Shown here: piece by piece, positions 1 to 64,000 of the stretch
Layout: each line of letters opens with the position of its first letter
How positions within the stretch are numbered: the first letter of the stretch is position 1
Origin: an uncultured Actinomycetota bacterium
GTDB lineage: Bacteria > Actinomycetota > Acidimicrobiia > Spongiisociales > UBA4744
Assembly: GCA_963723165.1 (NCBI GenBank)
Contig: CAVRPP010000010.1
Span: 128,882 to 192,881 of the forward strand
Reading direction: 5' to 3'
Length of the DNA: 64,000 nucleotides
The notes under the pieces: generated by a model
Seen by the model: only the letters and a program-made list of their open reading frames with translations
Database searches by the model: none
What the model was told of the DNA's origin: nothing
Position numbers and translations under genes: made by a program

Positions 1-157
1 TATCGACGGTGGCCATGATCGCCCTCATCCCATCAACCGCTGCCTGATCAACCATTTCCTTGTCTCCCCGGCCTTGCCAGCGGGCGGCAGCCATGGCAGC
101 CGCCTCCGTCACTCGCACCAGCTCCAGAGCAAGATTGCGTTCCGGTACCTCAGCCAT

Positions 158-1339
158 TCAGCCCTCCACGTTGATGATCAATGCGTCCCCCTGACCTCCG
201 CCCCCGCACAGCGAGGCCGCGCCGACACCGCCACCGCGGCGTCTCAGTTCATTCACCAGCGTAACGATCAGACGCCCCCCGGTCGCTCCGATTGGATGAC
301 CGAGCGCTACTGCACCTCCGTTGACGTTCACTTTGCTGTGATCGAGGCCGAGCATGTCAGCCGACCACAATGCCACCGCTGCGAACGCCTCATTGATCTC
401 AACCAGGTCGAGGTCTCCGGCGGACATTCCCGCCTTCTTCAGAGCTAGGGCCAGAGCCTCGGCGGGCCGTTCCTGCAGGGTGGCGTCGGATCCGGCGACC
501 TGGCCGTATGCAACGATCTCTGCCAGGATCGGGAGTCCGGCAGCCTTCGCAGCAGCGCGATCCGCAACGATGACGGCAGCGGCACCGTCCGAGATCTGCG
601 AGGCATTAGCGGCAGTCGTTGTTCCCTCGGGCGTGAACGCCGGGCGCAACTTGCTCAGTTTTTCGACGGTGGTCTCCGGCCGGATTCCCTCGTCGAGCTC
701 GACGGTGACGGGGTCGCCCTTTCTTTGCGGAACCTTCACCGGGACGATCTCACTCTCGAAGACCCCGGTCGCGACGGCCTCAGCGGCCCGGTGATGGCTT
801 TCGGCCGCCCACGCGTCTTGGGCCTCGCGAGTGATGCCAAGCTTGGCGTTCTTCAGGTCGGATGATTCACCCATCGCGCAGTGATCGAACGAACACCACA
901 ACCCGTCGTGCATCATGACATCGACGAGTTGCACATCGCCCATCCGCGCTCCCCATCTGGTGTTCGCCGTCAGATAAGGGGCGTTGCTCATACTCTCCAT
1001 ACCTCCGGCGACCACGAACGATGCCTCACCGAGTCGCACCGAGCGGTCGGCCATGGCGATGGCCGTCAAGCCGGAGAGGCACACTTTGTTGACGGTGGTC
1101 GCGGGAACAGTCATCGGAATGCCTCCCCGAACGGCCGCCTGGCGGGCTGTGATCTGTCCTTCGCCCGCCTGGAGGACCTGCCCGAAGATCACTTCATCAA
1201 CCATGGCAGGGTCCAGCCCAGATCGCCGGAGGGCTTCCCGGATGGCTTCACCACCCATCTCGACTGCACGCAGAGGGGCGAGGCCGCCCCCGAATTTACC
1301 GAGCGGCGTTCTGGCGATTCCGGTAACTACAGCACCCAT
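158..1339 (-). CDS. acetyl-CoA C-acetyltransferase (thiolase)
   Basis: 393-aa ORF; N-term 'VVTGIARTPLGKFGG' and C-term 'NVNGGAVALGHPIGATG...CGGGGQG' are thiolase hallmarks. Confidence 0.9.
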   Translation of the reverse strand: MGAVVTGIARTPLGKFGGGLAPLRAVEMGGEAIREALRRSGLDPAMVDEVIFGQVLQAGEGQITARQAAVRGGIPMTVPATTVNKVCLSGLTAIAMADRSVRLGEASFVVAGGMESMSNAPYLTANTRWGARMGDVQLVDVMMHDGLWCSFDHCAMGESSDLKNAKLGITREAQDAWAAESHHRAAEAVATGVFESEIVPVKVPQRKGDPVTVELDEGIRPETTVEKLSKLRPAFTPEGTTTAANASQISDGAAAVIVADRAAAKAAGLPILAEIVAYGQVAGSDATLQERPAEALALALKKAGMSAGDLDLVEINEAFAAVALWSADMLGLDHSKVNVNGGAVALGHPIGATGGRLIVTLVNELRRRGGGVGAASLCGGGGQGDALIINVEG

Positions 1340-1410
1340 AGCTCACTCCTCTCTGCTCCGCAGGCTACCCGCGGCATGGCTGATCAGGATCGGGCGGGTA
1401 GCCTGCCCGG

Positions 1411-1815
1411 ATGAGGTTGATCAACATCGATCACGTGGCGATCGCCGTGCATGATCTTGACGAGGCGCTCGACGAATACGAACGGCAATACCACGTGCGG
1501 GCTGCGTCCCGAGAGGTCATCGAGGAACAAGGGGTGGAGGAGGCCATGCTTCCCATCGGCGCCTCTCATGTGCAGTTGCTGGCGCCCCTGCACCCCGACA
1601 CGCCCGTTGGCCGCTTCCTGGCCAAACACGGAGAGGGCCTCCATCACATTGCCTATGCAGTTCCCTCGATAGACGAAGCTCTGCGGCATCTGGTCGACGA
1701 GGAGGTAGAGCTGATCGACGATCATCCGCGGGTAGGCGGAGGCGGGCACCGGATCGCCTTCGTGCATCCCCGGGCCCTGGCCGGTACGCTCATCGAACTG
1801 GTGGAACTGCAATGA
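1411..1815 (+). CDS. methylmalonyl-CoA epimerase (VOC/glyoxalase family)
   Basis: 134 aa; 'INIDHVAIAV...GEGLHHIAYAV...HPR' glyoxalase-fold epimerase pattern; ATG at 1411. Confidence 0.8.
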   Translation: MRLINIDHVAIAVHDLDEALDEYERQYHVRAASREVIEEQGVEEAMLPIGASHVQLLAPLHPDTPVGRFLAKHGEGLHHIAYAVPSIDEALRHLVDEEVELIDDHPRVGGGGHRIAFVHPRALAGTLIELVELQ

Positions 1816-2114
1816 GTGATCAAGAACCTGAGTCAGACACTTCACCCGGGGTTGAGAACACCGGAGAACTTGACGATTCCCAGATCGAGATTACCGGTGG
1901 CGCCGGTCCCTACGAAGCCGCCGCGATCATGGCTGCCATCGACGCCGCCTTGACCGAAGAGCTGGTCAACCTGGCCGTTCCCAGCCAACCGGACACACCA
2001 GGTGCCTGGTTCATGTCCGGCCGACCACACGTGGTCCTCGGTCCGCGAGTAACGTTCCAGGGTCTCTCACCCACCCCCGGTTCCGACGACGAAAACGGCG
2101 GCCCGGAGAACTGA
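1812..2114 (+). CDS. small acidic hypothetical protein, translationally coupled to epimerase (possible acyl-CoA carboxylase epsilon-like)
   Basis: ATGA overlap with the preceding stop; Ala-rich 'AAAIMAAIDAAL' segment. Function unknown. Confidence 0.45.
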   Translation: MSDQEPESDTSPGVENTGELDDSQIEITGGAGPYEAAAIMAAIDAALTEELVNLAVPSQPDTPGAWFMSGRPHVVLGPRVTFQGLSPTPGSDDENGGPEN

Positions 2115-2139
2115 GGCAAGGCCCAGCTCGCTTCGCTCG

Positions 2140-2176
2140 CAGTTCTCAGTTACCAGTTACCGGTTTCCAGTTCTGA
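2140..2176. repeat. degenerate heptamer tandem array (CAGTTCT/CAGTTAC)x5, preceded by TCGCTTCGCTCGC box
   Basis: read directly from the sequence; 7-nt periodicity. Confidence 0.8.
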
Positions 2177-2204
2177 TCCCATCGCCATCAGGTGGTATGC
2201 CTCA

Positions 2205-2253
2205 CTGGCTACTGGCTACTGGCTACTGGCTACTGGCTACTGGCTACTGGTTG
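2205..2253. repeat. perfect (CTGGCTA)6 heptanucleotide tandem repeat plus one variant unit
   Basis: 6 identical 7-mers from 2205 to 2246 then CTGGTTG; non-coding, ~45 nt upstream of the 2297 gene start. Confidence 0.95.
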
Positions 2254-2296
2254 CTGATTCCTCAATGCGGACCGGTATTAGACCGAAATACCTGTT

Positions 2297-3391
2297 GTGA
2301 ACGCCCCGTTGGCCGGTTCCGAGGTTCGTCGAACCGAGCGCGCCACCCATCTCGTCATCCTGATGGTGGTGCTCGGCTTGCTGCTGCCGTTGCTGCTCTG
2401 GCCCGGTATCGCCGCGCTGGTGTGGTCCCTGCGTTCCGAAAGCAAGCTCAGTCTGGTGGTCTACGACCAGACCGTTCCAGACGCTTCCTATCTGGAGCAC
2501 GCCTCGCTCGGGTTGGTGCTCGAGTACGAGAAGGTTCCCTTTGCCAAGGAGGATTCCTTCATAGGCGCAGGACCCGGTGGAGCCCCGCACGGGGCCTGGC
2601 CTGCAACCGCGCCGGATCTGATCATGCTGGTCGATGCCTACGGGGTCTACGTCGACGACGACGGCGAGGTATCGGACCAGGGCACTAATCGCATAACGGA
2701 TGCGTTCGGGGAAGAGGATGCCGACACCGTTCTGGACTGGGCCGCTTCGGGGACCATGGTATTTGGGGAGTTCAACATCTTTGGCGAACCGACGGCGTCT
2801 CCGGCGTCGCTGAGACTCCAGGGACTCTTCGGCGTGGAGCGAACCGGGTGGGCGGGGCGGCCCTTCGATGATCTGGCCGCCGTCCCTGAGCGTTTGATGG
2901 CCCTGGCCGGAGGGACCTGGGATTACACCGGTGGGGGCATCGTTCTGCTGGCGCCGGGACCGGAAGGTGCCTCGGTGGTGGTGCTCACCGCCGATGAGTT
3001 GGCGGATCCACTGCCGGTCGTTGAAGGGACCCTCCCCGGCTCGGGCCGGTCCGCGGCGGCGAGGCTGGATGGATGGTTCGAGATCATCGCCGCCGCTCCC
3101 GGAACAGAGGTAGACATGCTGATGCGGCTTCCGGTGAACGAATCCGGTCGTATTCTCCTCAGTCAGGCGGGCATACCGACGGAATGGCCCTTCCTGGTCC
3201 GTACCGAGAAATCCCTCTACCTGGCCGCCGATGCTTCCGAGAACAGTGTTGAGTTCCCATTGCGAAGGATGACAGGCTCTCCGGCCTTGATGCGGGTTCT
3301 GCCGCAGTCGCCGGAAACCGAATTCTTCTACAGGGTGTACATGCCCGTGGTGCGATGGCTCGTGGACAATGCCAACTCAGAGGACCGATAG
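2297..3391 (+). CDS. membrane-anchored hypothetical protein (N-terminal TM helix, large extracytoplasmic domain). First gene of a putative exopolysaccharide module
   Basis: GTG at 2297 (alternative ATG at 2363); hydrophobic 'LVILMVVLGLLLPLLLWPGIAALVW'; no recognisable catalytic motif. Confidence 0.6.
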   Translation: MNAPLAGSEVRRTERATHLVILMVVLGLLLPLLLWPGIAALVWSLRSESKLSLVVYDQTVPDASYLEHASLGLVLEYEKVPFAKEDSFIGAGPGGAPHGAWPATAPDLIMLVDAYGVYVDDDGEVSDQGTNRITDAFGEEDADTVLDWAASGTMVFGEFNIFGEPTASPASLRLQGLFGVERTGWAGRPFDDLAAVPERLMALAGGTWDYTGGGIVLLAPGPEGASVVVLTADELADPLPVVEGTLPGSGRSAAARLDGWFEIIAAAPGTEVDMLMRLPVNESGRILLSQAGIPTEWPFLVRTEKSLYLAADASENSVEFPLRRMTGSPALMRVLPQSPETEFFYRVYMPVVRWLVDNANSEDR

Positions 3392-3434
3392 CCAGTGCTG
3401 ATTCCAGATCGCATTCACAGTAAGGTTTGGCGTT

Positions 3435-3821
3435 GTGAGTAGACCGCAAGTCCTGGTTGCCGAGGATGATCGTGTGGTTTCACTGCTCATCGCTCGCAGC
3501 CTCGAAGGCGTTGGTGCGCAGATCACCACCGTATACGACGGTATCGAGGCCTTCGAAGTGGACGTCACCACGGATTTCAATCTGGTTTTGCTCGACCAGG
3601 TGATGCCGGGCCTTCTGGGGGTGGAGGTCCTGCAACGCTGGATCGACGACGGCAAGAACATGCCGGTCATCATGGTGTCGGCGCTCACCGCCGAAGAAGA
3701 CATCGTCCGCTGCCTGGAACTTGGTGCGGTCGACTTCATTCGTAAGCCGTTCAGCGTGAGGGAGTTGCTGGCCCGGGTGAAAGTGCACCTGCGCGCCCAG
3801 GGCTTCGAACCGGAGCTTTAG
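3435..3821 (+). CDS. stand-alone response-regulator receiver protein (CheY-like)
   Basis: 128 aa; canonical receiver residues are present: acidic pair 'EDD', phospho-Asp in 'LLDQVMPG', 'MVSAL', 'FIRKPF'; no output domain. Confidence 0.85.
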   Translation: MSRPQVLVAEDDRVVSLLIARSLEGVGAQITTVYDGIEAFEVDVTTDFNLVLLDQVMPGLLGVEVLQRWIDDGKNMPVIMVSALTAEEDIVRCLELGAVDFIRKPFSVRELLARVKVHLRAQGFEPEL

Positions 3822-3826
3822 GGCGT

Positions 3827-3888
3827 CCTCCCCCTGACGAGCGGAGCTCGTCGGTGAGGGGGAGGTGTCGAGACCGGATAGGTCTCGG
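3827..3888 (+). terminator. two consecutive GC-rich hairpins downstream of the receiver gene
   Basis: CCTCCCCCTGACGAGC..GCTCGTCGGTGAGGGGGAGG followed by CGAGACC-GGATA-GGTCTCG; no U-tract. Confidence 0.4.
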
Positions 3889-4104
3889 TGGAGGGGGGAT
3901 CGTTCTCACCACGGTGCATTGGGTTTCCGCATGTATTTGCCCCCGCGAACGCATCAATAGGCCTCCTTCGCGTGCCGATGCAATAAGCCAGGAGGAATTC
4001 ATGTCGTGCGCCCTCAACTTGTGGACGCGTCGGCCTGCCGTGCTCTTCAGCACCGGCGAGGCCGCCTGCTCGCGCGCCGCCTCCGTTTCGGGGTGGGGTG
4101 AATC

Positions 4105-5283
4105 GTGAGCGAACTCATGCTTCCCATCCTTGCCATCCTCGGCGCAGTAACTGCAATTGCCGGTTCGAGCCTCTTTGTCTACAAACTGATCCGCCATCGC
4201 CGTGAACGGTTCGATGAGTTCCGGCGGGCCTCGTACATCGGGGCGCTGAGCGAGATGGCCACCCGCTCCGGGTATCCCCTGGAGATGTTGCGCCGCTGGT
4301 CACCCGATGGTGTGTTCCTCGAGACCCTGCTCGAGTTCTTGAAGTTCCTGCAGGGTGGTGAGCGTCAGAACCTCCTCCGTCTGGCCAGGGAGTTGGGGAT
4401 CGTCGAACGTTTCGTCACCGAGCTCCGCACCTCAAAAGGCCGCAACACCCGCGTGCAGGCGGTCAAAGCCCTGGCCGAGTTTGCCGATCCGGCCTCCGCC
4501 GATGCGCTGCTTGAAGCGCTCGGGGACAAGGTTGATGAGATCCGCTGGCAGGCCGCCGGAGCTCTTGCCAAGATCGGGGATCCGCGAGCCGTCCGGCCCT
4601 TGCTCGAGACTCTGCAAACGGAATCGGAGTGGGGGGCCAGCCGGATCGGCGACACGCTGGTGTCCTTCGGAGCGGCTGCCGTCCCCGACCTGGCTCGATA
4701 TGCCCTGCTCAGCGATCCCAACCTATCTTCGAACACCGCCCATCTGCCGCTGATTGCGAGAGTTCTTGGGATAATCGGCGACGTTCGCGCCGAGCCGGCA
4801 ATGCTGTCCGCGCTCGAGTCGGATGAGGCCGAATTGCGGATCCGGGCGGCCGCCGCCCTCGGAACAGTCGGGTCGCTGGCTTGTGTTCCTGCCCTGCTCA
4901 GGGGTCTGCATGATTCCGAGTGGGAGGTGCGGGCCCAAGCGGCTGCCGCCCTCGGGCGGCAAATGGACGGACGGGCCATCGAAGGCCTCCGGGGAGCAAT
5001 GCGCGACGAGAACTGGTGGGTCCGCCAAAACAGCGCTCAGGCTCTCTCGGAGATCCCTGGTGGCGTCGTCGCTCTGGTCGAGGGTCTCGAGGACGAAGAT
5101 CGGTTCGCCCGCGACGCTTCCATCGAGCGCCTCATGGCAATGGGTCTGGTCCGCAAGGCGGTTGACGCGGTCAAGGGTGGAGCGGGCGACGATCAAGACC
5201 GCCATATCGTGCGCCAGCTCGTCGTGTTGGGCAGGGGTGAATACCTGCAGGACAAAGCAGCGAACGAAAAGGTGGCCGGATGA
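4105..5283 (+). CDS. HEAT/PBS-lyase-repeat protein with N-terminal TM helix
   Basis: GTG at 4105; N-terminal hydrophobic helix; repeated 'VRxxAAxALGxxGDxRAVxPL' HEAT-like units; stop overlaps the next start (ATGA at 5280). Confidence 0.75.
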   Translation: MSELMLPILAILGAVTAIAGSSLFVYKLIRHRRERFDEFRRASYIGALSEMATRSGYPLEMLRRWSPDGVFLETLLEFLKFLQGGERQNLLRLARELGIVERFVTELRTSKGRNTRVQAVKALAEFADPASADALLEALGDKVDEIRWQAAGALAKIGDPRAVRPLLETLQTESEWGASRIGDTLVSFGAAAVPDLARYALLSDPNLSSNTAHLPLIARVLGIIGDVRAEPAMLSALESDEAELRIRAAAALGTVGSLACVPALLRGLHDSEWEVRAQAAAALGRQMDGRAIEGLRGAMRDENWWVRQNSAQALSEIPGGVVALVEGLEDEDRFARDASIERLMAMGLVRKAVDAVKGGAGDDQDRHIVRQLVVLGRGEYLQDKAANEKVAG

Positions 5284-6692
5284 GTTTCATTGAACTGTTC
5301 AGCTACGTGATCCTGGCCTACTTCATCGTGATGGAGCTGCAACTGCTGTTCGTGAGCGCAGTGTCGTTCTTTGCGCTTCGCCGGGACCACTTCACGTCGT
5401 CGCACGGCCGGCTCCACGACATGCTGACCTCCGACACGACGCCGCCCGTTTCGATCATTATTCCGGCCTACAACGAGGCTGCCGGGATAACGGAATCGGT
5501 ACGGTCGATGGCCATGCTGAAGTACACCCGGAAAGAAATCATCGTCGTCAACGACGGCAGTTCCGATGAGACGGTGAAGCGGATGATCGACGAGTTCAGG
5601 ATGGAACCCATTGACGTTCCGTTCCGGCCCAGCCTCGAAACCGAAGTCATCCACCGCGTATACAAATCTCGACTCCCGTTGCCGATCGTTCTGGTCGACA
5701 AGGAAAACGGAGGCAAGGGAGACGCGATCAACGCGGGAATCAACATCGCCCGTTATCCGTATGTGATGGCTACCGACGCCGATATGGTGCTCGATGACGA
5801 GTGCCTGCTGCGGGCCGTCCGGCATTTCGTCGAGGATCGCTCGCGGACCATTGCCGTTGGGGGCAATGTGCGTCCTTTGAACGGCTGTGAGGTCCGGAGG
5901 GGCAAGGTCACCAATGTTTCGCTGCCCCGTCGCCCCGTCGAACTGGCACAGGTCGTCGAATACATTCGCGGGTTCCTGTCGGCCCGGCCGGGTTGGTCGG
6001 CGCTGGGCTCGCTCCTCATCGTGTCCGGTGCCTTCGGGATCTTCCAGAAAGCGGCGGTGATCGAAGTCGGTGGGTTCCGGCATGGTCATCTGGGCGAGGA
6101 CATGGAGCTGACGATGCGGCTGCACCGTCACTTCCGCAAGCGGCGGATTCCCTACCGGATCGTCTATGCCCCCGACGCGGTGGCATGGACGGAAGTGCCC
6201 GTAACCCGTCAGGTCCTGAGGAAACAGCGGATCCGCTGGCACCGCGGGTTGATGCAGGTCATCTGGCAGTACAAAGCCATGCTGTTCAACCCGCGTTATG
6301 GGGTCGTCGGCATGCTCGGCTGGCCCGCCTTCGTCGCGTTTGAGTTCGTAGCTCCGATCGTCGAGTTCGTCGGGTGGTTGGTGATACCGGCGTCGATCAT
6401 TCTGGGGTTCCTGAACTGGGAAATCGCCCTGCCCCTGCTGCTCGTCTCGCTCATTCTCGGTGCAGCCAACTCGCTGATAGGGCTCTTTCTCGACGAGCGC
6501 TTCGGCTACTACAACGCGCCGGGCGAGGCCGCCAAACTGCTGGTCTATTCGCTCGGCGAGCAACTGGGGATGCGACAGCGCACCGTATGGTGGCGGGTGA
6601 GAGCCATGTTCTGGAATCCGCGCTTCAAGACCTGGGGTGACATGCAGCGCACCGGCGTCGGGAATCTCGGTTCGGAGAAGGGTTCGGGCTAA
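5280..6692 (+). CDS. processive family-2 glycosyltransferase (PgaC/IcaA/NodC/cellulose-synthase-like polysaccharide synthase)
   Basis: 470 aa; 'IIIPAYNE', 'VNDGSSD', 'DAD', 'GEDMELTMRL', 'QRIRWHRG' (QxxRW) motifs; TM helices at the N-terminus and as a C-terminal bundle. Confidence 0.85.
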   Translation: MSFIELFSYVILAYFIVMELQLLFVSAVSFFALRRDHFTSSHGRLHDMLTSDTTPPVSIIIPAYNEAAGITESVRSMAMLKYTRKEIIVVNDGSSDETVKRMIDEFRMEPIDVPFRPSLETEVIHRVYKSRLPLPIVLVDKENGGKGDAINAGINIARYPYVMATDADMVLDDECLLRAVRHFVEDRSRTIAVGGNVRPLNGCEVRRGKVTNVSLPRRPVELAQVVEYIRGFLSARPGWSALGSLLIVSGAFGIFQKAAVIEVGGFRHGHLGEDMELTMRLHRHFRKRRIPYRIVYAPDAVAWTEVPVTRQVLRKQRIRWHRGLMQVIWQYKAMLFNPRYGVVGMLGWPAFVAFEFVAPIVEFVGWLVIPASIILGFLNWEIALPLLLVSLILGAANSLIGLFLDERFGYYNAPGEAAKLLVYSLGEQLGMRQRTVWWRVRAMFWNPRFKTWGDMQRTGVGNLGSEKGSG

Positions 6693-6701
6693 ACAGCAAA
6701 C

Positions 6702-6743
6702 GAGTTCCCCGGTTACTGGTTCGCAGTTCGCAGTTCCCAGTTC
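6702..6743. repeat. heptamer tandem array (NCAGTTC-like)x6 in a convergent intergenic region
   Basis: GAGTTCC CCGGTTA CTGGTTC GCAGTTC GCAGTTC CCAGTTC. Confidence 0.8.
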
Positions 6744-6777
6744 GCAGGAATGGTGTGCCTTCAGTGACGACTGACGA

Positions 6778-8346
6778 CTACTTCATCCGCTTCCGCAGCT
6801 CGTGCAGTTCGGGTGAGCGCATCAGTCGGGAAACGGCCAGGTAGACGGCCATCACAATGGCGGCACCAATCGCCACCAGTCCGAGTGAACCCCAGAACCC
6901 GGGTAGTTCGTCTCCCGAAATCCACTGCACCGCCAGCCAGGCAATCGGTGCGGAAACTGCCACCCCGACTGAACCTCTCACCAGGGCGCCGGCAATGGCG
7001 GAGACCCCCTCGCGACCCGCTCTCGAGTGCCAGGCGGTCCCCAGGACGATGGTGTAGAGAACCATTGCCAGGGTGCTGGCCACGGCGAAACCGGGCTCAT
7101 CGAAGCGGCTCAACCACCAGTACAGACCGATGGCTACGACGGTGCCGGCAGTTCCTATGAATACCGGGGTCCACATCTGGCGGCGAGCATAGAAGGCCCG
7201 GGAGTAGATCTGGTGGGCACCCCAGGCAGGGACCGAGAGGCCGTAGAACACCAGCAGCGTTGCCGTGAGCACGGTGTCGCTCGGACCGAACTCGCCCCGC
7301 TCGTAGACGACCCGTACGGCCGGTTGGGAAAGAGCGAGGATGGCGGCGACGGCCGGGGCGCTGACGAAAATGGTGTACCGGATCGTCCTGGCGACGGTGG
7401 CTGCCATCTCCTGAAGCTTGCCTTCTTCGACCAGTCTGGCCAGATAGGGATAGGCAGCCACGCCCGCAGTTTGGGCGATGACCCCGATGGGCAGCATGTT
7501 CAAACGGCGTGCGTAGGTGAGCGCAGAGATGCCACCTGCCTCGGTCAGCTGGCCGAAGAGCCGGACGAACTGTTCGTCGAGCACAGCGATCGATTGCCCG
7601 AGCATCAGAGGGAGGGCCAACAGCAAGTACTCCCGGAGAGCGGGATGCCGGAGCGGAACGCCGTTCACCCACCGCAGACCGGCCCGGCGGGCCCCGTACC
7701 ACTGCAGAGCGAAGTTGCCGACAAAGGCCCCCCCGACCGCACCCCAGGCGAAACCGGCAGCTGAGGTGCTGCCGATGGCCCACGAAATGAGTCCACCGGC
7801 GATGATGCCGAGGTTGTAGATGACCGGTGCGACGGCGGGGATGGCGAAACGCTGATGAGCGTATTGGACGGCCATCCACAGCGAACCAAGCACAAAGAAG
7901 ATCTGGGCGGGGAGGACGATGCGAGTAAGCCGGGTCACCTCGGCAGCCTGGGAGACGTCGAAGCGCGGGTACACCAGGTCCGTCAGCGATCCGGCGAAGA
8001 TCATCGCCAGTACCGTCAAGCCGAGCATCGCCAGTGCCACCGGACGAAAGACGGCGGCGAAAGCCCGATGTCCTTCCTCCACGTCGCCCCGCACCATGTG
8101 GCGAGTGATGATCGGGATGAAGGTCACCGTGAGGTACCCGCCGGCCATCAGATAGAACAGGACGTCGGGGATGACGAAGGCTGCCTGGTAGGCATCCCCG
8201 GCGGCGGTGTTGCCCAACAGGCCTGCCAGTGCGACGTTGCGAAGCATGCCGAGGACACGGGAAAGGAGGATCCCGGCGGATACGACCAGAGCGGCTTTGC
8301 CCATCCCTCCTGTCGATCCTCCGCTGTTGTCGCCGGGGTCGCTCAT
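6778..8346 (-). CDS. murJ: lipid II flippase MurJ (MviN)
   Basis: 522 aa; polytopic; 'ALVVSAGILLSRVLGMLRNVALAGLLG...DAYQAAFVIP' is a typical MurJ N-terminus. Confidence 0.85.
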   Translation of the reverse strand: MSDPGDNSGGSTGGMGKAALVVSAGILLSRVLGMLRNVALAGLLGNTAAGDAYQAAFVIPDVLFYLMAGGYLTVTFIPIITRHMVRGDVEEGHRAFAAVFRPVALAMLGLTVLAMIFAGSLTDLVYPRFDVSQAAEVTRLTRIVLPAQIFFVLGSLWMAVQYAHQRFAIPAVAPVIYNLGIIAGGLISWAIGSTSAAGFAWGAVGGAFVGNFALQWYGARRAGLRWVNGVPLRHPALREYLLLALPLMLGQSIAVLDEQFVRLFGQLTEAGGISALTYARRLNMLPIGVIAQTAGVAAYPYLARLVEEGKLQEMAATVARTIRYTIFVSAPAVAAILALSQPAVRVVYERGEFGPSDTVLTATLLVFYGLSVPAWGAHQIYSRAFYARRQMWTPVFIGTAGTVVAIGLYWWLSRFDEPGFAVASTLAMVLYTIVLGTAWHSRAGREGVSAIAGALVRGSVGVAVSAPIAWLAVQWISGDELPGFWGSLGLVAIGAAIVMAVYLAVSRLMRSPELHELRKRMK

Positions 8347-9203
8347 CGGCTCGCCACCAAATCACGATGAATGTCTCGCAATTCCTCCAGGACCGAATCC
8401 GGAACCTCGAGGTCTCCGCGTCCTGATCCCAATTCCAGCCCCTCTTTGTACGAACCGTGGTAGTCGGAGCCACCCGACGGGACCAGACCGAACGAGCGGG
8501 CGATGTGGGCGAGTTCCTCCCGCTGTTCCGGCAGGTAGTCGCCGTAGTAGGCGTCGATTCCAACCAGCCCGGCTGCCGACAGGCGACGATAGGTCCCTGC
8601 GAATTCGGCCGCCGAGGTGTGACCGAGAGTGTGGGGATGGGACAGGATCGAGACGCCACCCGATGCCCGGGCCAGGCCGATGGCCTCCTCAGGTTCGAGC
8701 CGGAAGCGGGGGACGTAGGCAGGTGCCTGATTCCCCAGGTAGTCCGTGAAGGCGGTCGGGATGTCGGCCACAACTCCTTTGCGGACCAGGACGGCCGCAA
8801 AATGGGGTCTTCCAACCACACCAACCTGTGACTCCGCAAAGACTTCGTCCATGGATATGTCGATACCCAGCTGGCGGAGACGGTCGGCGATCCGGTAGTT
8901 CCGCTGAGATCGGCTCGCCTGCAGTTCGCCCAACCGATCCTGCAGCGGCCCGTCGCCCGGCGATACGAACAGGACCACCAGGTGCAGGGCTCCCGCGGTC
9001 CACTCGCAGGAGATTTCTACACCCGGGATCAGTTCGATGGGAAGCTGCTCGGCGGCCTGCTCGGCCGGGGGGATGCCTTCCAGGGTGTCATGGTCGGTGA
9101 GGGCCACGGCCTTCAGATTCTTGGCGACCGCCTTGCGGACCAATTCGGCCGGTTCGTCGGACCCGTCGGAACGGTTGCTGTGGGTGTGTAAATCAACGGC
9201 CAT
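8343..9203 (-). CDS. PHP-domain metal-dependent phosphoesterase
   Basis: 'VDLHTHSNRSDGS' PHP motif; 286 aa. Confidence 0.8.
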   Translation of the reverse strand: MAVDLHTHSNRSDGSDEPAELVRKAVAKNLKAVALTDHDTLEGIPPAEQAAEQLPIELIPGVEISCEWTAGALHLVVLFVSPGDGPLQDRLGELQASRSQRNYRIADRLRQLGIDISMDEVFAESQVGVVGRPHFAAVLVRKGVVADIPTAFTDYLGNQAPAYVPRFRLEPEEAIGLARASGGVSILSHPHTLGHTSAAEFAGTYRRLSAAGLVGIDAYYGDYLPEQREELAHIARSFGLVPSGGSDYHGSYKEGLELGSGRGDLEVPDSVLEELRDIHRDLVASR

Positions 9204-9311
9204 AGTCGGTAGGAGCGTAACGCAGGCTCCTGGACCGCAATGGGTTCGTTTGCGCTCGGCTCCTTGTTGCTGGTTGCCTGCCGTTCGTACCGGAGCGCGG
9301 AGAACGAAGAA

Positions 9312-10112
9312 CTAGGAACCAATAGCGATTTCGACCTTTTCGATGTAGACCGTTTCCAGGGGCAGGCTCTGTTCGGTTGCCGTCGTCCCGTCTCGCCCGG
9401 TCAGCTGCACCGACCTGATCCGGTCGAGGGTGTCATCGGAGTCGACGGCGGTACCGAAAACCGAAAAGGCGTTGTCGAGACCGGCGTCTTCGCCGTCAAC
9501 GACGAAGAACTGGCTGCCGGTCGAATTGGCGCCACTGTTGGCCATCGCCAGGACGCCGCGGCCATACGTGAACCCGTCCTCCGGGAACTCATCGGCGATC
9601 AGGTAGCCGGGGCCACCGTTTCCGATGGCCGTTGGGTCGCCACCCTGGATGGCGAACTCGGGGACGATGCGGTGAAAGACCGACCCGTCGAAGTAGCCCT
9701 GCCGGGCCAGGAACACGAACGAGTTGACGGTCTCGGGAGCGATTGAGGGGTCGAGTCGGGCAATGATGTCACCGCACGAGGTGGTGATCGTGGCCGTGAC
9801 TGTGGCATCGGGCGCAATGCCCTGGTCTTCGGGGGCGGTGAAGGTCATCTCCGTCACCGGGTCCGGGGCCTCCGCTTCGCAGGCGGTCGGTTGGGAGCGA
9901 TAGCCGTCGTAGTCGACAGGGATGGTCGTCGTCGCGGTCGGCTCCGAACTGTCGAACAACGTTGGCAGGACGAGCAGGACGGCCAGCACACCTACCAGGA
10001 CGGTCAGCTGGGTCGCTCGCTTCCGCAGCTTGCGTTGCCTGGCCAGCTTCTCTTGCTCTTCTCGCTTCTTGGCACGGTTTTCCCGTTGTCGTTCACGCTT
10101 GTTGGTCGGCAT
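9312..10112 (-). CDS. peptidyl-prolyl cis-trans isomerase (cyclophilin type) with N-terminal basic/TM segment
   Basis: '[15 protein letters not shown]...[15 protein letters not shown]' cyclophilin core; start chosen at the internal ATG (10112) because aspartokinase begins at 10188 on the other strand. Confidence 0.8.
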
Positions 10113-10187
10113 AGCGACAGGACTATAGGCCTCTTCTTGGAGGGGATCGTCGGGACGGAGCCAGACCGGCGGTACACTCCCGGCGCG

Positions 10188-11414
10188 ATGTCCTTGATAG
10201 TCCAAAAATACGGCGGCACATCGGTCGCAGACGGTGAGCGGATCAAGCGAGTGGCAGCCCGCGTTGCCGGTACCCGGCGGGCGGGCCACGACGTGATTGT
10301 CGTTGTCTCGGCAATGGGTGGGACCACCGATGAATTGATCGACCTGGCTCGCCAGGTCAGCTCGTCACCACCCGGCCGGGAGATGGACATGCTGCTCACC
10401 GCCGGGGAGCGGATCACGATGGCGCTGCTGGCCATAGCGATCCACGAAGAAGGGGTCGAGGCGGTCAGCTTCACGGGTTCCCAAGCAGGCATCCTGACGG
10501 ATTCGAGCCACGGGCAGGCGAAGATCCAGGAGATTCGCAATTTCCGGGTCGAAGAGAGCCTCAAAGAAGGCAAGGTGGTCATCGTTGCCGGGTTCCAGGG
10601 AGTTGACCCGCAGTCAAAGGATGTCACTACCCTCGGCCGGGGCGGCTCGGACGCAACTGCCGTAGCCCTGGCTGCCGCCAATCACGCCGATGTGTGCGAG
10701 ATCTATACCGACGTAGACGGGGTCTTCACGGCCGATCCACGCATCGTCCCCGACGCCCGCAAACTCGACGAGGTTTCGTTCGAAGAGATGCTGGAACTGG
10801 CGGCGACGGGCGCCAGGGTCCTGATGCTCCGGTCGGTGGAATTCGGCCGCAATTTCAACGTTCCCCTCCATGTGCGCTCGTCATTCCACGACGGCCCCGG
10901 GACCTGGGTGAAGGAGACAACAATGGAACAGGCGATCATCAGCGGAATATCGCACGACACTTCGGAAGCGAAGGTCACGGTCCGGGGTGTTCCGGATCGT
11001 CCGGGCGTCGCCGCTGCCTTGTTCGAGCCTCTCGCTCTCCGGGAAGTCAACGTCGACATGATCGTGCAGAACGTGTCGAAGGACGGGACCACCGACATCA
11101 GCTTCACTGTTCCCAAGGAGCATGCGGCTAGGGCCATGGAGGTGGTGGAGAAGGTTGTTCCGGAGATCGATGCGGCCGGTGTCGATATCGACGAGGAAGT
11201 TGCCAGAGTGTCCGTGGTGGGAGCGGGCATGAAATCGCACCCGGGAGTGGCGGCCAGAATGTTCCGGGAATTGTCCGCCAACGGGATCAACATCGAGATG
11301 ATCTCCACGTCGAGCATCCGCATATCCTGTGTTGTCGCCCTGGAACAGATCGAAGAAGCAGTGCGGGTCCTGCATGCTGCTTTCGAACCGCCGACCATGG
11401 TGGGGGATCTATGA
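10188..11414 (+). CDS. ask: aspartate kinase
   Basis: '[13 protein letters not shown]', ACT domains at the C-terminus; followed by asd with an ATGA overlap. Confidence 0.9.
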
Positions 11415-12424
11415 GCACCAAACGAACTGCCGTTGTCGGCGCTACCGGAGCCGTCGGCCGGGCAATGATTTCCATCCTCGAGGAGCGGTCGTTCCCCGTC
11501 TCCGATCTCCGCTTGCTGGCGTCATCGCGATCAGCGGGCAGCAAAGTCGAAACGCGCTGGGGGAAGATCGAGATCGAAGATCTTGCCACCGCCGACCCGA
11601 CGGGTATCGAGATCGCCCTCTTTTCCGCCGGAGGCGATCGTTCCCGTCAGTTTGCCCCCGCCTTCGCGAAGGCCGGAGCGGTGGTGATCGACAACTCCTC
11701 TGCCTTCCGCATGCAACCCGAGGTTCCACTCGTGGTTGCCGGAGTCAACGACGCAGCCGCCGTCCGGCATGAAGGCATCATCGCCAATCCCAATTGCACA
11801 ACGATGGACCTGATGATGGCGGTGGCGCCGCTCCATCGAGCCGCCGGGTTGCGGTCGATGATTGCAACTTCCTATCAGTCGGTGTCGGGGTCCGGCCAAA
11901 AGGGCATGGACGAATTGACCAGGCAGATGGGTGAGCTCGGGGCCGACCTTCCCGCTCTGGTCAACGGTGGTTGGCAAGACCCTGGCGGCGACGTGTATCC
12001 GCGGCCCATCGCCTGGAATGTGATTCCCTTCGCCGGCAGCTTGCAGAGTGAGGGCTATACCGACGAGGAGTGGAAGTTCGTCAATGAGAGCCGCAAGATC
12101 CTCGATATTCTGGATCTCAAGGTTGAACCGACCTGTGTGCGGGTGCCGGTGATGGTCGGCCACGGGATCGCGGCCAGCCTGTGGTTCGACCGACCGGTCT
12201 CACCAGAAGAGGCAGAGGTGCTGCTGGTCGAGGCCGGGGGGGTAGCGGTCTGGAAGGACAAGGTGCCCACTCCGCTCGATTCGGCCGGTATCGATGACGT
12301 GCTGGTCGGTCGCATCCGGGCGACAGTGGGCACTCCCGGTGGTATCAACCTGTGGGCGGTTGGCGACAACCTCCGCAAAGGAGCCGCCCTCAACGCAGTG
12401 CAGATCGCCGAGCTGCTCGTCTAA
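11411..12424 (+). CDS. asd: aspartate-semialdehyde dehydrogenase
   Basis: 'VVGATGAVG...IANPNCTTM...SYQSVSGSG' motifs. Confidence 0.9.
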
Positions 12425-12493
12425 AACCCGTTCTGGCGTCAATTTTCGTGTCCTGGTGTCGGTTATCGACGCAAGAACAGAGAGGCGGAGGCG

Positions 12494-13207
12494 TCAGGCC
12501 GCTTTTGGACACGCTCCGCTGTCGGAATTCCGGTCGGTGAGCACCCGACCGCGGTCACCTGTTCCGCAGACTCCGACGTACCAGTCCGGGAGCATCGACC
12601 GTGCCTGGCGGTCCAGCCTCGCTCGGATCTCTGAGCGCCTGGCATGGATTGGCGGGAGGATGCCGTCGAGAACCGGACCTGGTTCGGGCAACTCTGGCGT
12701 GACAAGGGATCCCGGGCTTGGAACCGCCGAAGTCGCGGCAGAAGCTGGTGTGGATGCGTCGGGTGGAGCATCGGCGGGCGGAGTCTGATCACCGGCTAGC
12801 TGACAGAACACGACGGACACGTACGCCGTGCCGTCTGCGGCGCTGGCCAGCCCCGTGCCTATGGCCGTCCAGGCAGGGTTGGTGATGATGTTCCGATGCA
12901 TGCTGCTTTCCCGAAAGGCGGCAAAAACCGCCGATACGTCGGGGGCGCTTCCGACGACTTCGCCGACGGATTCACACCCACCAAGCAGGCCGGAGAGATC
13001 GGCGTGAAACAGCTTCCCGGCTGCGGCCTGGGCCGCCGCTGAAGTCGCGGCCACCTGGTCGGCGCCGGCTACGACTGGAAGACTGCTCCCCCGAACGGTG
13101 CTCACCTGCGCTGCTATGTCGTCGGCTAGTGCGGGGGTAGCCACCCCCAGAGGGAGGGCAAGGGACAGGACCAGCACCAGCGCAATGCGTCGATTCGAAT
13201 ATGACAC
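12494..13207 (-). CDS. secreted CAP/SCP (PR-1-like) domain protein
   Basis: signal peptide 'ALVLVLSLALPLGVATPALA'; 'HRNIITNPAWTAIGTG' CAP motifs; Pro/Ala-rich tail. Confidence 0.7.
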   Translation of the reverse strand: MSYSNRRIALVLVLSLALPLGVATPALADDIAAQVSTVRGSSLPVVAGADQVAATSAAAQAAAGKLFHADLSGLLGGCESVGEVVGSAPDVSAVFAAFRESSMHRNIITNPAWTAIGTGLASAADGTAYVSVVFCQLAGDQTPPADAPPDASTPASAATSAVPSPGSLVTPELPEPGPVLDGILPPIHARRSEIRARLDRQARSMLPDWYVGVCGTGDRGRVLTDRNSDSGACPKAA

Positions 13208-13248
13208 GGAGAGGTGACAGTAACCGAATTCGACCGAGGACTGCTAGT

Positions 13249-13530
13249 TCATGGACACGAGCAGGGGATCTCCGAACAGCGCGGACAGCCGTTCCGGTAG
13301 CGACTCAGGGCTTCCTCGAGTCTGCACCCGGCCAGGTTGGCCAGCGAAGCAATCCAGGCCAAAACGTCGCCAAATTCCTGCAATTGTTGGTCTCGATCCC
13401 CTTTGCGGAGGGCCTGGGCGAGCTCGCCGACTTCTTCTGTCAACCAGGCGACGTTGGCCGGGACTCCCCGCGCCCGGTCGCGATGTCCGTAGGTCCGATC
13501 CATGAGATCCTGGAGCTCGTGCAGGTCCAT
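13249..13530 (-). CDS. MazG-like nucleotide pyrophosphohydrolase domain protein (small)
   Basis: 'EEVGELAQAL...EFGDVLAWIASLANL' MazG helix pair; C-terminal CxxC. Confidence 0.7.
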   Translation of the reverse strand: MDLHELQDLMDRTYGHRDRARGVPANVAWLTEEVGELAQALRKGDRDQQLQEFGDVLAWIASLANLAGCRLEEALSRYRNGCPRCSEIPCSCP

Positions 13531-13593
13531 TGGGCCAGGGTAGACGCATGGGGCGATTGCAAGGTCCCGGGAGCGGTTAACATACCGGCGCCA

Positions 13594-13667
13594 CGGGACG
13601 TGGCGCAGTTTGGCAGCGCGCAGCGTTCGGGACGCTGAGGTCGCCGGTTCGAATCCGGCCGTCCCGA
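13594..13667 (+). tRNA. tRNA-Pro (anticodon CGG)
   Basis: manual fold: acceptor CGGGACG/CGTCCCG (C1:G72 as in bacterial tRNA-Pro), D-arm GCGC-AGTTTGGCA-GCGC, anticodon arm CAGCG-TTCGGGA-CGCTG, T-arm GCCGG-TTCGAAT-CCGGC, discriminator A; CCA not encoded. Confidence 0.85.
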
Positions 13668-13675
13668 CTCAAGAA

Positions 13676-13712
13676 ACACCAGGTCAGGTCCGCCCTTCGG
13701 GGTGGTTTCTGG
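13676..13712 (+). terminator. hairpin downstream of tRNA-Pro
   Basis: GAAACACC...GGTGGTTTC with inner CCGCCC-TTCG-GGGTGG, followed by a T-rich stretch. Confidence 0.35.
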
Positions 13713-13801
13713 TTTGGGGGGTCATTACGATCGACTCGACTTGGATCGACCATGTGGCAAAAAGGCAACACTTGTTGCGCTTGATCAAGGAGAGAACCGT
13801 C

Positions 13802-14251
13802 ATGCGCCATCACCTCCATACCGAAATCGATATCGACGCATCGCCCGCTGCCGTCTGGGCCGTCCTGACCGACCTCGGTAGCTACTCCGACTGGAATCCG
13901 TTTGTGGTTTCGTCTCAAGTCACGCCTGCCGTTGGCGAGCGCCTCACCAACCGCATTGAGCCTCCGGGAGGCAGGGCGATGACCTTCCGCCCAACGGTGA
14001 CCGTCGTCGAGACCGAGCGGGTCTTCGAATGGCTGGGCCGTCCTGGCGTCCCCGGGGTTTTCGACGGCCGGCACCGTTTTGAGATTGAGCCAACTCCTAC
14101 GGGATCCCGTTTTACTCAGAGTGAAGCGTTCAACGGTGTCTTGGTGCGATTCATGAAGAAGTCGCTCGACACCCAGACCGTGAAGGGCTTCGACGCTATG
14201 AACTCGGCACTGAAGATCCGTGCGGAGGCGCGCTCGGGATCCGGACTATGA
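13802..14251 (+). CDS. SRPBCC (polyketide cyclase/START-like) domain protein
   Basis: 'IDIDASPAAVWAVLTDLGSYSDWNPFV' SRPBCC N-terminus; ATG at 13802. Confidence 0.7.
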   Translation: MRHHLHTEIDIDASPAAVWAVLTDLGSYSDWNPFVVSSQVTPAVGERLTNRIEPPGGRAMTFRPTVTVVETERVFEWLGRPGVPGVFDGRHRFEIEPTPTGSRFTQSEAFNGVLVRFMKKSLDTQTVKGFDAMNSALKIRAEARSGSGL

Positions 14252-14352
14252 ATCTTCCGCACATAGCTGGCGGGAATCTGACTCTGCGCTTCGACGTCGA
14301 TCGCGGCGCGCTCGTCGGTCCTGCTTGCTGACAGGGCACAACTCTCGAGGGC

Positions 14353-15609
14353 CTAAACCACCCGTTCGATACGGAGCCGGTCGATTCGGCGTCGATCCAT
14401 TTCGAGAACCGTTAGCCGGTACCCGGCCACCTCGACCGAGTCACCGTCGGCCGGGATATCGCCGGTGATCGAAAGGAACAAGCCACCGGCCGTGGCGTAG
14501 GGCCCCTCGGGGAACACTGCGCCGAGAGTCTCGGCCAGCTCTTCGACCGGTACGCGGCCGTCGGCCAACCACATGTCTCCCTCAATAGCCACTGTGGCCG
14601 GGGTCCCGGGGTCGTATTCATCCTGCAGCTCGCCGACCAATTCGGAAACGAGGTCTTTGATGGTGAGGATGCCCTCCACCCCGCCGTGCTCGTCGAGGAT
14701 GGCGGCGAAACCCGCTCGTCGCCGGCGCATCTGATGGAGCGCAGTGAGCACGGGAGTGCTCTCGGGCACGTACAAAGGCTCTCGGAGCAACCGGCGGATC
14801 TGCTCGGCTCCACCCGCTTCCCGCACGCGGAAGAGATCTTTGAAGTAGAGGACGCCGAGCATCTGATCGAGGTCGGTGTCCGTGGCGAAAACCGGATACC
14901 GGGAGTGCCCGGTATCGGCTACTGCCTGTCGCACCTGGTCGGGGGTGACGGGATGTTCGAGTGCTACGACATCGACGCGCGGGGTCATCACATCGCGCAC
15001 GGGACGATCGGCCAGGGAGAACAAGGAATGGATGATCTCCCGTTCGGCTTCCTCGATTTCACCGTCTTCCTCGCCGAGCACCGCCATCGAGCGGATATCT
15101 TCCTCGGTCACCAGGCTCGAGTCGTGTGCGGCATGCACTCCAAGAACACGGAGGATGGCCCTGCTCAACGCTACGAATAGGCGCGCGACCGGCCGCACGG
15201 CCCTCGACAGCCTCCAGATGGTTCCGGCCACCGTGAGGGCATACTGGTCGGGACGTCGAGCGGCGAGGGTTTTCGGGGTGATTTCGCCTACCACCAGGAT
15301 GATGGCCGTCACCGCCAGCGTTGCCAGCCACGGACCCCACGACTCGCCCACCAGGTCGATGGCGAGGGTGGTGGCTACCGATGCTCCGAGAATGTTGACG
15401 AAGTTGTTGGCCAGCAGCAAAGTGCCAATCGTGCCTTCCAGATCGGCCAGCAGCAGCTCCAGTTTCGCGCCACGTTTACCGCGTTGAGCGAGTTGATGGG
15501 CTCGTTCGCGCGGAACGGCCACGATTGCTGTCTCGGAACCGGACAGGAAACCAGAGGAGAGGATGCATAGGGCAAAGATGGTGAGCAGAATGAGCTGCAC
15601 GGTCGTCAT
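14353..15609 (-). CDS. hemolysin-family/CNNM membrane protein (DUF21-CBS-CorC_HlyC)
   Basis: 418 aa; N-terminal DUF21 TM region, CBS pair, C-terminal transporter-associated domain. Confidence 0.8.
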   Translation of the reverse strand: MTTVQLILLTIFALCILSSGFLSGSETAIVAVPRERAHQLAQRGKRGAKLELLLADLEGTIGTLLLANNFVNILGASVATTLAIDLVGESWGPWLATLAVTAIILVVGEITPKTLAARRPDQYALTVAGTIWRLSRAVRPVARLFVALSRAILRVLGVHAAHDSSLVTEEDIRSMAVLGEEDGEIEEAEREIIHSLFSLADRPVRDVMTPRVDVVALEHPVTPDQVRQAVADTGHSRYPVFATDTDLDQMLGVLYFKDLFRVREAGGAEQIRRLLREPLYVPESTPVLTALHQMRRRRAGFAAILDEHGGVEGILTIKDLVSELVGELQDEYDPGTPATVAIEGDMWLADGRVPVEELAETLGAVFPEGPYATAGGLFLSITGDIPADGDSVEVAGYRLTVLEMDRRRIDRLRIERVV

Positions 15610-15689
15610 ACGACGAGCTTACGAGGAGGGGGTCCCGGCGCGGCGTTGCGAGCCGGAACCCAAGGCGGTTTCGCCGGTCGGCGGTGGAT

Positions 15690-16076
15690 TCACTCCGGAC
15701 GTCCGCCGGTCAAGCTGGGCCGTGCCGCGGCGATGGCTGCCCGCAGTTGTTGAGGCGTGAACGGCTTCACCACCCAGGCGTCGGCCGCGGATCTACCGGC
15801 GAGGAACTCGTCTGCGGTTCGGTCGAGCAGCAGCACGATGGATAGGGCCTTGATTTCGTTGAGAAACTCCGCCTCACGGAGGGTGCGAGAAACCGCCATC
15901 CCGCCCATGGAACCGACTTGAAGATCGATCACGGCCACGTCGGGTTCAAACTCTTCGACGGCCCTGGCAGCCTGGCGCGGGTCTGCGATTTCATGAATGA
16001 CCGTTCCGGGGTCGGAGAGAGCAGCTATTGCTTCGTTTCTGATCCAGGGCTCGTCGACGACCAGTAGTACTTTCAT
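15690..16076 (-). CDS. stand-alone response-regulator receiver protein
   Basis: 'MKVLLVVDEP...VAVIDLQVGSMGG...VVKPF'. Confidence 0.75.
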   Translation of the reverse strand: MKVLLVVDEPWIRNEAIAALSDPGTVIHEIADPRQAARAVEEFEPDVAVIDLQVGSMGGMAVSRTLREAEFLNEIKALSIVLLLDRTADEFLAGRSAADAWVVKPFTPQQLRAAIAAARPSLTGGRPE

Positions 16077-16139
16077 AGGGGGCAACTCTAGTTGTCGGCA
16101 ATCAGTTGTCGGTATCGGACCTGGCCCCGGAAGCTTCCT

Positions 16140-17420
16140 ATGATGGCCGACGTGAGGCGCTTCCTTTTCTTGTCATTTGCGATCCTGGCCGCGCTGGCAA
16201 TCACGCCGGCGCTGGCTGCACAGGAGGCAGCGCCGCTGGACGTGATTGTGGTTTCGGGGCCGCTGGACCAGAGCGTCATCAGCTTTGTGGAGGAGGCGGT
16301 GGACGAGGCCGCCGCCAACGGCTCGCAGGCAGCCATCATTCAGCTCGACTCAGAGGGTGCGCTGAGTGACAGCATCGAGGGTCTCATCGACCTTTTCCGC
16401 CAACCTCCCCTGCCGCTGGTGGTCTGGGTTGGTGACGCGCCCGCCGTTGCTTACGGTGGGGCTGCCCGATTGCTTATCGCTGCCCCCCTCAAGACGGCCG
16501 CTCCCGGCGTCGAGATCGGCTATCTCACGCCGACAGTGGCCGGTTCGTCAGATGGCGTCGACGTCGTGGCAGCGTCCTCGTCGTTCACGATGCAGGAGGA
16601 GAAACTCACCGTCCAGGGGCCGGTTCCCGGTCTGGTAGATGCTGCTATCCCGTCGATCGGGCAGGTAGTGGTGTGGCTCAACGGCCGCGAAGTTCAGTCA
16701 CAGCAAGGTGCTGCGACGTTGCAGACCGCCCGTCAGGAAACCGCCGAAGATGGAACCACCCGGATGCTGCCGACCGCCCAGGTGCGCTTCCACGAACCAG
16801 GGCTGTTCACGCGGTTCCTCCGGCTGTCGATCCAACCGGAGGCGGCCTTCTTCTTCCTGGTGATGGGTCTCACGGTCGCGGCGTTTGAGTTCTACGCGAT
16901 GGGTCCCGGTTTGGCCGCTGCCACCGGTGTGATCTCGCTGCTGGTCGCCGGCTACGGCCTTTCCGTGCTTCCGGTCCGTTGGTGGGCACTGGTGCTCGTC
17001 GTGCTTGGCTTGCTCGTCTACACAGCCGAATTCCAACGGCGCTCGTTCGGGATCTTCAGCATTCTCGCCACCGGGGCTCTGGTAGTGGGCGGCCTCTTCA
17101 TCACCGATGCGGCTCCTCAGCTCACACCATCACCCTGGGGGGTCGGGTTCACCGTCCTGGCTGCCATCTTCTTCTACCTGATTGCTATGCCGGTGGTGGC
17201 CCGGTCCCGATACTCGACCGGCACGATTGGTCGGGATCATCTCCTCGGGAAGCGCGGCACGGCCGTGACCGTGCTCAGTCCGGAAGGCACCGTTGAGGTT
17301 GATGGTGCCCGCTGGCGGGCCCGGGCCCATCGTGAGGCCGGGATCGCGTCTGGTGACGTCATTCGGGTCACCGGCATCCGCGGACTCGAACTTGAAATCG
17401 ACCCGGTGGACGACGAATAG
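16140..17420 (+). CDS. NfeD-family membrane-bound ClpP-class serine protease
   Basis: signal peptide, ClpP-like domain, TM bundle, C-terminal OB-fold 'GDVIRVTGIRGLELEI'. Confidence 0.75.
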   Translation: MMADVRRFLFLSFAILAALAITPALAAQEAAPLDVIVVSGPLDQSVISFVEEAVDEAAANGSQAAIIQLDSEGALSDSIEGLIDLFRQPPLPLVVWVGDAPAVAYGGAARLLIAAPLKTAAPGVEIGYLTPTVAGSSDGVDVVAASSSFTMQEEKLTVQGPVPGLVDAAIPSIGQVVVWLNGREVQSQQGAATLQTARQETAEDGTTRMLPTAQVRFHEPGLFTRFLRLSIQPEAAFFFLVMGLTVAAFEFYAMGPGLAAATGVISLLVAGYGLSVLPVRWWALVLVVLGLLVYTAEFQRRSFGIFSILATGALVVGGLFITDAAPQLTPSPWGVGFTVLAAIFFYLIAMPVVARSRYSTGTIGRDHLLGKRGTAVTVLSPEGTVEVDGARWRARAHREAGIASGDVIRVTGIRGLELEIDPVDDE

Positions 17421-17553
17421 GCTCTGATCGCTGCCTAACTCCCTTTCCGCCAACGGCACCGGCAGAAACATTCTTCCCCTGTTTGCCAAAATTTTCCTGG
17501 CGGGTTGGGAAACCCACTGGTAGGTTTCGCCCGCATTTTGCGGAGGAGGACGA

Positions 17554-17814
17554 ATGGCGATGACGGCGGTAGCAACCAACTGGCAACCACGAGCGCTGTG
17601 CAGGGGTAACCATTCTCACCTCTTCTTCCCTCCCAGTACGTTCGAGCGCAAGGACGAGCGCGAACGCCGGGAACTGCGGGCCAAGGCCATTTGTATGGCA
17701 TGTCCTGTGAAACGAGATTGCCTCGAGTCGGCCGTCGACATCCGCGAGCCCTACGGAATCTGGGGTGGTCTCACCGAGGTCGAGCGCCGGGAATTCTCGG
17801 TTCAGACCGCCTGA
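17554..17814 (+). CDS. WhiB-family (Wbl) Fe-S transcription factor
   Basis: four Cys 'C..CMACPVKRDC' and 'GIWGG' motif; RBS GGAGGAGG. Confidence 0.9.
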   Translation: MAMTAVATNWQPRALCRGNHSHLFFPPSTFERKDERERRELRAKAICMACPVKRDCLESAVDIREPYGIWGGLTEVERREFSVQTA

Positions 17815-17850
17815 GCCGGCACCTCGTTCCTCGATCCATCGAGCTTTGCA

Positions 17851-19653
17851 TCACTCTGCGCGCACGCTCCTGAGATCCCCCGACCGGATGGTCACTCTCT
17901 GAGAATCCAGGTATTCCAGGAGCGGCACCGCGTATTTGCGCGAAAGCCTGAGAGCGTCCCGAAAGTCAGCCACGGTGAACTGCTCCGGCAGCGTATCCAG
18001 TTGCCGGACGATGTCGTCGAGTTGCTCCTGAAGGTAGATCAGGTCTTCCCCGATTCGGACTACCCGGTCCTGGCGGACCAGCGCATGGAGCAACTCGCGG
18101 TCGATTCCCATCTCCTTGATGCGAGGAACTGCCCAACCCGACGCAACGAGGGTGGCTCGCAGGCTCTCCCAGGCTGCCTCCTGGCTGCTGGTCAGGGTGC
18201 CGCCGAAGCCCTCCTCGGCCACCGTGGCGCCGTCGTCGCGCAGCTTGGTCGAAGCCCCGACCAGGGCTTCTACGACGGCGGGATCCACCGACAGGAGGCT
18301 GGCCAGGCTCGCTTTCGGCATACCTGGTCGGAGCGGGTTTTCGCGGTGGAAAGAACCTACGGTGCTGAGAGCACGACCGGACAATTCAGCAGCCGATTCC
18401 TGCGAGAGGGCGAGAGTTCCGACAATCACTGCTCCGGCCGGGACGCCTCCCCCGGAGTCCGCGGCGAGACGCGCCAGGGATTCACTGCCCCGGACCCCGA
18501 GGAGCGTCGTAGCGATGTCATCAGCCGAGCCTTCGATGGCTCCGGGCAGCACTTCGGCGGAGCGGCGGAGATCGGAGATCCCAATGGATGGGTGGGGATC
18601 GAGCACCCGGCCCCCTCCGACAACCGATCGCCGGCCAACCTCGCGAACAATGAAACGGTCACCGACCTTGAGGGGAAGAGGGTGCGACAACTGCAGAAGG
18701 GCGGGTCCGGAGCCTTCCAGTGCGGAATCCTGGACCAGGCGGATCCGGACCGGCCAGGCGCCGCTGCCGAGGTGTAGGTGGTAGGCGCCTCGATTAGTGA
18801 GGGGTTCCTCGAGGTAGCGGGCGGTGGTGATCTGTACGAGGACGGTGTCGGTTGTCTGCCAATCATCCGGCCGGCCCAGCATCGCACCCCGGGTCACCTC
18901 GGCCCTGTCCAAACCGACCACGTTCACGGCTACGCGATTGTGAGGGGTTACCCGGACGTGATCTCGCTCGTGACTCTGCAAATTGCGGATCCGGCCTCGC
19001 ATGTTTCCAGGCCAGGTCTCAACCTGATCGCCAACAGCCAGAGAACCATCGAGCAGGGTTCCGGTCACGACCGTGCCTGCCCCGGCGATCGTGAACGAAC
19101 GATCGACCCACAAGCGCGGCCGGCCACTATCGATCAGGGAAGGAGAGACCTTCCGGATGGCCAAGTCCAGCGCACGCCGCACATCATCGATTCCCTGGTT
19201 CGACAGCGCCGAAACGGGAACGACCGGGCTTCCGGCGAGTGATGTGCCCGCCACCTTCTCGTCCACCTCGAGGCTCACGAACTCCATTAGCTCGTCATCG
19301 ACCCGGTCGACTTTGGTGATGGCCACGACGCCTTCTGCGACCCCCAGGAGGTCGAGGACGGCCAGGTGCTCCTCGGATTGCGGCATCCAGCCTTCGTCTG
19401 CGGCGACGACAAAAAGTGCGACGTCAATGGCCTCGGACCCCGCCAGCATGTTCTTGATGAACCGCTCGTGGCCCGGAACATCAACGAACGAGATCTCGGT
19501 TCCGTCGGCGAGTGTGGTCCACGCGAAGCCGAGGTCGATGGTGAGCCCTCGGCGCTTCTCCTCGTCCCAGCGGTCAGGATCCCGTCCGGTCAGCGCCTGG
19601 ACCAATGTCGACTTGCCGTGGTCGACGTGTCCGGCTGTGCCTACGACCGGCAT
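17851..19653 (-). CDS. selB: selenocysteine-specific elongation factor SelB
   Basis: 'GTAGHVDHGKSTL...DVPGHERF' GTPase plus long C-terminal winged-helix region; 600 aa. Confidence 0.85.
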   Translation of the reverse strand: MPVVGTAGHVDHGKSTLVQALTGRDPDRWDEEKRRGLTIDLGFAWTTLADGTEISFVDVPGHERFIKNMLAGSEAIDVALFVVAADEGWMPQSEEHLAVLDLLGVAEGVVAITKVDRVDDELMEFVSLEVDEKVAGTSLAGSPVVPVSALSNQGIDDVRRALDLAIRKVSPSLIDSGRPRLWVDRSFTIAGAGTVVTGTLLDGSLAVGDQVETWPGNMRGRIRNLQSHERDHVRVTPHNRVAVNVVGLDRAEVTRGAMLGRPDDWQTTDTVLVQITTARYLEEPLTNRGAYHLHLGSGAWPVRIRLVQDSALEGSGPALLQLSHPLPLKVGDRFIVREVGRRSVVGGGRVLDPHPSIGISDLRRSAEVLPGAIEGSADDIATTLLGVRGSESLARLAADSGGGVPAGAVIVGTLALSQESAAELSGRALSTVGSFHRENPLRPGMPKASLASLLSVDPAVVEALVGASTKLRDDGATVAEEGFGGTLTSSQEAAWESLRATLVASGWAVPRIKEMGIDRELLHALVRQDRVVRIGEDLIYLQEQLDDIVRQLDTLPEQFTVADFRDALRLSRKYAVPLLEYLDSQRVTIRSGDLRSVRAE

Positions 19654-20987
19654 GCCGCCTGCAGGGCCGCAGCGAGGTCCTCGTCCTGATCAGCAGGTAC
19701 CGCCCGCACGTCGATGATCAGCTCTCCGGCTTCCCGCCGGGCGATCACCGGGATGTCCCACATCAGCAAGCGGTCCCAGACCAGATCGGCTGCTGGTTCC
19801 TGCACGACCAGAACGGGAGACGGAACGGTGGCGCCCGGGACCGAGCCTGCGCCTGGAACCGACTCGCCTGCCCGAATCTCACCGACGGTACCCGACTCGG
19901 CCAAGATGTTTTCGAGTCGCGAATTCAGGTCGGAAGGCAGGGTTGCCGCCATCGCCCAGAACGGGATCTCCTGGCCCCGCCCGTCGGCATACATCTCGAG
20001 GGTTGCCGAAAGGGCTGCCAGCGTCGGCCCGCCACATCGAACGGCCCGAGCCGCCGGATGTTTGGCAATCCTCGCGACAAGATCGGCCTTGCCGACAACT
20101 ATCCCGGCCTGCGGCCCGCCGAGCAGCTTGTCGCCTGAGAACAGGACCAGATCGGCGCCCGCTTCGACTGCTTGACGGACCCCGGGTTCCTCAGCCAGCC
20201 AGTGCGGTGGGGGGCCAGACAGCCAGGGGACGTTCTCGTCGAGGAGTCCACTTCCGACGTCGTAGACAAGCGGCAATCCACGGTCATGGGCTAGTTCGAC
20301 CATCGGCTTCAGATCGACCTCCTGGGTGAACCCGACCACCCGGTAGTTGGACGTGTGAACCTTGAGCAGCAGGGCCGTTTCTGCGGAGACCGCAGATGAA
20401 TAGTCTGCGAGGTGCGTTCGATTGGTAGTTCCAACCTCGACCATCGTTGCTCCGCTGGCGGCCATCAGTTCGGGGAGCCGGTATGAGCCGCCGATTTCAA
20501 TGAGTTCGCCGCGTGAGACCGGCACCTGTCTTCCCGTCGCCAGAGCCGCCAGCGTCAGGTAGAGGCCGGCAGCGTTGTTATTGACCACCAGGGATGCCTC
20601 GGCGCCGGTCGAGATTCGGGCCAGCTCGCGGACGTATCCTGCTCTGCCTCCGCGATTGCCGGTGACGAGATCGAATTCCACATTCCCGTAGGACGTGGCT
20701 GCCGCCCGGGCTGCATCGGCTGCTTCGCCGGCGAGGGGTGCTCGTCCCAGATTCGTGTGAAGAAGCACGCCGGTGGCGTTGATGACCGCCTGGAGGCGGC
20801 TGGCCTGGAGACGGCCGACGATTTCCCCAGCAATTACGCGGGGGTCTCCTTCGTTTCCTCGGGCGATTTCTTCTCTCGCCCGGTCGATCGCGGTCCGGGC
20901 ACATTCAATGACGATCGATCGTGGCAGGCCCGTGGCAGGCAGGGCCCGCACAAGGGCGTCGACCGACGGCAGGTCACGGAGCGGCAT
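19641..20987 (-). CDS. selA: L-seryl-tRNA(Sec) selenium transferase SelA
   Basis: 448 aa; 'INATGVLLHTNLGRAPL'; PLP-fold; 13-nt overlap with selB. Confidence 0.85.
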   Translation of the reverse strand: MPLRDLPSVDALVRALPATGLPRSIVIECARTAIDRAREEIARGNEGDPRVIAGEIVGRLQASRLQAVINATGVLLHTNLGRAPLAGEAADAARAAATSYGNVEFDLVTGNRGGRAGYVRELARISTGAEASLVVNNNAAGLYLTLAALATGRQVPVSRGELIEIGGSYRLPELMAASGATMVEVGTTNRTHLADYSSAVSAETALLLKVHTSNYRVVGFTQEVDLKPMVELAHDRGLPLVYDVGSGLLDENVPWLSGPPPHWLAEEPGVRQAVEAGADLVLFSGDKLLGGPQAGIVVGKADLVARIAKHPAARAVRCGGPTLAALSATLEMYADGRGQEIPFWAMAATLPSDLNSRLENILAESGTVGEIRAGESVPGAGSVPGATVPSPVLVVQEPAADLVWDRLLMWDIPVIARREAGELIIDVRAVPADQDEDLAAALQAACRS

Positions 20988-21024
20988 GGAGACAGCATAC
21001 CGGTGGCGGTATCCTCACCCCACA

Positions 21025-21390
21025 ATGAGTCTTCCCGTCATCTTTGTCACCGTGTCGGTTGTCGAGCTGCTGGTGCTGGCGGCGGTCGAGGATCGGATCG
21101 GGTTGGGCCCGACCCTTGCAATCATTTTGCTCACGGGTGTTGTGGGCGCTTCCCTGGTACGAAGTCAGGGGTTCAGCGTCTTCGCCCGGGCGCGGCTCCA
21201 GATGAGTCAAGGTGCTTTCCCCGGGCGCGAACTTGCGCACGGCGCTCTTGTGCTCATCGGCGGTGCTCTCCTGCTCACCCCCGGATTCCTCACAGACGCA
21301 TTGGGGTTCGCCTTGATGGTGCCGGCGTTTCGGGAAGTGGTGCGAGTGCGGGGGACGCGGTTTTTGCAACGCCGGGTGCCAGGCCGATGA
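21025..21390 (+). CDS. FxsA-family cytoplasmic membrane protein
   Basis: 'LIGGALLLTPGFLTDALGFALMVP' FxsA signature. Confidence 0.7.
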   Translation: MSLPVIFVTVSVVELLVLAAVEDRIGLGPTLAIILLTGVVGASLVRSQGFSVFARARLQMSQGAFPGRELAHGALVLIGGALLLTPGFLTDALGFALMVPAFREVVRVRGTRFLQRRVPGR

Positions 21391-22097
21391 TCCGGTCCGC
21401 TTCGACGGTTTGTCTGCTCAGATCGGCGCCGAACGGGCTCGAGGTCCTGATGGTGCGCCGCTCGTCCGCTTCGGCCTTCGTTGGCGGTGCCTATGTCTTC
21501 CCGGGAGGCGCCGTCGATGATGCCGACCATTCCGAGCTCGCCCGGCAGGCCGTGAGCGGGATAGACGACCCGGAGATGTTTCCGTGGGCGGCTGCTGCTC
21601 TGCGTGAAGCCGCCGAAGAAGCGGGAGTGCTCGTGATGTCCTCGCCGGATCCGGCTCTGCTCGGTCTGCACGGGGCGGACTTGTATGGCGGTCTCGCTGC
21701 CTCTGGAGCGACGCTCGATGGTGCCCGGTTGGCGTACCTATCGAATTGGGTCACCCCTGCTGGTGAACCGCGCCGCTTTGATACCCGCTTCTTCGTTGCC
21801 GAAGTTGCACCGGAGACCGGGGCTGAAGCGGATGGCCATGAAGTGACCGAAGCCACATGGGTCCGCCCGGCTGGAGCTCTCGAGCGCGCCAGGGCACGGC
21901 AATGGTTCATGATTCCTCCCACCGTTTTGACCCTGCGCACTCTGGAGCGGTTCGCGACTCCCGGCGAAGCAGTTGCTTTCGCCCGGAACCAGGATCTCGT
22001 GCCTCGCATCGAACCAAAGCTGGTTGTCGGGGCGGACGGCGCCATCCAGATTCTGATGCCAGGCCAGCACGGGTACGACGACCCCGATCTGCTGTGA
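21387..22097 (+). CDS. NUDIX hydrolase
   Basis: Nudix box 'GGAVDDADHSELARQAVSGIDDPEMFPWAAAALREAAEEAGV'; ATGA overlap with fxsA. Confidence 0.7.
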   Translation: MIRSASTVCLLRSAPNGLEVLMVRRSSASAFVGGAYVFPGGAVDDADHSELARQAVSGIDDPEMFPWAAAALREAAEEAGVLVMSSPDPALLGLHGADLYGGLAASGATLDGARLAYLSNWVTPAGEPRRFDTRFFVAEVAPETGAEADGHEVTEATWVRPAGALERARARQWFMIPPTVLTLRTLERFATPGEAVAFARNQDLVPRIEPKLVVGADGAIQILMPGQHGYDDPDLL

Positions 22098-22118
22098 CGG
22101 CCTGGGAAATCTGTTGAA

Positions 22119-23762
22119 TCAGCTCGCAGCCGTTGAGGCCGGTGGCTCACCGGGTCGGGCGGATGACGGGATGCTTGCACCAGAGGTATGGCGGGTATCG
22201 GGCAGCAACCAGCTCATCCCAAAGCCAAGCAGCACGAAGGCCATGGCCGTCAAGGCCGCCCGCTTGGCCGAGTCCACAAACACGCCCCGCAGTTCGTCCA
22301 CGACCTCCTCCGAGCCCGGTTGCTCTGTCAGCTGAATGATGATCTGACCGGCGGAGGCTTTCATGGCCTCGGCTATCCCCTCGACGGCCTGAGGAGGGAG
22401 TCCCGGCAGAGTGGCGAGTCGATCCGCCGACAGGGTTCCAAGGCTGGTGGCCAGGACCGTGCCGACGAGGGCGATACCAAACGCCGATCCGATCTGGCGG
22501 AAGGTGCTCTGCATACCCGACGCCTGGCCGGAATCCCTGGGGGGAACGTCGACCAGGATCACACTGGTGAGCTGGGCAGTCGCCAAACCAACCCCGACAC
22601 CGTAAACGAACAGCGAGGGGATGAGGCGGGCTCCCGTCATGTCCGGGTTGATCAGGAAGGCGATGCTGGCGATGGCCACCGCTTCGATCAGCATGCCGGT
22701 CGTAACCACCCGTCGTGGTCCGAACCGTTGCGCCAGAGCGGCCGCCGCCGGCCCCCCCAGGAAAGCCCCACCCGCCAGAGCCAGCAGCAGCAAGCCCGTT
22801 TGAAACGCTGTGTAGCCGAGTACTGCGGTCAGGAAGAGCGGCAGAACGAAGATCATGCCTAACTCTCCAAGACTCAGGGTGGCAGCCGTGAGGTTGCCGT
22901 ACCGGAAGCTCTTGATGCCGAAGAGGGCCAAATTGAAGAGCACCGGTTTTCCCGATGCGGTCCGCCTGGTCTCAATGACGAAAAACAACGGGATGCAAAC
23001 GGCCGCCACTGCAAACGCAAAGGGCACCACAGACACGGTTCCCACCGACCAGGTCCAGCCCCCGATGGTGAACGGGCGGGTGGCCTCGAACCAGCCGTAT
23101 CGGGATCCTTCGATGAGGCCAAAAACCAGGCTGGAGAGACCGATGGAGATGGCCGCCACCCCAGCCGGGTCGAAGCCTGGTTCGGCGTGTTCATCGCGGC
23201 TGTCGGATACCCATCTCATGGACCCGGCCAGGGCCAGTGCTCCCACCGGGACATTGATGTAGAAGGCCCATCGCCAGGAGAAGCTCGTAGTGAGCCAGCC
23301 GCCCAGTAGGGGGCCCAGAGCTGCCATGCCGCCGATAACCGAGCCCCAGATCCCAAAGGCGATCGCTCGCTCACGGCCCTGAAAGCTGGCATTGACGATC
23401 GAGAGGGTCGAGGGGAGGATCATCGCCGCGCCGATGCCTTGTAGCGAACGGGCAGCTATCAACAAGCCCCCGGTTGGTGCCTGCCCGGCCAGCATGCTGG
23501 CGGCAACAAATGTAACCAGGCCGGCGTGAAAGAGGCGCTTCCGACCGTAGAGGTCTCCGATCCGCCCCAGAGTGATGAGGAGGGCTGCGAACACCAGTGA
23601 GTAGATGGTGTTGATCCACTCCGCATCGACCAGCTCGATCCCGAGGTCGTCGATGATCGAGGGGATCGCAACATTCACGATGGTGGCGTCGACGATGATC
23701 ATCGCCACGCCGACGCTCAGCATGGCCAGAGCCAACCAGCGCACTTTGGAGGTTTGTGCCAT
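22119..23762 (-). CDS. MFS transporter (DHA2-like, 14 TMS) drug/H+ antiporter family
   Basis: 'LGRIGDLYGRKRLF' MFS motif; start set at the internal ATG (23762), which precedes the first TM helix. Confidence 0.8.
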   Translation of the reverse strand: MAQTSKVRWLALAMLSVGVAMIIVDATIVNVAIPSIIDDLGIELVDAEWINTIYSLVFAALLITLGRIGDLYGRKRLFHAGLVTFVAASMLAGQAPTGGLLIAARSLQGIGAAMILPSTLSIVNASFQGRERAIAFGIWGSVIGGMAALGPLLGGWLTTSFSWRWAFYINVPVGALALAGSMRWVSDSRDEHAEPGFDPAGVAAISIGLSSLVFGLIEGSRYGWFEATRPFTIGGWTWSVGTVSVVPFAFAVAAVCIPLFFVIETRRTASGKPVLFNLALFGIKSFRYGNLTAATLSLGELGMIFVLPLFLTAVLGYTAFQTGLLLLALAGGAFLGGPAAAALAQRFGPRRVVTTGMLIEAVAIASIAFLINPDMTGARLIPSLFVYGVGVGLATAQLTSVILVDVPPRDSGQASGMQSTFRQIGSAFGIALVGTVLATSLGTLSADRLATLPGLPPQAVEGIAEAMKASAGQIIIQLTEQPGSEEVVDELRGVFVDSAKRAALTAMAFVLLGFGMSWLLPDTRHTSGASIPSSARPGEPPASTAAS

Positions 23763-23968
23763 TTTTCCCACACCCAGTCGGAAACGAGGAGTATACCGAC
23801 GGCCGGCGGATTCGAGACCCGTGACTCGTGACACAATGTGCCCACGATGTTTTGCACGGATGATGCCTTGACCCGATGGTTCCCAGCCGATGACGAGAAT
23901 CGTTGGCGTCCATCCGGGAGCGGCGCGTCGAGCCTGATGCGTTTCGTGTTTCAAAGGCGAGCGGTGTC

Positions 23969-24742
23969 ATGAAGGTTGAGTGCGTCCTCGCCCCGAACCC
24001 GGGCCCGTTCACGGGTCCCGGGACAAACACCTATCTGCTCGCCTCCGGCGCTGAGGTGCTGCTGATCGATCCTGGACCGCTCGATCGCTCACACGAAACA
24101 GCGATCATGGACACGGTTGGAGACCGCCTGCCCGTGGGGATTCTCGTCACCCACACCCACGAGGATCATGCCCCTCTGGCGAATCCACTGGCAGCCAGCC
24201 TGGGTGTTCCCACCTACGGAAACGCGCCCGGACCGGGCTTCAAGCCCGACCTGCTCCTTGCCGATGAAGACCTGGTGGGGTTCGGAAATCAACAAGTGCA
24301 GGCGCTGCACACGCCCGGGCACAGCCGCGACCATCTCTGTTTCCTGGTCGGGGACAGTCTCTTCACCGGGGATCACATCATGGGCGGATCGTCGGTTGTC
24401 GTTGAGGACATGACCGCCTACCTGGAAAGCCTGCGGAGGCTGCAACAGTTGGATCTGGCGAGGCTGTACCCCGGGCACGGACTTGTCATGGAGGATCCCG
24501 CCGGTATCGTGGCCTCGTACATTGAGCACCGTCTCGAACGAGAGCGACAAGTGCTTGCGGCCGTGAAGACTGGAGCGAGCACCGTCATGGAGATCGTCCA
24601 GACCGTCTATGCGGATATTGATTCCGCCCTCCATCCTCTGGCAGCCATGTCAGTACGAGCCCATCTGGTCAAGCTCGCCGCGGATGGCACCGTACGGCTC
24701 AACGGCGATGACGACGCCCATCCGGCTGGAGGCACTTCATGA
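23969..24742 (+). CDS. MBL-fold metallo-hydrolase
   Basis: 'THTHEDH' metal-binding motif; 'HTPGHSRDH'. Confidence 0.8.
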   Translation: MKVECVLAPNPGPFTGPGTNTYLLASGAEVLLIDPGPLDRSHETAIMDTVGDRLPVGILVTHTHEDHAPLANPLAASLGVPTYGNAPGPGFKPDLLLADEDLVGFGNQQVQALHTPGHSRDHLCFLVGDSLFTGDHIMGGSSVVVEDMTAYLESLRRLQQLDLARLYPGHGLVMEDPAGIVASYIEHRLERERQVLAAVKTGASTVMEIVQTVYADIDSALHPLAAMSVRAHLVKLAADGTVRLNGDDDAHPAGGTS

Positions 24743-25950
24743 AGGGGCTCCTTCGTCTGCTGGGCGCACTGTTGGTGGTGGCACTGATTGCCCTCCCGGC
24801 GGCCGGGCAGGTGACCCCGCAAGATATTGCCGAGTCGGAGGCCGAGCTGGTTGCTCTGCGGGCCGAGACTGATCAACTGGCCGCCGAATACGAAGCTGCG
24901 GTAACCCGCTCGGCTCAGCTCGAGGATCAGGTGGCAGGTCTCGAGGCTGCGACTCAGGATTCGCAGATCGAACTGGGGATAACTCGCCAATTGGTCCGGG
25001 AACGCGTGGTCGAGATGTACATCGAGTCGAGCACCGCCCAGATTTCGTTGCTCTTTGTAGAGGATCTCGATGGTGGCATCGAGGTCGCCATCGGATATCT
25101 CGAGCAGTTGGGAACTTCCGACACGAAGCTTCTCCGGGATCTAGAGATCATCAAGACAGAGTACGAGCGTCAGCTCGCCGAGCTGGAGACCGCCAAAACT
25201 GAGCAGGAAACGGTGGTATCGGACCTCGCCGCGGTCGGCACTCAGCTGAGCGCCCGCCTGGAGGTGGCCCAGAACAGCTACGTGAACCTGGTGGCACAGC
25301 GGGCCGCCGAAGAACGAGCCCGGCTGGAGGAAGAAGCACGGCAACGGGCGATTGAAGAAGCCCGGCTGGCTGCCGAAGAAGCTGCCCGGGCGGCAGCCAC
25401 GACGACCACGGTCGCACCGACGACGACCAGTGCCGCCGGGACCACGACGACGGCGGCTGGTGAGACCACGACGACGGCAGCCGGTGAGACCACGACGACG
25501 GCAGCCGGTGAGACCACGACCACGACGGCACCTCCGCCCCCACCATCTGGAAAGGCCTGTCCGGTTGACGGGTTCACCAGCTTCACCGACACGTGGGGAG
25601 CGCCACGCTCCGGGGGCCGATCCCATCAAGGCGTCGACATGCTGGGAGCTCGATGGACCCCCCTTGTTGCTCTGGAATCCGGCACGATCCACCGGATGGG
25701 CAATGGAGGTCTCGGTGGCATCACCATCTGGCTGCGGGGCGCCACCGGCCACCGGTACTACTACGCCCATCTGGAAGCGTGGGCCGACGGGCTGAAGGTC
25801 GGCCAGTCCGTCCAGGTCGGCGAATTGATCGGGTACATGGGCACATCGGGGAACGCTCCCGACTACATCCCGCATGTGCACTTCGAGTATCACCCGGGAG
25901 GCGGAGCGGCCGTCAATCCATACCCGCTGGTCAAAGGTCTGTGCGGCTAG
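24739..25950 (+). CDS. M23-family peptidase with N-terminal coiled-coil and Thr-rich linker
   Basis: 'HQGVDM...HVHFEYH' LytM motifs; coiled-coil region; ATGA overlap with the previous gene. Confidence 0.85.
   Translation: MKGLLRLLGALLVVALIALPAAGQVTPQDIAESEAELVALRAETDQLAAEYEAAVTRSAQLEDQVAGLEAATQDSQIELGITRQLVRERVVEMYIESSTAQISLLFVEDLDGGIEVAIGYLEQLGTSDTKLLRDLEIIKTEYERQLAELETAKTEQETVVSDLAAVGTQLSARLEVAQNSYVNLVAQRAAEERARLEEEARQRAIEEARLAAEEAARAAATTTTVAPTTTSAAGTTTTAAGETTTTAAGETTTTAAGETTTTTAPPPPPSGKACPVDGFTSFTDTWGAPRSGGRSHQGVDMLGARWTPLVALESGTIHRMGNGGLGGITIWLRGATGHRYYYAHLEAWADGLKVGQSVQVGELIGYMGTSGNAPDYIPHVHFEYHPGGGAAVNPYPLVKGLCG
25456..25530 (+). repeat. 24-bp in-frame tandem repeat x3 (encodes GETTTTAA units) inside the M23 peptidase gene
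   Basis: ggtgagaccacgacgacggcagcc repeated. Confidence 0.8.
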
Positions 25951-25984
25951 TTCGCTTCGCTCGCGGTAATCAGTTATCAGTCTG
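25951..25984. repeat. TCGCTTCGCTCGC box plus heptamers (CGGTAAT CAGTTAT CAGTCTG)
   Basis: same box and heptamer type as at 2127-2176. Confidence 0.7.
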
Positions 25985-26219
25985 TCGCATGCCGAGAAGC
26001 AAGAAAGCAGAAGATCGGCTTAGCGCCGATCCTCTGCTTTGCGGTCCCCAGGGAAGGGGATCTGGTTGTCTCCCAGCGCTTCGAGTGTGGTTCGCCTCCC
26101 AGCGGCCTTATCACCTTGGCACGTTCTCCATGAGTATCGGGCTTGGAGGCCCAGGAGTTGGGGGCGGTTTGCGGTTCGCCCTAAGTGACTAGTGCCCTAT
26201 GGCCGGAGAGCGGAGCACT

Positions 26220-27398
26220 TCAGAGCGAGGTGGCAACCGTCTGGTGATCTGCGTCGGCCGGTGCGTCGAGCGCTTCCAACAACCGGGCCACGCGGGCCGT
26301 GCACGTCTCGTCTTGGGCGGGCGGGACCAGCTGGGTGATCCGTTCAGCCGCTGCTGCAAATGCCCGGGCGGACGGGTTGTCCGGGAAGGCCCGGACCACC
26401 GGAGTGCCCTGGTCTCCGCCGCTAACGATGTGCTCGTCCAGCGGAATGCGACCGATGAGCGGGACTCCCAGTGATTGGGCCAGCTCGTCTCCACCTCCGC
26501 GGCCGAACAGGTGGACGATCTCCCCGTGGCCGCAGTCGAAACCCGCCATGTTCTCGATTACCCCGACAACCGGCATGTAGGAACGGCGCGCCATGTCGGC
26601 CACGCGGACGGCCACCTTTTGCGCGGCGAGCTGCGGAGTGGTCACCACCACCATCTCGGCCTGGGGAAGCAGACGCGAAAGCGCCATCTGGATGTCGCCG
26701 GTCCCGGGTGGCATGTCGATCACGAGATACTCGAGGTCGCCCCACGCCACTTGTTTGAGGAACTGCTCGAGGGCCTTGGACAACATCAAACCGCGCCACA
26801 TCAAGGCGGTTTCCTCGGAATCAACGATCAGTCCGGTCGAAACGAGCTTGATGCCCTGCGCTTCGACCGGGACGATGATCCGATCCTCCCCTGCCTCGAG
26901 GCGGGCATCGGTGCCCAGCATGCGGGGAATCGAAAAACCCCAGATGTCGGCGTCGAGCAGCCCGACCCGGTAACCGAGGTCGGCCATCGCTAGAGCCAGG
27001 TTGACGCTGGCTGAAGACTTGCCCACTCCGCCCTTGCCGCTCCCAACGGCGATCACACGGGTCAGTGGATTCACCAGTGTCGGCTCGGCGTTCTCGCGGG
27101 CTTTCAACCGGGCGGTGCTCATCACCTCGGCCCGTTGCTTCTTAGTCATGGCGCGGGTTTCCACTTTGACCCCGGTCACGCCGGGAATGGCCCCCACTTT
27201 GCGAATCGTGTCTTGTTCGATCTGAGATCGCATCGGGCACTCGGCGATGGTCAAGGCGACACCGACTGTGACCACTCCTTCGTCTGAGATCCTCACGTCG
27301 GGGATCATTCCCAACTCGACGACATCACCGCCCAGTTCGGGGTCGACGACCCCGCGCAACGCCTGGAATACTTGATCATTGGTCGGCATGGACAACAT
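26220..27398 (-). CDS. Mrp/ApbC Fe-S cluster carrier ATPase with N-terminal DUF59
   Basis: 'VGSGKGGVGKSS' deviant Walker A; MIP18-like N-terminus. Confidence 0.85.
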   Translation of the reverse strand: MLSMPTNDQVFQALRGVVDPELGGDVVELGMIPDVRISDEGVVTVGVALTIAECPMRSQIEQDTIRKVGAIPGVTGVKVETRAMTKKQRAEVMSTARLKARENAEPTLVNPLTRVIAVGSGKGGVGKSSASVNLALAMADLGYRVGLLDADIWGFSIPRMLGTDARLEAGEDRIIVPVEAQGIKLVSTGLIVDSEETALMWRGLMLSKALEQFLKQVAWGDLEYLVIDMPPGTGDIQMALSRLLPQAEMVVVTTPQLAAQKVAVRVADMARRSYMPVVGVIENMAGFDCGHGEIVHLFGRGGGDELAQSLGVPLIGRIPLDEHIVSGGDQGTPVVRAFPDNPSARAFAAAAERITQLVPPAQDETCTARVARLLEALDAPADADHQTVATSL

Positions 27399-27492
27399 GG
27401 TACGAAGGTATTTGCACTACGGAGATATTGGGAATGTTGACCCGGATGTGACGTATACTGCCGTTTCATTGAGGGAGACAGAGGAGTCGTCC

Positions 27493-27858
27493 ATGGATCA
27501 GCTGGTTTCGATCAAGTCGTCGGTCCCGCCGCGTGCAGTCATTGTCACTGATAGCGCCGCAACCAAGATCAAAGACCTGATTCAAGCCGAAGGCGATCCT
27601 GCCCTGTTCTTGCGGATGGGGGTTCGCCCCGGCGGATGCAGCGGCTTCTCCTACGAGATGTTCTTCGACAGCGAGATCGACGAGCAGTCAGACATTGTTG
27701 AGACCTACGGCGAAGTCCGGGTCGTTGTCGACAATCAATCTGTCGAAATGTTGCGCGGATCCACCCTGGATTACCAGGAGGGCTTGATGGGCGCCGGGTT
27801 CGCAGTCAACAACCCGAATGTCACCAAGTCCTGCGGGTGCGGCAGCAGCTTCAGCTGA
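27493..27858 (+). CDS. HesB/IscA-family iron-sulfur cluster insertion protein
   Basis: 'GGCSGFSY' and C-terminal 'CGCGSSF'. Confidence 0.85.
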   Translation: MDQLVSIKSSVPPRAVIVTDSAATKIKDLIQAEGDPALFLRMGVRPGGCSGFSYEMFFDSEIDEQSDIVETYGEVRVVVDNQSVEMLRGSTLDYQEGLMGAGFAVNNPNVTKSCGCGSSFS

Positions 27859-27971
27859 GCCAACCACCTGAACATCGAACAAGGGACCCTGCGGGGTCCC
27901 TTTTGGTTTGCGGACCGGAACACTTCCCGAGGCCTGTAGCCTTGTGAGGATCCAGATCACGAGGAGAAGCC

Positions 27972-28358
27972 ATGCCCAAGCGGGTGCTGACCACCCCCAG
28001 CGCGCCCGGTGCGCTCGGACCCTATTCGGTTGCCGTCCAGGCGGGCGATTTTGTCTTTGTCTCGGGGCAGGTGGCAATCGACCCTGCCACCGGCAAGCGG
28101 GCGCCTGATGACGTGGCCGCCCAGGCGAAGCAGATCATGGAGAACGTGAAGGCAATCCTGGGCGATGTTGGTCTGACTTTGCACGACATTGTCAAGACGA
28201 CCATTTTCCTGGTCGATATGAACGATTTCCCCACTGTGAACGAGGTCTACGGCGGTTACTTCGACAACGAACCGCCCGCCCGCTCAACAGTGGCGGTGGC
28301 TGCATTGCCGGGCGGTTTTCTCGTAGAGATCGAAGTAATCGTCGGCAGAAGCTATTGA
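27972..28358 (+). CDS. RidA (YjgF/L-PSP) family deaminase
   Basis: 128 aa; 'PARSTVAVAALPGGFLVEIEVI'. Confidence 0.85.
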   Translation: MPKRVLTTPSAPGALGPYSVAVQAGDFVFVSGQVAIDPATGKRAPDDVAAQAKQIMENVKAILGDVGLTLHDIVKTTIFLVDMNDFPTVNEVYGGYFDNEPPARSTVAVAALPGGFLVEIEVIVGRSY

Positions 28359-28392
28359 TCACGCCCAGCAGACTGAGAACGAGGAGTATCCG

Positions 28393-29910
28393 ATGAACAA
28401 GATTGAGGTTTTCGCCCGGCTCGGGCTCGACGAAACCAACTCGGGTGTCTACGCCGGGGGTTGGTTGCCCGGAGCCGGCCGGGAGATCGAGAGCATCAAC
28501 CCGGCGACCGGTGAGGTGCTGGCCACGGTCAGGCGAGCCTCACCCGATGAATACGAGCAGGTCATCAGCACCTCGGTAGCCGCCTTCGCCGAGTGGCGGA
28601 TGTTGCCGGCTCCTCGGCGGGGAGAGTACATCCGGTTGCTCGGCAACGCTCTGCGTGAACAGAAGGAACCCCTGGCGGCGCTCGTCTCACTGGAAATGGG
28701 CAAGATCTTGCCCGAAGGCGAAGGTGAAGTTCAGGAGATGATCGACATCACCGACTTCGCGGTCGGTCTGTCTCGCCAGTTGTACGGGTTGACCATGGTG
28801 TCGGAGAGACCCCGGCACCGCATGTACGAGCAGTGGCATCCGCTGGGTCCAGTTGCCTCGATCACGTCGTTCAACTTCCCGATCGCCGTGTGGGCGTGGA
28901 ATTCCGCGATTGCTGCCGTCTGTGGGGACACCAATGTGTGGAAGCCATCGAGTATGACCCCCCTCACCGCCATTGCCGTCACCAAGATCGTCGATCAGGT
29001 GATGAAGGGCTCAGGGTTCGAGGCAGTTTTCAACCTGGTAGTGGGAGGCGGAGCGGATATCGGCGATGCCATCGTCAATGACGGCCGTATTCCTCTGGTC
29101 TCCGCAACCGGGTCATGCGACATGGGTTACAAAGTCAGCGCCGGCGTCGCCAAACGTCTCGGCCGCTCGATTCTGGAACTCGGCGGCAATAACGCAATGA
29201 TCATCATGGATGACGCCGACCTCGATCTGGCCGTCCGGGGAGCCCTGTTCGCGGCGGTTGGAACCGCCGGACAGCGATGCACCTCGCTGCGGCGGTTGAT
29301 CTGCCAACGAGGCGTTGTCGACGAGGTCGCCCAGAGGTTGGTCGATGCGTATGGACAGGTTCGGATCGGCGATCCACTCGATCCGACCACGGTGATGGGG
29401 CCGCTCGTCGACTCCACTGCGGTGGAGAACATGATGACCGCATTGGCCATCGCCGAAGAGCAGGGCGGCAAGATTTTGTGCGGTGGGAACCGGCTTCCCG
29501 ACCTCGGTCCGGCGTTTGCCGAACCCACCATCATGATGATGGACAAAGACGCCCCGATCCTGCAGGAGGAGACGTTTGCTCCTTTGCTCTACATCATCCC
29601 GGTCGACGGCCTCGATCAAGCTATTGCCGTGCAGAACGGGGTCCGGCAAGGACTGTCTTCGGCCATATTCACGGATTCGTTGAAGTCGGCCGAAACGTTC
29701 CTGTCGCATCTGGGCTCTGACTGCGGCATAGCCAATGTCAACATCGGTACGTCGGGAGCCGAAATCGGCGGAGCGTTCGGCGGTGAGAAAGAAACCGGTG
29801 GAGGCCGCGAGGCAGGATCCGACGCCTGGAAGGCATACATGCGGCGTCAGACCACCACGATCAACTGGGGCGACGACCTGCCCCTTGCCCAGGGCATCGA
29901 GTTCGGATAA
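28393..29910 (+). CDS. aldehyde dehydrogenase (ALDH7/piperideine-6-carboxylate / aminoadipate-semialdehyde dehydrogenase-like)
   Basis: 505 aa; 'ELGGNNAMII', catalytic 'GQRCTS'. Confidence 0.8.
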   Translation: MNKIEVFARLGLDETNSGVYAGGWLPGAGREIESINPATGEVLATVRRASPDEYEQVISTSVAAFAEWRMLPAPRRGEYIRLLGNALREQKEPLAALVSLEMGKILPEGEGEVQEMIDITDFAVGLSRQLYGLTMVSERPRHRMYEQWHPLGPVASITSFNFPIAVWAWNSAIAAVCGDTNVWKPSSMTPLTAIAVTKIVDQVMKGSGFEAVFNLVVGGGADIGDAIVNDGRIPLVSATGSCDMGYKVSAGVAKRLGRSILELGGNNAMIIMDDADLDLAVRGALFAAVGTAGQRCTSLRRLICQRGVVDEVAQRLVDAYGQVRIGDPLDPTTVMGPLVDSTAVENMMTALAIAEEQGGKILCGGNRLPDLGPAFAEPTIMMMDKDAPILQEETFAPLLYIIPVDGLDQAIAVQNGVRQGLSSAIFTDSLKSAETFLSHLGSDCGIANVNIGTSGAEIGGAFGGEKETGGGREAGSDAWKAYMRRQTTTINWGDDLPLAQGIEFG

Positions 29911-29915
29911 GAAGT

Positions 29916-30019
<104 letters not shown>

Positions 30020-30024
30020 CGCTC

Positions 30025-30876
30025 ATGACCTATTCGATTGTTGCTTGGGATCCGTTTGCCGGACCGGAGTGGGGGGTGGCGGTCGCCTCGAAGTTCCTGG
30101 CGGTTGGAGCTCTGGTCCCCGCTGCCAGACCTGGGGCGGGAGCGGTCGCCACCCAGGCCCTGACGAACGTCGCATACGGCCCGAACGGGATCGAGCACTT
30201 GACCGGCGGGCTGGACGCTGCCTCTACGTTGGAGGTGCTGCTCTCAGCCGATGAACTTCGCTCTCAGCGTCAGGTCGGCATCGTGGATTCCCAGGGTGAG
30301 ACCGCGACATACACCGGTGATCACTGCATGGAGTGGGCCGGTGGAAGGACCGGCCTGGGCTACGCCTGTCAGGGCAATATTCTGACCGGTCCCGAAGTCA
30401 TCGACGGAGTGGCCGGGGCCTTTGAAGCCACGCAGGGGAGCCTGGCGCGACGTTTGCTCACCGCCTTGGCCGCGGGCGAGGATGCCGGTGGTGACCGTCG
30501 CGGCCGTCAATCGGCCGCCATTCTGGTGGTGCGGGCGGGCGGGGGTTATGCAGGCGCCTCGGACGTCTCGGTCGATCTGCGGGTCGATGATCATGCCGAA
30601 CCGGTTTCAGAGTTGGATCGTCTCCTGACCATTCATGAGTTGTTGTTCCCCAACCCCATCTCGCTCGACTGGGTAGAGATATCGGCTCCCCTGCCTGCCA
30701 AGATCAGGCGGGCGCTCATCGCCCGTGGCCTCGATACCGGCAAAGGCAAGGGATACAGTGACGATCTGCGCAGGGCCCTGTACGGATGGGTAGCCATGGA
30801 GAACCTCGAGGAACGATGGTCGGACGAGGCGAAGATAGATAGGACGGTCCTCGAACTGCTCCTGGCCGTGGACTGA
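30025..30876 (+). CDS. DUF1028-family (Ntn-hydrolase-like) protein with C-terminal peptidoglycan-binding-like domain
   Basis: 'MTYSIVAWDP...GDHCMEWAGG' is typical of DUF1028; ATG at 30025. Confidence 0.65.
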   Translation: MTYSIVAWDPFAGPEWGVAVASKFLAVGALVPAARPGAGAVATQALTNVAYGPNGIEHLTGGLDAASTLEVLLSADELRSQRQVGIVDSQGETATYTGDHCMEWAGGRTGLGYACQGNILTGPEVIDGVAGAFEATQGSLARRLLTALAAGEDAGGDRRGRQSAAILVVRAGGGYAGASDVSVDLRVDDHAEPVSELDRLLTIHELLFPNPISLDWVEISAPLPAKIRRALIARGLDTGKGKGYSDDLRRALYGWVAMENLEERWSDEAKIDRTVLELLLAVD

Positions 30877-30950
30877 CCTCCCCAAACATCGGACTTTTTC
30901 CGACGATTCCGGGAGTCGTTGCCTATGCTCACTGCCCCGGGAGGTAAAAG

Positions 30951-33293
30951 ATGATCAATGTGGCCCTGCTCGGCCGTTCGCATCAGCTTGAAGGTCTGGC
31001 GCGGGCTATTGACACCGTCACGGAGGGGGGCGTTGCGGTGCTCTCCCTGGTCGGCGTGGCGGGGTCTGGCCGAACTGCTCTGCTTGATGCCTCGGAAGAA
31101 CGGCTCCGAGCAGCCGGGATCGAGACCCGTCGAACAGCTTTGTTCCCGGCCGGCTCTACCAATGCCGGAGGTTTGGCCTCTGCACTAGACGTCTCGCCCG
31201 AGGAGACGCCGGCCGGGCAGCTGGCTCTTCTCATTTCGGACGCACAATGGGCCGATGGGACCTCATTGGCAATACTGCAAGGCTTGCTGGCCCGGGCCAC
31301 GGCCGGGTTGCTGGTGGTGGTATCGCACACGGAGATCACCGGCTATCGCGAACTGGCGTTTCAGCAGCTCACCAATTCTGCGGCCCGCCTGGGGTCATAT
31401 CAGCAATACAAGCTCGAACCGCTGACCTTCGACGACATCCTTCCCGTTGTTGCCACCGAGGAAGTTGCTCGCATTCTCGTGGACCGGACCGACGGACTTG
31501 CTCAAGATCTGATCGATCTGGTCGACCAGTGGATCTCCGAAGGAACCCTCGCGTGGGTTGGAGACAAACTGGCCGCTTCCGGTCCGCCACCGCAAGCCAT
31601 CGGCGTCTGGGACCGGGTCTCGGATCTCGATCGGCCTGCTCGCAAGCTCGTGGAAGCCGTGAGCCTGGCTGCCAAGCCGGTGTCGCTTCCTCTGGCCGCG
31701 TCGTTGCTGGCCATGCCGGACGACGACGTGTTGGAACTTGGTGAGGGTCTGGCTGGTCGGGGTTTGCTGCGCGAATCACTTGAAGGCTTCGTGCCCGTCA
31801 ATGCCGCTGCGGCGGAGCGGGTTGCCGATCGCATGGGTGACGTACGCCGGGCCCGGGCGTTCGGCGAACTGGCAGACGCCAAGACCGCTCTCGGTCTCGA
31901 CGAACGCGAACCGGCCATTGTCGGCGGCTACTACCTGGCGGCCGCCCGTTGGGACGAGGCCCTCCGGCTGTTGTCCGTGGCCGGACTAGCTGCCGCCGAC
32001 CGGCAAGCATTCGGAGAGACTCTGCCGATCGTACAGGGGGCATTGCAGGCCTGCGAGGCTTCCGGGTCCGACGATGCGCAACTGGAGGGCCGACTGCGGC
32101 TGGCACGCGGCCAGTGCTACCAGGCTGCTGTGTGGCTGGATCTGGCCCTCCAGGACGCAGATCAAGCTGCCCTGCTGTTGGAGGGGCCCCGGAAGGTCGA
32201 TGCCCTCGGCTATGCCGCCTCAGTAGCACTGGATCTTCAGCGATCCCAGGTGGCCGAGAGCTACGCAGCTGCAGGACTCTATGAAGCTCTCGTTCTCGAG
32301 GAACCGGCCAAGCATGGTTCCCTCCTGACACTTCATGCGCGAATCATCAACCGGATGGGCTTCGGCGTTGAAGCAGATGCAGAGTATGAGAAGGGCCTGG
32401 AGATTGTTCGCAGCGTGGGAACTCCGATGCAACTCCACTGGGCTCACGTCAACGGAGCATGGATCGTCTTTGATCGTGGTCAGGCTCGCCGGGCCGAGGT
32501 CCAGTTCGAGGAAGTGACGGATGAAGCCGAGCGTCTCGGAGGGCTGTCATGGCGAAGCGATCGAGAGGCCCAATGGTCGCGGGCGCTGTTCATGCGCGGC
32601 CGGATCACCGAGGGTCTGGCGGCCCGCCGGCGGGCTATGAAGGAAGCCGATGTCTCCGGTCTGCCCATCACGCACATCCCGCACATGAGTCTCGCCGAGG
32701 GCATGATCGAGATTCACCGGTATGAGGACGCTTTGGAGGCAGCCGACGACATGCTGGCGGTGGCAGTCCAGAAGCGGCTCGGTTGGGAAAACGCGGCCCG
32801 CTACCTGCGGGCGAAGGCGCTCAGCGGGCTGGGTCGGTTGGCCGAAGCAGCCGAGGAGGTCCAGAACGCCATCGACACAACCCCAGGGGGTATCGATGGC
32901 TGGCGCTGGCGTCTGAAGATCCGGGTGCTCCAGATGACTCTGGACGGGGCTCGCGAGGTGCCGTGGCCGGAGGAGGAAGCCCTCACCCTCACCGACGAAC
33001 TGCTCAACAACAAGTGGTACTTGACGGCGGCGCAGCTTCTGACCGCCCGGGCACGATATGAGAAGGACCCGAGATCGGCTGAAGAAGCAGCGGCCTTGGC
33101 CGTACAGCTCGGAGTGCCGGCACTGGGTGCAGAAGCTTTGGAGGCGGGTGACCTGTGGCAAGAAGCCTGCCGGTGCCGCCGTCATCGCTGCCGTCAAGGA
33201 GATGGCCCACCACATCCCCGAAGAATGGCAGGAGGAGTGGAGCGCTCTTCCCGCGATCGCTCCGGCCCTGGCCGCTCCCGACGTGGCGGATGA
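30951..33293 (+). CDS. AAA_16-type P-loop ATPase with TPR-like helical repeats (LAL/MalT-like N-terminus, no HTH). Probably the N-terminal part of a frameshifted fusion with the next ORF
   Basis: Walker A 'GVAGSGRTALL'; good RBS GGGAGGTAAAAG; the last ~45 codons in this frame are Arg-rich junk while the +1 frame becomes protein-like near 33160. Confidence 0.6.
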   Translation: MINVALLGRSHQLEGLARAIDTVTEGGVAVLSLVGVAGSGRTALLDASEERLRAAGIETRRTALFPAGSTNAGGLASALDVSPEETPAGQLALLISDAQWADGTSLAILQGLLARATAGLLVVVSHTEITGYRELAFQQLTNSAARLGSYQQYKLEPLTFDDILPVVATEEVARILVDRTDGLAQDLIDLVDQWISEGTLAWVGDKLAASGPPPQAIGVWDRVSDLDRPARKLVEAVSLAAKPVSLPLAASLLAMPDDDVLELGEGLAGRGLLRESLEGFVPVNAAAAERVADRMGDVRRARAFGELADAKTALGLDEREPAIVGGYYLAAARWDEALRLLSVAGLAAADRQAFGETLPIVQGALQACEASGSDDAQLEGRLRLARGQCYQAAVWLDLALQDADQAALLLEGPRKVDALGYAASVALDLQRSQVAESYAAAGLYEALVLEEPAKHGSLLTLHARIINRMGFGVEADAEYEKGLEIVRSVGTPMQLHWAHVNGAWIVFDRGQARRAEVQFEEVTDEAERLGGLSWRSDREAQWSRALFMRGRITEGLAARRRAMKEADVSGLPITHIPHMSLAEGMIEIHRYEDALEAADDMLAVAVQKRLGWENAARYLRAKALSGLGRLAEAAEEVQNAIDTTPGGIDGWRWRLKIRVLQMTLDGAREVPWPEEEALTLTDELLNNKWYLTAAQLLTARARYEKDPRSAEEAAALAVQLGVPALGAEALEAGDLWQEACRCRRHRCRQGDGPPHPRRMAGGVERSSRDRSGPGRSRRGG

Positions 33294-34812
33294 AGCCTAC
33301 GAAGCCGCAGTAGCCGAACTGGAAGGCGAACTCGAAGAGTCCCTGACAGCGGCCGGGTTCGGCTCGGTCGACACCCTGCTCAGCCCGGCGCAACGGCGGG
33401 CCGGGGGATTGCGCCGGAGACCGCGGCGACGGCCCCTCTGGCAGCTGGCGGCCGCCGGTCTGGGTGGAGCCGCCGTGCTGGCGGTTGGCGGGATCCTGGC
33501 AGTCAACCTGTTCGGGCCGGACGAGGTGACTACGACAACGGCAGCGCCGACGACGACCGCCCCGACTTCGACGACGACCACCCTGCCGCCTGAGCCCGGG
33601 GAGACCCCGCTGGGAATCCCGAAGAAGACGGATCGGGTGGCCGGTCAGTGGAGTTTCCGGGCGGATATCGGTGCGGAGGGCGCGACCGGTTTGCCGGGTG
33701 TGTCATCACGTTCGATGTTGCCGTCGGCGGATGGTTTCTATTGGCAAGGTGAGGCCAACGATCAGATTCGTTCGTCGCCGGCGATCTTTGGTGAGACGGT
33801 GATGTTCGGGTCGGACGACGGGAGTTTGTACGGGTACGTGGTCACATCCGACCCGCCGTTGTTGTGGAACGTTCCGACCGGGGGTGCGGTGGTGGGGGCG
33901 CCGATCGTGGCAGAGGTGACTGCTCCGGGGGCGGGTCCGGGTTCGACCGATACGGATATGCGGGTGTTCTTCGGGTCTTTGGATGGGCGGTTCCGGTCAC
34001 GCGACGCGTTCCAGGCGAGTGCCACCACGTCGACGTTCCCTGTGTTGGCCGACCCGCCCTTGGCGGGTATCTCGGCGGCGGCATTGGTCATGGATGATCG
34101 AGTGTTCTTTGGGACCGAAGATGGGCAGGTGTATGCGCTCGACGCCGGTGAGCTGGAGGTGCCCGTCTGGGATGCCCCGTTCGACGCTCAGAGCAAGGTG
34201 ACGGTGGCTCCGGTCGGCTTGGACGGGTTCGTGTATGTGGGAACCGAGGCGGGGGTGTTGTGGAAGATCGACGCTGAGTTGGGGACCGGCGAGGTTTGCT
34301 ATCCGGGGGGTGGTGTGTCGATCACGTCGGAGCCGGTGATTGCGGATGGGATCATTTACATCCCGATCCGGGACAGCCAGTCGATCGATGCTCGCCGGGC
34401 GGGTTCGTGCGGTCCGGCTCCTTCGATCACTTTGTCGGCTCCGGTCGAGTCTTCACCGGCTGTAGACGGTGACATCCTCTACACCGGGAACGGCAGGTAC
34501 CTGGAGGCGCGTGACCTCGCTACCTCGCAGACCCTGTGGACCTTCCCTGGGGCCGACGGGCAGGTGGGTGGTCTGCCCGGCGTGGTCCGCTGGCCGGTGG
34601 TCGTCAAAGGTGGTATCTACTTCACCAGTGACGACGGGTGGTTGTGGGCGGTCGATAAGGACGGTCAGGAATTGTGGAGCTACAACCTGGGAGCCAGGTC
34701 GACTACCTCCCCGGCGCCCGGTACCGGCGTGGTGTTCGTCACCGACCTGAGCGGCACTCTGCACGCTATCGGTTGTGACAGTCTGCCCGACTGCGCTCAG
34801 CCCGATTCCTAA
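33199..34812 (+). CDS. membrane-anchored PQQ-like beta-propeller repeat protein (BamB-like). Start uncertain: the ORF opens at 33058 and may be continuous with the upstream ATPase after a +1 shift
   Basis: TM 'WQLAAAGLGGAAVLAVGGILAV', Thr/Pro linker, repeated 'DG.VY..D..G...W' propeller blades. Confidence 0.6.
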   Translation, partial: EMAHHIPEEWQEEWSALPAIAPALAAPDVADEAYEAAVAELEGELEESLTAAGFGSVDTLLSPAQRRAGGLRRRPRRRPLWQLAAAGLGGAAVLAVGGILAVNLFGPDEVTTTTAAPTTTAPTSTTTTLPPEPGETPLGIPKKTDRVAGQWSFRADIGAEGATGLPGVSSRSMLPSADGFYWQGEANDQIRSSPAIFGETVMFGSDDGSLYGYVVTSDPPLLWNVPTGGAVVGAPIVAEVTAPGAGPGSTDTDMRVFFGSLDGRFRSRDAFQASATTSTFPVLADPPLAGISAAALVMDDRVFFGTEDGQVYALDAGELEVPVWDAPFDAQSKVTVAPVGLDGFVYVGTEAGVLWKIDAELGTGEVCYPGGGVSITSEPVIADGIIYIPIRDSQSIDARRAGSCGPAPSITLSAPVESSPAVDGDILYTGNGRYLEARDLATSQTLWTFPGADGQVGGLPGVVRWPVVVKGGIYFTSDDGWLWAVDKDGQELWSYNLGARSTTSPAPGTGVVFVTDLSGTLHAIGCDSLPDCAQPDS

Positions 34813-35243
34813 CGCCGGGCCAGCGCCTCGTCGGCCTTGCGGATTCTGCCTGCAAGGTCGGCCAGCATCGAGAGGGCGATCTCCGGGTGGGCCAGAATCA
34901 AGCCGCGGAAGTCCCAGCGAGTGAGCTGGAGAGCGCGGACATCGTCGATCGCGATGACGTCGGCGGACCGCGGCGTCGAGTGGTCGGACACGAGGGCCAT
35001 CTCCCCGAAATAGTCTCCCGCCCCGAGGGTTGCCAGCGTAACGGGCCCTCTCCGCACCTCGACGCTGCCGGACAGAATGATCCAGAAGCCGGCCGCGCCG
35101 GTGTCGCCTTGTCTCACGATCACCTCACCATCAGCGAAGCTGCGCTCGTTCGCTTCACGGGCGACGGTGTCTATCTGGCTGTCATCCAGGCTGGCGAACA
35201 GTGAGACCTGCTTCAAGGCGCTTTCGGCATCGGGTGCGGCCAT
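34809..35243 (-). CDS. stand-alone cyclic-nucleotide-binding domain protein
   Basis: 'GEVIVRQGD..FWIILSGSVEV...GAGDYFGEMAL' cNMP-binding signature; no DNA-binding domain. Confidence 0.8.
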   Translation of the reverse strand: MAAPDAESALKQVSLFASLDDSQIDTVAREANERSFADGEVIVRQGDTGAAGFWIILSGSVEVRRGPVTLATLGAGDYFGEMALVSDHSTPRSADVIAIDDVRALQLTRWDFRGLILAHPEIALSMLADLAGRIRKADEALARR

Positions 35244-35361
35244 GGTGTTCCCTCCAGGTTTGCTGCTAAAACCCTACCGGAGTGTGGTCCGTCCGGCGCT
35301 CTTGTCGTTCTGGCGTCGATTTCGGAGCGCAAGTGTCGGTTTTTGACGCCAGAACGGGTTG

Positions 35362-35985
35362 TTATCCGAATCGGTAGCCGACCGAGCGGACGGTGGTGAT
35401 CCAGCTGGCTCGTTCTTCGCCCAGCTTGGATCGCAGGCGCCGGACGTGGACATCCACAGTGCGCGCCCCGCCGAAATAGTCGTAGCCCCACACCTTCGAC
35501 AACAGCTGCTCGCGGCTCCAGACCCTTCCCTGGTTCTCGGTGAAGAAATGCAGCAGCTCATATTCCATGTAGGTCAAGTCAACGGGCCGGCCGTTCACGG
35601 TCGCCTGATAGGTGGCCGTGTTCAGCTCGAGGTCTTTGAACCGTACGACCTCGCCGGCCGGTTCGCTGCCGGAGAGGCGAGTCAGGCGAACTCGCAACTC
35701 AACCGGATCGGCCGGCTTCATGAGGAAATCGGCCGCGAAGTCCGCATCGGCCAGGACGCCGGCCTGGCTCCGGTCGACGACCAGCAGGACATCGATCCCG
35801 AGATCCTCGGCGAGTCCGCGGGCTCGTCGGAGCGTTGCGGCCGGTTCGGAACCGACTTCGAAAACGGCGACCGCCCACTCACCGGCTACCGGTTGCTCGG
35901 GCAGCGGAGTCGTTTCGGCGCCCGCCAGCAGCATGGCTTCGGCCAGCCCGTTCGAGAGCTCGGAGGGGTGTATGGCGACCAGCAT
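35362..35985 (-). CDS. OmpR/PhoB-type winged-helix response regulator with atypical receiver (GlnR-like orphan)
   Basis: C-terminal 'LTYMEYELLHFF...VWGYDYFGGARTVDVHVRRLRSKL' trans_reg_C domain; receiver lacks the acidic pair and has Glu at the expected phospho-Asp position; start overlaps the glnA2 stop by 1 nt. Confidence 0.65.
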   Translation of the reverse strand: MLVAIHPSELSNGLAEAMLLAGAETTPLPEQPVAGEWAVAVFEVGSEPAATLRRARGLAEDLGIDVLLVVDRSQAGVLADADFAADFLMKPADPVELRVRLTRLSGSEPAGEVVRFKDLELNTATYQATVNGRPVDLTYMEYELLHFFTENQGRVWSREQLLSKVWGYDYFGGARTVDVHVRRLRSKLGEERASWITTVRSVGYRFG

Positions 35986-37310
35986 CAGAGGATGGGGAGG
36001 TATTCCTCGAGCTCGAACTGAGAGACGTGGTGCTGGTAACGGTCCCATTCCTTGCGCTTGTTGCGCAGGAACCAGTCGAACACGTGCTCGCCGAGGGCCT
36101 CGGCCACCAGTTCGGAGTTCTCCATCACGTCGAGCGCTTCTGACAAGGTTTCCGGAAGCCGCTTGATGCCCGCTGCGGCTCGTTCGCTCGACGTCAGGTC
36201 GAAGACGTTTCCCATCATTTCGGGCGGGAGTTCGTAGTTCCTCTCAATGCCCCGCAATCCCGCTGCCAACAACACCGAAAAAGCCAGATACGGGTTGCAC
36301 GCTGCGTCGGGGGATCGGTACTCCAGGCGGGTGCTGGATGGCTTGCCTGCTTTGACGGTTGGGATCCGCACGAGGGCAGACTGGTTGTTGCGGGCCCAGA
36401 AGACGTACACGGGTGCTTCGAAACCGGGCACCAACCGCTTGTACGAGTTGACCCATTGGTTTGTCACAGCGGTGATCTCCCGGGCGTGGGTGGTCAGGCC
36501 GGCGATGAAACTCTGCGCCACTTTTGACAGCCGGTTCTCGCTGCCGGCCTCGTAGAAGGCGTTCTCATCACCCTCAAAAAGAGACAGGTGCATGTGGAAT
36601 CCGCTGCCGTCGTGCTTTTCGAGCGGCTTGGGCATGAACGTTGCATAGATTCCGTGCTCGAGGGCGACTTCTTTGACCGTCAGGCGGAACGTCATTACGT
36701 TGTCTGCCATGGTCAGTGCGTCGGTATAACGCAGGTCGATCTCGTGCTGGCTGGGCGAAACCTCGTGGTGTGAGTACTCCACCGGGATCCCCAGCTGCTC
36801 GAGTGCATTGATGGTGGTTCGCCGGTACTCCTGGGCCACATCGAGCGGAGTCAGGTCGAAGTACCCGCCGCGATCCAGCACTTTTGGTTCCGGCGACGTG
36901 TCTTCGAAGTAGAAGTATTCGAGCTCTGGACCTACGTAGAACTCGTAGCCGAGGTCGGCGGCTCTGCGCAGGTTTCGCTTCAAGACCCAGCGCGGGTCCC
37001 CTTCGAAGGGTTCGCCGTCGGTGGTGAGAATGTCGCAAAACATGCTGGCGACCTGAGTGGACGGCCGCCAGGGCAGGATCTGGAACGTCGAGGGGTCGGG
37101 ACGGGCGATCATGTCGGCTTCCTGGATACGGGCATACCCGTCGATGGCCGATCCGTCGAACGTCATTCCTTCCTCGAAGGCAACTTCGAGTTCGGCCGGG
37201 CTGATCGATACCGACTTCAAGAAACCCTGTACGTCCGTGAACCACAGCCTCACGAATCGGATCCCGCGTTCCTCTACGGTGCGCAGCACGTATTCAGCTT
37301 GTTTGTCCAT
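35985..37310 (-). CDS. glnA: glutamine synthetase (type I, GlnA2-like)
   Basis: 441 aa; GS beta-grasp and catalytic domain motifs 'FDGSAIDGY','HMHLSLF'. Confidence 0.85.
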   Translation of the reverse strand: MDKQAEYVLRTVEERGIRFVRLWFTDVQGFLKSVSISPAELEVAFEEGMTFDGSAIDGYARIQEADMIARPDPSTFQILPWRPSTQVASMFCDILTTDGEPFEGDPRWVLKRNLRRAADLGYEFYVGPELEYFYFEDTSPEPKVLDRGGYFDLTPLDVAQEYRRTTINALEQLGIPVEYSHHEVSPSQHEIDLRYTDALTMADNVMTFRLTVKEVALEHGIYATFMPKPLEKHDGSGFHMHLSLFEGDENAFYEAGSENRLSKVAQSFIAGLTTHAREITAVTNQWVNSYKRLVPGFEAPVYVFWARNNQSALVRIPTVKAGKPSSTRLEYRSPDAACNPYLAFSVLLAAGLRGIERNYELPPEMMGNVFDLTSSERAAAGIKRLPETLSEALDVMENSELVAEALGEHVFDWFLRNKRKEWDRYQHHVSQFELEEYLPIL

Positions 37311-37469
37311 CCCGGTGACTCCTTGCGGTTTTCACCGGCAAAGGTAGCGGAGCCGCCGGCCTCCACCTAACGAGGGGGCCGCCCGAAACACAGCGTTCAC
37401 ATTCCTGCAACCGTCCAGTAATTGCGACCGGGTACAAAGCTCGGAGCACATAACGAAAGAGGAGCAACC

Positions 37470-38891
37470 ATGCCCAAAACACCTGCTGATGTCTTGGAAA
37501 TGCTCGGCGAGGACGTTGAGTTTGTCGACCTCCGGTTTGCGGACCTGCCCGGACAGGTGCAGCACTTCACCATCCCGGCCGGTCAACTCGACCTCGACTC
37601 TTTTGAGGAGGGTTTCGGGTTCGACGGTTCGTCCATCAGAGGATTTCAGGAGATCCAGGAATCGGACATGATTCTCAAACCGGATCCCGACACAGCTCTG
37701 ATCGATCCATTCATGGAACACAAGACCCTGTTGCTGTACTGCTTCGTACACGATCCGATCTCCCATGAGCCTTACAACCGTGACCCCCGCTACGTCGCCA
37801 AGAAGGCCGAGCAGTATCTGCTGGGGACCGGGCTGGCTGATACTTCCTACTGGGGCCCTGAGGCAGAGTTCTACATCTTCGACTCGGCCCGGTTTGCGCA
37901 GAACCAGTATTCGGCGTTCTACGAGGTCGATTCGATTGAGGGAGCCTGGAATTCCGGTGCTGAAGAGGATGGCCGGAACCTCGCATACAAGCCTCGATAC
38001 AAGGAGGGATATTTCCCGGTTCCACCGACCGATCACTTCCAGGACCTCCGCTCGGAGATGTCGGCCGTGCTGGCCAAAGCCGGGATCGAGGTTGAGGTCC
38101 ACCATCACGAAGTGGGCACCGCCGGCCAAGCCGAGATCGACATCCGGTACACCACCTTGCTGCGGCAAGCCGACAACGTCACCTTGTTCAAGTACATCGT
38201 CAAGAACGTGGCCTGGCAGTACGGGAAGACCGTGACCTTCATGCCGAAACCCATTTTCGAGGACAACGGGTCCGGCATGCATACCCACCAGAGTCTTTGG
38301 AAGGGTGGCGTCCCGCTGTTCTACGACGAGACCGGCTACGCCGGCCTGTCGGATATGGCTCGCTGGTATATCGGCGGGTTGCTCAAGCATGCCCGCGCCG
38401 TGCTGGCTTTCGCGGCACCCACCACTAACTCATATCGCCGCTTGGTGCCCGGCTACGAAGCGCCGGTCAACCTGGTCTATAGCCAGCGCAACCGGTCGGC
38501 CGCAGTCCGGATCCCCCTGTACTCGCAGAAACCCGCCCTCAAGCGGCTCGAGTTCCGCTGTCCGGATCCGGCCGCCAATGCCTACCTGGCTTTCTCCGCC
38601 ATGCTGATGGCCGGTTTGGACGGAATCGAGAACCAGATCGAACCGCCCCCGCCGGTCGACAAGGACATCTACGACCTGCCCCCCGAAGAGTTGAAGAATC
38701 TGCCATCGGTGCCGGCCAGCCTCGAAGAAGCCCTGGACGCGCTCGAAGCCGACCACGACTTCCTCTTGAAGGGCGACGTGTTCACCCCCGACCTGATCGA
38801 GGCATGGCTGGACTACAAGCGCAGCTCCGAAGTAGACGCCATGCGGCTGCGTCCCCACCCGTACGAGTTCTACATGTATTACGACATCTAG
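37470..38891 (+). CDS. glnA: glutamine synthetase type I (GlnA1-like)
   Basis: 473 aa; 'FDGSSIRGF','[10 protein letters not shown]', adenylylation-loop region; RBS GAAAGAGGAG. Confidence 0.9.
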
Positions 38892-39005
38892 GGGTACCTG
38901 CTCTCCCGCTGATGGCCGGCCGGCATTTCGGAAGACGGGGACGAGCAACCTCGCTCTCTGCCCGTCCGGGCTCAAGAGAGAGGTTCTGGCAACCGACAAT
39001 TACCT

Positions 39006-40883
39006 ATGGTCCTTCCAGGAGATGACAGGGCGGTTGGCTCGCGCCGGCCATCAGCGCTCGAGCCTGAGCCCGGCGTCGTCGCAGCAACCAGGTCTGTTGA
39101 ACTGCTCGAGCAAGAACTCGGTGAGCTGGTCTGGGAGACGGACAGCCGTCTGCGTTACGAACACGCCTTGGCCGAATGTGCCCGGGCGCTACTGACCTCG
39201 CCTCGAGAGTCCACCCTCGAGGTGGTCCTCAACGCATTGCTGTCGGCCACCGACGCCAGCTACGCCTTCATCGAGCGCAATGTCGACGATCCTTCGTTGG
39301 GCTTTTGCTCCCGCACGGTCCAAGAGGTTGAGCGTTCCGGGCTGGGAGAACCCGCGGACGACGGCTACTGGAGTCTTGTGCCCTGGGACCGGATGCCTAC
39401 ATCGCTAGCGGTTCTCGAGAAAGGCAATCCCTTCTCATTTCTCGTCGCCGAGCTCACCGGTCCGGAACGTGAGCTCTATCACGAGGACCCGTTTCCCGTA
39501 GTTTCAGAGCTCGACATCCCCATCTTCGTGAGAGATCGCTGGGTCGGACTCATCGGGTTCGCGGACAAGGCGGAGGCACGAACCTGGTCGGAAGAGGATC
39601 TACGTCTGCTGGAGGTCGCCGCCGCCTTGATCGGCTCCTACTGGGATCGTGAAGACTCCGAGTCTCTCCTTCGGGAGAACCTCCGGAGAGAGGAGGGGCG
39701 GGTACGTCGCGAACGGGCTCTCTCCAGGTGCTCGGCGGCCTTGCTCAAATCCGGGACCGAGGACGACCTCGACGTGGCGTTGAACGTGCTGTTGGAAGCA
39801 ACAGAGTCAAGCTCGGTCTTTGTCGAACGGAATGTCGATCATCCCGATCTTGGCCTTTGCTCATCGATGATCCTGGAAGCGCCGCTGTCGGCTTCGTCGG
39901 GCATATGGGAGATGGTTCCCTGGTCGTCAATGCCGATTTCACACCGACACCTGTCACGAGGAGAGACATTCTCTTTCCTGATCAAAGACCTCACCGGCAT
40001 CGAGGCGGAGACCTATGCCCGAAGCGACGCGAAATCGGAGCTCAACATACCGATTTTCGTCGATGGTGAGTGGGTAGGTTTGGTCGGGTTCACCGACCGC
40101 CTCACCGAACGTGTGTGGGATACCGAAGAAGTTGAGTTCCTGCGAACCGTATCCGAGATGATTGCCGCATTCTGGGAGCGGCAAGCTGCCTACGAGAAAC
40201 TCGAACAGTTAGTCCGTTCCAAGGACGAGTTCATTGCCAGCGTTAGCCACGAGTTGCGGACCCCTCTGACGGTTGTGGTGGGCCTGGCAAACGAGATGAA
40301 GGAAGGTTTCGGACAGTTCACAGACGATGAGCTCCGCGAATTCATCGGCCTGGTCGCCGGTCAAGGCAACGAGGTAGCCAATATCGTCGAAGACCTACTG
40401 GTGATTGCCCGGGCCGATATCGACAGGATCACGGTGCTCCCAGAGTCGGTGGATCTTGTTGCTCACGTGAGGGCGGTTTTCGCCGGACTCGAACAGGAGG
40501 AGGAATTGAACATCATCGGGCAGACGCCTCCGACCTGGTGCGACCCGGGGCGCCTTCGTCAGATCATTCGCAACCTGCTCACGAATGCAGTTCGATACGG
40601 CGGCGAGCGGGTACGTGTCGAGCTGGGAGTGATGGGCGATCATGCTCGTCTCGAAGTCTGCGACGACGGGCCCGGCATCGGTGAGCAGGATCAGGACCGG
40701 GTTTTCGAGGCATACCACCGTGCCCACGATCGGCGGGGTCAACCGGCCTCTGTGGGGCTGGGGCTCACGGTCAGCAAACGACTGGCCGAGCTGATGGGCG
40801 GCAACCTGGCCTACTACCGGAGGGACGGTTGGAGTGTGTTCGCGCTGTCGTTGCCACTTACCACCGGAGACATCGACGGTTAG
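39006..40883 (+). CDS. cytoplasmic sensor histidine kinase with tandem GAF domains
   Basis: two ~200-aa repeats of 'ERNVDxPxLGxCS...MVPW..MP' followed by H-box 'SHELRTPL' and a HATPase domain. Confidence 0.8.
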   Translation: MVLPGDDRAVGSRRPSALEPEPGVVAATRSVELLEQELGELVWETDSRLRYEHALAECARALLTSPRESTLEVVLNALLSATDASYAFIERNVDDPSLGFCSRTVQEVERSGLGEPADDGYWSLVPWDRMPTSLAVLEKGNPFSFLVAELTGPERELYHEDPFPVVSELDIPIFVRDRWVGLIGFADKAEARTWSEEDLRLLEVAAALIGSYWDREDSESLLRENLRREEGRVRRERALSRCSAALLKSGTEDDLDVALNVLLEATESSSVFVERNVDHPDLGLCSSMILEAPLSASSGIWEMVPWSSMPISHRHLSRGETFSFLIKDLTGIEAETYARSDAKSELNIPIFVDGEWVGLVGFTDRLTERVWDTEEVEFLRTVSEMIAAFWERQAAYEKLEQLVRSKDEFIASVSHELRTPLTVVVGLANEMKEGFGQFTDDELREFIGLVAGQGNEVANIVEDLLVIARADIDRITVLPESVDLVAHVRAVFAGLEQEEELNIIGQTPPTWCDPGRLRQIIRNLLTNAVRYGGERVRVELGVMGDHARLEVCDDGPGIGEQDQDRVFEAYHRAHDRRGQPASVGLGLTVSKRLAELMGGNLAYYRRDGWSVFALSLPLTTGDIDG

Positions 40884-40903
40884 CCGGTAACTACCCGGCT
40901 AAA

Positions 40904-41001
40904 AGACTTCCCGGCACCAGGGGGCGGGATGCCAGGCAAACATGGCATCGGCGCGGAGACCTCTTTCAGCGACCCTTCGATTCGCCCCGGCAGCCATGAG
41001 G
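40904..41001. repeat. ~98-bp direct repeat, copy 1 (decayed duplicate of the 3' end of the GNAT gene at 41668)
   Basis: ~93% identical to 41672-41770; copy 1 has a 1-nt indel and a TAG stop instead of TGA. Confidence 0.85.
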
Positions 41002-41007
41002 AGCCGG

Positions 41008-41442
41008 TCAGGAAGCTTCGCAATAGTCTTTGATTGCGTCGAGGTCTTGCGCGAGGGCTTTGCGGAGCATGGGTGAGATCAGCGGATTGACGAGACGGGC
41101 AAGCAACTTGTAGGGCTTCGCCTCCCCAACCATTGAAAGCTCCGTGCCTGCGTCGCCGGCACGGACCGTGAAAAGGGTATCCCAGATCGTTCCGCCCGCG
41201 TCCGAAACCAGCCTCACTCGCTCGTTCACCTCATACTCCGTGACTTCGAGCTCGGTGGATGCTTCCCGGCCGCGCATCACGCGGGTCTCCCGGAACCTCG
41301 CGCCGACCCCCGTACGGTTGTCGGACAAGAACTCGACGTTCACGATATGGGGGACAGCCTTTGAGAAGTTCTCAATGTGAGCGATGGTTTCAAAGACCTT
41401 CTCGACGGGAGCGGCAATCGTTCGGGACGCTCGTAGTGTGGA
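41008..41442 (-). CDS. SRPBCC (polyketide cyclase/dehydrase-like) protein
   Basis: 'IAAPVEKVFETIAHIENFSKAVPHI' Bet-v1-like N-terminus; internal ATG start chosen. Confidence 0.7.
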   Translation of the reverse strand, partial: STLRASRTIAAPVEKVFETIAHIENFSKAVPHIVNVEFLSDNRTGVGARFRETRVMRGREASTELEVTEYEVNERVRLVSDAGGTIWDTLFTVRAGDAGTELSMVGEAKPYKLLARLVNPLISPMLRKALAQDLDAIKDYCEAS

Positions 41443-41667
41443 CATTTCTCTCTCCTTCTCCCGTCGGGCTTGGAGATCTGCGGCTACCAAGCGGGACAAT
41501 CTCGGCAGGCTACCAACCGGCCGAGGGAGCGGACGGGTCTGTGCGTGTTGGGGCCGGTGCGAATTGTTGCAATTGCGCTGAGTCGTACGAAGCAAGCCGT
41601 AATCATTGGGGCTTTTCGGCGAAGCGGTCGACCGGATGAGCAGGCTACAGCAGGGCTTCAGGCCAGT

Positions 41668-42891
41668 TCAGAAGACTTCCTGGCACCAGGGGGCGGGATG
41701 CCAGGCAAACATGGAATCGGCGCGGAGAACCTCTTTCAGCGACCCTTCGATTCGCCCGGCAGCCTTGAGGTCGAGAGGGCGAACCCCTCCCAGGTAGATG
41801 GCCCCGAGATCGGAAGCGGACAACCGAATCTGTGGAACAGACGTGCTGCGGACGCAGCTCACGTCATCACCGTTCGCCTCGAGCAGATAGGTCCCGCCGA
41901 TGGACGGGTTGAAGTCGTCGTGGACTTCGATACTGAGGGTTCCGTCCCGGCTGTATTTCCTGGTCGCCAGGGCCGCCGGGATATCGATCGGGCATACCCA
42001 GAGAGAGTCGGTGATCCGGCGGTGAAGGCGGCGCGAGTCGGCGAGCAACCAGCGGAGGGGTTCGTCGGCCGGGAGGTTCCAGTATGTGATCCTGCGAATC
42101 AGGTCGATGGAGCCGAGGTAGCGCCACAGTCCGTCGGCAGCGGCCAGGTCGACGGCTTGAAGATCGATGATCCGGATTTCACCGTTGGGAAGGTCATCTG
42201 CATCCCAGTCCTCCTTGGCCCGATACTGGACGTACCCGCGAGGTATTCCGTCTTCTTCGTACACGGCGTACCGGTAGCTGGTGGCGCCGCTCCGTCGGCT
42301 TTCCGGATCCCGGAAGACCCGATGCTCCCACCACGCCTCCGACCGATCGAACATCCCGGGCCTCATGAGCCGGGTCTTCTCGAAGACGGCGGGAAGCAAG
42401 ATCCGCGCCTCAGTGGGATCGACGAGGCGGACGGCGCCAGATCCGTGTGGAGGTCCGGGCAGGACTGCGTGGCTCCGTTCGATTTCAGCGTCGACCCTGG
42501 TCACAGCGGGACCGAACCCGAACCGTCCGTATATGGAACTCTCCGATGCCCACAAGGCAGCCAGCGTATCGCCGCGAACCCGGGCTTCTTCGAAGTGGGC
42601 CCGCATCATCTGGCGAAGAACTCCCCGGCGCCGGTAGGTGGCAAGAACCGAAACCATGGTGGTTCCGGCCACCGCCGCCCGTCCGCCCGGCACGGTCATA
42701 TCGAGACTGAAGGCGCCGGCGGTGCCGATCATCTGGTCACCGTCGAATGCGGAGACGGTCCGGTCGATCTCGAGAATCGCTTTGAACGGTTCGAGGCCCT
42801 CGTCGGGAGGGTCGAACCCGAAGACCAATCCCATCAACCGGCGGAACTCCGGTCGTTCATCTTCCGTGATGGGGCGAACGGTGAAGGTCAT
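41668..42891 (-). CDS. Eis-like GNAT N-acetyltransferase (GNAT plus SCP2-like C-terminal domain)
   Basis: 407 aa; 'VLATYRRRGVLRQMM' acetyl-CoA motif; domain order typical of Eis. Confidence 0.75.
   Translation of the reverse strand: MTFTVRPITEDERPEFRRLMGLVFGFDPPDEGLEPFKAILEIDRTVSAFDGDQMIGTAGAFSLDMTVPGGRAAVAGTTMVSVLATYRRRGVLRQMMRAHFEEARVRGDTLAALWASESSIYGRFGFGPAVTRVDAEIERSHAVLPGPPHGSGAVRLVDPTEARILLPAVFEKTRLMRPGMFDRSEAWWEHRVFRDPESRRSGATSYRYAVYEEDGIPRGYVQYRAKEDWDADDLPNGEIRIIDLQAVDLAAADGLWRYLGSIDLIRRITYWNLPADEPLRWLLADSRRLHRRITDSLWVCPIDIPAALATRKYSRDGTLSIEVHDDFNPSIGGTYLLEANGDDVSCVRSTSVPQIRLSASDLGAIYLGGVRPLDLKAAGRIEGSLKEVLRADSMFAWHPAPWCQEVF
41672..41770. repeat. ~98-bp direct repeat, copy 2 (authentic 3' end of GNAT gene)
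   Basis: encodes the C-terminal 'LKEVLRADSMFAWHPAPWCQEVF' of the 41668..42891 ORF. Confidence 0.85.
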
Positions 42892-42931
42892 AGCCCGATC
42901 ATGCTACGTCGCTGATGCGGGCAGTGGACCC

Positions 42932-43567
42932 TCAGGCCCCGGTGCCGGCGGTTGCGGCGGCGGCCGCAACAAGTGCGTCGTACGCAGTGGTGAACTCGAC
43001 GGTAGCCGCCTGGAAGGCCGCTACGGCGTCGCGACGGGGTTGGGCGCTGGGACCCTCGAACCCGGCCCGGGCGTTCTGGCCGGCAGTGCGGATCTTCCCG
43101 GCCGCAGTGGCCAGGTCGGCGTGAATCGTGGCCAGAGCCTCGTAACCGGCCGGTGGGGCGGCGATCTCGACCCCGTCGGCGAACACCGATGCACGTACTT
43201 CAACATCCCGGAACAGGGCCAGGGCGTCCTGGTATTCGATGACCCGGGGGCTGGCATCCTGCTGGCCGTTGACGTCGAGCAGGTCGGCTTCAATACCTGC
43301 CAGTTCGGCCTGCGACCCGGTCATCTTTTCCACGTAGGCCTGGACCTCGGCCGGAACAGCGGAAGCCGCGGTGGTTGTGGTGTCCCCGTCGCCGTCGCTG
43401 CCGGTTGTGGTGGTCGTTGCCGCTGCCAGTGTTGTCGTAGTCTCCTCCGGCTGGGCGCCGGGGAGTTGCTGCACGAAGAAATAGGTGAACCCGACCATTC
43501 CCACGATGATGAGCGGGAGGATCCAACGGCCGGGCTTGGGATCTGGATTACGACTGGTCATTGGCAC
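42932..43567 (-). CDS. membrane-anchored hypothetical protein (Thr-rich linker)
   Basis: N-terminal TM 'WILPLIIVGMVGFTYFFV'; no recognised domain. Confidence 0.5.
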   Translation of the reverse strand: MPMTSRNPDPKPGRWILPLIIVGMVGFTYFFVQQLPGAQPEETTTTLAAATTTTTGSDGDGDTTTTAASAVPAEVQAYVEKMTGSQAELAGIEADLLDVNGQQDASPRVIEYQDALALFRDVEVRASVFADGVEIAAPPAGYEALATIHADLATAAGKIRTAGQNARAGFEGPSAQPRRDAVAAFQAATVEFTTAYDALVAAAAATAGTGA

Positions 43568-43691
43568 CAGAACGTTAGCGGAACGGAAGCTGGTTCCCTA
43601 GCAAGGTCAGGGTCGAACCTCTTGCACTTGGCCGGGCCATCCCATACGTTGAAACCCGCCCCGCACTTCCCCAGTCAGACGAGGAGCATCG

Positions 43692-44567
43692 TTGATGGAC
43701 GGGACCCGTTCCACTGAATCATCCGAGCCGCCAGAGGTATACGAGCACATCCCATGGGCCGAATTGGCGGTACCCGCCCGGGAGAAGAAAACCTGGGTGG
43801 TATATGTGGTTGCCGGCGCGATCCTCGCTGCCTCTCTGGGAACGCTGGCAGCCAGATCGGTTGTTCGTTCGACGGCATCTCCCTCCTTGGCAACCGTCCC
43901 GACGGTGCCCGAGCCGGTTGCCGTGACCCTGCCCCCACCCTCAACACAGGAGGAGGCACTCACCGAAGCGGATTTGCTGGCGATAGCCCCCGGGCAGAGC
44001 GAGATCAGTGCTGCCGCACGGGCCGAATGGTTCGTGACGGACTACTTCTCAACAGGTGGCGATCCGGCGGCTTCCCGGGCGGTGCTGGAGGCCCTCCCCG
44101 AGGGTTCGGGGCTGCCCGCCCCAACAGGGTCTGTCTCGAATTCGTATGTCGCGTGGGTGGCGACTACCCGGATCGAGGCTCTCGGCCGTCAGCGGTTCCG
44201 CTCGACCGTGCTCTTCCGGGTCCTCGTATCCGGTGAAGACGGGGAATATGTCCGGTTGCCCGTGAGGGCTGTCGATGTGGTCGTCGAGGTGGATCCGGCG
44301 GGAGGGACCCGCGTGATGGATCTCCCGATGCCTGTGGAAGTACCGGCCGGACCCGTCTCTGAGAGCTGGGGAGAGGCGGCAGATGTGCCCGACGGTGTCC
44401 GGGCTGCCGCCCTTCGGAGGGCGGATTCGTGGGGCGATGAGCCTGCCTTCATCGAGGGAAGTCATCGGGAGGGCGGCTGGCGGGTGGTCGTCAGTGTTGT
44501 GGATGGAGCCGGTGTCCGGTGGCCGTTGACACTGTGGCTCACCGACCAGGGTGATTCTGCCTGGTGA
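43692..44567 (+). CDS. membrane-anchored hypothetical protein
   Basis: TM 'WVVYVVAGAILAASLGTLAA'; no recognised domain. Confidence 0.5.
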   Translation: MMDGTRSTESSEPPEVYEHIPWAELAVPAREKKTWVVYVVAGAILAASLGTLAARSVVRSTASPSLATVPTVPEPVAVTLPPPSTQEEALTEADLLAIAPGQSEISAAARAEWFVTDYFSTGGDPAASRAVLEALPEGSGLPAPTGSVSNSYVAWVATTRIEALGRQRFRSTVLFRVLVSGEDGEYVRLPVRAVDVVVEVDPAGGTRVMDLPMPVEVPAGPVSESWGEAADVPDGVRAAALRRADSWGDEPAFIEGSHREGGWRVVVSVVDGAGVRWPLTLWLTDQGDSAW

Positions 44568-44579
44568 AGAGCTCCGCAG

Positions 44580-44837
44580 CTAGACCGAGAAATGGCTCTG
44601 TAGGATCTCCTGCGCCGGCCCGGCAATTGCGGCCCAGTCTGCGTCCGGGGTCTTGGTCAGCGTAACGAAATCGGCGGTCATGAATATGCTCGTTATCCCG
44701 GGAATAGACAGAAGCCCGAAAGCCAGCGGGTCGTCTGTGTCTCGGCCTGCCACGAAGGTCTTGGGTCCGCCGACGTCGACTCCGACCGTGAACTTGAGGG
44801 CGTTGGGGTTGGGGGTTGACTCGATTTGTACGGTCAT
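44580..44837 (-). CDS. Nfu/NifU N-terminal-domain-like protein
   Basis: 'MTVQIESTPNPNALKF' matches the Nfu_N fold start. Confidence 0.65.
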   Translation of the reverse strand: MTVQIESTPNPNALKFTVGVDVGGPKTFVAGRDTDDPLAFGLLSIPGITSIFMTADFVTLTKTPDADWAAIAGPAQEILQSHFSV

Positions 44838-44879
44838 CAGCCATCCTTTCGACCCACTGCATCGTAGCGAGGGTCGCTG

Positions 44880-46868
44880 ATGGCACGGGACCCTAACGCG
44901 CTGGGGGTCGACGTCGGTGGAACGTTCACCGATCTTGCCGCCTGGGACGGGTCCATGTTGTTGTCCGGCAAGACGTCAACCACTCGAGACCAGAGCGAGG
45001 GGGTGGTGGTCGGGGCGGCGGAGGTACTCGGCGATATCTCCATCGACCGGCTTCTGCACGGGACCACGGTGGCTACCAACATGCTGCTCGAACGCAAAGG
45101 GGCGAGAACGGCGCTCGTGACGACCGCCGGTTTCGTCGACGTGATCGAGATCGGCCGTCAGGATCGTCCGGCGCTCTACGACCCGATGGCCGATCGGCCG
45201 GTGCCACTGGTGCCGCGTGACCTCCGCTTTGGGGTCGCCGGCCGGGTCGGGCCGACGGGTGATGAGATCGAGGCGGTCGAAGACTTGAGCCGCCTCGCCG
45301 ACCAGGTGCGGCGCTCCAGGGCCGAGGCCGTAGCTATCTCGTTGCTGTACGCATATGCCAACCCTGCGCACGAACGAGCAGTGGCCGACTCGCTGGCCGA
45401 GGTTCTGGACGGCGTTCCGATTTCCATTTCGTCGGAAGTAGCACCGGAGTTTCGCGAGTTCGAACGAACCTCGACGACCATCCTGAACGCCTACCTGGAG
45501 GCGGGCACCGGCCGCTACTTGCGCAGCCTGCAGGGTCGCATTGCCGAAGCAGGTCTTGCCGACGAAGTTCTGGTGATGCGGTCCTCGGGCGGCCTGATGG
45601 CCGGGCTGGCTGCGGCACGACTGCCCGCGGCTGTCTTGTTGTCGGGCCCGGCCGGAGGTGTGGTTGCTTCGGCCGAGCTTGGCACGGCCCTCGGCTACGG
45701 GAGACTCGTTTCTTTCGACATGGGTGGCACGTCGACCGATGTGTGTCGGATCGAAGGTGGCCGTCCGGAGGTCTCGTATCAGCGGGCGATCGACGGCTAT
45801 CCCTGCCGGATGCCTGCCGTGGCCGTCCACACGGTCGGGGCCGGTGGTGGTAGTACGGCGTGGATCGATTCCGGGGGGTCCCTGCGGGTTGGCCCGCAGA
45901 GCGCCGGTGCCGATCCGGGTCCTGCCTGTTATGGGAGAGGCGGCACCGAGCCGACGGTCACCGATGCTGATCTGGTGGTTGGCCGGCTTGCCGCCAACAC
46001 TCTTCTGGCCGGTTCGATGCGGCTCGACGTGGAGGCTGCCCGACGGGCCGTGGCCGCTCTGGCCGGCCAGCTCGAATTGGAGGAGAGCGCAACGGCGCTC
46101 GGAATGATCGACGTGGTCGAGTCACATATGGAACGGGCGGTTCGGACCGTTTCGGTAGAGGAGGGAGCCGACCCGCGCTCGGCGGTCCTGGTGGCTTTCG
46201 GTGGCGCCGGAGGGATGCACGCGACGGCTCTGGCCCGCCGTCTGGAGATGTCCGCCGTCGTGATTCCTCCTTTCGCCGGAGTATTCAGCGCGGTCGGACT
46301 GCTCCTCAGTCCCGCCCGGATCGATACGGTCCAGGGGGTCCTGATGACTGAAGGGGACGGCATTGATGAAGTGGTTGCCGGTGTTTCGGTCCGGGCTCGG
46401 GAGCAGATGATCCTCCAGACCGGACAACGGCCCGCAGAAGTACTCGGCATGGTCGATGTCAGGTACCGGGGCCAGTCACACGAGACGACAGTGCCGTACC
46501 AGCCGGGCGACGGCTGGGAGGTGCTGGCCGGTCGATTCCACCAGGCCCACCTGGAACGCAACGGTTTTCTCCGGTCCGATGATCCGATCGAGGTCGTGGC
46601 TGCACGGGCGGAGGCAACCGGCCGGGCGGCATTGAATTGGTCCGACCTGCCCGAGATCGTGCCGATCGGGACGGCCGGGCGGGGGAGCCGGATGGTCCTC
46701 ACCGGGACGGGTCCGCAAGAGGCATCTGTGTGGTGGCGCCCCGGGTTGGTCGCCGGTACCGAACTGGTCGGACCGGCAATCATCGAAGAATCGGAAGCCA
46801 CGGCCTACCTCGGAGAGGGAGAGCGGGCGACCGTGCATCCGTCGGGTGCCCTGGAGGTGGTTTGGTGA
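44880..46868 (+). CDS. hydantoinase/oxoprolinase A subunit (HyuA family)
   Basis: 'LGVDVGGTFTD' ASKHA N-terminus; 662 aa. Confidence 0.85.
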   Translation: MARDPNALGVDVGGTFTDLAAWDGSMLLSGKTSTTRDQSEGVVVGAAEVLGDISIDRLLHGTTVATNMLLERKGARTALVTTAGFVDVIEIGRQDRPALYDPMADRPVPLVPRDLRFGVAGRVGPTGDEIEAVEDLSRLADQVRRSRAEAVAISLLYAYANPAHERAVADSLAEVLDGVPISISSEVAPEFREFERTSTTILNAYLEAGTGRYLRSLQGRIAEAGLADEVLVMRSSGGLMAGLAAARLPAAVLLSGPAGGVVASAELGTALGYGRLVSFDMGGTSTDVCRIEGGRPEVSYQRAIDGYPCRMPAVAVHTVGAGGGSTAWIDSGGSLRVGPQSAGADPGPACYGRGGTEPTVTDADLVVGRLAANTLLAGSMRLDVEAARRAVAALAGQLELEESATALGMIDVVESHMERAVRTVSVEEGADPRSAVLVAFGGAGGMHATALARRLEMSAVVIPPFAGVFSAVGLLLSPARIDTVQGVLMTEGDGIDEVVAGVSVRAREQMILQTGQRPAEVLGMVDVRYRGQSHETTVPYQPGDGWEVLAGRFHQAHLERNGFLRSDDPIEVVAARAEATGRAALNWSDLPEIVPIGTAGRGSRMVLTGTGPQEASVWWRPGLVAGTELVGPAIIEESEATAYLGEGERATVHPSGALEVVW

Positions 46869-48409
46869 AGGTTGACCCGATCACGCTCGAGGTGGCTCGC
46901 AATGCGTTCGCAGCCGTCGCGGACGAGATGGGTGCCGTGCTGCGGCGCACCGCCTACTCGCCGAACATCAAGGAGCGGGCGGATTGCTCGGCAGCGATAT
47001 TCGTGCCGAACGGAGAGATGCTTTCCCAGGCCGAGCACATCCCCGTGCACCTGGGCTCTATGCCCGCTTCGGTGGCCGCCGTCCTCGAACATGCCGATCC
47101 GGAAACCGGGGTCCACTATGCAGTCAACGACCCGTATCACGGAGGCACCCATCTCAACGATCTGACCCTGGTGCGGCCGGTTCATAGTGGTGGGGAGCTG
47201 ATCGGCTGGGTGGCCAATCGCGCCCATCACGCCGACGTCGGCGGCGAGGCTCCCGGTTCGATGCCTGCCCATGCCACAAGGCTCGATCAGGAGGGCTACG
47301 TGGTTGCCCCGATGGCTGCAGTCCGTCATGGCGAATGGCTGGATTCGTTTCTCGAGCCGTTCCTGGCGGCGACCCGAACCCCCGCTGAACGCCTGGGCGA
47401 CCTTTCGGCGCAACTCGGTGCAAACGAGGTCGGAGCGCGCCGGTTGACGGCTCTGGCGGAGCAAGCCGGGGCGGCGGGTTATTCCATGATGACCAAAGCT
47501 CTCCTGGACTACGGAGAGCGTCGAATGGTGGCTGCCATCGCGGCGCTGCCGGACGGCGTCTTCCGGTTTGAGGATGTGATGGAATGGCGAAGGGGTCTCG
47601 TTCCGATCAGGGTGGCCGTGACAATCGACGGTGGAAGGCTGTTGGCCGATTTTGAAGGGACTGTCGACCAGATCGAGGGGAATATCAACGCCGTCGAGGC
47701 AGTGACCCGCTCTTGTCTCTACTACGCGGTCCGGGTAGCCACCGATCCGACCATTCCGGCCAACGGCGGCTGCTACCGGCCCTTGTCGTTGTCGGCTCCG
47801 GCAGGTTCTCTGGTGAACGCCCGGCCGCCTGCGGCGGTGGCGGCCGGAAATGTCGAGACCAGCCAGCGGATCGCCGATGTGTTGCTGGGAGCCCTCGCCC
47901 AGGCCGCCCCGAACCGGGTTCCGGCAGCCTCGCAAGGCACCATGAACAACGTTCTGATCGGCTCAGATGCCTTTGCCTACTACGAGACTCTTGCCGGTGG
48001 GCAAGGCGGCCGGCCCGGCCGGGCCGGTCAATCGGGCATTCATACCGGCATGACCAACACGAAGAACACCCCAGTCGAAGCACTCGAGACCCATTACCCC
48101 TTCCGGGTGATGAGCAGCCAATTGCGGCGGGGGAGCGGAGGCGCCGGCCGGTATCCCGGAGGGGAAGGCATCGAGCGCGAGATCGAGTTTCTGGCTCCCG
48201 CAACCGTTTCCCTGATGGGGGAGCGCCGGGTGGTCCCACCCTGGGGGCTCGCCGGTGGAAAGCCGGGAGCCTGCGGGGAGGATTGGCTCATACGGCCCGG
48301 CGGTACACCCGAACGGCTTCCCGGCAAGACCACGTTTACGGTGGTTCCGGGCGACCGCTTGCTGGTCAGAACCCCTGGCGGCGGTGGCTGGGGATCCCCG
48401 AGGGACTAG
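46865..48409 (+). CDS. hydantoinase B/oxoprolinase (HyuB family)
   Basis: GTG start overlapping the hyuA stop; 'DPITLEVARNAF...SPNIKERADCS' HyuB N-terminus. Confidence 0.85.
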   Translation: MKVDPITLEVARNAFAAVADEMGAVLRRTAYSPNIKERADCSAAIFVPNGEMLSQAEHIPVHLGSMPASVAAVLEHADPETGVHYAVNDPYHGGTHLNDLTLVRPVHSGGELIGWVANRAHHADVGGEAPGSMPAHATRLDQEGYVVAPMAAVRHGEWLDSFLEPFLAATRTPAERLGDLSAQLGANEVGARRLTALAEQAGAAGYSMMTKALLDYGERRMVAAIAALPDGVFRFEDVMEWRRGLVPIRVAVTIDGGRLLADFEGTVDQIEGNINAVEAVTRSCLYYAVRVATDPTIPANGGCYRPLSLSAPAGSLVNARPPAAVAAGNVETSQRIADVLLGALAQAAPNRVPAASQGTMNNVLIGSDAFAYYETLAGGQGGRPGRAGQSGIHTGMTNTKNTPVEALETHYPFRVMSSQLRRGSGGAGRYPGGEGIEREIEFLAPATVSLMGERRVVPPWGLAGGKPGACGEDWLIRPGGTPERLPGKTTFTVVPGDRLLVRTPGGGGWGSPRD

Positions 48410-50187
48410 ACGGGAGCGAAGGCGCCAATCTGTTGCACGGCGTGGCGGAGGCCCTCGAGGTGGTTTGCGAATGAGGTCCGGTCGGCAGAGGGGAGTCGGT
48501 CGATCAGGCCGGCGTAGTACTCAACTCCGGACCGGAGGTTCTCCTTGACTTCGTTGAAGTAACTCTCTTTGCGGGCGGAGAGGCCGAGCGCAAAGCGTCG
48601 GAACTCCTTTCCCACGTAGTCGACATACAACTCGATCTCCCGGATGAACATATGGGGGCGATCCGGGTTGGTGAGCAGAGAGATACGGCCGTAAATGTGG
48701 TCGACCATCTCTTTGAGGGTTGCCACCCTGGAGAAGTTGACGATGTTGGGACCCGTGCACACCGCCGTGGCGGCATCGTCGTTGATTCCCGAGTTGAGTT
48801 CGGCTCCCCCGGCCAGGTCCCGGCACAGGCAGGTCTTGGCCAGAACGTCTTCTTCCACCATGGCTCGTTGCTCAGGCGTGTACCCCTCCTCGTCCAGGTG
48901 GGCGAGTTTCTGAATGACGTACTTGCGGGAAGCCGTGCAGATGGGTTGTTCGGAAAATTCCGTGTTGTGCAGCGCCAGGTAGCCCTTTGGGCAGGCGCTG
49001 CCGGGCTTCCCGATCGCGATGCGACGCTTGCGGAGCAAGTCGCTGGCCGAATTGCGAAGGTTCCAGAACGGAATACCGAAGGGGGAGGCGTCGCTGAGTT
49101 CGACTTCGTCATCCGTCGCTTCGAGCAACTTGGCCCGGTGCGTCTCATCGACGTTGGTCACCTCCGGTACCAGCAAGAAAGGTGTTCCCCACCCGGTCGA
49201 ATCCAACTCATAGTGCGTGAGCAGCAAGTTGTGCTCTTCAAACGTTCCGATGCCACCCTGGGCGGTTATGCGGAGGGGCAGCGGACGGTCGATCGGCCGG
49301 CGTCCTCCGGCGATCAGTGCATCGTTGGTGATGGTGTGCAGCGTCTCGATCAGGTCAGATCGTTTGACGCGAAGCTCTTCGAGGATCGGGCCCATTAATT
49401 GGCCGGTGGTCGGGAACGTGTGGCCACCACAATTGAGCCCCGACTCGATCCGGTACTCCGACACCCAGATGCCCCGTTTGGCCAGGTACTTGCCCTGGAC
49501 GAAGGCGGATCGGTAGTCGCTGACCTTGAGGACGACCCGCTTTCGCAAAGCACCGGTCTCGTCGGGGAAGAAGTCTTCGAACTCGGCCATGTAGCCGAAC
49601 AGGCGGGGGTTCAACCCGGCCGAGAACACCACTGCTGCCTGCAGGTTGCTGTTGGCGAAACCCCGCAACCCCGAAAGGGCGTCACTGAATTCGGGTGGGC
49701 GCCGTTCGTTGCCGAGGTACGTGTCCCTGTCCAGCTTGGTCATGATGTTGACGTCGATCGCCCCCGGCACCATCTGCTCGATCAGGCCGGTCTGGAGAGC
49801 GGTCCGCTGATCCTGGTCGGCGGTTGCCAGCATCTGGTGGTATGCATCCTTGAGAGAACCCTCCGGCAGCATCTCGAAGTAGCGGGTGAGATCGGTTCCC
49901 GGCTCGAACGACTCGCTCTTGACGACTTCCATTTGCCGCTCAACCAGCAGATGGATCAGATTCAGGTAGGCGGTGATGCGCCGGGCCCGGGCATCATCGG
50001 CGTCGTCACCAATCGGTTCGTACGGCTCGCCGTGGCGCTCAGAGTGGACCTTCCGCATTTGCTCGATCAGCACGTCATCGACAATCTGAATCACAGAATC
50101 GATCCCGAAACGGGCCACTTTGAGCGGCGTGTCGATGGTGAATCCGGTGCCCATCACAGGAATATGGAAATCGTGCACGGTCTTCAC
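48406..50187 (-). CDS. conserved protein of unknown function (593 aa). Weak resemblance to FMN-dependent TIM-barrel oxidoreductases (DHOD/glutamate-synthase-central-domain-like)
   Basis: GTG start; 'ITAQGGIGTFEE...STGWGTPFLL' resembles FMN-barrel phosphate-binding segments; Cys pairs 'NCGGH', 'KTCLC'; no confident family assignment. Confidence 0.5.
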   Translation of the reverse strand: MKTVHDFHIPVMGTGFTIDTPLKVARFGIDSVIQIVDDVLIEQMRKVHSERHGEPYEPIGDDADDARARRITAYLNLIHLLVERQMEVVKSESFEPGTDLTRYFEMLPEGSLKDAYHQMLATADQDQRTALQTGLIEQMVPGAIDVNIMTKLDRDTYLGNERRPPEFSDALSGLRGFANSNLQAAVVFSAGLNPRLFGYMAEFEDFFPDETGALRKRVVLKVSDYRSAFVQGKYLAKRGIWVSEYRIESGLNCGGHTFPTTGQLMGPILEELRVKRSDLIETLHTITNDALIAGGRRPIDRPLPLRITAQGGIGTFEEHNLLLTHYELDSTGWGTPFLLVPEVTNVDETHRAKLLEATDDEVELSDASPFGIPFWNLRNSASDLLRKRRIAIGKPGSACPKGYLALHNTEFSEQPICTASRKYVIQKLAHLDEEGYTPEQRAMVEEDVLAKTCLCRDLAGGAELNSGINDDAATAVCTGPNIVNFSRVATLKEMVDHIYGRISLLTNPDRPHMFIREIELYVDYVGKEFRRFALGLSARKESYFNEVKENLRSGVEYYAGLIDRLPSADRTSFANHLEGLRHAVQQIGAFAPV

Positions 50188-50359
50188 GATTCGTTCCCGG
50201 CGAGATCTCTGGGTTGCACGTCGGTTCCCCGCTTGGTTGGGGTTCAGACCTTCAACCGGAGCGATCCGTTACGCGGAGAGGTCTGCCTGTGGACAAAACC
50301 TACTGCTTCAACCCGTTTATGCGACCAGTTTCCGACTGCTGCAAAGGCTGCGGTTGGTG

Positions 50360-50593
50360 TCAGATGTCTCGAGATTGGGCTGCGAGTAACTGGGGCCGGG
50401 CGATCACCAGGTACAAGATCGGTCCGATCAGCGAGAGGAACAGAACCACGATTCCCCACAACACCTGGTTTTGGTCGGCGGCGGCCCACACGCTCTGGGG
50501 CGTGCGCAGCACATCGATGAGGGCCCAGATGTGGAAAACGAAGAGCGGCAGAGCCATGAGGAAGACCAGGATCCCGAGCAAGCCGATGTCCAC
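50360..50593 (-). CDS. PLDc_N-domain small membrane protein
   Basis: 77 aa; 'IWALIDVLRTP...VLWGIVVLFLSLIGPILYLV' PLD-nuclease N-terminal domain pattern. Confidence 0.7.
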   Translation of the reverse strand: MDIGLLGILVFLMALPLFVFHIWALIDVLRTPQSVWAAADQNQVLWGIVVLFLSLIGPILYLVIARPQLLAAQSRDI

Positions 50594-50741
50594 CGTGGTC
50601 CCTTTCCGAAGGCGAAGGCCATCGTATCGTCGGCGGCCGGCCCAGGTCTCCCATGTTGTGCCTCATCCGGAGCACGACCTGGTCCCGGGGAGCCGCCTTG
50701 TGGTAGAGAAACCCCATTGGTGAATGGCTAGCGTGAGGGCC

Positions 50742-52157
50742 ATGACACTTGTAAGCGAACTGCAAGATGTCCTGGGGGTGGACCGCGTTCTTGTGGATCC
50801 GCTGCGCACCTATGTCTACGGCAAGGATGCAGGCATACGGCGCGGCGAAGTGGCCGCCGTCGCTCTACCTGCCAACGCCGCCGAAGTGGCCCGGATCGTT
50901 GAGATCGCCGCCCGACACGGGATCCCTGTTGTGCCGCGCGGGGCCGGGACCGGGCTGGCCGGGGGCACGGTTCCGCTCAGTCCCTCGCTCGTCGTCTCCT
51001 TGACCAAGATGACCGGGATCGAAGTGGATGCCGAAAGCCGCACCGCCTGGGTCGGCGCCGGCGTTCTCAACCTCGATCTCAGCGTCAACACCGCCCGGTT
51101 TGGTCTCCACTTCGCCCCGGACCCCTCTTCGCAAGCTGCCTGCACGATCGGCGGCAATGTGGCCAACAACAGTGGGGGGCCGCACTGTCTCGCCGAAGGC
51201 ACGACGGTCAACCATGTGCTGGCCGTTGAACTGGTCACGGCCACCGGCCGGTTGGTAGTCCTCGGAGGCGAAGCCCCCGACCCGATCGGCCTGGATTTAC
51301 GGGGGATCGTGGTTGGTTCGGAAGGAACCCTCGGCATCGTCACCCGGGCGCTGGTCAAGCTGACTCCTGATCCACCCGCCGTTCGCACGCTCCTGGCCGC
51401 CTTCGAACGGGTCGAGGATGCCGCCGCAACCGTGTCGGGGATCATTGCCCGTGGGATCGTTCCGGCCGCCCTGGAAATGATGGATCAACGGATGACCATT
51501 GCGGTCGAACGCTTCGTCGGGGCCGGGTTCCCGAGCGACGCCGCCGCGGTGCTGCTGGCCGAAGTTGCCGGTCATCCTGCCGCTGTTGACGCCGAAGCCG
51601 AAGTGGTCCGGGAGGTTGCCGGGTTTAACCATGCCACGCAGGTGCGCACAGCCGCCGACGAGGCGGAACGCGCTCTGCTGTGGAAGGGACGCAAAGCCGC
51701 CTTTGGGGCCGTGGCTCAAACCGCACCCGACTACTACCTGCACGACACCGTCGTGCCGCGCACCAAGTTGGTCGAGGTCATGGCCAAGGTGTACGAGATT
51801 GCCGAGCGCTACGACCTCGCAATGATGAACGTGTTTCACGCCGGGGACGGCAACCTGCACCCTTTGATGGCCTTCGACGCCTCAGAAACTGGAGTTCTCG
51901 ACAGAGTCCAGGCGGCCGCCGACGAACTGGTCACGGTGTGTGTCGAGGCGGGCGGGTCCTTGTCCGGCGAGCATGGGATCGGTTTGGAGAAGCGCGACCT
52001 TATGCCGCTCGTTTTCAACGAAGCGGATCTCGACGCTCAGGCGCGCCTGGCTGAGGCTTTCGATCCCGATGGTTTGTTCAACCCGGACAAGGTGCTTCCG
52101 ACGGGTTCCCGCTGCTTCGACATGGGGCGGGCGGTCCCCGAGGGAACCTGGATATGA
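50742..52157 (+). CDS. glcD: FAD-linked oxidase, glycolate oxidase subunit GlcD
   Basis: FAD_binding_4 'VVPRGAGTGLAGG'; C-terminal FAD-oxidase domain. Confidence 0.85.
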   Translation: MTLVSELQDVLGVDRVLVDPLRTYVYGKDAGIRRGEVAAVALPANAAEVARIVEIAARHGIPVVPRGAGTGLAGGTVPLSPSLVVSLTKMTGIEVDAESRTAWVGAGVLNLDLSVNTARFGLHFAPDPSSQAACTIGGNVANNSGGPHCLAEGTTVNHVLAVELVTATGRLVVLGGEAPDPIGLDLRGIVVGSEGTLGIVTRALVKLTPDPPAVRTLLAAFERVEDAAATVSGIIARGIVPAALEMMDQRMTIAVERFVGAGFPSDAAAVLLAEVAGHPAAVDAEAEVVREVAGFNHATQVRTAADEAERALLWKGRKAAFGAVAQTAPDYYLHDTVVPRTKLVEVMAKVYEIAERYDLAMMNVFHAGDGNLHPLMAFDASETGVLDRVQAAADELVTVCVEAGGSLSGEHGIGLEKRDLMPLVFNEADLDAQARLAEAFDPDGLFNPDKVLPTGSRCFDMGRAVPEGTWI

Positions 52158-53272
52158 CCTCGGTGCGGTCGGCTTTGCAGCGACGGCTGGCTGCCTACCT
52201 GTCCGAACCGGTTGAGAGCGCCCCGCCAGGAGCAGTGGCGGTGGCGCCAGCCACCCTCGATGAGGCCGCTGAGGTCCTGGCCACCGCGTCCGAGCACTCG
52301 CTCCCGGTGCTGGTGTGGGGAGGCGGGACCCACCAGGGTCTGGGCGGGCGGGTGGACCCGGCCATCGTTCTTTCGACGGCCCGGCTCGATTCGATCGTCG
52401 ATTGGCAGCCGGATGATTTGACTGTGGTCGTCGAGGCCGGAGTACGAGTGGCCGACCTCGAAGACCGCCTGGCCGAGCGCCACCAGACGGCAGTGCTGCC
52501 AGAGGTTCCGGGGGCGGCAACGGTGGGTGGTGTTGTCGCCGCGGGGATTTCGGGTTTCCGCCGGCTGCGGTACGGCCCCACCCGTGACCGGATGCTGGAA
52601 GTCGATCTCATCACCGGTGATGGCCGGGCGGTTCGAGGCGGTGGCCGGGTCGTCAAGAACGTCACCGGGTTCGACCTGCCAAGGTTGGCCGCCGGTTCGT
52701 TTGGTTCGCTGGGTTTGATCGGACGGGTCTGTCTCAAGCTGTGGCCACTTCCCCAGGCACGACGCACGGTGACCCTGCCCGGCGCTCAGCCCGACTACGG
52801 CTATCGGCCGCTGGCCGTCGTCGAACAGCGCGGGCAGGTGCAGGTCTTCCTGGCGGGGACTCCCGCGGAGGTCGAGGCACGAACCACCGAGCTGGGCGGC
52901 CGTCACGAGGAAGGGTGGAAGTGGCCCGGTCCGCTCGAAGGACCGGTTGGCCTCTCCCTGCGCCTGGCTCCACGATGGCTGGCCGGATTCCTCGGACAGA
53001 TCCCATCTTCCTGGAGCTATCAGGCAATGCCGGGCGTTGGTGAGACCAGGATCGGTTGCCGGGACTTCGACCCGGACGTGGTCGGCGCGCTTCGCGCCCG
53101 GGCGGAGAGTCACGGCGGAGCTCTGGTGATCACCGACGCCCCCGCTTCGGTCTACGAAACCTTCGATCCCTGGGGAACCGCGCCTGCCGGAATGGAACTA
53201 CAGCGCCGGGTGGTTGCGCGTTTCGACCCGGACCGCGTCGTCAATCCGGGCCGTCTGCCGGGGGGCCTGTGA
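52154..53272 (+). CDS. glcE: glycolate oxidase FAD-binding subunit GlcE
   Basis: FAD_binding_4 domain, 'KNVTGFDL'; ATGA overlap with glcD. Confidence 0.8.
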   Translation: MTSVRSALQRRLAAYLSEPVESAPPGAVAVAPATLDEAAEVLATASEHSLPVLVWGGGTHQGLGGRVDPAIVLSTARLDSIVDWQPDDLTVVVEAGVRVADLEDRLAERHQTAVLPEVPGAATVGGVVAAGISGFRRLRYGPTRDRMLEVDLITGDGRAVRGGGRVVKNVTGFDLPRLAAGSFGSLGLIGRVCLKLWPLPQARRTVTLPGAQPDYGYRPLAVVEQRGQVQVFLAGTPAEVEARTTELGGRHEEGWKWPGPLEGPVGLSLRLAPRWLAGFLGQIPSSWSYQAMPGVGETRIGCRDFDPDVVGALRARAESHGGALVITDAPASVYETFDPWGTAPAGMELQRRVVARFDPDRVVNPGRLPGGL

Positions 53273-54519
53273 TGGGCTGGGTGACGGCGCACGCGCCACG
53301 GCCGGCCGAGCTCAACGCTTGTGTCGATTGCGGTTTGTGTCTCCCGCATTGTCCGACCTACCGGCTGACGGGAGATGAGACCGCCTCACCGCGGGGGCGG
53401 ATTGCGGCCATGCGCGCTGTGGCCGGTGACCTGGTCCCGGTCGATGAGGCATTCGAAGACATGATGTCTTTCTGTTTGCAGTGTCGGGCTTGCGAGTCGG
53501 CCTGTCCGTCGCTGGTTCCTTTCGGGCGAGCCATGGAGGGAGCCCGGGCGGAGGTGGCCGCCCAGCGATCCGGCCCCGGCCAACGTGTTCGACACGCTCT
53601 CCTGGGCCGCCTGGTGACGAGCCCTGGTTGGTTGCGGCTCGGGGCCACCGTGATCGAACGTGTTCGGCAAACCGGTGCCATTTCTCTCGTCCCCGGACGG
53701 CTTCGGTCGGCTCTGGCCGGCATGCGCCGGGGGCCGAGTCGATCGCCCACGATGCGCGGCACAGTCCATTTGGCGCGCGGTGAGCAGATCGGCACCGTGG
53801 CCCTACTGGCCGGATGTGTAATGGACGTTTGGTTCGCCGCCGTTCATGAAGCGACCGTCGAGCTGCTGACGAGGGCCGGGTACCGGGTGGTGGTTCCATC
53901 CCGGCAGACCTGCTGCGGGGCCCTGGCGGCTCACGACGGTGACTCCTCGCGCGCCCGCCGGTTGGCCGGTCGGAATGTGCGGGCACTTCAGGGCGTCGAT
54001 CTTGTGGTGAGCAACGCGGCCGGTTGCAGTGCGCACCTGAAGGGATACTCCGAGTGGGCCGGAGATGCCGGATCGATTCTGGCGAATCGCACCCGGGACA
54101 TCACCGAGGTCGTCGCCGCGGCCATCGAAGACGGCCGGTTGCCGACGATGTCGACAAACCGGGGAGCGGTAGCCGTCCAGGATCCCTGCCACCTGCGGCA
54201 TGCGCAGCGGGTGGTCGATGCGCCCAGGGTTATCGTCACCGCCGCCGGCTACCAGCCTGTTGACCTGACCGACGACCAGTGCTGCGGGGCTGCCGGCCTG
54301 TACTCGATGCTGAATCCGGAGACGGCACATGAGTTGGGCGTGAGCAAAGCCGACCAGATTCGGCTGGTCGGCTCGACCGTGGTGGCTTCCGCCAACCCCG
54401 GGTGTGAGATGCAGCTGCGGGCTCATCTCGAGACCTGGTACCGGGTCGCTCATCCGGTCGAGCTCTATTGGGAAGCCATCCGCGAGAAGGAACTCGGTAC
54501 CGACGAGAAGCCCGAGTAG
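53272..54519 (+). CDS. glcF: glycolate oxidase iron-sulfur subunit GlcF
   Basis: two ferredoxin 'CxxCxxCxxxCP' motifs at the N-terminus plus CCG domains; start overlaps the glcE stop by 1 nt. Confidence 0.85.
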   Translation: MGWVTAHAPRPAELNACVDCGLCLPHCPTYRLTGDETASPRGRIAAMRAVAGDLVPVDEAFEDMMSFCLQCRACESACPSLVPFGRAMEGARAEVAAQRSGPGQRVRHALLGRLVTSPGWLRLGATVIERVRQTGAISLVPGRLRSALAGMRRGPSRSPTMRGTVHLARGEQIGTVALLAGCVMDVWFAAVHEATVELLTRAGYRVVVPSRQTCCGALAAHDGDSSRARRLAGRNVRALQGVDLVVSNAAGCSAHLKGYSEWAGDAGSILANRTRDITEVVAAAIEDGRLPTMSTNRGAVAVQDPCHLRHAQRVVDAPRVIVTAAGYQPVDLTDDQCCGAAGLYSMLNPETAHELGVSKADQIRLVGSTVVASANPGCEMQLRAHLETWYRVAHPVELYWEAIREKELGTDEKPE

Positions 54520-54558
54520 GCTGTGCCGACCGCATGAGAGCTCCAGGGGTGGGGAACC

Positions 54559-55167
54559 GTGGACGAACCACAGGTCATGATCCAAGATCCAATTGAACCT
54601 GAAGCCAAGCGCTTGTTCCGCTTGTTCCGGCGGATCACCGGCACGACGCTCGATGTTGGTCTGCTGGTGGTGGGAACGGCCCTGGTTTCTCTGGCCATTG
54701 TGGTGTTGCTGGACGGGTTCGACGTACTGGAAGTCGGACTGACTCAGTCGACTGGCGAGATGCTCGGATCAGGTTTGGTGATTGCCGTTTTTGGGGCTTT
54801 TGCGTTGGGAGTGGCAGTCGAAGGTCCGATCCGGGCGTTGCGGACTCGTACGGGTACGGAAATCGAGATGCTCCTCATCCGGGCCGGTTCGATCCTTCTT
54901 GTTGGCGGCATTCTGCTTTTTGCCGGACGGTTCATCGAGAAGTACGTCGAGGACCTTCCGTCCACCTTCGGTATTGCCAACAATGTGCTGGTCGCCGTGG
55001 GTGTTGCCGGTTTGACGGCGACACTGCTGCTGGGTGCGGGGGCTCTGTGGGGGTTGCGGCGTTTCTATGCGGATCGGCCCTGGCTGGACCTGATCGAGCT
55101 ACCCGTCCTCTACACGCTCTGGGTGATTGGGACGCTGATCGTGTTCAGCCTCATGTTCGTCGACTGA
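54559..55167 (+). CDS. hypothetical polytopic membrane protein
   Basis: 4-5 predicted TM helices; no recognised motif. Confidence 0.5.
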   Translation: MDEPQVMIQDPIEPEAKRLFRLFRRITGTTLDVGLLVVGTALVSLAIVVLLDGFDVLEVGLTQSTGEMLGSGLVIAVFGAFALGVAVEGPIRALRTRTGTEIEMLLIRAGSILLVGGILLFAGRFIEKYVEDLPSTFGIANNVLVAVGVAGLTATLLLGAGALWGLRRFYADRPWLDLIELPVLYTLWVIGTLIVFSLMFVD

Positions 55168-55200
55168 ACGAAGCTTCGCTCCTCTCTCCCGGCAGAGCTG

Positions 55201-55779
55201 TTAGGTGCCGACAAACGGATCGGGGAGATGGTCTTCAAGGTCGTCCCGCATTGCGTAGAACTCCTGCCGGGTCATGTCCATGACCACCGAGCCGCCGATC
55301 TGGCCGTTCCGGTATATCGAGCAGCGGAACCTGACTGTTTCGCGGAAGCCCAGTTTCGCGGCCAGGGCAATCGCCCGCGGGTTCAACGAATTGGTCCACA
55401 AGCGGACGACCCGCAGGCCGAGCTCCTCGAACATGAAGCGGAGGAGGAGGTCGTTTGCCTCGAGCGCATGTCCGGTCCCCCAGTACGTCTTGGCAACCAT
55501 GACGCCGAGACCCGCCGAGAACCGCGGTTTGAGGCTCATGTACCCAATGAAGCCAACCCGCTCGGCCGTCTCCTTCTCTTCGATGATGAAGCGGCCCTCA
55601 TCGGGCTCGAAGGAGAACTCCCGTGCGTCGTAGCGTTTCGCCATCATCTCGCGGGTGTAGTGGGGTGGCAGCGTCTTCGGCCAGGCCTGGGTGTCGAGAT
55701 CGTTTCGCAGCGAGGTGAGGAATTCGAGATCATCGGCTCGCTCTTCGCGTAGTCGGATCCGGATACCCTCAATGGCCAC
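55201..55779 (-). CDS. GNAT N-acetyltransferase (RimJ/RimL-like)
   Basis: GNAT motif A region; 192 aa. Confidence 0.75.
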   Translation of the reverse strand: MAIEGIRIRLREERADDLEFLTSLRNDLDTQAWPKTLPPHYTREMMAKRYDAREFSFEPDEGRFIIEEKETAERVGFIGYMSLKPRFSAGLGVMVAKTYWGTGHALEANDLLLRFMFEELGLRVVRLWTNSLNPRAIALAAKLGFRETVRFRCSIYRNGQIGGSVVMDMTRQEFYAMRDDLEDHLPDPFVGT

Positions 55780-56302
55780 GGCTCGCCTCCCATTCGGCCC
55801 TCGTCAGATCGAGCCCGACGGCGTCGAAATACGTGCCGTTATGGATCCCTTCGCGGCGCGATCGCCCGGCCTCCACGAATCTGTGCTGCGTCGCAAAAGC
55901 GAGGCCGGCATCGTTCCAATCATCTACCCATGTTTCCGCTGCCAGCGCCGGACCGTTGCCGAAGAGATGCTTTAGGAGGAGGTCGAGCGCTTCCGTCCCA
56001 TAGCCGCGCCGCTGATGGGCCGGGCCGATGACGACGGACACAAAGGGGGCCAGGGGCTCCCAGCTGGGATCGATCAAGCCGAATCCCAGGAGCGTCTCGC
56101 CGCCGGTGATTGCCAGATGAAGTTCGCGATCGGACTTGATCCATTTGCTCAGCAGGTCGCTGACTTGTTCGAGCGCGAGAGGGTCGCGGTCCTCATCGAG
56201 ATAACGGCGTCCCAGAAGCCCGGGCTCGTTGAGCAGATGGTGCAGGGAAGCAGCGTCCGAAGTCTCGAAGGCTCGTAATCGCACCCGTGGGCCACTGAAC
56301 AT
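55769..56302 (-). CDS. GNAT N-acetyltransferase
   Basis: 'HQRRGYGTEAL' motif A; overlaps the previous GNAT gene by 11 nt. Confidence 0.75.
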   Translation of the reverse strand: MFSGPRVRLRAFETSDAASLHHLLNEPGLLGRRYLDEDRDPLALEQVSDLLSKWIKSDRELHLAITGGETLLGFGLIDPSWEPLAPFVSVVIGPAHQRRGYGTEALDLLLKHLFGNGPALAAETWVDDWNDAGLAFATQHRFVEAGRSRREGIHNGTYFDAVGLDLTRAEWEASRGH

Positions 56303-56390
56303 GAAGTGATGTCTAGCGGAAAGACGTGCCGTTCGCTTTCTCTTTTTCCACCTGCGCCATCGACCGCCGTTCCAGGTGATCGATCAAGGC

Positions 56391-57260
56391 CTATTGCAGG
56401 GTCTTTGCATAGAGAAGGGAAGGGTGAATCTCCAGGCCCGCTCGCTGGGCTGCCTGGAGCAGCCAGTCCGCCTGAGGTATGAGCAGGCGCAGCCGTTCGG
56501 CACCTTGCTCCTCGGCCAGATCCACGGCAGCTTTGAGGAGCCGGTAGGCGTCTTCCGGTCCGGTGACCACCCATCGAACCAAGAACCTGTCTTCTTCGAC
56601 CGATCCGATCAGCCATCCGGCCGGGCATTCCCAGAGCGTTCGGGTGCGAACGGCCCGGGTCACGTCCTCGATGGTGAGCATGCGCCACATCCAACCGACG
56701 GCAGGAAACAGGCCGTGGGCGGCTGTGATCAGGTCCCCGGTGGACCAGGCCAGGAAGGCCGGCTCGGTCTCCGGGAGCTGAGCGGGGTGCAATCGCTCTT
56801 CGGCTGGAGCCCGACGACCACCGTTGCCCGGTGAAGACGGAACCGAACTGCCGACGTCTTTCTGCGCCATGGCCCATCGAGCCACAAGACGGTATCCCGA
56901 TTTTTCCACTTGCCGTTGGGCCGGCTCGTTCCACTCCTCGGTGAGGAGGCGCATGACGAGGGCGCCCCGTTCGGCGGCCCAAACTTCTCCGGCCCGGGTG
57001 AGGTGCCCCGCCACCCCCCGGCGTCGGTGCTCGGGATGGACGCGGGCGGCCTGGGCCCAAGCTTCGGACCCTGACAGCATCGAAACCCTGGCCATGCCGA
57101 TTGGTTCGTCCGCCCCGCCGACGGCAACGAGGATCTGACCGTCGGGGCTTGCCAGCCATGTGTCGAAGGCATCGGCCACGTAGTCGCCCCAGGAGAAGGT
57201 GTCGGTCGTGAAGGCGGCAATGGGCGCCTTGTCCTCAGGCCGGGCCGGGCGAATGATCAT
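56391..57260 (-). CDS. GNAT N-acetyltransferase with C-terminal extension
   Basis: 'HPEHRRRGVAGHL' motif A; internal ATG start chosen. Confidence 0.65.
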   Translation of the reverse strand: MIIRPARPEDKAPIAAFTTDTFSWGDYVADAFDTWLASPDGQILVAVGGADEPIGMARVSMLSGSEAWAQAARVHPEHRRRGVAGHLTRAGEVWAAERGALVMRLLTEEWNEPAQRQVEKSGYRLVARWAMAQKDVGSSVPSSPGNGGRRAPAEERLHPAQLPETEPAFLAWSTGDLITAAHGLFPAVGWMWRMLTIEDVTRAVRTRTLWECPAGWLIGSVEEDRFLVRWVVTGPEDAYRLLKAAVDLAEEQGAERLRLLIPQADWLLQAAQRAGLEIHPSLLYAKTLQ

Positions 57261-57323
57261 GCGAAAAGCATAGGGCCGGCACCGGAAACCCTGATCCTCC
57301 GGCACCTCCCAAGCCGCCGCCCG

Positions 57324-59084
57324 TCACATCCGCTCGGGGACCTCGATGCCGAGCAAATCGAGCAGCAAGTGGAGTTCTTTCAACGTCAGGTCGACCAGGG
57401 TCAGCCACGATGCCTGGCGGGCGCGGTCGCTCTCGCGGAGGATGTGGCATTCCTCGTAGAAGCGGTTGAACTGGGTGGCCAGATCGTATGCGTATTCCGC
57501 TACGTGGTTGGGGGAGCGGAGGTCGAAGGTGCGCGTCAGGACTTCCGCGAGTCGAGCCAGGTACAGCATCAGGTTGCGTTCGGCGTCGACTTGGGGCGCG
57601 ACGAGCGGCCCGGGTGCCAGTCCGGACTCCCGGGCATTGCGCAGGATCGACTTGATCCGGACGGCCGAGTACTGCAGGTAGGGCCCGGTCTTGCCTTCGA
57701 AAGAGGCGAAACGATCCAGGTCGAACAGGTAGTTGGACGTCCGGTGGTTGCTCAGGTCCCCGAATTTCAGGGCCGCGAGGCCGACCATGCGGGCGATTTC
57801 CGATCGCTCGGACTCCGGATACTCCTGGGCGATATCGGCGTCCGACAGCCGCCGCTCTGCGGCTCCGGTAACGACGGAGATCAAGTCGCGCAGCTTGAGC
57901 ACGCCACCTTTGCGGGTCTGAAATGGTTTACCGTCCGGGCCGTTCATGGTTCCGAACTTGATGTGTTCCAGGTCGACGTCGGCCGGAGCGATACCGCTGC
58001 GCCTGGCCGCCCGGAACACCTGGTCAAAATGGAACGACTGCCGGGCATCGACGACATAGAGCAGCAGCCCTCTTTGCAGATCGTCGACGCGTTGTTCGAC
58101 GGTGGCTAGATCGGTGGTCGAATAGAGGAACCCTCCGTCCGACTTGGCGACCAGGAAGGGGGGCATGTCCGTCTTGTCGGTCGGCTCGTCGATGGCGACG
58201 ACCAGCGCCCCGTCGGACTCGGTGAGGACCCCGGCCGAGTTGAGCCGTTCGATCATCGCGTCGATGCGGTTGTGCACGGTCGATTCGCCGTACCAGAGGT
58301 CGAACTCAACTCCCAGGCTGGCGAAATCTCTTCGGTGGGCTGCCATCGACACGTCGTGGAGTTGCTGCCAGAGGGCCCGGTACCCGGCCCGCCCCTGCTG
58401 GAGTTCAAAGGTGGCGATTCGGGCTCGCTCGGCCTCGTCCGGGTCCGCGGCGCAACGCGCCGAGACCAGCGGGTACATGGCTTCGAGGTCGTCGAGAGTG
58501 ATCGCAATAGCCGGGTACTTGCCGGCGAACGCCGGATCGAAGAACGGGAGTTCGGGGTAGCGTCGTTCGATCTCGACGATCAGCATGCCCATCTGGGTTC
58601 CCCAGTCGCCGAAGTGGGCATCCCCAAGCGTGTCGTGACCGAGGAATCGAGCAATTCGTTTCAGCGAGTCGCCGATGATGGTGGCTCGCAGGTGACCAAC
58701 GTGCATCTCCTTGGCAACGTTGGGGCCGCCGTAGTCGACGAGGACCTTCGAGGGTTGGACGACGGGAACTCCGTAGCGGGGATCGTCGGCTGCCTTCTGC
58801 AGCTCTCCCGCCAGGAACTCGTCGGTCAGGCTGATGTTGATGAATCCCGGTCCAGCCAGCGACAGCCCGGCAAAGCGATCGTCGCCTTGCACACGATCGA
58901 CGATGCCCTGGGCAATCTCTCGCGGAGGTCGTCCGGCTTCCTTGGCTGCAGGAAGCGCCCCGTTGCACTGGAACTGGCCGAGTTCGGGACGCTGCGAGAC
59001 GGCCACCGAGCCAAAGGTCCGGTCGAGTCCGGCCTGTTCGAAGGCGTCACCAAAGATTCGGGTGAGGTCACTGAGGAGAGACAT
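57324..59084 (-). CDS. argS: arginine--tRNA ligase
   Basis: 'HVGHLR' HIGH motif, class-I Rossmann fold, DALR anticodon-binding C-terminus; start at the internal ATG 59084. Confidence 0.9.
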   Translation of the reverse strand: MSLLSDLTRIFGDAFEQAGLDRTFGSVAVSQRPELGQFQCNGALPAAKEAGRPPREIAQGIVDRVQGDDRFAGLSLAGPGFINISLTDEFLAGELQKAADDPRYGVPVVQPSKVLVDYGGPNVAKEMHVGHLRATIIGDSLKRIARFLGHDTLGDAHFGDWGTQMGMLIVEIERRYPELPFFDPAFAGKYPAIAITLDDLEAMYPLVSARCAADPDEAERARIATFELQQGRAGYRALWQQLHDVSMAAHRRDFASLGVEFDLWYGESTVHNRIDAMIERLNSAGVLTESDGALVVAIDEPTDKTDMPPFLVAKSDGGFLYSTTDLATVEQRVDDLQRGLLLYVVDARQSFHFDQVFRAARRSGIAPADVDLEHIKFGTMNGPDGKPFQTRKGGVLKLRDLISVVTGAAERRLSDADIAQEYPESERSEIARMVGLAALKFGDLSNHRTSNYLFDLDRFASFEGKTGPYLQYSAVRIKSILRNARESGLAPGPLVAPQVDAERNLMLYLARLAEVLTRTFDLRSPNHVAEYAYDLATQFNRFYEECHILRESDRARQASWLTLVDLTLKELHLLLDLLGIEVPERM

Positions 59085-59209
59085 GCGCTGCCATTGTTGA
59101 GACTGTTGCAGGATAGGCTGCCGTAGCACCGGCACCGGATCTTGGCCGGTATCGGCGGTTGCGGAAACTTGATTGCGTGCAGCGCCCGGCAGAGAAGGAA
59201 ACGGAGCAG

Positions 59210-60178
59210 ATGGCTGGAATCCGCAAACGCAGGGTCGTGATGTTGCTGGCGATTGTTGTTGCATTGGGAGCCTGTTCGCCGCAGGGCCGTGACGGAGCGA
59301 TCACCCTGTACACCTCCGTTACTCAGGACACGGTCGATGCCGTCGTCGAGGCCTTCACCCGTGACCAGCCCGGGACCAACGTCGAGGTCTTTCGAGCCCC
59401 GACCGGTGAACTCAACGCCCGGATCGCGGTCGAGCAGCGCGAGGGCGGCATCCAGGCCGACGTCATCTGGCTGACCGATCCACTTTCGATGCAGCAATAC
59501 GACGCAGATGGGCTGCTCGGCAGCTTCACTCCAGCCGAGATCGATCAGATCCCGGCTGAGTTTCGATCCGATCGCTTCTGGGGAACCCGGCTGCTGTCGA
59601 TGGTGGTTGTGCAGCAGGCCGGTCTGGCCCCGGCGGTGAAAGGATGGGTGGATCTTGCCGATCCGGCCTTTGCCGTTGCTGCGATTCCCGACCCGGGATT
59701 CGCCGGGTCGGCACTGGGGGCTATGGCCTATCTGGCCATGGCGGATGGCTTCGGGTTCGACTTCTACGAGCGCCTTGCCGTCAACGGGGGAGTGCAGGTC
59801 AATTCGCCTGGAGATGTCGTCACCGGTGTGGCCGAAGGCCAGTTTTCCGCCGGGATGACGCTGGCATTTTCGGCCCGGGCGGCTATCGGCAAAGGCTCGC
59901 CGATCGAGATCGTCTGGCCCGAACCGGGTGCGATCGTCATGTACAGCCCCATCGCCATTACCGCCTCAACCGATGATCCGACCACGTCCGGAGCTTTCGT
60001 TGACTTCGTGCTGACCCGTGCAGGGCAGGAGGCAATTGCCCGGACCGGGTGGGAGCCGGTCCGGGAGGACGTCGCCTGGGATGTCGAGGGTGGACCGATC
60101 GTGACCCCTCCCTGGCCCGACGTTTTCGATCGACAAGACGAACTGCTGGACACTTATCGGGAGATATTTGGTGGCTAA
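59210..60178 (+). CDS. ABC transporter substrate-binding lipoprotein (Fe3+/thiamine-type, SBP family 1)
   Basis: lipobox 'LGACS'; FbpA/AfuA-like fold. Confidence 0.75.
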   Translation: MAGIRKRRVVMLLAIVVALGACSPQGRDGAITLYTSVTQDTVDAVVEAFTRDQPGTNVEVFRAPTGELNARIAVEQREGGIQADVIWLTDPLSMQQYDADGLLGSFTPAEIDQIPAEFRSDRFWGTRLLSMVVVQQAGLAPAVKGWVDLADPAFAVAAIPDPGFAGSALGAMAYLAMADGFGFDFYERLAVNGGVQVNSPGDVVTGVAEGQFSAGMTLAFSARAAIGKGSPIEIVWPEPGAIVMYSPIAITASTDDPTTSGAFVDFVLTRAGQEAIARTGWEPVREDVAWDVEGGPIVTPPWPDVFDRQDELLDTYREIFGG

Positions 60179-61808
60179 GCCGATGGCGTGGCGTCGTCCC
60201 CGCTGGACGACCTTCGGGCTCTGGATCGCAGGAATCTTGCTCCTCCTGCTCGTAGTTGTTCCACTCTTTGAGCTCTTCCGGGGTGCCATCGGAGAGGGGT
60301 GGGCATCAGCCGGCGAAGCCTTTCGGGGAACCGGGACCGGCACCGTCGTAGCGAACACACTCTGGACCGGAGCCGGCGCAACCCTTCTGGCAGTTGTGGT
60401 CGGTGCCGCGGCCGCCTTCGTGACCGAGCGGGTGCGCATCCCGGCCCGGAACTGGCTCCGGTTGGGTCTTCTACTGCCGCTGGTTACGCCGCCATTTGTC
60501 TCGGCCCTCAGTTGGGCCCAGGCCTACGGCCCGGGGGGGCTCACCGACGACCTGGCCGGATGGACGATGCCCGGTCTGTTCGGGGGAGCCGGGGTGGTCG
60601 GCGTCATTGCGGTCAACGCCGCTCCACTCGCGTACCTGGTCGTGGCCGCGGGCCTGGCGACCAGGGTGGCCCCGGATCTGGAGCGAGCTGCCCGCGCCTC
60701 CGGTTCAAATGGGTGGGAGACCTTCCGGCTGGTGACACTGCCCCTCCTTCGGACGGCCTTGCTGGGAGCCGCCGCCCTGGTGTTTGTTGTTTCGGTAAAC
60801 TCGTTCGGGATACCGGCGGTACTCGGATCGCCGGCCGGATTCGGGACCATGACCACCCGGATCTATCAGGACCTGGCTCGCTCGGCGGCGCCGGCCGCCT
60901 TCACGAGGGTGCTGGTGTTGGCGGCCGCGATGGTCGTGGTAACAGTCACCGTGGTTGCAGCCGCCGACCGCCGTTTTGGGCTGGCCCGTGCCGTCGTTCT
61001 GACCGCGGCGCCTACGGGAAGCGCAGCTCCAGCGCGGCGACGAGCCCGGTGGCCCGCCGTGGCGTTGTGGGTATATGTGACGATCACCGCCTTCGTACCC
61101 CTGCTGGCACTAGTGCTGAGCTCATTGACCAAGGCGGTCGGGTTGTCCTCCGTCCCGGCGAACTGGACGCTGGCCAATTTCGGCGAGGCGCTGTCCGGCA
61201 ACTACGGATCGGCGCTGGGTCGCAGCGTGACCCTGGCGGTGATCGCCGCCACAATCGTCGTTCTTATCGGGGGTCTTGCAGCCTCCCTGGCCAGAAGACG
61301 AAGCGGTCGTGCCATCGGCACCGCCGCCATCCTCACCTTCGCCGTCCCGGGTTCGGCCCTGGCCGTAGCCGTGCTACTCGCATACGGGCCCTGGTTACGG
61401 GACACGTTGCTGATCATCCTGGTTGCCTATCTGGCCAAATTCTGGGCTCTCGGCCATCGTTCGATCGCCGGGTCGGCAGACTCGATCCCACCCGATCTCT
61501 ACCGGGCCGCCCGGAGTGGTGGAGCCGGCCCGGTTACTGCCCTGCGGACCGTGATCGTGCCGCTGCTGTGGCCGGCGATCGCCGCGGCGTGGGCCATTGT
61601 GTTCCTGTTCGCCTTCCACGAACTGACCATGTCCACTCTGCTCTACGGTCCGGGAAGCGAGACCCTGGCAGTCGTCATCCTGAACCTGCGCCAGCTCGGT
61701 GATGTCACCGTCACGTCGGCGATGGCGGTCATGCTGACCGCTCTCGTCGTTGTGGCTTTTGTGCCCGTTTTGCTGGTTCGCCGGATCGCCGGCCGGGTCC
61801 CGCAATGA
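60168..61808 (+). CDS. ABC transporter permease with duplicated TMD (FbpB/AfuB-like)
   Basis: 546 aa; two BPD_transp_1 halves, each with an EAA-like loop. Confidence 0.8.
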   Translation: MVAKPMAWRRPRWTTFGLWIAGILLLLLVVVPLFELFRGAIGEGWASAGEAFRGTGTGTVVANTLWTGAGATLLAVVVGAAAAFVTERVRIPARNWLRLGLLLPLVTPPFVSALSWAQAYGPGGLTDDLAGWTMPGLFGGAGVVGVIAVNAAPLAYLVVAAGLATRVAPDLERAARASGSNGWETFRLVTLPLLRTALLGAAALVFVVSVNSFGIPAVLGSPAGFGTMTTRIYQDLARSAAPAAFTRVLVLAAAMVVVTVTVVAAADRRFGLARAVVLTAAPTGSAAPARRRARWPAVALWVYVTITAFVPLLALVLSSLTKAVGLSSVPANWTLANFGEALSGNYGSALGRSVTLAVIAATIVVLIGGLAASLARRRSGRAIGTAAILTFAVPGSALAVAVLLAYGPWLRDTLLIILVAYLAKFWALGHRSIAGSADSIPPDLYRAARSGGAGPVTALRTVIVPLLWPAIAAAWAIVFLFAFHELTMSTLLYGPGSETLAVVILNLRQLGDVTVTSAMAVMLTALVVVAFVPVLLVRRIAGRVPQ

Positions 61809-62845
61809 CAGCGCCCCTCGAGTGCCGCACCGTCACGGTCGCCTATGACGCCGACCCGGTCCTCAGCTCGCTCGACCTGGTTGTGGAACCGGAGGAAGTA
61901 GTCGCCGTGCTCGGACCATCCGGTTCCGGCAAGACGACCTTGCTGTATGCCGTGGCGGGTTTCGTCGACCTGGCGGCCGGTGATATCGCGATCGGCGGTC
62001 GGACGGTTGCCACGGTCGACGGAGGACAGCCGCCCGAGTTGCGGGACGTGGGATTCGTGTTCCAGCACTATGCGCTGTGGCCCCACCTCGATGCGCTTGC
62101 AACGGTTGCATATCCGCTGCGCCGTCGGGGGTTGGACGCTTCGTCAGCCGGAGAGCAAGCCCGGGATCTGCTCGATCGCATGGGCATCGCCGACCTGGCC
62201 CATCGGAGGCCTGCCGAGCTCTCGGGTGGTCAACAACAACGGGTCGGCTTGGCCCGGGCGTTGGCGGGACGTCCCGGTCTCTATTTGTTCGACGAACCGA
62301 CCGCCCACCTAGACACCTCTCTGCGCGTGGCTCTGCAGGAGCAACTGGCCGAGCAGAGGAGGGCTTCCGGGGCTGCGGCCGTGTATGCGACCCACGACTC
62401 GGGCGAAGCGCTGGCCATTGCCGATCGGATTGCCCTGCTGCGCGATGGTTCCGTGGTCCAGATCGGCGATCCCGAGGAGGTGTACAGCAGGCCGGTGGAT
62501 ATCTGGGCCGCCCGGCTGACCGGGCCGGCATCGGTGATCAACGTCGACGTTGCCCAGTCGGGCCGCCAGGAGATTGTCATTCGTTGTGACGGTCGGACGG
62601 TCAAGGCGAAAGGCGCGGCAGCGGCGTCGGGGTGGGCATCGATGCTCGTCCGCCCCGATTGGGCCGATCTGGGTGGTGACCTGCCCGGCCGGGTGACGCA
62701 CGTCTGGTATCGCGGTCCGCACACCGACTACCGGTTGGAGACCGCCGCCGGATCCGTCGAAATCCGCCGGGACGGTGCCCCCATCGCCCAGCCGGGCGAG
62801 CGAGCCACCTGGACGCTACGCCGGGTTTGGCAGGTACCGAGTTGA
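61805..62845 (+). CDS. ABC transporter ATP-binding protein (FbpC/AfuC-like)
   Basis: Walker A 'GPSGSGKTT', signature 'LSGGQQQRV', Walker B 'LFDEP'; C-terminal TOBE-like domain. Confidence 0.85.
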   Translation: MTAPLECRTVTVAYDADPVLSSLDLVVEPEEVVAVLGPSGSGKTTLLYAVAGFVDLAAGDIAIGGRTVATVDGGQPPELRDVGFVFQHYALWPHLDALATVAYPLRRRGLDASSAGEQARDLLDRMGIADLAHRRPAELSGGQQQRVGLARALAGRPGLYLFDEPTAHLDTSLRVALQEQLAEQRRASGAAAVYATHDSGEALAIADRIALLRDGSVVQIGDPEEVYSRPVDIWAARLTGPASVINVDVAQSGRQEIVIRCDGRTVKAKGAAAASGWASMLVRPDWADLGGDLPGRVTHVWYRGPHTDYRLETAAGSVEIRRDGAPIAQPGERATWTLRRVWQVPS

Positions 62846-62936
62846 CGCCGAAAGCAACTGCACTACCACGTGAGGTTCCCATCGGCGGTTATTGCCTGAT
62901 CGGTGACGCACCGATGGGGTCGTGTGCGCGTGTTCG

Positions 62937-63107
62937 TCAGCTTTGAACGGAGGCTTTCTGCTTGAGGAGGGCGGAGATTCGTTGGCGAGTGACGCCGAAC
63001 AGTTCTGCGATAGCCTCGATGGTGAGCCCTTTGGCTCGAAGCGCCAGCGCTTCCGCTGCTCGGAACTCGGCGCCGGCGGTGGGCGTTCGAGGCTCCCGGG
63101 CTCGGCG
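62937..63107 (-). pseudogene. start-less HTH-encoding ORF fragment (resolvase/sigma-region-4-like helix-turn-helix), possible gene remnant
   Basis: minus-strand frame reads '...AEFRAAEALALRAKGLTIEAIAELFGVTRQRISALLKQKASVQS*' with no in-frame ATG/GTG/TTG after the upstream stop; the neighbouring +1 frame carries an ATG at 63150. Confidence 0.35.
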
Positions 63108-63335
63108 AACTACCGGTCGAGCGAACCGTCAGAGGCTGTCCTACCGCCAACTTCTCTGGCGAGCATCGGAGCGATCATCGATCTCGTGGAGACCACGAGC
63201 AGTGCCACTCACCGTGAGTCAGAGTATTTGCCAAACTGCACGCCAGCGTGCCGATCTGGGTGGGTTGTGCTCTGGGTAGTTTAGGAAGATACTTGAAGGT
63301 GAGCATGCCTGTGAACCCGCCCTGGAGGTGATCTC

Positions 63336-63743
63336 TTGCGACGATTACTTGCCGTTCTCTTGACTGTTCTGGTTCTCGCTGGCAGCACCGGCTGCTCCGG
63401 CGAGGTATCGCAGCAGGAGCAAATCGTGGGTACGTGGGTGACCAACCTCCACGGCACCTACGTTGCCTTCAACGATGACGGAACATACGGCAAAGGTAAG
63501 AGCCCGGAACAGGCAATGGGTACGCAGTTCGGGCAGTTCGAGTCGGGTACCTGGACCCTCGAGGAAGGCCTCCTGACCTTCGCTACCAGTGAGGATTCGC
63601 AAGATTGCAACGGCGCCATGGGGACATATGAGGTGGGGATCGCTGACACGGGTGACCAAGTCCTCATCACCCTGATCGACGACACCTGCGCTTCACGAAT
63701 AGCTGATTTCCCGAGCGGCCTGACCCGGCACACCGAACCGTGA
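63336..63743 (+). CDS. small lipoprotein of unknown function
   Basis: TTG start with strong SD GGAGGTG; lipobox 'LAGSTGCSG'. Confidence 0.6.
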   Translation: MRRLLAVLLTVLVLAGSTGCSGEVSQQEQIVGTWVTNLHGTYVAFNDDGTYGKGKSPEQAMGTQFGQFESGTWTLEEGLLTFATSEDSQDCNGAMGTYEVGIADTGDQVLITLIDDTCASRIADFPSGLTRHTEP

Positions 63744-64000
63744 CACCGTGGTGATGGCCGCGTAGCCGACACCTGCAATGGCGTCCTAGTTCCGCCCGCT
63801 CCGTAACCGGCTGGATGCGCTCACGGAACGAACACCAGGCTGAATCTGAGGCCGGCAAGGTTTGCGCTGGTACCTGAAGCGTCGGAAACGTGGCGAGCTC
63901 CGGTATGCGTGGTTTAGCGATGTGAGCCTCTTGCACTGGAAGTGCCGATACGGGTGGCTTGTGTCACACTTGTCGGATGCCTGAATCAGATCCTCACGGC

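Follow-up and report, generated by a model that had tools for sequence, protein, structure and literature searches.

REP and BIME sequences and MITE-like palindromes are imperfect, intergenic elements that lie at the 3' ends of genes in many dispersed copies, and the heptamer units of the cyanobacterial STRR repeats include CCCCAGT and CAACAGT. Heptamers are the commonest class of long simple sequence repeats (SSRs) according to Mrazek (2007), as cited in two later papers (PMC4679880, PMC4692102), which also relay the suggestion that polymerase slippage is favoured at 7 nt. In the account of that work given by one of them (PMC4679880), three Actinobacteria stand among the ten genomes richest in long SSRs of 5-11 nt, so that a first-pass annotation of the DNA studied here was right only in part to remark that contingency repeats have seldom been described in Actinomycetota.

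Rehm et al. (2015; PMC4692102) described arrays of GGGAATC in Xanthomonas and of GGGGA(C/T)T in Nostoc, flanked by genes of all functional classes, and judged a role in phase variation unlikely; inverted pairs of arrays number 70-75 per genome in Xanthomonas and a few in Nostoc (PMC4692102). Direct repeats of TAACTGA were reported by MacGregor (2015; PMC4679880) in marine Beggiatoaceae, Cyanobacteria and some Bacteroidetes; in Beggiatoaceae they comprise 169 direct sets as against one indirect repeat, and run in the forward direction just upstream of start codons. The (ATCTTTC)n repeat of Haemophilus influenzae hmw1A and hmw2A is a phase-variable heptamer (PMC8262952, PMC12721329) that is transcribed within the 5'UTR, where expression falls as the repeat number rises and processing of a hairpin by RNase III has been shown experimentally (PMC12721329).

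Here we describe a heptamer tract in a 64,000-nucleotide stretch (the window) of contig CAVRPP010000010.1, from an uncultured bacterium of the Acidimicrobiia. The perfect part, (ACTGGCT)x6.7 at 2204-2250, has a period of 7, 100% matches and a score of 94 in TRF; in the register used for the first-pass annotation it reads (CTGGCTA)6 at 2205-2246. The perfect units are followed by the variants ACTGGTT (2246-2252) and GCTGATT (2253-2259), and 46 nt separate the end of the tract (2250) from a GTG codon at 2297, so that the six identical heptamers upstream of this GTG are just as first described. A probe of three units matched a single site, and none of 100 dinucleotide-preserving shuffles gave a match: these head-to-tail, perfect 7-nt units form a tract far longer than chance allows. 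Across the 64 kb, a sliding window of 28 nt reaches 20 or more self-matches at a lag of 7 nt in 86 positions, and at lags of 5, 6 or 8-11 nt in none. The excess falls in the tract itself (2190-2274), directly upstream of it (2124-2182), at 6700-6757, at 9285-9332, and at 29912-29947 together with 29974-30035, with a weaker match at 23796-23834.

On the plus strand, the tract forms the right-hand (B) arm of a heptanucleotide SSR element that has two arms. Downstream of the TGA stop codon (2112-2114) of a 100-aa gene (1812-2114), a left-terminus motif, GCTTCGCTCG (2130-2139), precedes the A arm at 2140-2174 (TRF 2147-2172), which consists of five CAG-type heptamers, CAGTTCT, CAGTTAC, CAGTTAC, CGGTTTC and CAGTTCT, of general form CAGTTNN, and is inverted relative to the B arm. 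This inverted partner array at 2140-2174 had been overlooked in the first pass. A 29-nt spacer (2175-2203), the predicted loop region of a hairpin, carries the core motif TGGTATGCCT at 2193-2202 and leads into the B arm at 2204-2259, made of six perfect ACTGGCT units (2204-2245) and the two variant units. The terminus motif also stands before a CAG-type arm at 25954 of the window and in related loci (designated by L numbers and introduced below) at L003 9642, L006 9760 and 11497, L008 1016 and L010 11537; the core recurs in the orthologous elements of L003 and L005 and, as TGGTGTGCCT, at 6751 in a second element of the window.

That second element (e2, 6710-6781, plus strand) belongs to the same family and lies between the convergent genes for a GT2 glycosyltransferase (stop codon 6690-6692) and MurJ (stop codon 6778-6780); it comprises five to six CAGTTCG-type units, the core ATGGTGTGCCT and ACTGACG units, and has orthologous arrays in L002, L003, L004, L006 and L010. 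A third (e3, 29914-30019, plus strand) consists of an NNCCAGT-type arm at 29914-29947, a 41-nt spacer and a perfect (ACTGGAA)x4.4 array at 29989-30019, after which 5 nt remain to the ATG (30025) of a DUF1028 gene; Logan contig L025 begins inside the array of e3 and gives no unit count. A degenerate element (e4, 25951-25990, plus strand) follows the stop codon of an M23 peptidase gene and is built from GCTTCGCTCG, the units CGGTAAT, CAGTTAT and CAGTCTG, and a core-like TCGCATGCC. A weaker, one-armed period-7 array (GGAGAAC, GAAGAAC, TAGGAAC; 9285-9332, strand unassigned) lies at the 3' end of a cyclophilin gene (9312-10289, minus strand), between that gene and a PHP gene. These several further heptamer arrays within the 64 kb had likewise gone unmentioned in the first pass. 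A second unit family shares the two-armed design, with (CGTACTT)n paired with (CGAAGTA)n. The terminus motif and the core ATGGTRTGCC are common to several sites, and the arms vary; no target-site duplications, terminal inverted repeats or cognate transposase were seen for the elements. In Rfam only a tRNA exceeded the gathering thresholds in the window, and the elements match no RNA family there.

Some 30-odd arrays were found in the window and in six related MAG loci, at a density of five in the 64 kb and of two to eight per 21-kb related locus, and all are non-coding once three miscalled start codons are corrected. Every array follows a stop codon, in a gap between co-directional or convergent genes; of 108 such gaps 21 hold an array, as against none of 26 divergent gaps (Fisher p=0.013, with gaps of at least 40 nt from 12 sequences delimited by a codon-usage gene caller and with orthologues that are not independent). 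The gene calls are crude, and a few starts were corrected by hand from Pfam matches. Judged by these comparisons, the arrays are a lineage-wide family of intergenic heptamer elements in related Acidimicrobiia MAGs. The genes that flank them are of no special kind, among them the aldehyde dehydrogenase/DUF1028, cyclophilin/PHP and GT2/MurJ pairs and the M23 peptidase gene. The initial description had tied the repeat to surface-polysaccharide loci, a link that does not survive the presence of similar arrays beside DUF1028, M23 peptidase, cyclophilin and convergent GT2/MurJ genes; the array type is not specific to the polysaccharide locus, e2 lies between convergent genes, where no promoter is expected, and several orthologous loci are without any array.

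The gene order around the tract is conserved across the related loci: a thiolase gene (minus strand), a methylmalonyl-CoA epimerase gene (1411-1815; TIGR03081, 137 bits, above the cut-off of 115 bits), the 100-aa gene and a 364-aa gene, followed by genes for a receiver domain, a HEAT-repeat membrane protein, the GT2 glycosyltransferase and MurJ (minus strand). The best named match of the GT2 protein is PgaC/IcaA, at 147 bits, below the family cut-off of 422, which makes the label "EPS module" reasonable but not proven: the PgaC-like GT2, the HEAT-repeat membrane protein, the receiver and the convergent MurJ lend it plausibility, and the sub-threshold PgaC match holds it short of certainty. The 364-aa gene (2297-3391, plus strand), the first of the cluster, encodes an N-terminal membrane helix and begins with the GTG at 2297, a start position common to its homologues. 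The protein matches no Pfam or NCBIfam family; only 36 homologues were found, few of them assigned to a named organism, and these mostly to Acidimicrobiia or uncultured Actinomycetota MAGs.

The orthologous site was compared across 24 related loci, taken from six species-representative MAGs (71-77% amino-acid identity), contigs with exact protein matches and metagenome contigs. In L001, a JGI metagenome contig that is 99.5% identical to the window over 2.2 kb, the differences amount to one SNP, one 3-nt complex change and exactly one added ACTGGCT unit, giving seven units as against six, a polymorphism seen in a single comparison since L001 is the sole near-identical comparator. An exact DNA search for the left junction in metagenome_contigs returned no match, and exact-protein look-ups with the 364-aa version, the epimerase and the receiver protein returned none, probably as a result of differing start-codon calls. 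Between L005 and L022, which share about 95% identity, the B arm goes from 13 units to 5 and the A arm from 6 to 8. Both flanks are kept in L008 (93.5% nucleotide identity, same sample), where the arms are (CTCAGTT)3 and three to four copies of ACTGATG, so that at 93.5% identity the ACTGGCT of the window has become ACTGATG.

More distant loci differ further in both length and unit. Arms at the orthologous site range from 0 to about 26 units built from differing heptamers: L003 has ~26 A units and ~17 B units, including a run of nine perfect copies; all 13 B units of L005 are perfect; L004 has three units in each arm; the units are GCTGGCY in L010, CAGCTAT and CCTGAAA (the latter in ~11 copies) in L006, and GCTTGTT in at least eight copies in L014, whose contig ends inside the array. 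Arrays are absent from the site in L002, L007, L009, L013, L016 and L020. Unrelated filler sequence occupies the orthologous gap in the pairs L002/L012 and L009/L017, the gap in L007 and L020 is short and non-repetitive with no heptamer array, and in L013 and L016, which have the shortest gap, only 0-2 nt separate the upstream stop codon from the promoter block described below. Across these alignments both unit number and unit sequence change fast between relatives, as slipped-strand mispairing predicts. The proposal that the tract is a slipped-strand hotspot is thus upheld, the unit number varying between six and seven at 99.5% identity (L001, one added unit, one comparison).

Between the tract and the GTG lies a conserved promoter-like block (2261-2289, plus strand), also overlooked in the first pass, with a -35 CTCA at 2261-2264, 17 intervening nucleotides and a -10-like ACCGAAAT at 2282-2289. 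When 17 orthologues are aligned at the GTG, CTCA-N17-[G/A]CCGA[ACT][AG]T-N7-GTG occupies a fixed position in all of them; CTCA(AT) is fixed throughout, and the 17-nt spacer and the 7-nt stretch before the GTG are not conserved in sequence. The actinobacterial WhiG1 consensus combines a -35 CTCA and a spacer of 16-17 nt with a -10 GCCGAACT (2026 preprint, PMC12871210), and the WhiG2 or flagellar type reads T(A/C)AA, N16, GCCGATAA (PMC12871210, PMC8325347). From its close fit to the WhiG1-type consensus of the sigma-28 family, we infer that the block is a WhiG-type promoter. The same motif class recurs at 3953-3981, before a conserved 35-aa small ORF that overlaps the start codon of the HEAT gene; at 38971-38999, separated by 6 nt from the start codon (ATG) of a GAF histidine kinase gene; and at 41640-41613 on the minus strand. 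A scan of about 34 window proteins revealed no sigma factor, and one of 1700-2500 gave no sigma-70 promoter; the sole terminator-like site there, on the minus strand inside the gene, is irrelevant. Since octamer and GTG are invariably 7 nt apart, transcription should start at or next to the start codon, and the mRNA of the 364-aa gene is probably leaderless.

The placement of the tract relative to this block bears on both mechanisms by which gain or loss of units had been supposed to act. The B arm extends from roughly -93 to -38 relative to the GTG and ends upstream of the -35 CTCA, so that, as the alignment of 17 orthologues places that element, the tract cannot alter the spacing between -35 and -10; and, as the octamer stands at a constant 7 nt from the GTG and the mRNA is predicted to be leaderless, a 5'UTR whose structure the tract could change is probably absent. 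As all units are alike, their gain or loss would also leave the promoter-proximal sequence unchanged, and only the core in the spacer and the A arm would move, by 7 bp.

The most probable reading, to which we would give a probability of roughly 55%, is that the element is a dispensable, fast-evolving two-armed heptamer SSR, one of a lineage-wide family. It would fill the space between the upstream stop codon and the -35 of the WhiG/sigma-28-type promoter, from which a probably leaderless mRNA for the PgaC-like polysaccharide operon would be made. The repeat would thus lie outside the -35/-10 spacer and outside the mRNA, with the promoter-proximal sequence constant at any unit number, and orthologues that lack an array still keep the promoter block. 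On this view it would be a hairpin or filler between genes, which may give the upstream transcript a 3'-end structure or insulate it; its variation in length would stem chiefly from slippage and would not amount to a dedicated on/off switch, and any effect on the operon would be graded and indirect. As one arm of an element found between many genes, and lying outside the promoter, the tract is probably no dedicated on/off switch; of the phase-variation switch proposed earlier, the variable unit number (L001) stands, and the spacing and 5'UTR mechanisms and the specificity for polysaccharide loci are not supported.

Some observations run counter to this reading. A perfect six-unit run beside a promoter, kept long in three species, is also what would be expected of a tunable locus, and the folding energies, discussed below, are inconsistent, the z-score of the tract's element being about -1.8.

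The two arms are related to each other in a regular way. In a set of 16 two-armed elements, each arm represented by its majority unit, the nucleotide just before CAG in the A arm is complementary to that just after CTG in the B arm in 14 elements, and the nucleotide just after CAG to that just before CTG likewise in 14; permuting the A and B partners gives p=0.021 and 0.0044, respectively, and 0.0002 combined, values that overstate independence because the elements are partly orthologous. The outer two positions of the unit pair in just 2 and 7 of the 16. Among orthologues of the tract's element, the helix is CCAGT/ACTGG in the window, L003 and L005, TCAGT/ACTGA in L008, TCAGC/GCTGA in L004 and CCAGC/GCTGG in L010. 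Thus the arms hold five of seven bases complementary per unit, with compensatory changes at two positions, a pattern that is real at the level of the sequence. Such complementarity could come from selection on an RNA or DNA hairpin, or from template switching between the arms without selection.

It raises the possibility that the elements are functional RNA hairpins, with both arms contained in the 3' end of the epimerase/100-aa transcript, or in a read-through RNA, and forming a long helix of 5-bp steps broken by 2x2 loops, whose strength is set by arm length and which would terminate, insulate or stabilise the transcript or serve as a target of RNase III. We regard this as doubtful. The compensatory changes between the arms fit it, as do the exclusive location of the elements downstream of stop codons and the position of e3, whose end lies 5 nt short of a start codon and which is thus necessarily transcribed; there is also a parallel in the heptamer hairpin of hmw1A in Haemophilus influenzae (PMC12721329). 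In minimum-free-energy folds arm pairs with arm in most of the elements tested, e2 of the window being one that does not fold arm-to-arm, and z-scores reach -4.1 for e2 of L003 and -3.3 for the element at L006:540. The corresponding values are about -1.8 for the tract's element (e1), -2.0 for e3, -0.4 for both L008 and L010, and +0.8 for e2 of the window. Folding energy was rejected as proof of a hairpin, since dinucleotide shuffles fold nearly as well (z from +0.8 to -4.1), and the energies give weak support to the tract's element and to several others. A consensus scan of the 2115-2296 gap found no canonical intrinsic terminator and no T-run after the B arm; having no U-tract, the hairpin would not be a canonical intrinsic terminator. 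Moreover, the arrays are dispensable in relatives, and hairpin correction at the level of DNA can give covariation too.

That the tract is nevertheless a true contingency or tuning locus, at which gain or loss of units changes the output of the polysaccharide operon in a graded or periodic manner, seems unlikely. Relative to the WhiG-type promoter, each 7-bp unit would displace the A arm and the core TGGTATGCCT by two-thirds of a turn of the helix; it could also alter a cruciform or other DNA structure just upstream of the -35. The TAAA repeats upstream of nadA in Neisseria meningitidis are an analogue of such tuning. Unit-number polymorphism between near-identical sequences, a B arm that abuts the -35, conservation of the core motif in several orthologues, and heptamer arrays that also precede a second WhiG-like promoter of the cluster in L003, L006 and L010 all speak in its favour. 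Yet identical units hold the sequence from the -35 to about -93 constant at any number, six orthologous loci without an array keep the promoter, similar elements lie between convergent genes and beside housekeeping genes, and the core motif is without a known regulator.

With still lower probability, the elements may be a selected structure and not debris of slippage: a periodic helix of five paired and two unpaired bases per unit, preserved by compensatory changes, which a protein or nuclease would recognise or which would extrude as a cruciform, and whose arm length would tune both insulation from the upstream transcript and the output of a leaderless polysaccharide operon under c-di-GMP/WhiG control. 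If so, the lineage, a group of free-living uncultured Acidimicrobiia, would possess a heritable, reversible dial on surface-polymer production.

Very unlikely is a reading in which a protein that recognises nucleic acid at 7-nt intervals binds the arrays, as part of a post-transcriptional network, an idea akin to that put forward for the TAACTGA repeats of Beggiatoaceae, where a cold-shock-domain protein would bind at about one molecule per heptamer (PMC4679880). The strict 7-nt periodicity, the conserved CTG/CAG core with variable flanks, the overlap of e3 with a ribosome-binding region and the presence of TAACTGA itself in related loci (as the ACTGATA units of L003 and L004) are in keeping with it; against it, the units differ widely by site and species (ACTGGCT, CCTGAAA, GCTTGTT, AAGTACA), the tract lies outside the predicted mRNA and no candidate protein was identified at this locus. 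Finally, a coding repeat has next to no chance of being the explanation: an ORF (2197-2688) in the mechanical ORF list runs through the tract and would encode (WLLATGY)n, but it overlaps the conserved 364-aa gene out of frame, is passed over by codon-usage scoring, would be shifted in frame by the 7-nt indel of L001, and is at odds with orthologous arrays that differ in unit and length.

If the elements are, as we favour, dispensable and fast-evolving fillers of the gap, a perfect SSR beside a polysaccharide operon is insufficient to call phase variation, and the genome-wide heptamer background has to be established first. The predicted WhiG-type leaderless promoter class in this lineage, here before a PgaC-like operon, comes as a by-product, and would link c-di-GMP/sigma-28 control to exopolysaccharide synthesis in uncultured Actinomycetota.

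Our literature search found no report joining Acidimicrobiia, tandem repeats and intergenic regions. The present elements extend to Acidimicrobiia the intergenic heptamer families of Xanthomonas, Nostoc and Beggiatoaceae, and the covariation of arms in a pattern of five paired and two unpaired positions is a new detail that constrains models of how arrays arise or act. The arrays of Xanthomonas and Nostoc are a close match in arrangement: there, as here, tandem 7-nt units in two to more than 20 copies (genome-wide in those bacteria, in the related loci scanned here) are non-coding, enriched between aligned or convergent ORFs and rare between divergent ones, and conserved in position between species while variable in length and sequence. 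Unlike the G-tract units of those genera, the Acidimicrobiia units have a CTG/CAG core; neither ACTGGCT nor CAGTTAC contains a G-tract of at least 3 per unit, which sets them apart from the G-quadruplex GGGNATC subclass, and G-quadruplex formation does not apply to units of this kind. The arms also differ in that complementarity covers only 5/7 of the unit and consistently leaves out its outer 2 nt.

The TAACTGA repeats, too, are intergenic heptamers with an ACTG/CAGT core and indels in 7-nt steps between strains. TAACTGA itself occurs in L003 and L004, the A arm of the tract's element reads (TAACTGG)n on the other strand, and e3, which ends 5 nt before its ATG, recalls the many TAACTGA arrays that end just before start codons. 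In contrast to the single direct arrays of Beggiatoaceae, the typical form in Acidimicrobiia is that of two inverted arms downstream of a stop codon. The hmw repeats share with the tract a 7-nt SSR upstream of a gene for a surface structure, variable by slippage and forming one arm of a long hairpin; the tract, however, lies upstream of a predicted -35, before a probably leaderless gene, and is one of many arrays, so that the hmw arrangement does not fit this locus. With REP, BIME and MITE-like sequences the elements have in common their semi-conserved termini and core (GCTTCGCTCG, ATGGTRTGCC) and their nature as dispersed imperfect palindromes, but where those are of fixed sequence, the arms of the Acidimicrobiia elements are arrays of 7-nt units that vary in number.

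Four copies of a WhiG1/sigma-28-type promoter motif, CTCA-N16-17-[G/A]CCGA..., were identified in the window: one at 2261-2299, ahead of the 364-aa gene that opens the PgaC-like polysaccharide cluster, and further copies at 3953-3981, at 38971-38999 and, on the minus strand, at 41640-41613. In two of these, the start codon follows the motif by only 6-7 nt, implying that the genes concerned, for the 364-aa protein and for a GAF histidine kinase (39006), would be transcribed as leaderless mRNAs. Together, these motifs suggest that this Acidimicrobiia lineage has a WhiG-like regulon, with the PgaC-like polysaccharide operon as a putative member.

The second of these WhiG-like promoters lies directly upstream of a conserved small ORF (4002-4107) encoding 35 amino acids, MSCALNLWTRRPAVLFSTGEAACSRAASVSGWGES, which carries a strong AGGAGG ribosome-binding site and whose stop codon shares bases with the GTG at 4105 that opens the HEAT-repeat gene. 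This ORF, absent from ORF lists because it is too short, is retained in L009 and L010, two of the related loci compared with the window.

The window also harbors a second dispersed intergenic element (3826-3900), a GC-rich double hairpin consisting of CCTCCCCCTGACGAGCGGAGCTCGTCGGTGAGGGGGAGG, then GTGTCGAGACCGGATAGGTCTCGGTGGAGGGGGG, which is unrelated to the heptamer elements and is positioned immediately 3' of stop codons. Among the related loci, copies occur in L003 (6622 and 11617), L005 (two, at ∼11572 and 11674) and L009 (1440-1520 and 3130-3210), and the element is also present in L004, L010, L013, L015 and L017. In L009 and L017, it fills precisely the intergenic gap where the window has its heptamer element.

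Two-armed heptamer elements built from another unit, (CGTACTT)n + spacer + (CGAAGTA/CAAAGTA)n, were found in L002 (4389-4480) and L010 (4380-4465), their arms being almost fully complementary. The two-armed design is therefore independent of the CAG/CTG core, which these elements show is not required.

Elsewhere in the window are adjoining SelB and SelA genes for selenocysteine incorporation (17851-20987, minus strand), a 74-nt tRNA (13594-13667), and a 24/48-nt tandem repeat (25420-25526; 3.5 copies, 95% matches) within an M23 peptidase gene (24739-25950). As 24 is a multiple of 3, this repeat is in frame; it is a coding repeat with no relation to the heptamer family.

Short-read assemblies break inside heptamer arrays, so that contigs L025 (1-25) and L014 (1-57) both start within one, and array copy numbers from such assemblies, possibly including those of the window, are provisional. 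Ahead of the DUF1028 gene, an (ACTGGAA)x4.4 array (29989-30024 region) stops 5 nt short of the start codon and contains the only purine-rich Shine-Dalgarno-like sequence preceding this gene, such that translation initiation could be influenced here by how many units are present or by pairing between the arms. In its placement just before a start codon, this array resembles the TAACTGA arrays of Beggiatoaceae.

Follow-up and report, generated by a model that had tools for sequence, protein, structure and literature searches.

The window, a stretch of 64,000 nt, carries a module of four + strand open reading frames in the order UNK-REC-HEAT-GT2 within positions 2297-6692 (Table 1). All four had been claimed in an initial annotation of this DNA, and they were found with exactly matching coordinates. 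When the sequence was read at the HEAT/GT2 junction, the claimed overlap of stop and start codons was present as 'gccggATGAgtttc', downstream of an AAGGTGG element. We compared the module with 83 loci, mostly from Acidimicrobiia, whose GT2 identities were 50-93%; the estimated gap from the HEAT stop to the GT2 start was zero or negative in 53 of 80 loci (median -1). In profile searches, no GGDEF, EAL or PilZ domain was found in the module or its immediate neighbours, as had been annotated, and across the 83 Acidimicrobiia loci neither these nor MshEN turned up within the module or in any conserved neighbour. The sole histidine kinase seen in the window lies 32 kb from the module, no kinase was linked to the cassette in any of the 83 loci, and no precursor, deacetylase or hydrolase genes were associated with it.

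Table 1. Features of the module and its surroundings (positions in the window, nt)
Feature	Position	Strand	Description
Heptamer array	2147-2172		CAGTTAC x3.7
Heptamer array	2204-2250		ACTGGCT x6.7
UNK	2297-3391	+	364-aa single-pass protein, accessory subunit of the module
REC	3435-3821	+	128-aa stand-alone CheY-like receiver, without output domain
Inverted repeat	3827-3865	+	G+C-rich, directly 3' of the REC stop codon
HEAT	4105-5283	+	392-aa TM-anchored HEAT-repeat protein
Translational coupling signal	5269-5283	+	Shine-Dalgarno-like AAGGTGG at 5269-5275, ATGA overlap at 5280-5283
GT2	5280-6692	+	470-aa membrane-embedded processive-type glycosyltransferase, PgaC/IcaA-like
GT2 motif D92	5553-5555		DGSSD
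GT2 motif DAD166-168	5775-5783
GT2 motif GED272-274	6093-6101
GT2 motif QRIRW316-320	6225-6239
GT2 C-terminal motif WGDMQRTG452-459	6633-6656		Conserved
Heptamer array	6719-6747		GTTCGCA x4.1

The GT2 protein matched Glycos_transf_2, Glyco_tranf_2_3, Glyco_trans_2_3 and Chitin_synth_2 in Pfam. The annotated motif set and topology held up, since the motifs are present and hydropathy gives both the N-terminal and the C-terminal TM regions; D92, DAD, GED and QRIRW are invariant in 16 family members with 54-77% identity. The best curated profile was PgaC_IcaA (TIGR03937; 146.9 bits, E 7.9e-43), with a score under its cut-off of 422.3, and profile matches to hyaluronan synthase (HAS) and BcsA extended across residues 57-389 and 249-396, respectively. 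The AF2 model of GT2 (pLDDT 75.3) superposed over its full length on HAS, the cellulose synthase BcsA and chitin synthases. In Foldseek searches with this model, the top matches were Chlorella virus HAS (TM-score 0.61-0.64), BcsA and chitin synthases, and Xenopus HAS1 reached a TM-score of up to 0.66. Class I HAS, namely these viral and Xenopus enzymes, are the best whole-chain structural matches (TM-score 0.57-0.66), at a sequence identity of 16-19%. Clustering of GT2 with non-processive families was tested by these profile and structure matches, and the protein grouped instead with the processive synthases PgaC_IcaA, HAS, BcsA and chitin synthases. Unlike in PgaCD and IcaAD, the GT domain contains an insert specific to the family, near aa 100-135.

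Chlorella virus HAS has an essential gating loop, WGTRG (PMC11750622). The C-terminal W-G...R motif of GT2, located past the first C-terminal TM pair, recalls this loop; it lies in a low-confidence region of the model (pLDDT below 50), and no alignment to any solved gating loop was obtained. HAS works as one polypeptide chain, in which another two TM helices follow the gating loop, whereas GT2 is short (470 aa) and terminates right after WGxMxR, and therefore lacks the last TM pair of HAS; its partners are separate or fused.

The HEAT ORF matched HEAT_2 (119.5 bits), HEAT and HEAT_PBS in Pfam, and hydropathy gave one TM helix at its N-terminus (about aa 1-29), in agreement with its annotation as a TM-anchored HEAT/PBS-lyase-repeat protein. 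A cytoplasmic HEAT/PBS-lyase-type alpha-solenoid follows the TM helix, and we propose that the protein serves the synthase as a scaffolding or regulatory subunit. Scores for bilin-lyase equivalogs were far under cut-off. REC matched the full-length Response_reg model (PF00072), scoring 82.8 bits (cut-off 30.2). Among 73 cassette receivers, its residues D12, D54 (the phospho-acceptor, nt 3594-3596) and K104-P105 are conserved to 90% or more, as expected for the canonical phosphorylatable stand-alone receiver that had been annotated, and this conservation of the phospho-acceptor residues argues for real phosphorylation.

UNK had been described as a membrane protein with no recognisable domain. 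No family match was obtained for it in Pfam or NCBIfam, even when all 23 UNK family members were scanned against Pfam at E<=5; its fold, on the other hand, was recognisable. UNK is not polytopic and has one anchor, which hydropathy places at the N-terminus (about aa 14-46, nt 2336-2434). The anchor is followed by a soluble extracytoplasmic domain of about 300 aa, alpha/beta plus beta-rich, and by a C-terminal helix at aa 339-360. The predicted fold of the outward-facing domain is glutamine-amidotransferase-like (GATase1-like), without a conserved catalytic cysteine. Neither UNK nor HEAT matched a characterised unrelated family.

The inverted repeat sits inside the 283-bp REC-HEAT spacer (3822-4104). 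Its arms (3827-3838 and 3854-3865) are 92% complementary, and it could function as a terminator or attenuator that has no U-tract; an Rfam search of positions 1-12000 gave no match. The spacer is long only in the clade of the window (249-421 bp, compared with a median of 43 bp), and relatives in this clade carry heptamer arrays inside it. Such arrays had been described as bracketing the module. They do exist on both sides, but they do not form a module-specific boundary: a further array lies away from the module at 29989-30019, and the closest relatives contain many arrays, of differing units, spread over many gaps between genes. The arrays are an intergenic feature shared across the lineage.

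The initial annotation had suggested a check of gene-neighbourhood conservation. The HEAT gene was directly upstream of GT2 in 79 of 82 loci, and the two are fused in other lineages; a receiver preceded the HEAT-GT2 pair in about 71 of 83 loci. The order and strand of REC-HEAT-GT2 are constant, the flanking genes vary among at least three different contexts, and no other conserved neighbour was found in the 83 loci. UNK is present in just 16 of the 83 and absent from 67. The conserved core consists of the three genes REC-HEAT-GT2, and UNK is accessory here, though it is fused to the synthase elsewhere. One subclade (L001, L038-L041) has no receiver and one locus (L028) no HEAT gene, and therefore neither is absolutely required. 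Literature searches gave no published description of the module, consistent with its not having been recognised as a described system at the outset, and no curated family for it was found.

In other phyla, the parts are found fused. We identified HEAT-GT2 fusions of about 950 aa (P0316-P0321, P0323, P0324), GT2-UNK fusions (P0263, P0182, P0279), a HEAT-GT2-UNK triple fusion in Heliophilum fasciatum (P0281), and a HEAT-GT2-REC fusion without any GGDEF domain (P0322), in which the receiver begins about 10 residues past the WGKMERK motif, a sequence resembling the WGTRG loop of the viral HAS. Compared at full length with GT2 of the window, the GT2 parts of the fusions show 36-40% identity, and they share its C-terminal WGxMxR motif. 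The triple fusion has one extra TM between HEAT and GT2, so that HEAT and the GT domain stay cytoplasmic and UNK outside. Unfused genes keep the order UNK-HEAT-GT2 in Clostridia, and Brassicibacter mesophilus has UNK(long)-HEAT-GT2. Based on the conserved order and overlap of the genes, the fusions and the clostridial gene order, it is well supported that UNK, REC, HEAT and GT2 belong to one complex or machine.

The nearest curated sequence family to GT2 comprises the poly-beta-1,6-GlcNAc synthases PgaCD of E. coli and IcaAD of staphylococci, which likewise have a GT2 with N- and C-terminal TMs and the D, DxD, xED and QxxRW motifs, and which require a small membrane partner in trans for full activity. 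In contrast, GT2 of our module is accompanied by a HEAT solenoid, a receiver and an ectodomain protein of GATase1-like fold, and neither the module nor the 83 loci showed a small protein like PgaD/IcaD, a PgaB/IcaB deacetylase or a PgaA porin. BcsA-BcsB resembles the module in having a processive GT2 that is itself the channel, an extracytoplasmic partner with a TM anchor and, on the cytoplasmic side, a regulatory (PilZ) domain near the gating loop; the structures, as predicted, are also similar. Degenerate GGDEF receptors control the synthase in B. subtilis (YdaKLMN) and Listeria (PssCDE). NfrB is a synthase with a dedicated c-di-GMP receptor, the MshEN domain (PMC8669469). These three systems share with the module the logic of a GT2 synthase and a local regulatory protein in the same operon, but none has a HEAT subunit, and the window module is without any nucleotide-second-messenger domain. 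In eukaryotes, cytoplasmic helical-repeat (alpha-solenoid) proteins bind a processive membrane GT2 synthase and activate or position it: the armadillo-repeat protein CSI1/POM2 partners CESA in plants, and the Sel1-repeat protein Chs4/Skt5 partners Chs3 in yeast. Their repeats are of other types, with no sequence relationship to HEAT. We know of no bacterial example of such a partner of a GT2 synthase. A precedent for the receiver is EpsW of Myxococcus xanthus, a single-domain receiver that, when phosphorylated, activates the polysaccharide-biosynthesis enzyme EpsZ post-translationally by direct binding (bioRxiv 10.1101/2025.09.10.675344). EpsZ, however, works in a Wzx/Wzy pathway as a monotopic phosphoglycosyl transferase; it is not a processive GT2, and no HEAT protein is involved.

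The region probably encodes a synthase-dependent machine for glycan production and export, built around a PgaC/IcaA-like processive GT2 with a HEAT scaffold and phospho-receiver input. In this model, GT2 would polymerise a UDP-sugar on the cytoplasmic face and pass the chain out through the TM bundle that it forms itself; a HexNAc is the likeliest sugar, an assignment of low confidence. HEAT would be an obligate subunit, kept stoichiometric by translational coupling, whose N-terminal helix tethers it to the membrane and whose solenoid lies beside the GT domain. As the input, REC would be phosphorylated at D54 by a kinase encoded elsewhere, dock on the cytoplasmic face of HEAT/GT2 and switch the synthase post-translationally, doing the job of PilZ plus c-di-GMP in BcsA or of PgaD plus c-di-GMP in PgaCD. 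UNK would be the outer-face partner, its TM helix packing on the synthase and its ectodomain receiving or guiding the emerging polymer. What the data show is the structure of the genes, their domains and motifs, the co-conservation, the fusions and the folds as predicted; we infer the physical contacts, the direction of regulation, the TM helices supplied in trans and what the product is, and likewise the phospho-control and HEAT scaffolding of the synthase.

An unlikely alternative keeps the complex unchanged, but HEAT or GT2 would bind the actual signal, c-di-GMP or some other nucleotide. The receiver would then be left over from a REC-GGDEF partner or be its adaptor, and it might serve as a phosphate sink or in localisation instead of being the switch. 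Of the synthase-dependent systems that have been characterised, most are under c-di-GMP control. A gene for a GGDEF+Response_reg protein lies directly upstream of the HEAT-GT2(-UNK) fusion in Heliophilum fasciatum and on a metagenome contig (L089), both outside Acidimicrobiia, and its GG[DE]EF signature, read by eye, is GPKFA or GPNFA, like that of degenerate-GGDEF c-di-GMP receptors. Hence c-di-GMP may be an ancestral or additional signal. The receivers of these proteins share only about 23% identity with that of the cassette. Receivers may have been recruited independently, which, like the GGDEF+REC partners, weighs against our main reading. The conserved phospho-acceptor residues of the cassette receivers, the lack of second-messenger domains in the 83 loci, and the receiver fused to a GGDEF-free synthase in P0322 speak against the c-di-GMP alternative.

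Rather improbable, in our view, is that GT2 makes short oligosaccharides like NodC, or a cell-envelope glycoconjugate, the cassette then serving wall or membrane homeostasis. NodC-type enzymes have the same motifs and topology, a MurJ gene adjoins the module in the window, and the short GT2 ends without the last HAS TM pair. However, the NodC equivalog scored 41.8 bits against a cut-off of 550 (146.9 for PgaC_IcaA), MurJ adjacency is limited to one syntenic subclade of 20 loci with the cassette in other contexts elsewhere, and the tie to an outward-facing domain, about 300-1000 aa in size, is in keeping with secreted-polymer handling. Fortuitous adjacency of HEAT, REC and UNK to an ordinary, unrelated GT2 is extremely improbable: proteins with HEAT repeats and receivers are widespread and promiscuous in function, and some UNK homologues (Neobacillus, Sericytochromatia) have no adjoining GT2, but the order persists across varied flanks with overlapping stop and start codons, and the several independent fusions uniting all four parts in other phyla effectively refute it. 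As a glycan synthase machine with a HEAT scaffold, the module would represent a bacterial class-wide synthase module in which receiver input replaces PilZ or PgaD.

The four open reading frames proposed in the initial annotation, which encode a membrane protein (UNK), a stand-alone receiver (REC), a membrane-anchored HEAT-repeat protein (HEAT) and a family 2 glycosyltransferase (GT2), were re-read at exactly the same positions, and the translational coupling claimed for the last two was found as an ATGA stop/start overlap common to both genes with AAGGTGG ahead of it. A Pfam scan of the module detected no GGDEF, EAL or PilZ domain, as had been stated. The module is flanked on one side by thiolase, methylmalonyl-CoA epimerase and a 100-aa ORF, and on the other side by MurJ, PHP phosphatase and cyclophilin genes on the opposite strand. 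Homologues of GT2 with 89-93% identity come from metagenome-assembled genomes (MAGs) of uncultured Acidimicrobiia/Actinomycetota. The source records give the proteins no more than general names ('glycosyltransferase family 2 protein', 'hypothetical protein').

Features of the synthase module and heptamer arrays in the window
Feature	Position (nt)	Strand	Description
UNK	2297-3391	+	364 aa; one strongly hydrophobic N-terminal segment with a basic stretch before it (hydropathy)
REC	3435-3821	+	128-aa stand-alone receiver; PF00072, 82.8 bits (cut-off 30.2)
HEAT	4105-5283	+	392 aa; one N-terminal TM helix, then HEAT/PBS-lyase-type repeats
GT2	5280-6692	+	470 aa; PgaC_IcaA is the best curated match
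Heptamer arrays	2147-2172, 2204-2250, 6719-6747, 29989-30019		intergenic, tandem 7-nt units

We scanned GTDB species-representative genomes, took the best 80 of 183 GT2 relatives, nearly all of which are labelled Acidimicrobiia or Actinomycetota, and added five more loci from individual homologues; every ORF of at least 90 aa in the 83 non-duplicate loci was then clustered all against all. Only three families were conserved over these loci, namely GT2 (82 loci), HEAT (79) and REC (71), while the next clusters (MurJ, RF-1, thiolase and others) were each present in at most 22 loci and mark different genomic contexts, such as thiolase/MurJ in the window and L003, ABC permeases with RF-1 in L001, and an ECF sigma/anti-sigma pair in L004. 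A functional link of the module to MurJ or thiolase was rejected, as this synteny is confined to one subclade. By tblastn, practically all loci that no contig end interrupts have HEAT immediately upstream of GT2 in the same orientation, and most of them have REC immediately upstream of HEAT; the arrangement holds from 93% down to 50% GT2 identity, so that the gene order survived the neighbourhood check suggested for it. The estimated gap between the HEAT stop and the GT2 start is zero or negative in 53 of 80 loci (median -1, maximum 86 bp). UNK was present in 16 of the 83 loci, always immediately upstream of REC, and a fragment of it lies downstream of GT2 in L023. As such, the conserved core is REC-HEAT-GT2, and UNK is a clade-restricted accessory within Acidimicrobiia. 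Across the 83 loci, the cassette has no kinase, deacetylase, hydrolase or small PgaD-like gene as a regular companion. Exceptions to the core are one subclade (L001, L038-L041) with HEAT-GT2 and no receiver even by profile search, in which (L001/L002, L038-L041) a 115-124-aa ORF without a Pfam match lies upstream, and L028, in which REC-GT2 occurs without HEAT. An extended HEAT protein of 608 aa is encoded in L029. In several MAGs the cassette is accompanied by a paralogous one (for example L024 and L047, L037 and L054, L031 and L055); none was found when a second cassette was looked for in the window, where the 128-aa and 505-aa ORFs at 27972-29910 proved to be RidA and aldehyde dehydrogenase. 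Elsewhere in the window, the selenocysteine-specific elongation factor SelB is encoded at 17851-19653 (-) and the organism therefore probably makes selenoproteins, and a Peptidase_M23 gene (24739-25950, +) contains an internal 24/48-bp tandem repeat of about 3.5 copies at 25420-25526 (GACCACGACGACGGCAGCCGGTGA), which probably encodes a repetitive linker.

The initial annotation had assigned GT2 to the processive synthases, and the motifs of that group (D92, DAD166-168, GED272-274 and QRIRW316-320) were all located and are invariant in 16 homologues. The PgaC_IcaA model (NCBIfam TIGR03937) gave 146.9 bits, well under its equivalog cut-off of 422.3, and 110-119 bits with the distant fusion proteins. 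Neither a PgaD/IcaD-like small membrane partner nor a PgaB/IcaB deacetylase domain was found in the module or its neighbours; GT2 lacks the C-terminal PilZ domain and the BcsB partner of BcsA cellulose synthase and stays below the TIGR03030 cut-off of 699 bits, and the NodC model TIGR04242 gave 41.8 bits against a cut-off of 550. The module thus resembles a synthase-dependent system but belongs to none of PgaCD/IcaAD, BcsAB and NodC, since it scores far too low for these families and has no PgaD, PgaB, PilZ or BcsB. No NCBIfam or Pfam family covers GT2 or HEAT at equivalog level. What is new is the set of accessory and regulatory parts around a familiar synthase engine.

The AF2 model of GT2 (pLDDT 75.3) consists of a long N-terminal TM helix (residues 3-42), a GT-A domain, an interface helix (310-330) carrying QRIRW, and C-terminal helices at 338-375, 380-407 and 414-444; in this predicted structure, the GT domain is packed on the TM bundle and interface helices in a channel-type arrangement. 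When the model was compared with the PDB by Foldseek, Chlorella virus hyaluronan synthase (HAS) and Xenopus hyaluronan synthase ranked first, with full-length TM-scores to HAS structures of 0.57-0.66 over about 460-490 columns, followed by BcsA and fungal/oomycete chitin synthases (Chs1/Chs2). Independently of structure, the sequence profile of GT2 matched HAS over residues 57-389 and BcsA over 249-396. Residues 100-135 (window about 5577-5684; MIDEFRMEPIDVPFRPSLETEVIHRVYKSRLPLP) form a family-specific insert in the GT-A domain, which splits the Pfam GT2 match in two, is kept in the Firmicute fusions and takes the form of an additional beta-hairpin in the model; a partner may dock on it.

The last 20 residues of GT2 hold an invariant W452-G453-x-M455-x-R457-x-G459, which is also kept in distant fusions, although the WGxMxR region was modelled at pLDDT below 50 and the tail had no PDB sequence match. 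A PilZ-like reading of the tail was rejected, as it has no RxxxR motif and is too short. The gating-loop motif in BcsA is FxVTxK. The gating loop of Chlorella virus HAS reads WGTRG (W454, G455, R457), and the enzyme loses its activity when this loop is mutated (PMC11750622). The resemblance to WGTRG, together with the position after the first C-terminal TM pair, suggests by analogy that WGxMxR may have the gating-loop role. While HAS has two further TM helices after its gating loop, the window GT2 ends at the motif, and the next element in fusion proteins is either the TM helix of UNK or, in one case (P0322), a receiver.

HEAT was confirmed as a protein of tandem HEAT repeats with a single N-terminal TM helix by Pfam (HEAT_2 119.5 against a cut-off of 27.7, HEAT 70.7 against 23.5, HEAT_PBS 68.6 against 20.9) and hydropathy, and its PDB matches are alphaRep and HEAT designs. 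A phycobiliprotein lyase or NblB was rejected (NblB 60.7 against 300, CpcE 52.8 against 330, CpcF 34.3 against 220); judged by these scores, the similarity is at repeat level only. In the case of REC, described earlier as a canonical phosphorylatable stand-alone receiver, the PF00072 match spans model positions 1-111 of 111 with no output domain, and D12, D54 and K104-P105 are at least 90% conserved across 73 cassette receivers. From these residues, REC looks competent for phosphorylation. None of the 83 loci has a kinase linked to the cassette that could be its cognate partner. The only kinase among the window ORFs scanned is a 625-aa GAF-GAF-HisKA-HATPase_c histidine kinase at 39006-40883 (+), 32 kb from REC and with no evidence of pairing with it.

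UNK had been described as having no recognisable domain. It has no Pfam or NCBIfam match, none of 23 family members gave a Pfam match at E<=5, and PDB sequence searches with UNK and its long form P0215 found nothing; its predicted structure (pLDDT 79.6, pTM 0.80), however, overturns that description. The model comprises an N-terminal TM helix, an alpha/beta domain, a beta-rich part and a C-terminal helix, with a predicted flavodoxin-like, class I glutamine amidotransferase (GATase)-like fold that is shared by the GH42 middle domain, the exopolysaccharide deacetylase Agd3, PelA, IFT52-N and the oligosaccharyltransferase subunit OST48/WBP1. Neither the GATase Cys-His-Glu triad nor the family profile was found, and no cysteine is invariant among 22-23 homologues; UNK is therefore not an amidotransferase. 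The motifs DxYGVY, EFN and GWxGR are kept across phyla, and they point to a conserved putative binding or catalytic surface. A profile search of 1.84 billion cluster representatives recovered 487 members, 376 of them at E<=1e-10, which extends the family far outside Acidimicrobiia. About fifteen representatives (P0189, P0199, P0210, P0215, P0218, P0222 and others) are 1000-1110 aa long, with the UNK domain N-terminal and followed by about 700 aa without a Pfam, NCBIfam or PDB sequence match; searching NCBIfam with the long and fused forms also returned nothing. Not every family member is found beside the synthase: in Neobacillus and a Sericytochromatia MAG, no GT2 gene adjoins the UNK homologues.

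Domain scans of the longer UNK-profile matches revealed fusions between the window parts. GT2-UNK fusions were found in P0263 (832 aa), P0182 and P0279, and a 1377-aa HEAT-GT2-UNK fusion in Heliophilum fasciatum (P0281, WP_131919220.1). A search seeded with P0281 added eight proteins of about 950-1000 aa in which HEAT and GT2 form one chain (P0316-P0321, P0323, P0324) and a 1140-aa HEAT-GT2-REC fusion with its receiver at residues 1008-1116 (P0322). Aligned along their full length, the GT2 parts share 36-40% identity with the window GT2, and both the family-specific insert and WGxMxR are included. The triple fusion has one extra TM segment between the HEAT region and the N-terminal TM helix of GT2, so that, in the predicted topology, HEAT and the GT domain stay cytoplasmic and the UNK domain lies outside. 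The gene neighbourhoods fit this picture: an aquatic metagenome contig encodes TPR, HEAT and a GT2-UNK fusion in a row, and in Brassicibacter mesophilus (Clostridia) a long UNK of 1110 aa precedes HEAT-GT2 in the order of the window (L094 7001-10333), between a MoxR-DUF58-BatA-VWA (GATase1_like) operon and HEAT-GT2. Any two of the window parts thus occur fused in some other lineage, which is strong evidence that they act together.

The spacer between REC and HEAT (3822-4104) is 283 bp long. Spacers are 249-421 bp in the window clade against a median of 43 bp, and the length in the clade is due to heptamer arrays that sit in this gap in relatives. A G+C-rich hairpin (3827-3865) opens the spacer directly after the REC stop codon. 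A riboswitch was sought in it with Rfam at permissive E-values (window 1-12000) and nothing was returned, no promoter was found by a sigma-70 scan, and a terminator scan stayed at chance level; an 84-aa ORF at 3854-4108 was rejected as an unsupported gene call within the variable spacer. In the window clade, UNK-REC may be transcribed separately from HEAT-GT2. The arrays that were thought to bracket the module are real, but they do not bound it or a mobile element: they are lineage-wide, intergenic and variable in unit, and an additional one lies at 29989-30019. Units include CAGTTAC, ACTGGCT, GTTCGCA and ACTGGAA, with copy numbers from 3 to 24.6, and the arrays are confined to the window and the Acidimicrobiia most closely related to it. 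In the relatives L006-L012 and L017, numerous intergenic gaps contain such arrays, whose 7-nt units differ and reach 24.6 copies; examples are L006 3612-3913 and many sites in L009 and L010. The arrays resemble the short tandemly repeated heptamers (STRR) of cyanobacteria and are unrelated to module function.

In the mechanism that we propose, GT2 would polymerise and export a beta-glycan. A HexNAc polymer is a low-confidence guess for the product, based on the WG...R motif and on PgaC/IcaA and Chitin_synth_2 as the nearest profiles. HEAT would sit on the cytoplasmic side as a subunit in stoichiometric amounts, with its TM helix packed against the synthase, and phosphorylated REC would dock on the HEAT/GT2 face and control the gating loop, a job done in BcsA by PilZ plus c-di-GMP. 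The TM helix and ectodomain of UNK would act at the outer face, with BcsB and PgaD as topological counterparts. There is a precedent in EpsW-EpsZ, where a phosphorylated single-domain receiver directly activates an exopolysaccharide enzyme (bioRxiv 10.1101/2025.09.10.675344).

The main rival keeps the same complex and makes c-di-GMP the true signal, as is suggested by the gene directly upstream of the fused synthase in Heliophilum (L086 5821-8001) and in contig L089 (4912-6978), which encodes a GGDEF+Response_reg protein. These proteins also carry a DivIVA or ODP/metallo-beta-lactamase domain, and their GG[DE]EF signature, read by eye, is GPKFA or GPNFA; by sequence, they may be degenerate GGDEF c-di-GMP receptors rather than cyclases. 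Their receivers are about 23% identical to the cassette receiver and score below an unrelated OmpR-family receiver with the cassette-receiver profile, and orthology with REC was rejected on both grounds. Receiver-type regulators therefore seem to have been recruited to the synthase more than once, whether stand-alone, fused in cis or joined to GGDEF. Returning to phosphorylation as the signal, we tentatively propose, with rather less than even confidence, a previously unrecognised multi-phylum class of synthase-dependent glycan secretion, in which a truncated HAS-like GT2 is completed and controlled by modular partners: the HEAT solenoid and an outward GATase1-like protein would supply TM helices in trans, and direct gating of the WGxMxR loop by the phosphorylated receiver would take the place that c-di-GMP has elsewhere together with PilZ or PgaD. 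In the full-text literature searched, largely outside the subscription journals, no HEAT-repeat partner of a GT2 synthase was described, the nearest cases being the EpsW precedent and the NfrB system.

To our knowledge, c-di-GMP is the switch in all well-studied synthase-dependent exopolysaccharide systems of bacteria (cellulose, PNAG, alginate, Pel), and each of them has a few accessory subunits of its own; we know of cytoplasmic helical-repeat subunits otherwise only from eukaryotic cellulose/chitin synthase partners. The module keeps a processive GT2 engine with a different accessory logic, consisting of a helical-repeat subunit, a phospho-receiver input and an extracytoplasmic domain family. 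Acidimicrobiia are abundant in marine, soil and wastewater samples and have few cultured members; two cultured carriers outside this class are Heliophilum fasciatum and Brassicibacter mesophilus. Homologous cassettes in at least 80 Acidimicrobiia-dominated GTDB species-representative genomes, fusion of the parts in Bacillota (Heliophilum) and in metagenome lineages, and an UNK family without a curated Pfam or NCBIfam model together suggest an unstudied general solution. The module is a putative case of two-component phosphorylation controlling polymer secretion directly; if the proposal is true, such phosphorylation would switch a processive polysaccharide synthase on the protein itself, at the post-translational level.

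Follow-up and report, generated by a model that had tools for sequence, protein, structure and literature searches.

Genomic islands and prophages, together with their integrase-less derivatives, integrate in the 3' ends of genes and are marked there by attL/attR direct repeats. Homology-facilitated illegitimate recombination (HFIR) is known from Acinetobacter baylyi, Pseudomonas stutzeri and Streptococcus pneumoniae (PMC3240628, PMC2884548), with microhomology of 3-10 bp at the junctions (PMC3240628). In an E. coli assay of HFIR, 56 of 60 clones were found to be single-crossover integrations, in which gene-end duplications of 109-950 bp flanked the insert (PMC3240628). At Rhs, CDI and T6SS effector loci, C-terminal displacement leaves orphaned 3' fragments (PMC5361080, citing Jackson et al. 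2009). HFIR and related modes of one-sided recombination are well studied in the laboratory but seldom base by base in natural genomes, and the natural examples in print are mostly toxin loci.

Here we describe a locus in a variable chromosome region of marine Acidimicrobiia-like bacteria. Within the window, the whole stretch of 64,000 nucleotides that was analysed, the 3' end of an Eis-like GNAT gene is present twice, on both sides of a single SRPBCC gene. We consider it fairly probable that this direct repeat is a recombination scar, at which two alternative layouts of the GNAT-glnA hot spot were spliced by one illegitimate join.

At the left of the locus, a GAF-GAF-HisKA-HATPase histidine kinase (HK) of 625 amino acids is encoded on the plus strand (39006-40883; Pfam domains), convergent with the displaced copy of the GNAT end. 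In the related contigs L003/L004, L131/L132, L133 and L134, the HK orthologue either lies directly against the end of GNAT or runs into it, and HK was assigned to the layout 2 side of the proposed fusion. A 15-nt spacer between the HK stop and the stop of the displaced copy (40884-40898) matches the empty site of L131, where HK ends at 6878 and GNAT at 6894, also with a 15-nt spacer. All following features are on the minus strand. The 4-nt microhomology CCTC of the putative illegitimate junction (40998-41001), between cassette tail and GNAT position -98, is followed by the first 6 nt past the SRPBCC stop, representing the start of the cassette tail (41002-41007), and by the SRPBCC (Polyketide_cyc2) gene itself, the cargo, of 145 amino acids (41008-41445; Pfam E 1.2e-14). 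The 5' non-coding region of the cassette (41446-41655) was aligned to L007, L134, L135 and L001; the alignment reached about 41633-41655 for L007 and 41561 for L134. This region includes the motif CCCCAATGATTAC at about 41590-41613 and the palindrome AATTG-N3-CAATT, which had been placed at 41559-41578 and is found at 41562-41574. The palindrome is no required feature of the cassette, being missing from two of the five copies, L001 (by a 51-nt deletion) and L134. A short spacer past the GNAT stop, within the divergent tract (41656-41667), leads to the GNAT gene of 407 amino acids (41668-42891; Pfam and NCBIfam), with Acetyltransf_9, Acetyltransf_17 and SCP2_2 domains. No Rfam match was detected in 40500-42000 or in L007, and neither a sigma-70-like promoter nor an intrinsic terminator was found in 40800-41800.

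The two copies of the repeat, copy A (40903-41001) and copy B (41672-41770), matched in 95 of 100 aligned columns, with three substitutions and two single-base indels. When the alignment was run on through the stop codon, six substitutions and two indels were counted in 104 columns. The preliminary description had placed a direct repeat of about 98 bp at 40904-41001 and 41672-41770, with one 1-nt indel and an altered stop codon in the far copy. The repeat is real and starts one nucleotide off, at 40903; copy A differs by two indels, not one (an extra G at 40988 and a missing T opposite 41729), and its stop is indeed altered, TAG (40899-40901) in copy A against TGA (41668-41670) in copy B. Since the two indels compensate each other, the last 19 codons of the relic (LRADAMFAWHPAPWCREVF) are still in frame and end at TAG. 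Copy A is an orphaned, frameshifted relic comprising the last 98 nt of GNAT and the TAG stop (40899-41001), and copy B, the true 3' end of GNAT, is the end in use. The changes derived in copy A are the extra G at 40988, the missing T, and positions 40912 and 40902; those derived in copy B are positions 41765 and 41715 and the TGA stop. This distribution indicates that both copies stem from a single sequence, designated alpha-prime, and that each acquired private changes, with frameshifts in copy A only. A search of the 64-kb window for a 33-nt core of the repeat gave exactly two matches (0 expected from 100 shuffles), indicating that within the window the 98-nt repeat is not a dispersed element.

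For comparison, all relatives examined were metagenome contigs, several of them shorter than 3 kb; in the closest, L001, the contig ends within the SRPBCC gene and the right-hand junction is uncovered. The adjacency of HK and GNAT in relatives, which had been proposed as a check on insertion, was observed in five related contigs (L003/L004, L131/L132 and L133): the two genes lie tail to tail, and the SRPBCC gene is absent from the whole glnA-GNAT interval. The GNAT/HK junction is likewise uninterrupted in L134, in which the cassette is present elsewhere. At all of these junctions, that of L134 included, the two genes either share a 4-nt overlap or are separated by 15 nt. The relic and HK of the window (40997-40401) aligned as one block to the GNAT-end/HK junction of L003, L131 and L133, and the relic sits exactly at the position of the GNAT end in the empty-site contigs. 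Copy B, previously taken as the genuine GNAT end, is the one in use, but the ancestral position is held by the relic and the in-use end is itself recombinant. Neither both repeat copies in all relatives nor a common dispersed repeat, each of which had been named as evidence against a mobile cassette, was found.

The cassette was found after GNAT in the window, L001 and L135, beside glnA without HK in L007 and L135, and between HK and glnA in L134; its site varies but stays inside the glnA-GNAT interval in all contexts. Two layouts of this interval are seen. Layout 1 consists of GNAT, about 17 nt, the SRPBCC cassette of about 660 bp, a tail of about 140 nt and convergent glnA; it is complete in L135, and its junction between GNAT and cassette is also present in L001. 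Layout 2, in which GNAT and the GAF histidine kinase meet at their 3' ends, is that of L003/L004, L131/L132 and L133. Layout 1 with an alpha-prime GNAT end was seen in none of the sampled contigs.

The SRPBCC gene with about 225 bp of upstream sequence had been considered an inserted unit. This unit is retained here, with its limits corrected to about 41655-40998, corresponding to about 660 bp. The tail of about 140 nt that follows the cassette in L007, L134 and L135 is absent from the window. Identity of the window was 96.3% to L134 over 40998-41561 and 93.7% to L007 over 40998-41633, while the flanks of the same contigs were only 77-85% identical, and the jump in identity was located at the cassette border. 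The SRPBCC protein was 96.6-97.3% identical to those of L134 and L007. The dS values for SRPBCC were 0.077 and 0.108, against 0.72 and 0.88 for GNAT, 0.84 for HK and 0.97 for glnA in the same genome pairs. These values indicate that the cassette was recently exchanged between lineages. Together with the empty sites, the difference between 94-96% identity for the cassette and about 80% for the flanks supports the proposal of the preliminary description that the cassette was inserted by recombination at the GNAT end, leaving a decayed duplicate.

An anomaly in GC content or codon usage, which had been suggested as a further check, was not detected: the GC content of the insert was 0.601 versus 0.636 +/- 0.025, and both composition and GC3 were unremarkable. 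Other copies of the cassette, also suggested earlier, do exist (L007, L134, L135 and L001), but those in L007, L134 and L135 lack a similar flanking GNAT-end repeat. When the SRPBCC protein was scanned against collections of metagenomes and genomes, the relatives detected came from many phyla and were all at 70% identity or less, too distant to inform on the junctions. Repeats around such distant homologues were considered as the same kind of scar and rejected; they are attC-like intergenic repeats or tandem paralogues, and the distant homologues in L028 and L029 sit between attC-like repeats. The window cassette has a 5' region of about 200 nt and only 10 nt past the stop, and an attC-type repeat was not seen in it by eye.

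The junction was examined by comparing the tails of L007, L134 and L135 with copy B of the window and with L003. The sequence CCTC at 41001-40998 is common to the cassette tail (L007, L134) and GNAT position -98. A microhomology of at least 4 nt would arise by chance at a junction in this region with a probability of 0.021, and the match is only modestly significant. An orphaned fragment of the anchor gene is present beside the insert not only in the window but also in L007 and L134. In L007, the scar at the cassette border is a 22-nt glnA end with a core identical at 20 of 20 positions, and the stop codon is TAG in the relic and TGA in the in-use end. In L134, the scar at the cassette border is one-sided: 66 nt correspond to an internal part of GNAT (nt 455-519) and agree with the GNAT gene of that contig at 63 of 66 positions. 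As to the remainder of the L007 insert, 1895-2032 is the tail also found in L134 and L135, 1213-1257 aligns to L135, and 992-1212 (about 220 nt) has no homologue among the loci compared.

The GNAT gene itself is mosaic. Its body is 96% identical to that of L001 by sliding identity, while over the alpha-prime tract (41651-41785; sliding identity and dS) identity is about 60% with L001 and L002, rising to about 82% with L003 and to 95% with the relic. Between the window and L001, dS was 0.86 for codons 366-407 versus 0.116 for codons 1-365; for the same codon split between L001 and L002, it was 0.32 versus 0.35. These comparisons indicate that the in-use GNAT end is itself recombinant within an otherwise L001-like gene. 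The breakpoint is sharp, between 41786 and 41838, and may or may not belong to the event of the illegitimate join. An identical alpha-prime GNAT end is encoded by P0364, a protein on an independent JGI contig. The presence of this end in an L001-like gene needs an extra recombination step, which counts against the proposed fusion; the step would be either a homologous patch of about 135 nt or the import of the whole right-hand side from another lineage. A patch and a larger imported block are inseparable, because the divergence of the cassette from L001 (12%) is no different from the neutral background. The 95% identity of relic and in-use copy might be explained by gene conversion from the former to the latter; this was rejected, since alpha-prime in copy B reaches at least 15 nt past the end of the relic. 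A recent import of HK and relic from the L003 lineage was also rejected, as the affinity to that lineage was mild and spread out, without a sharply bounded tract.

The insertion, the empty sites, the recent exchange of the cassette between lineages, the microhomology junction and the mosaic GNAT are thus observed, whereas the order of events, the direction of transfer and the topology of the incoming DNA, as given in the following, are inferred. Read from its GNAT side, the window would represent layout 1 until 10 nt beyond the SRPBCC stop. At CCTC, layout 1 would have been joined to layout 2, beginning 98 nt ahead of the GNAT stop. Each parent would have supplied a near-identical GNAT 3' end; that from layout 1 would have been kept in use, and that from layout 2 would have become a truncated orphan, which later gained two frameshifts. 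Only one illegitimate join would be needed, and the other crossover would be homologous. The joining could have taken place by HFIR of incoming linear DNA, or by single-crossover integration of a re-circularised fragment via about 100 bp of GNAT-end homology, and no dedicated recombinase would be involved in the fusion. One parent, layout 1 with the alpha-prime end, is hypothetical, and P0364 has the right protein end; the predicted parental allele would carry GNAT with the LDLKAAGRIEGSLKEV end, cassette, tail and glnA, without HK. For the arrangement of L134, the fusion needs a second deletion step, which also counts against it, as do the 220 nt of L007 without a homologue, the modest significance of the microhomology and the reliance on metagenome contigs, with the right-hand junction of L001 uncovered.

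A free cassette might instead have been captured in situ at a staggered break of the GNAT/HK junction, by end joining and fill-in or by MMBIR-type template switching. We regard such capture as unlikely, though it is the best placed of the alternatives. Both copies are alpha-prime with few private changes, as if identical at birth, the alpha-prime sequence of copy B extends upstream of the repeat as if native, microhomology is present at the junction, and L007 also carries a flanking duplication, of 20-22 nt. The specific course of such a capture, in which about 100-116 nt would be duplicated and both convergent genes would keep intact ends without any homologous anchor, is likewise unlikely. 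The GNAT-spacer-cassette junction is common to the window and L001 and resembles that of L135, so that this junction was inherited or imported ready-made and not formed by local capture. Moreover, the sequence past the stop is only about 68% alike between copy B and the relic while the 98 nt are 95% alike, and the restriction of the cassette to the glnA-GNAT interval points to dependence on homology. An explanation within one genome, by an old tandem duplication of GNAT end, HK and cassette followed by deletions and without horizontal transfer, is very improbable. If the stretch between GNAT(-98) and cassette(+10), with HK inside it, were duplicated in tandem in an L134-like layout, the exact cassette(+10)|GNAT(-98) junction would result. 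However, two or more additional deletions, including a precise one, would be required, and both the inter-lineage dS of the cassette, ten times below that of the flanks, and the GNAT-cassette junction common to L001 and L135 would be left unexplained. Least credible of all is a false duplication by assembly of two co-occurring strains. The window does come from a metagenome-derived 194-kb contig, and both layouts co-occur in metagenome JGI 3300045962, the source of L001, L005, L007 and L134. However, the copies differ at eight positions including indels, the overlap of 4 nt at the novel junction is far under any assembler k-mer, and the alpha-prime end of P0364 comes from an independent contig.

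The repeats could also be attL and attR of a site-specific integrative element that is non-autonomous (CIME- or MITE-like) and depends on a tyrosine or serine recombinase encoded elsewhere; this we hold to be improbable, and equally so that such an element would bring a replacement 3' end for its target gene. The gene-end direct repeat, with the in-use copy by the gene body and the displaced copy at the far border, is as such an element would leave it, and in the window as well as in L007 the in-use copy has exchanged the TAG stop for TGA. Against this, the cassette borders differ in L007, L134 and L135, without a GNAT-end repeat, and the duplicate beside the cassette measures 98 nt, 22 nt or 66 nt (the last one-sided) or is missing; such variable borders and duplicates are incompatible with an element having a fixed attP. 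The differences between copies A and B are spread over the whole repeat and not confined to one side of a crossover point. As the preliminary description had stated, no integrase or transposase is present: no recombinase gene was found in the insert, which holds SRPBCC only, or among the annotated syntenic neighbours, a result for this locus; a trans-acting enzyme may be encoded elsewhere in the genome. Besides GNAT, HK, glnA and glnA2, the neighbourhood encodes a response regulator, Nfu and hydantoinases, and it contains a few ORFs of small or medium size that have no Pfam match. No inverted repeat pair was detected at the borders 41002 and 41671, and a short target duplication of fixed length, as tested for transposons, IS and MITEs, was not observed, the flanking duplicates being 98 nt, 22 nt or absent. 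No tRNA is near the locus, the only one found being 27 kb away; phage collections gave no match and plasmid collections one distant match (37%). That the 660-bp SRPBCC unit is a non-autonomous mobile cassette with recognition features of its own, moved by a trans-acting system, is improbable to a like degree. We are as doubtful of its insertion into the 3' ends of convergent genes with variable target duplications of 20-116 nt, and of the 5' motif and the palindrome, near which several breakpoints cluster, as examples of recognition features. Such a cassette could be related to the attC-like arrays that hold distant homologues. A new kind of mobile element is not supported, as judged from the variable borders and the lack of recombinase and inverted repeats at this locus.

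The locus is a well-documented case of an already known process. At one hot spot, which adjoins nitrogen-assimilation genes, co-occurring uncultured Acidimicrobiia-like lineages have kept the empty sites, a layout that is a candidate parent, and three scars that differ from each other. In this way, related genomes can exchange a small accessory gene, and likewise a sensor kinase or a sigma/anti-sigma pair, without mobile-element machinery. For annotation, a long direct repeat of a gene end need not mean an integrase-borne island.

As in the islands integrated at 3' ends, a direct repeat of the target-gene end brackets the insert and the gene is intact. Membership among them is not supported: there is no integrase here, the insert is only 670 bp, and other copies of the cassette have different repeats or none. 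At Rhs, CDI and T6SS loci, as in the proposed fusion, incoming DNA that has its anchor in the conserved portion of a gene supplies a new 3' end together with cargo, the resident 3' end is displaced downstream as a non-functional orphan, and the site is a recombination hot spot with alternative cargo. The displaced ends of those loci, however, encode diverse toxin domains, which are accompanied by immunity genes and subject to diversifying selection; the ends described here are 95% identical and code for one and the same SCP2-domain tail, with a small, unrelated SRPBCC gene as cargo.

HFIR has been defined experimentally and in its typical products the insertion is accompanied by a similarly sized deletion, whereas the present event is deduced from a natural scar in uncultured bacteria, and its illegitimate joint would fall within the copy of the anchor gene that was already resident, leaving the 98-nt duplicate in place. 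The likeness lies in one homologous anchor, here GNAT or glnA, combined with one illegitimate end at a microhomology of 3-10 bp, here CCTC, and in the gain of about 0.7 kb from a related lineage without dedicated recombinase. For Campbell-type single crossover, the known substrate is an engineered plasmid, while a natural 770-bp circle of GNAT end and cassette is hypothetical, and the 22-nt duplication of L007 is too short for an efficient RecA crossover. The footprint of such a crossover is nevertheless identical to that of the window, a gene-end duplication of about 100 bp with one circle-closing illegitimate joint (PMC3240628).

The direct repeat consists of copy B (41672-41770), which is the 3' end of the in-use Eis-like GNAT gene, and copy A (40903-41001), an orphaned GNAT end lying 15 nt from the stop codon of a GAF-GAF-HisKA-HATPase kinase gene (HK, 39006-40883). 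GNAT (41668-42891, minus strand, 407 aa), which is convergent with HK, carries Acetyltransf_9, Acetyltransf_17 and SCP2_2 domains and belongs to the NCBIfam PRK01346 subfamily. The two copies enclose an SRPBCC/Polyketide_cyc2 gene on the minus strand (41008-41445, 145 aa) and about 220 nt of its upstream DNA, together forming a cassette of about 660 bp. The 33-nt core of the repeat occurs exactly twice in the 64-kb window, against an expectation of none. Within the repeat the copies differ by three substitutions and two single-base indels, or by six substitutions and two indels over 104 columns when the stop codon is included. The preliminary description of the repeat was accurate except in counting a single indel. 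The indels of copy A compensate each other, and its 19 final codons are in frame and followed by TAG, as against TGA in copy B. The neighbouring glnA was listed as an ORF of 489 aa with a TTG start at 37422 (37422-38891); since its orthologues are of 473 aa, translation probably begins at the ATG of 37470 instead.

The GNAT orthologues of relatives form a graded series of similarity. In the related metagenome loci L003/L004 (GNAT 79% identical to that of the window at the aa level), L131/L132 and L133, the gene order is GNAT, convergent HK and glnA. As the preliminary description had proposed to check, GNAT is directly beside HK in these loci, with a 4-nt overlap or 15 nt apart, and no SRPBCC gene is present. 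The relic and HK of the window (40997-40401) align to this empty-site junction as a single unbroken block, and the window GNAT (43000-41670) aligns with the same loci, stopping at the same point as the relic. Both copies thus map to one empty-site segment, which shows that the SRPBCC segment was inserted and that the relic sits where GNAT ended ancestrally.

Judged from gene content, the GNAT-glnA interval is a hot spot that varies by lineage. It contains HK in L003, L131 and L133, nothing in L002, an ECF sigma factor and a partner protein in L005/L006, the SRPBCC cassette only in L135 and L007, and both cassette and HK, in opposite orders, in L134 and the window. The ECF sigma-70 gene and its partner replace HK at L005 9335-10547 and L006 1570-2782; the partner (224-229 aa), without a Pfam match, is likely an anti-sigma factor. 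L003 and L131 are only 63-80% identical over the spacer between glnA and HK and the first third of HK itself (N-terminal GAF region; window equivalent 38844-39600), against 96-99% in glnA2, glnA, GNAT and the rest of HK (its 3' two-thirds). This divergent stretch is a further recombination tract within the hot spot. In L135, the ORF calls split GNAT (6752-7918) in two, and SRPBCC has AAG in place of ATG as its start codon (8163-8165), which could be long-read assembly errors or incipient decay of both genes.

Comparison of substitution levels shows that the cassette was exchanged recently between lineages. The window is 96.3% identical to L134 over 40998-41561 and 93.7% identical to L007 over 40998-41633, with only 77-85% identity in the flanking GNAT, HK and glnA. 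The dS values between window and L134 are 0.077 for SRPBCC against 0.72 for GNAT, 0.84 for HK and 0.97 for glnA; those for SRPBCC and GNAT are 0.108 and 0.88 between window and L007, and 0.12 and 0.33 between L134 and L007. At the cassette border the identity steps up from 58-86% to 92-100%, and the 5' non-coding part is as conserved as the gene (6 differences in 107 nt, window and L134). The closest relative of the window, L001 (96% identity in the GNAT body), has the GNAT-spacer-cassette junction in common with it. Cassette divergence for this pair (13/107 non-coding; dS 0.165 over 35 codons) is at the neutral background (dS 0.116 for GNAT codons 1-365 and 0.097 for the upstream gene) and fits, as would be expected, inheritance of the cassette by both. 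The insert GC of 0.601, a check proposed beforehand, and the SRPBCC GC3 of 0.73 do not depart from the local range, which is compatible with a donor that was a close relative.

The SRPBCC protein gave a weak, sub-threshold match to the NCBIfam model of the Rv0910-family type II toxin (E 2.6e-5, 24 bits, cutoff 100). Its homologues at 50-70% identity, many from sponge or marine MAGs, are scattered over Gemmatimonadota, Dehalococcoidia, Planctomycetota, Acidobacteriota and others, suggesting that this small gene is horizontally widespread. Distant homologues (about 54% identity) on marine metagenome contigs lie within runs of small same-strand genes. In the runs of contigs L028 and L029, which include glyoxalase, DUF1428 and AHSA1 genes, the spacers are 55-115-nt repeats starting GATAACAA (L028 1584-1665 and 2919-3000; L029 5856-5914, 6454-6512 and 7872-7924), an arrangement resembling an attC cassette array of the integron type, or a CALIN.

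The GNAT end in use in the window is also recombinant. GNAT of the window and L001 is 96-100% identical up to about 41786. From there identity drops to about 60%, down to the final 17 nt, which are universally conserved; differences also affect the stop codon and the following ~17 nt. Over codons 366-407, window and L001 have a dS of 0.86, and L001 and L002 one of 0.32, near the 0.35 of their gene body. This shows that the L001 and L002 ends are vertical and that the window's GNAT end is the one that was replaced. This end, termed alpha-prime, has 95% identity with the relic and about 82% with L003 and L131; a second type is found in L001 and L002, and a third in L133, L134, L007 and L135. Polarised against L003 and L131, the derived changes are at 41765, 41715 and the stop codon in copy B, and at 40912, 40902 and both indels in copy A. 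Both copies therefore derive from one alpha-prime ancestor, and the frame is lost in A only. Simple copying of B from the present relic was ruled out, because the alpha-prime tract of B starts 15 nt or more upstream of the relic's starting point. P0364, a protein of an independent JGI contig, is identical to the window GNAT across the final 232 residues; the alpha-prime allele is thus real.

Between the stop codons of SRPBCC and glnA, a tail of ~140 nt is common to L007, L134 and L135. The window retains its first 10 nt only, followed by the relic. The switch is at CCTC, which the tail (TGACCGGC.CCTC) shares with GNAT at position -98 (CGACCTC/AAGG); microhomology of at least 4 nt is found in 2.1% of random junctions from this region. 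Truncated duplicates of the conserved flanking genes are also found in relatives. At L007 970-991, CTA+GATGTCGTAGTACATGTAG represents the last six glnA codons and the ancestral TAG; the identical 20 nt, with TGA as the stop, form the glnA end in use (2033-2055). For the ~220 nt between this relic and the cassette (L007 992-1212), no homologue was detected in the window or in any of the loci compared, and a 78-aa ORF called there, ending in the relic's YMYYDI and stop, is probably spurious. In L134, a 66-nt duplicate of GNAT nt 455-519 (63/66 match to its own GNAT) runs straight into a cassette that is truncated at its 5' end and lies beyond HK. The 89-nt GNAT-glnA spacer of L002 resembles the first ~45 nt past the L001 GNAT stop, and its final 10 nt before the glnA stop match the end of the tail, weak evidence that L002 may be a deletion derivative of the GNAT-cassette-tail-glnA layout (layout 1).

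The palindrome AATTG-N3-CAATT (41562-41574) noted beforehand is present, kept in L007 and degenerate in L135, but is not a required cassette feature, being absent from L001 and L134. In L001 it is removed by a 51-nt deletion (window 41555-41606; L001 about 2241-2248) flanked by GCCCCAA direct repeats, and in L134 the truncation point (window 41561/41562; L134 1445) abuts it; rearrangement breakpoints therefore cluster at the palindrome. A ~24-nt motif, CCCCAAT(T)GATTAC.G.CTGTTTC, lies in the cassette 5' region (window 41590-41613; L007 1282-1305) and also against the glnA stop in L007 (2013-2035); the pair may be a trace of an older duplication at the cassette's first landing beside glnA.

How the cassette arrived may be considered in several ways. 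A site-specific mini-element is unlikely, since the identical cassette elsewhere has other borders with different or no flanking repeats, inverted repeats are absent from the borders, and the sole tRNA is 27 kb distant; in agreement with the preliminary description, neither integrase nor transposase was found in the cassette or the annotated neighbouring genes. Scans for Rfam families, promoters and terminators, and searches of plasmid and phage collections, yielded no useful information. Capture in situ with a long target duplication is possible, but leaves unexplained both the left junction shared with L001 and L135 and the confinement of the cassette to the GNAT-glnA interval. A purely intragenomic history of duplication and deletion is contradicted by the dS contrast. 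An assembly artefact is also unlikely, as the copies differ at 8 positions, the overlap at the junction is only 4 nt, and an independent contig encodes P0364.

The simplest account is formation of the window by fusion of layout 1 with layout 2 (GNAT tail-to-tail with HK, then glnA), both present in relatives, through one novel junction. The left part, layout 1 (GNAT, spacer and cassette) ending 10 nt beyond the SRPBCC stop, would have been fused at CCTC to the last 98 nt of GNAT, HK and glnA of layout 2; each parent would contribute its own GNAT end, hence the direct repeat. One route could be homology-facilitated illegitimate recombination (HFIR) of incoming linear DNA, with a homology anchor at one end and a 3-10-bp microhomology join at the other (PMC3240628, PMC2884548). 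Another could be single-crossover integration of a re-circularised fragment, which in an E. coli assay gave gene-end duplications of 109-950 bp in most clones (PMC3240628). One further homologous exchange would have brought the alpha-prime tract into an L001-like GNAT, either as a ~135-nt patch with the highly conserved cassette as its right boundary or as the left edge of a larger import from an alpha-prime lineage already scarred. The empty sites and the dS contrast altogether support the earlier interpretation of a cassette inserted by recombination beside a decayed duplicate of the GNAT end. The locus is a natural example, unusually well resolved though not a new class of element, of recombination-mediated gene capture leaving an orphaned gene end. 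Its closest natural analogue is the C-terminal displacement of Rhs, CDI and T6SS loci, in which the resident 3' end is shoved downstream as an orphan by incoming modules (PMC5361080).
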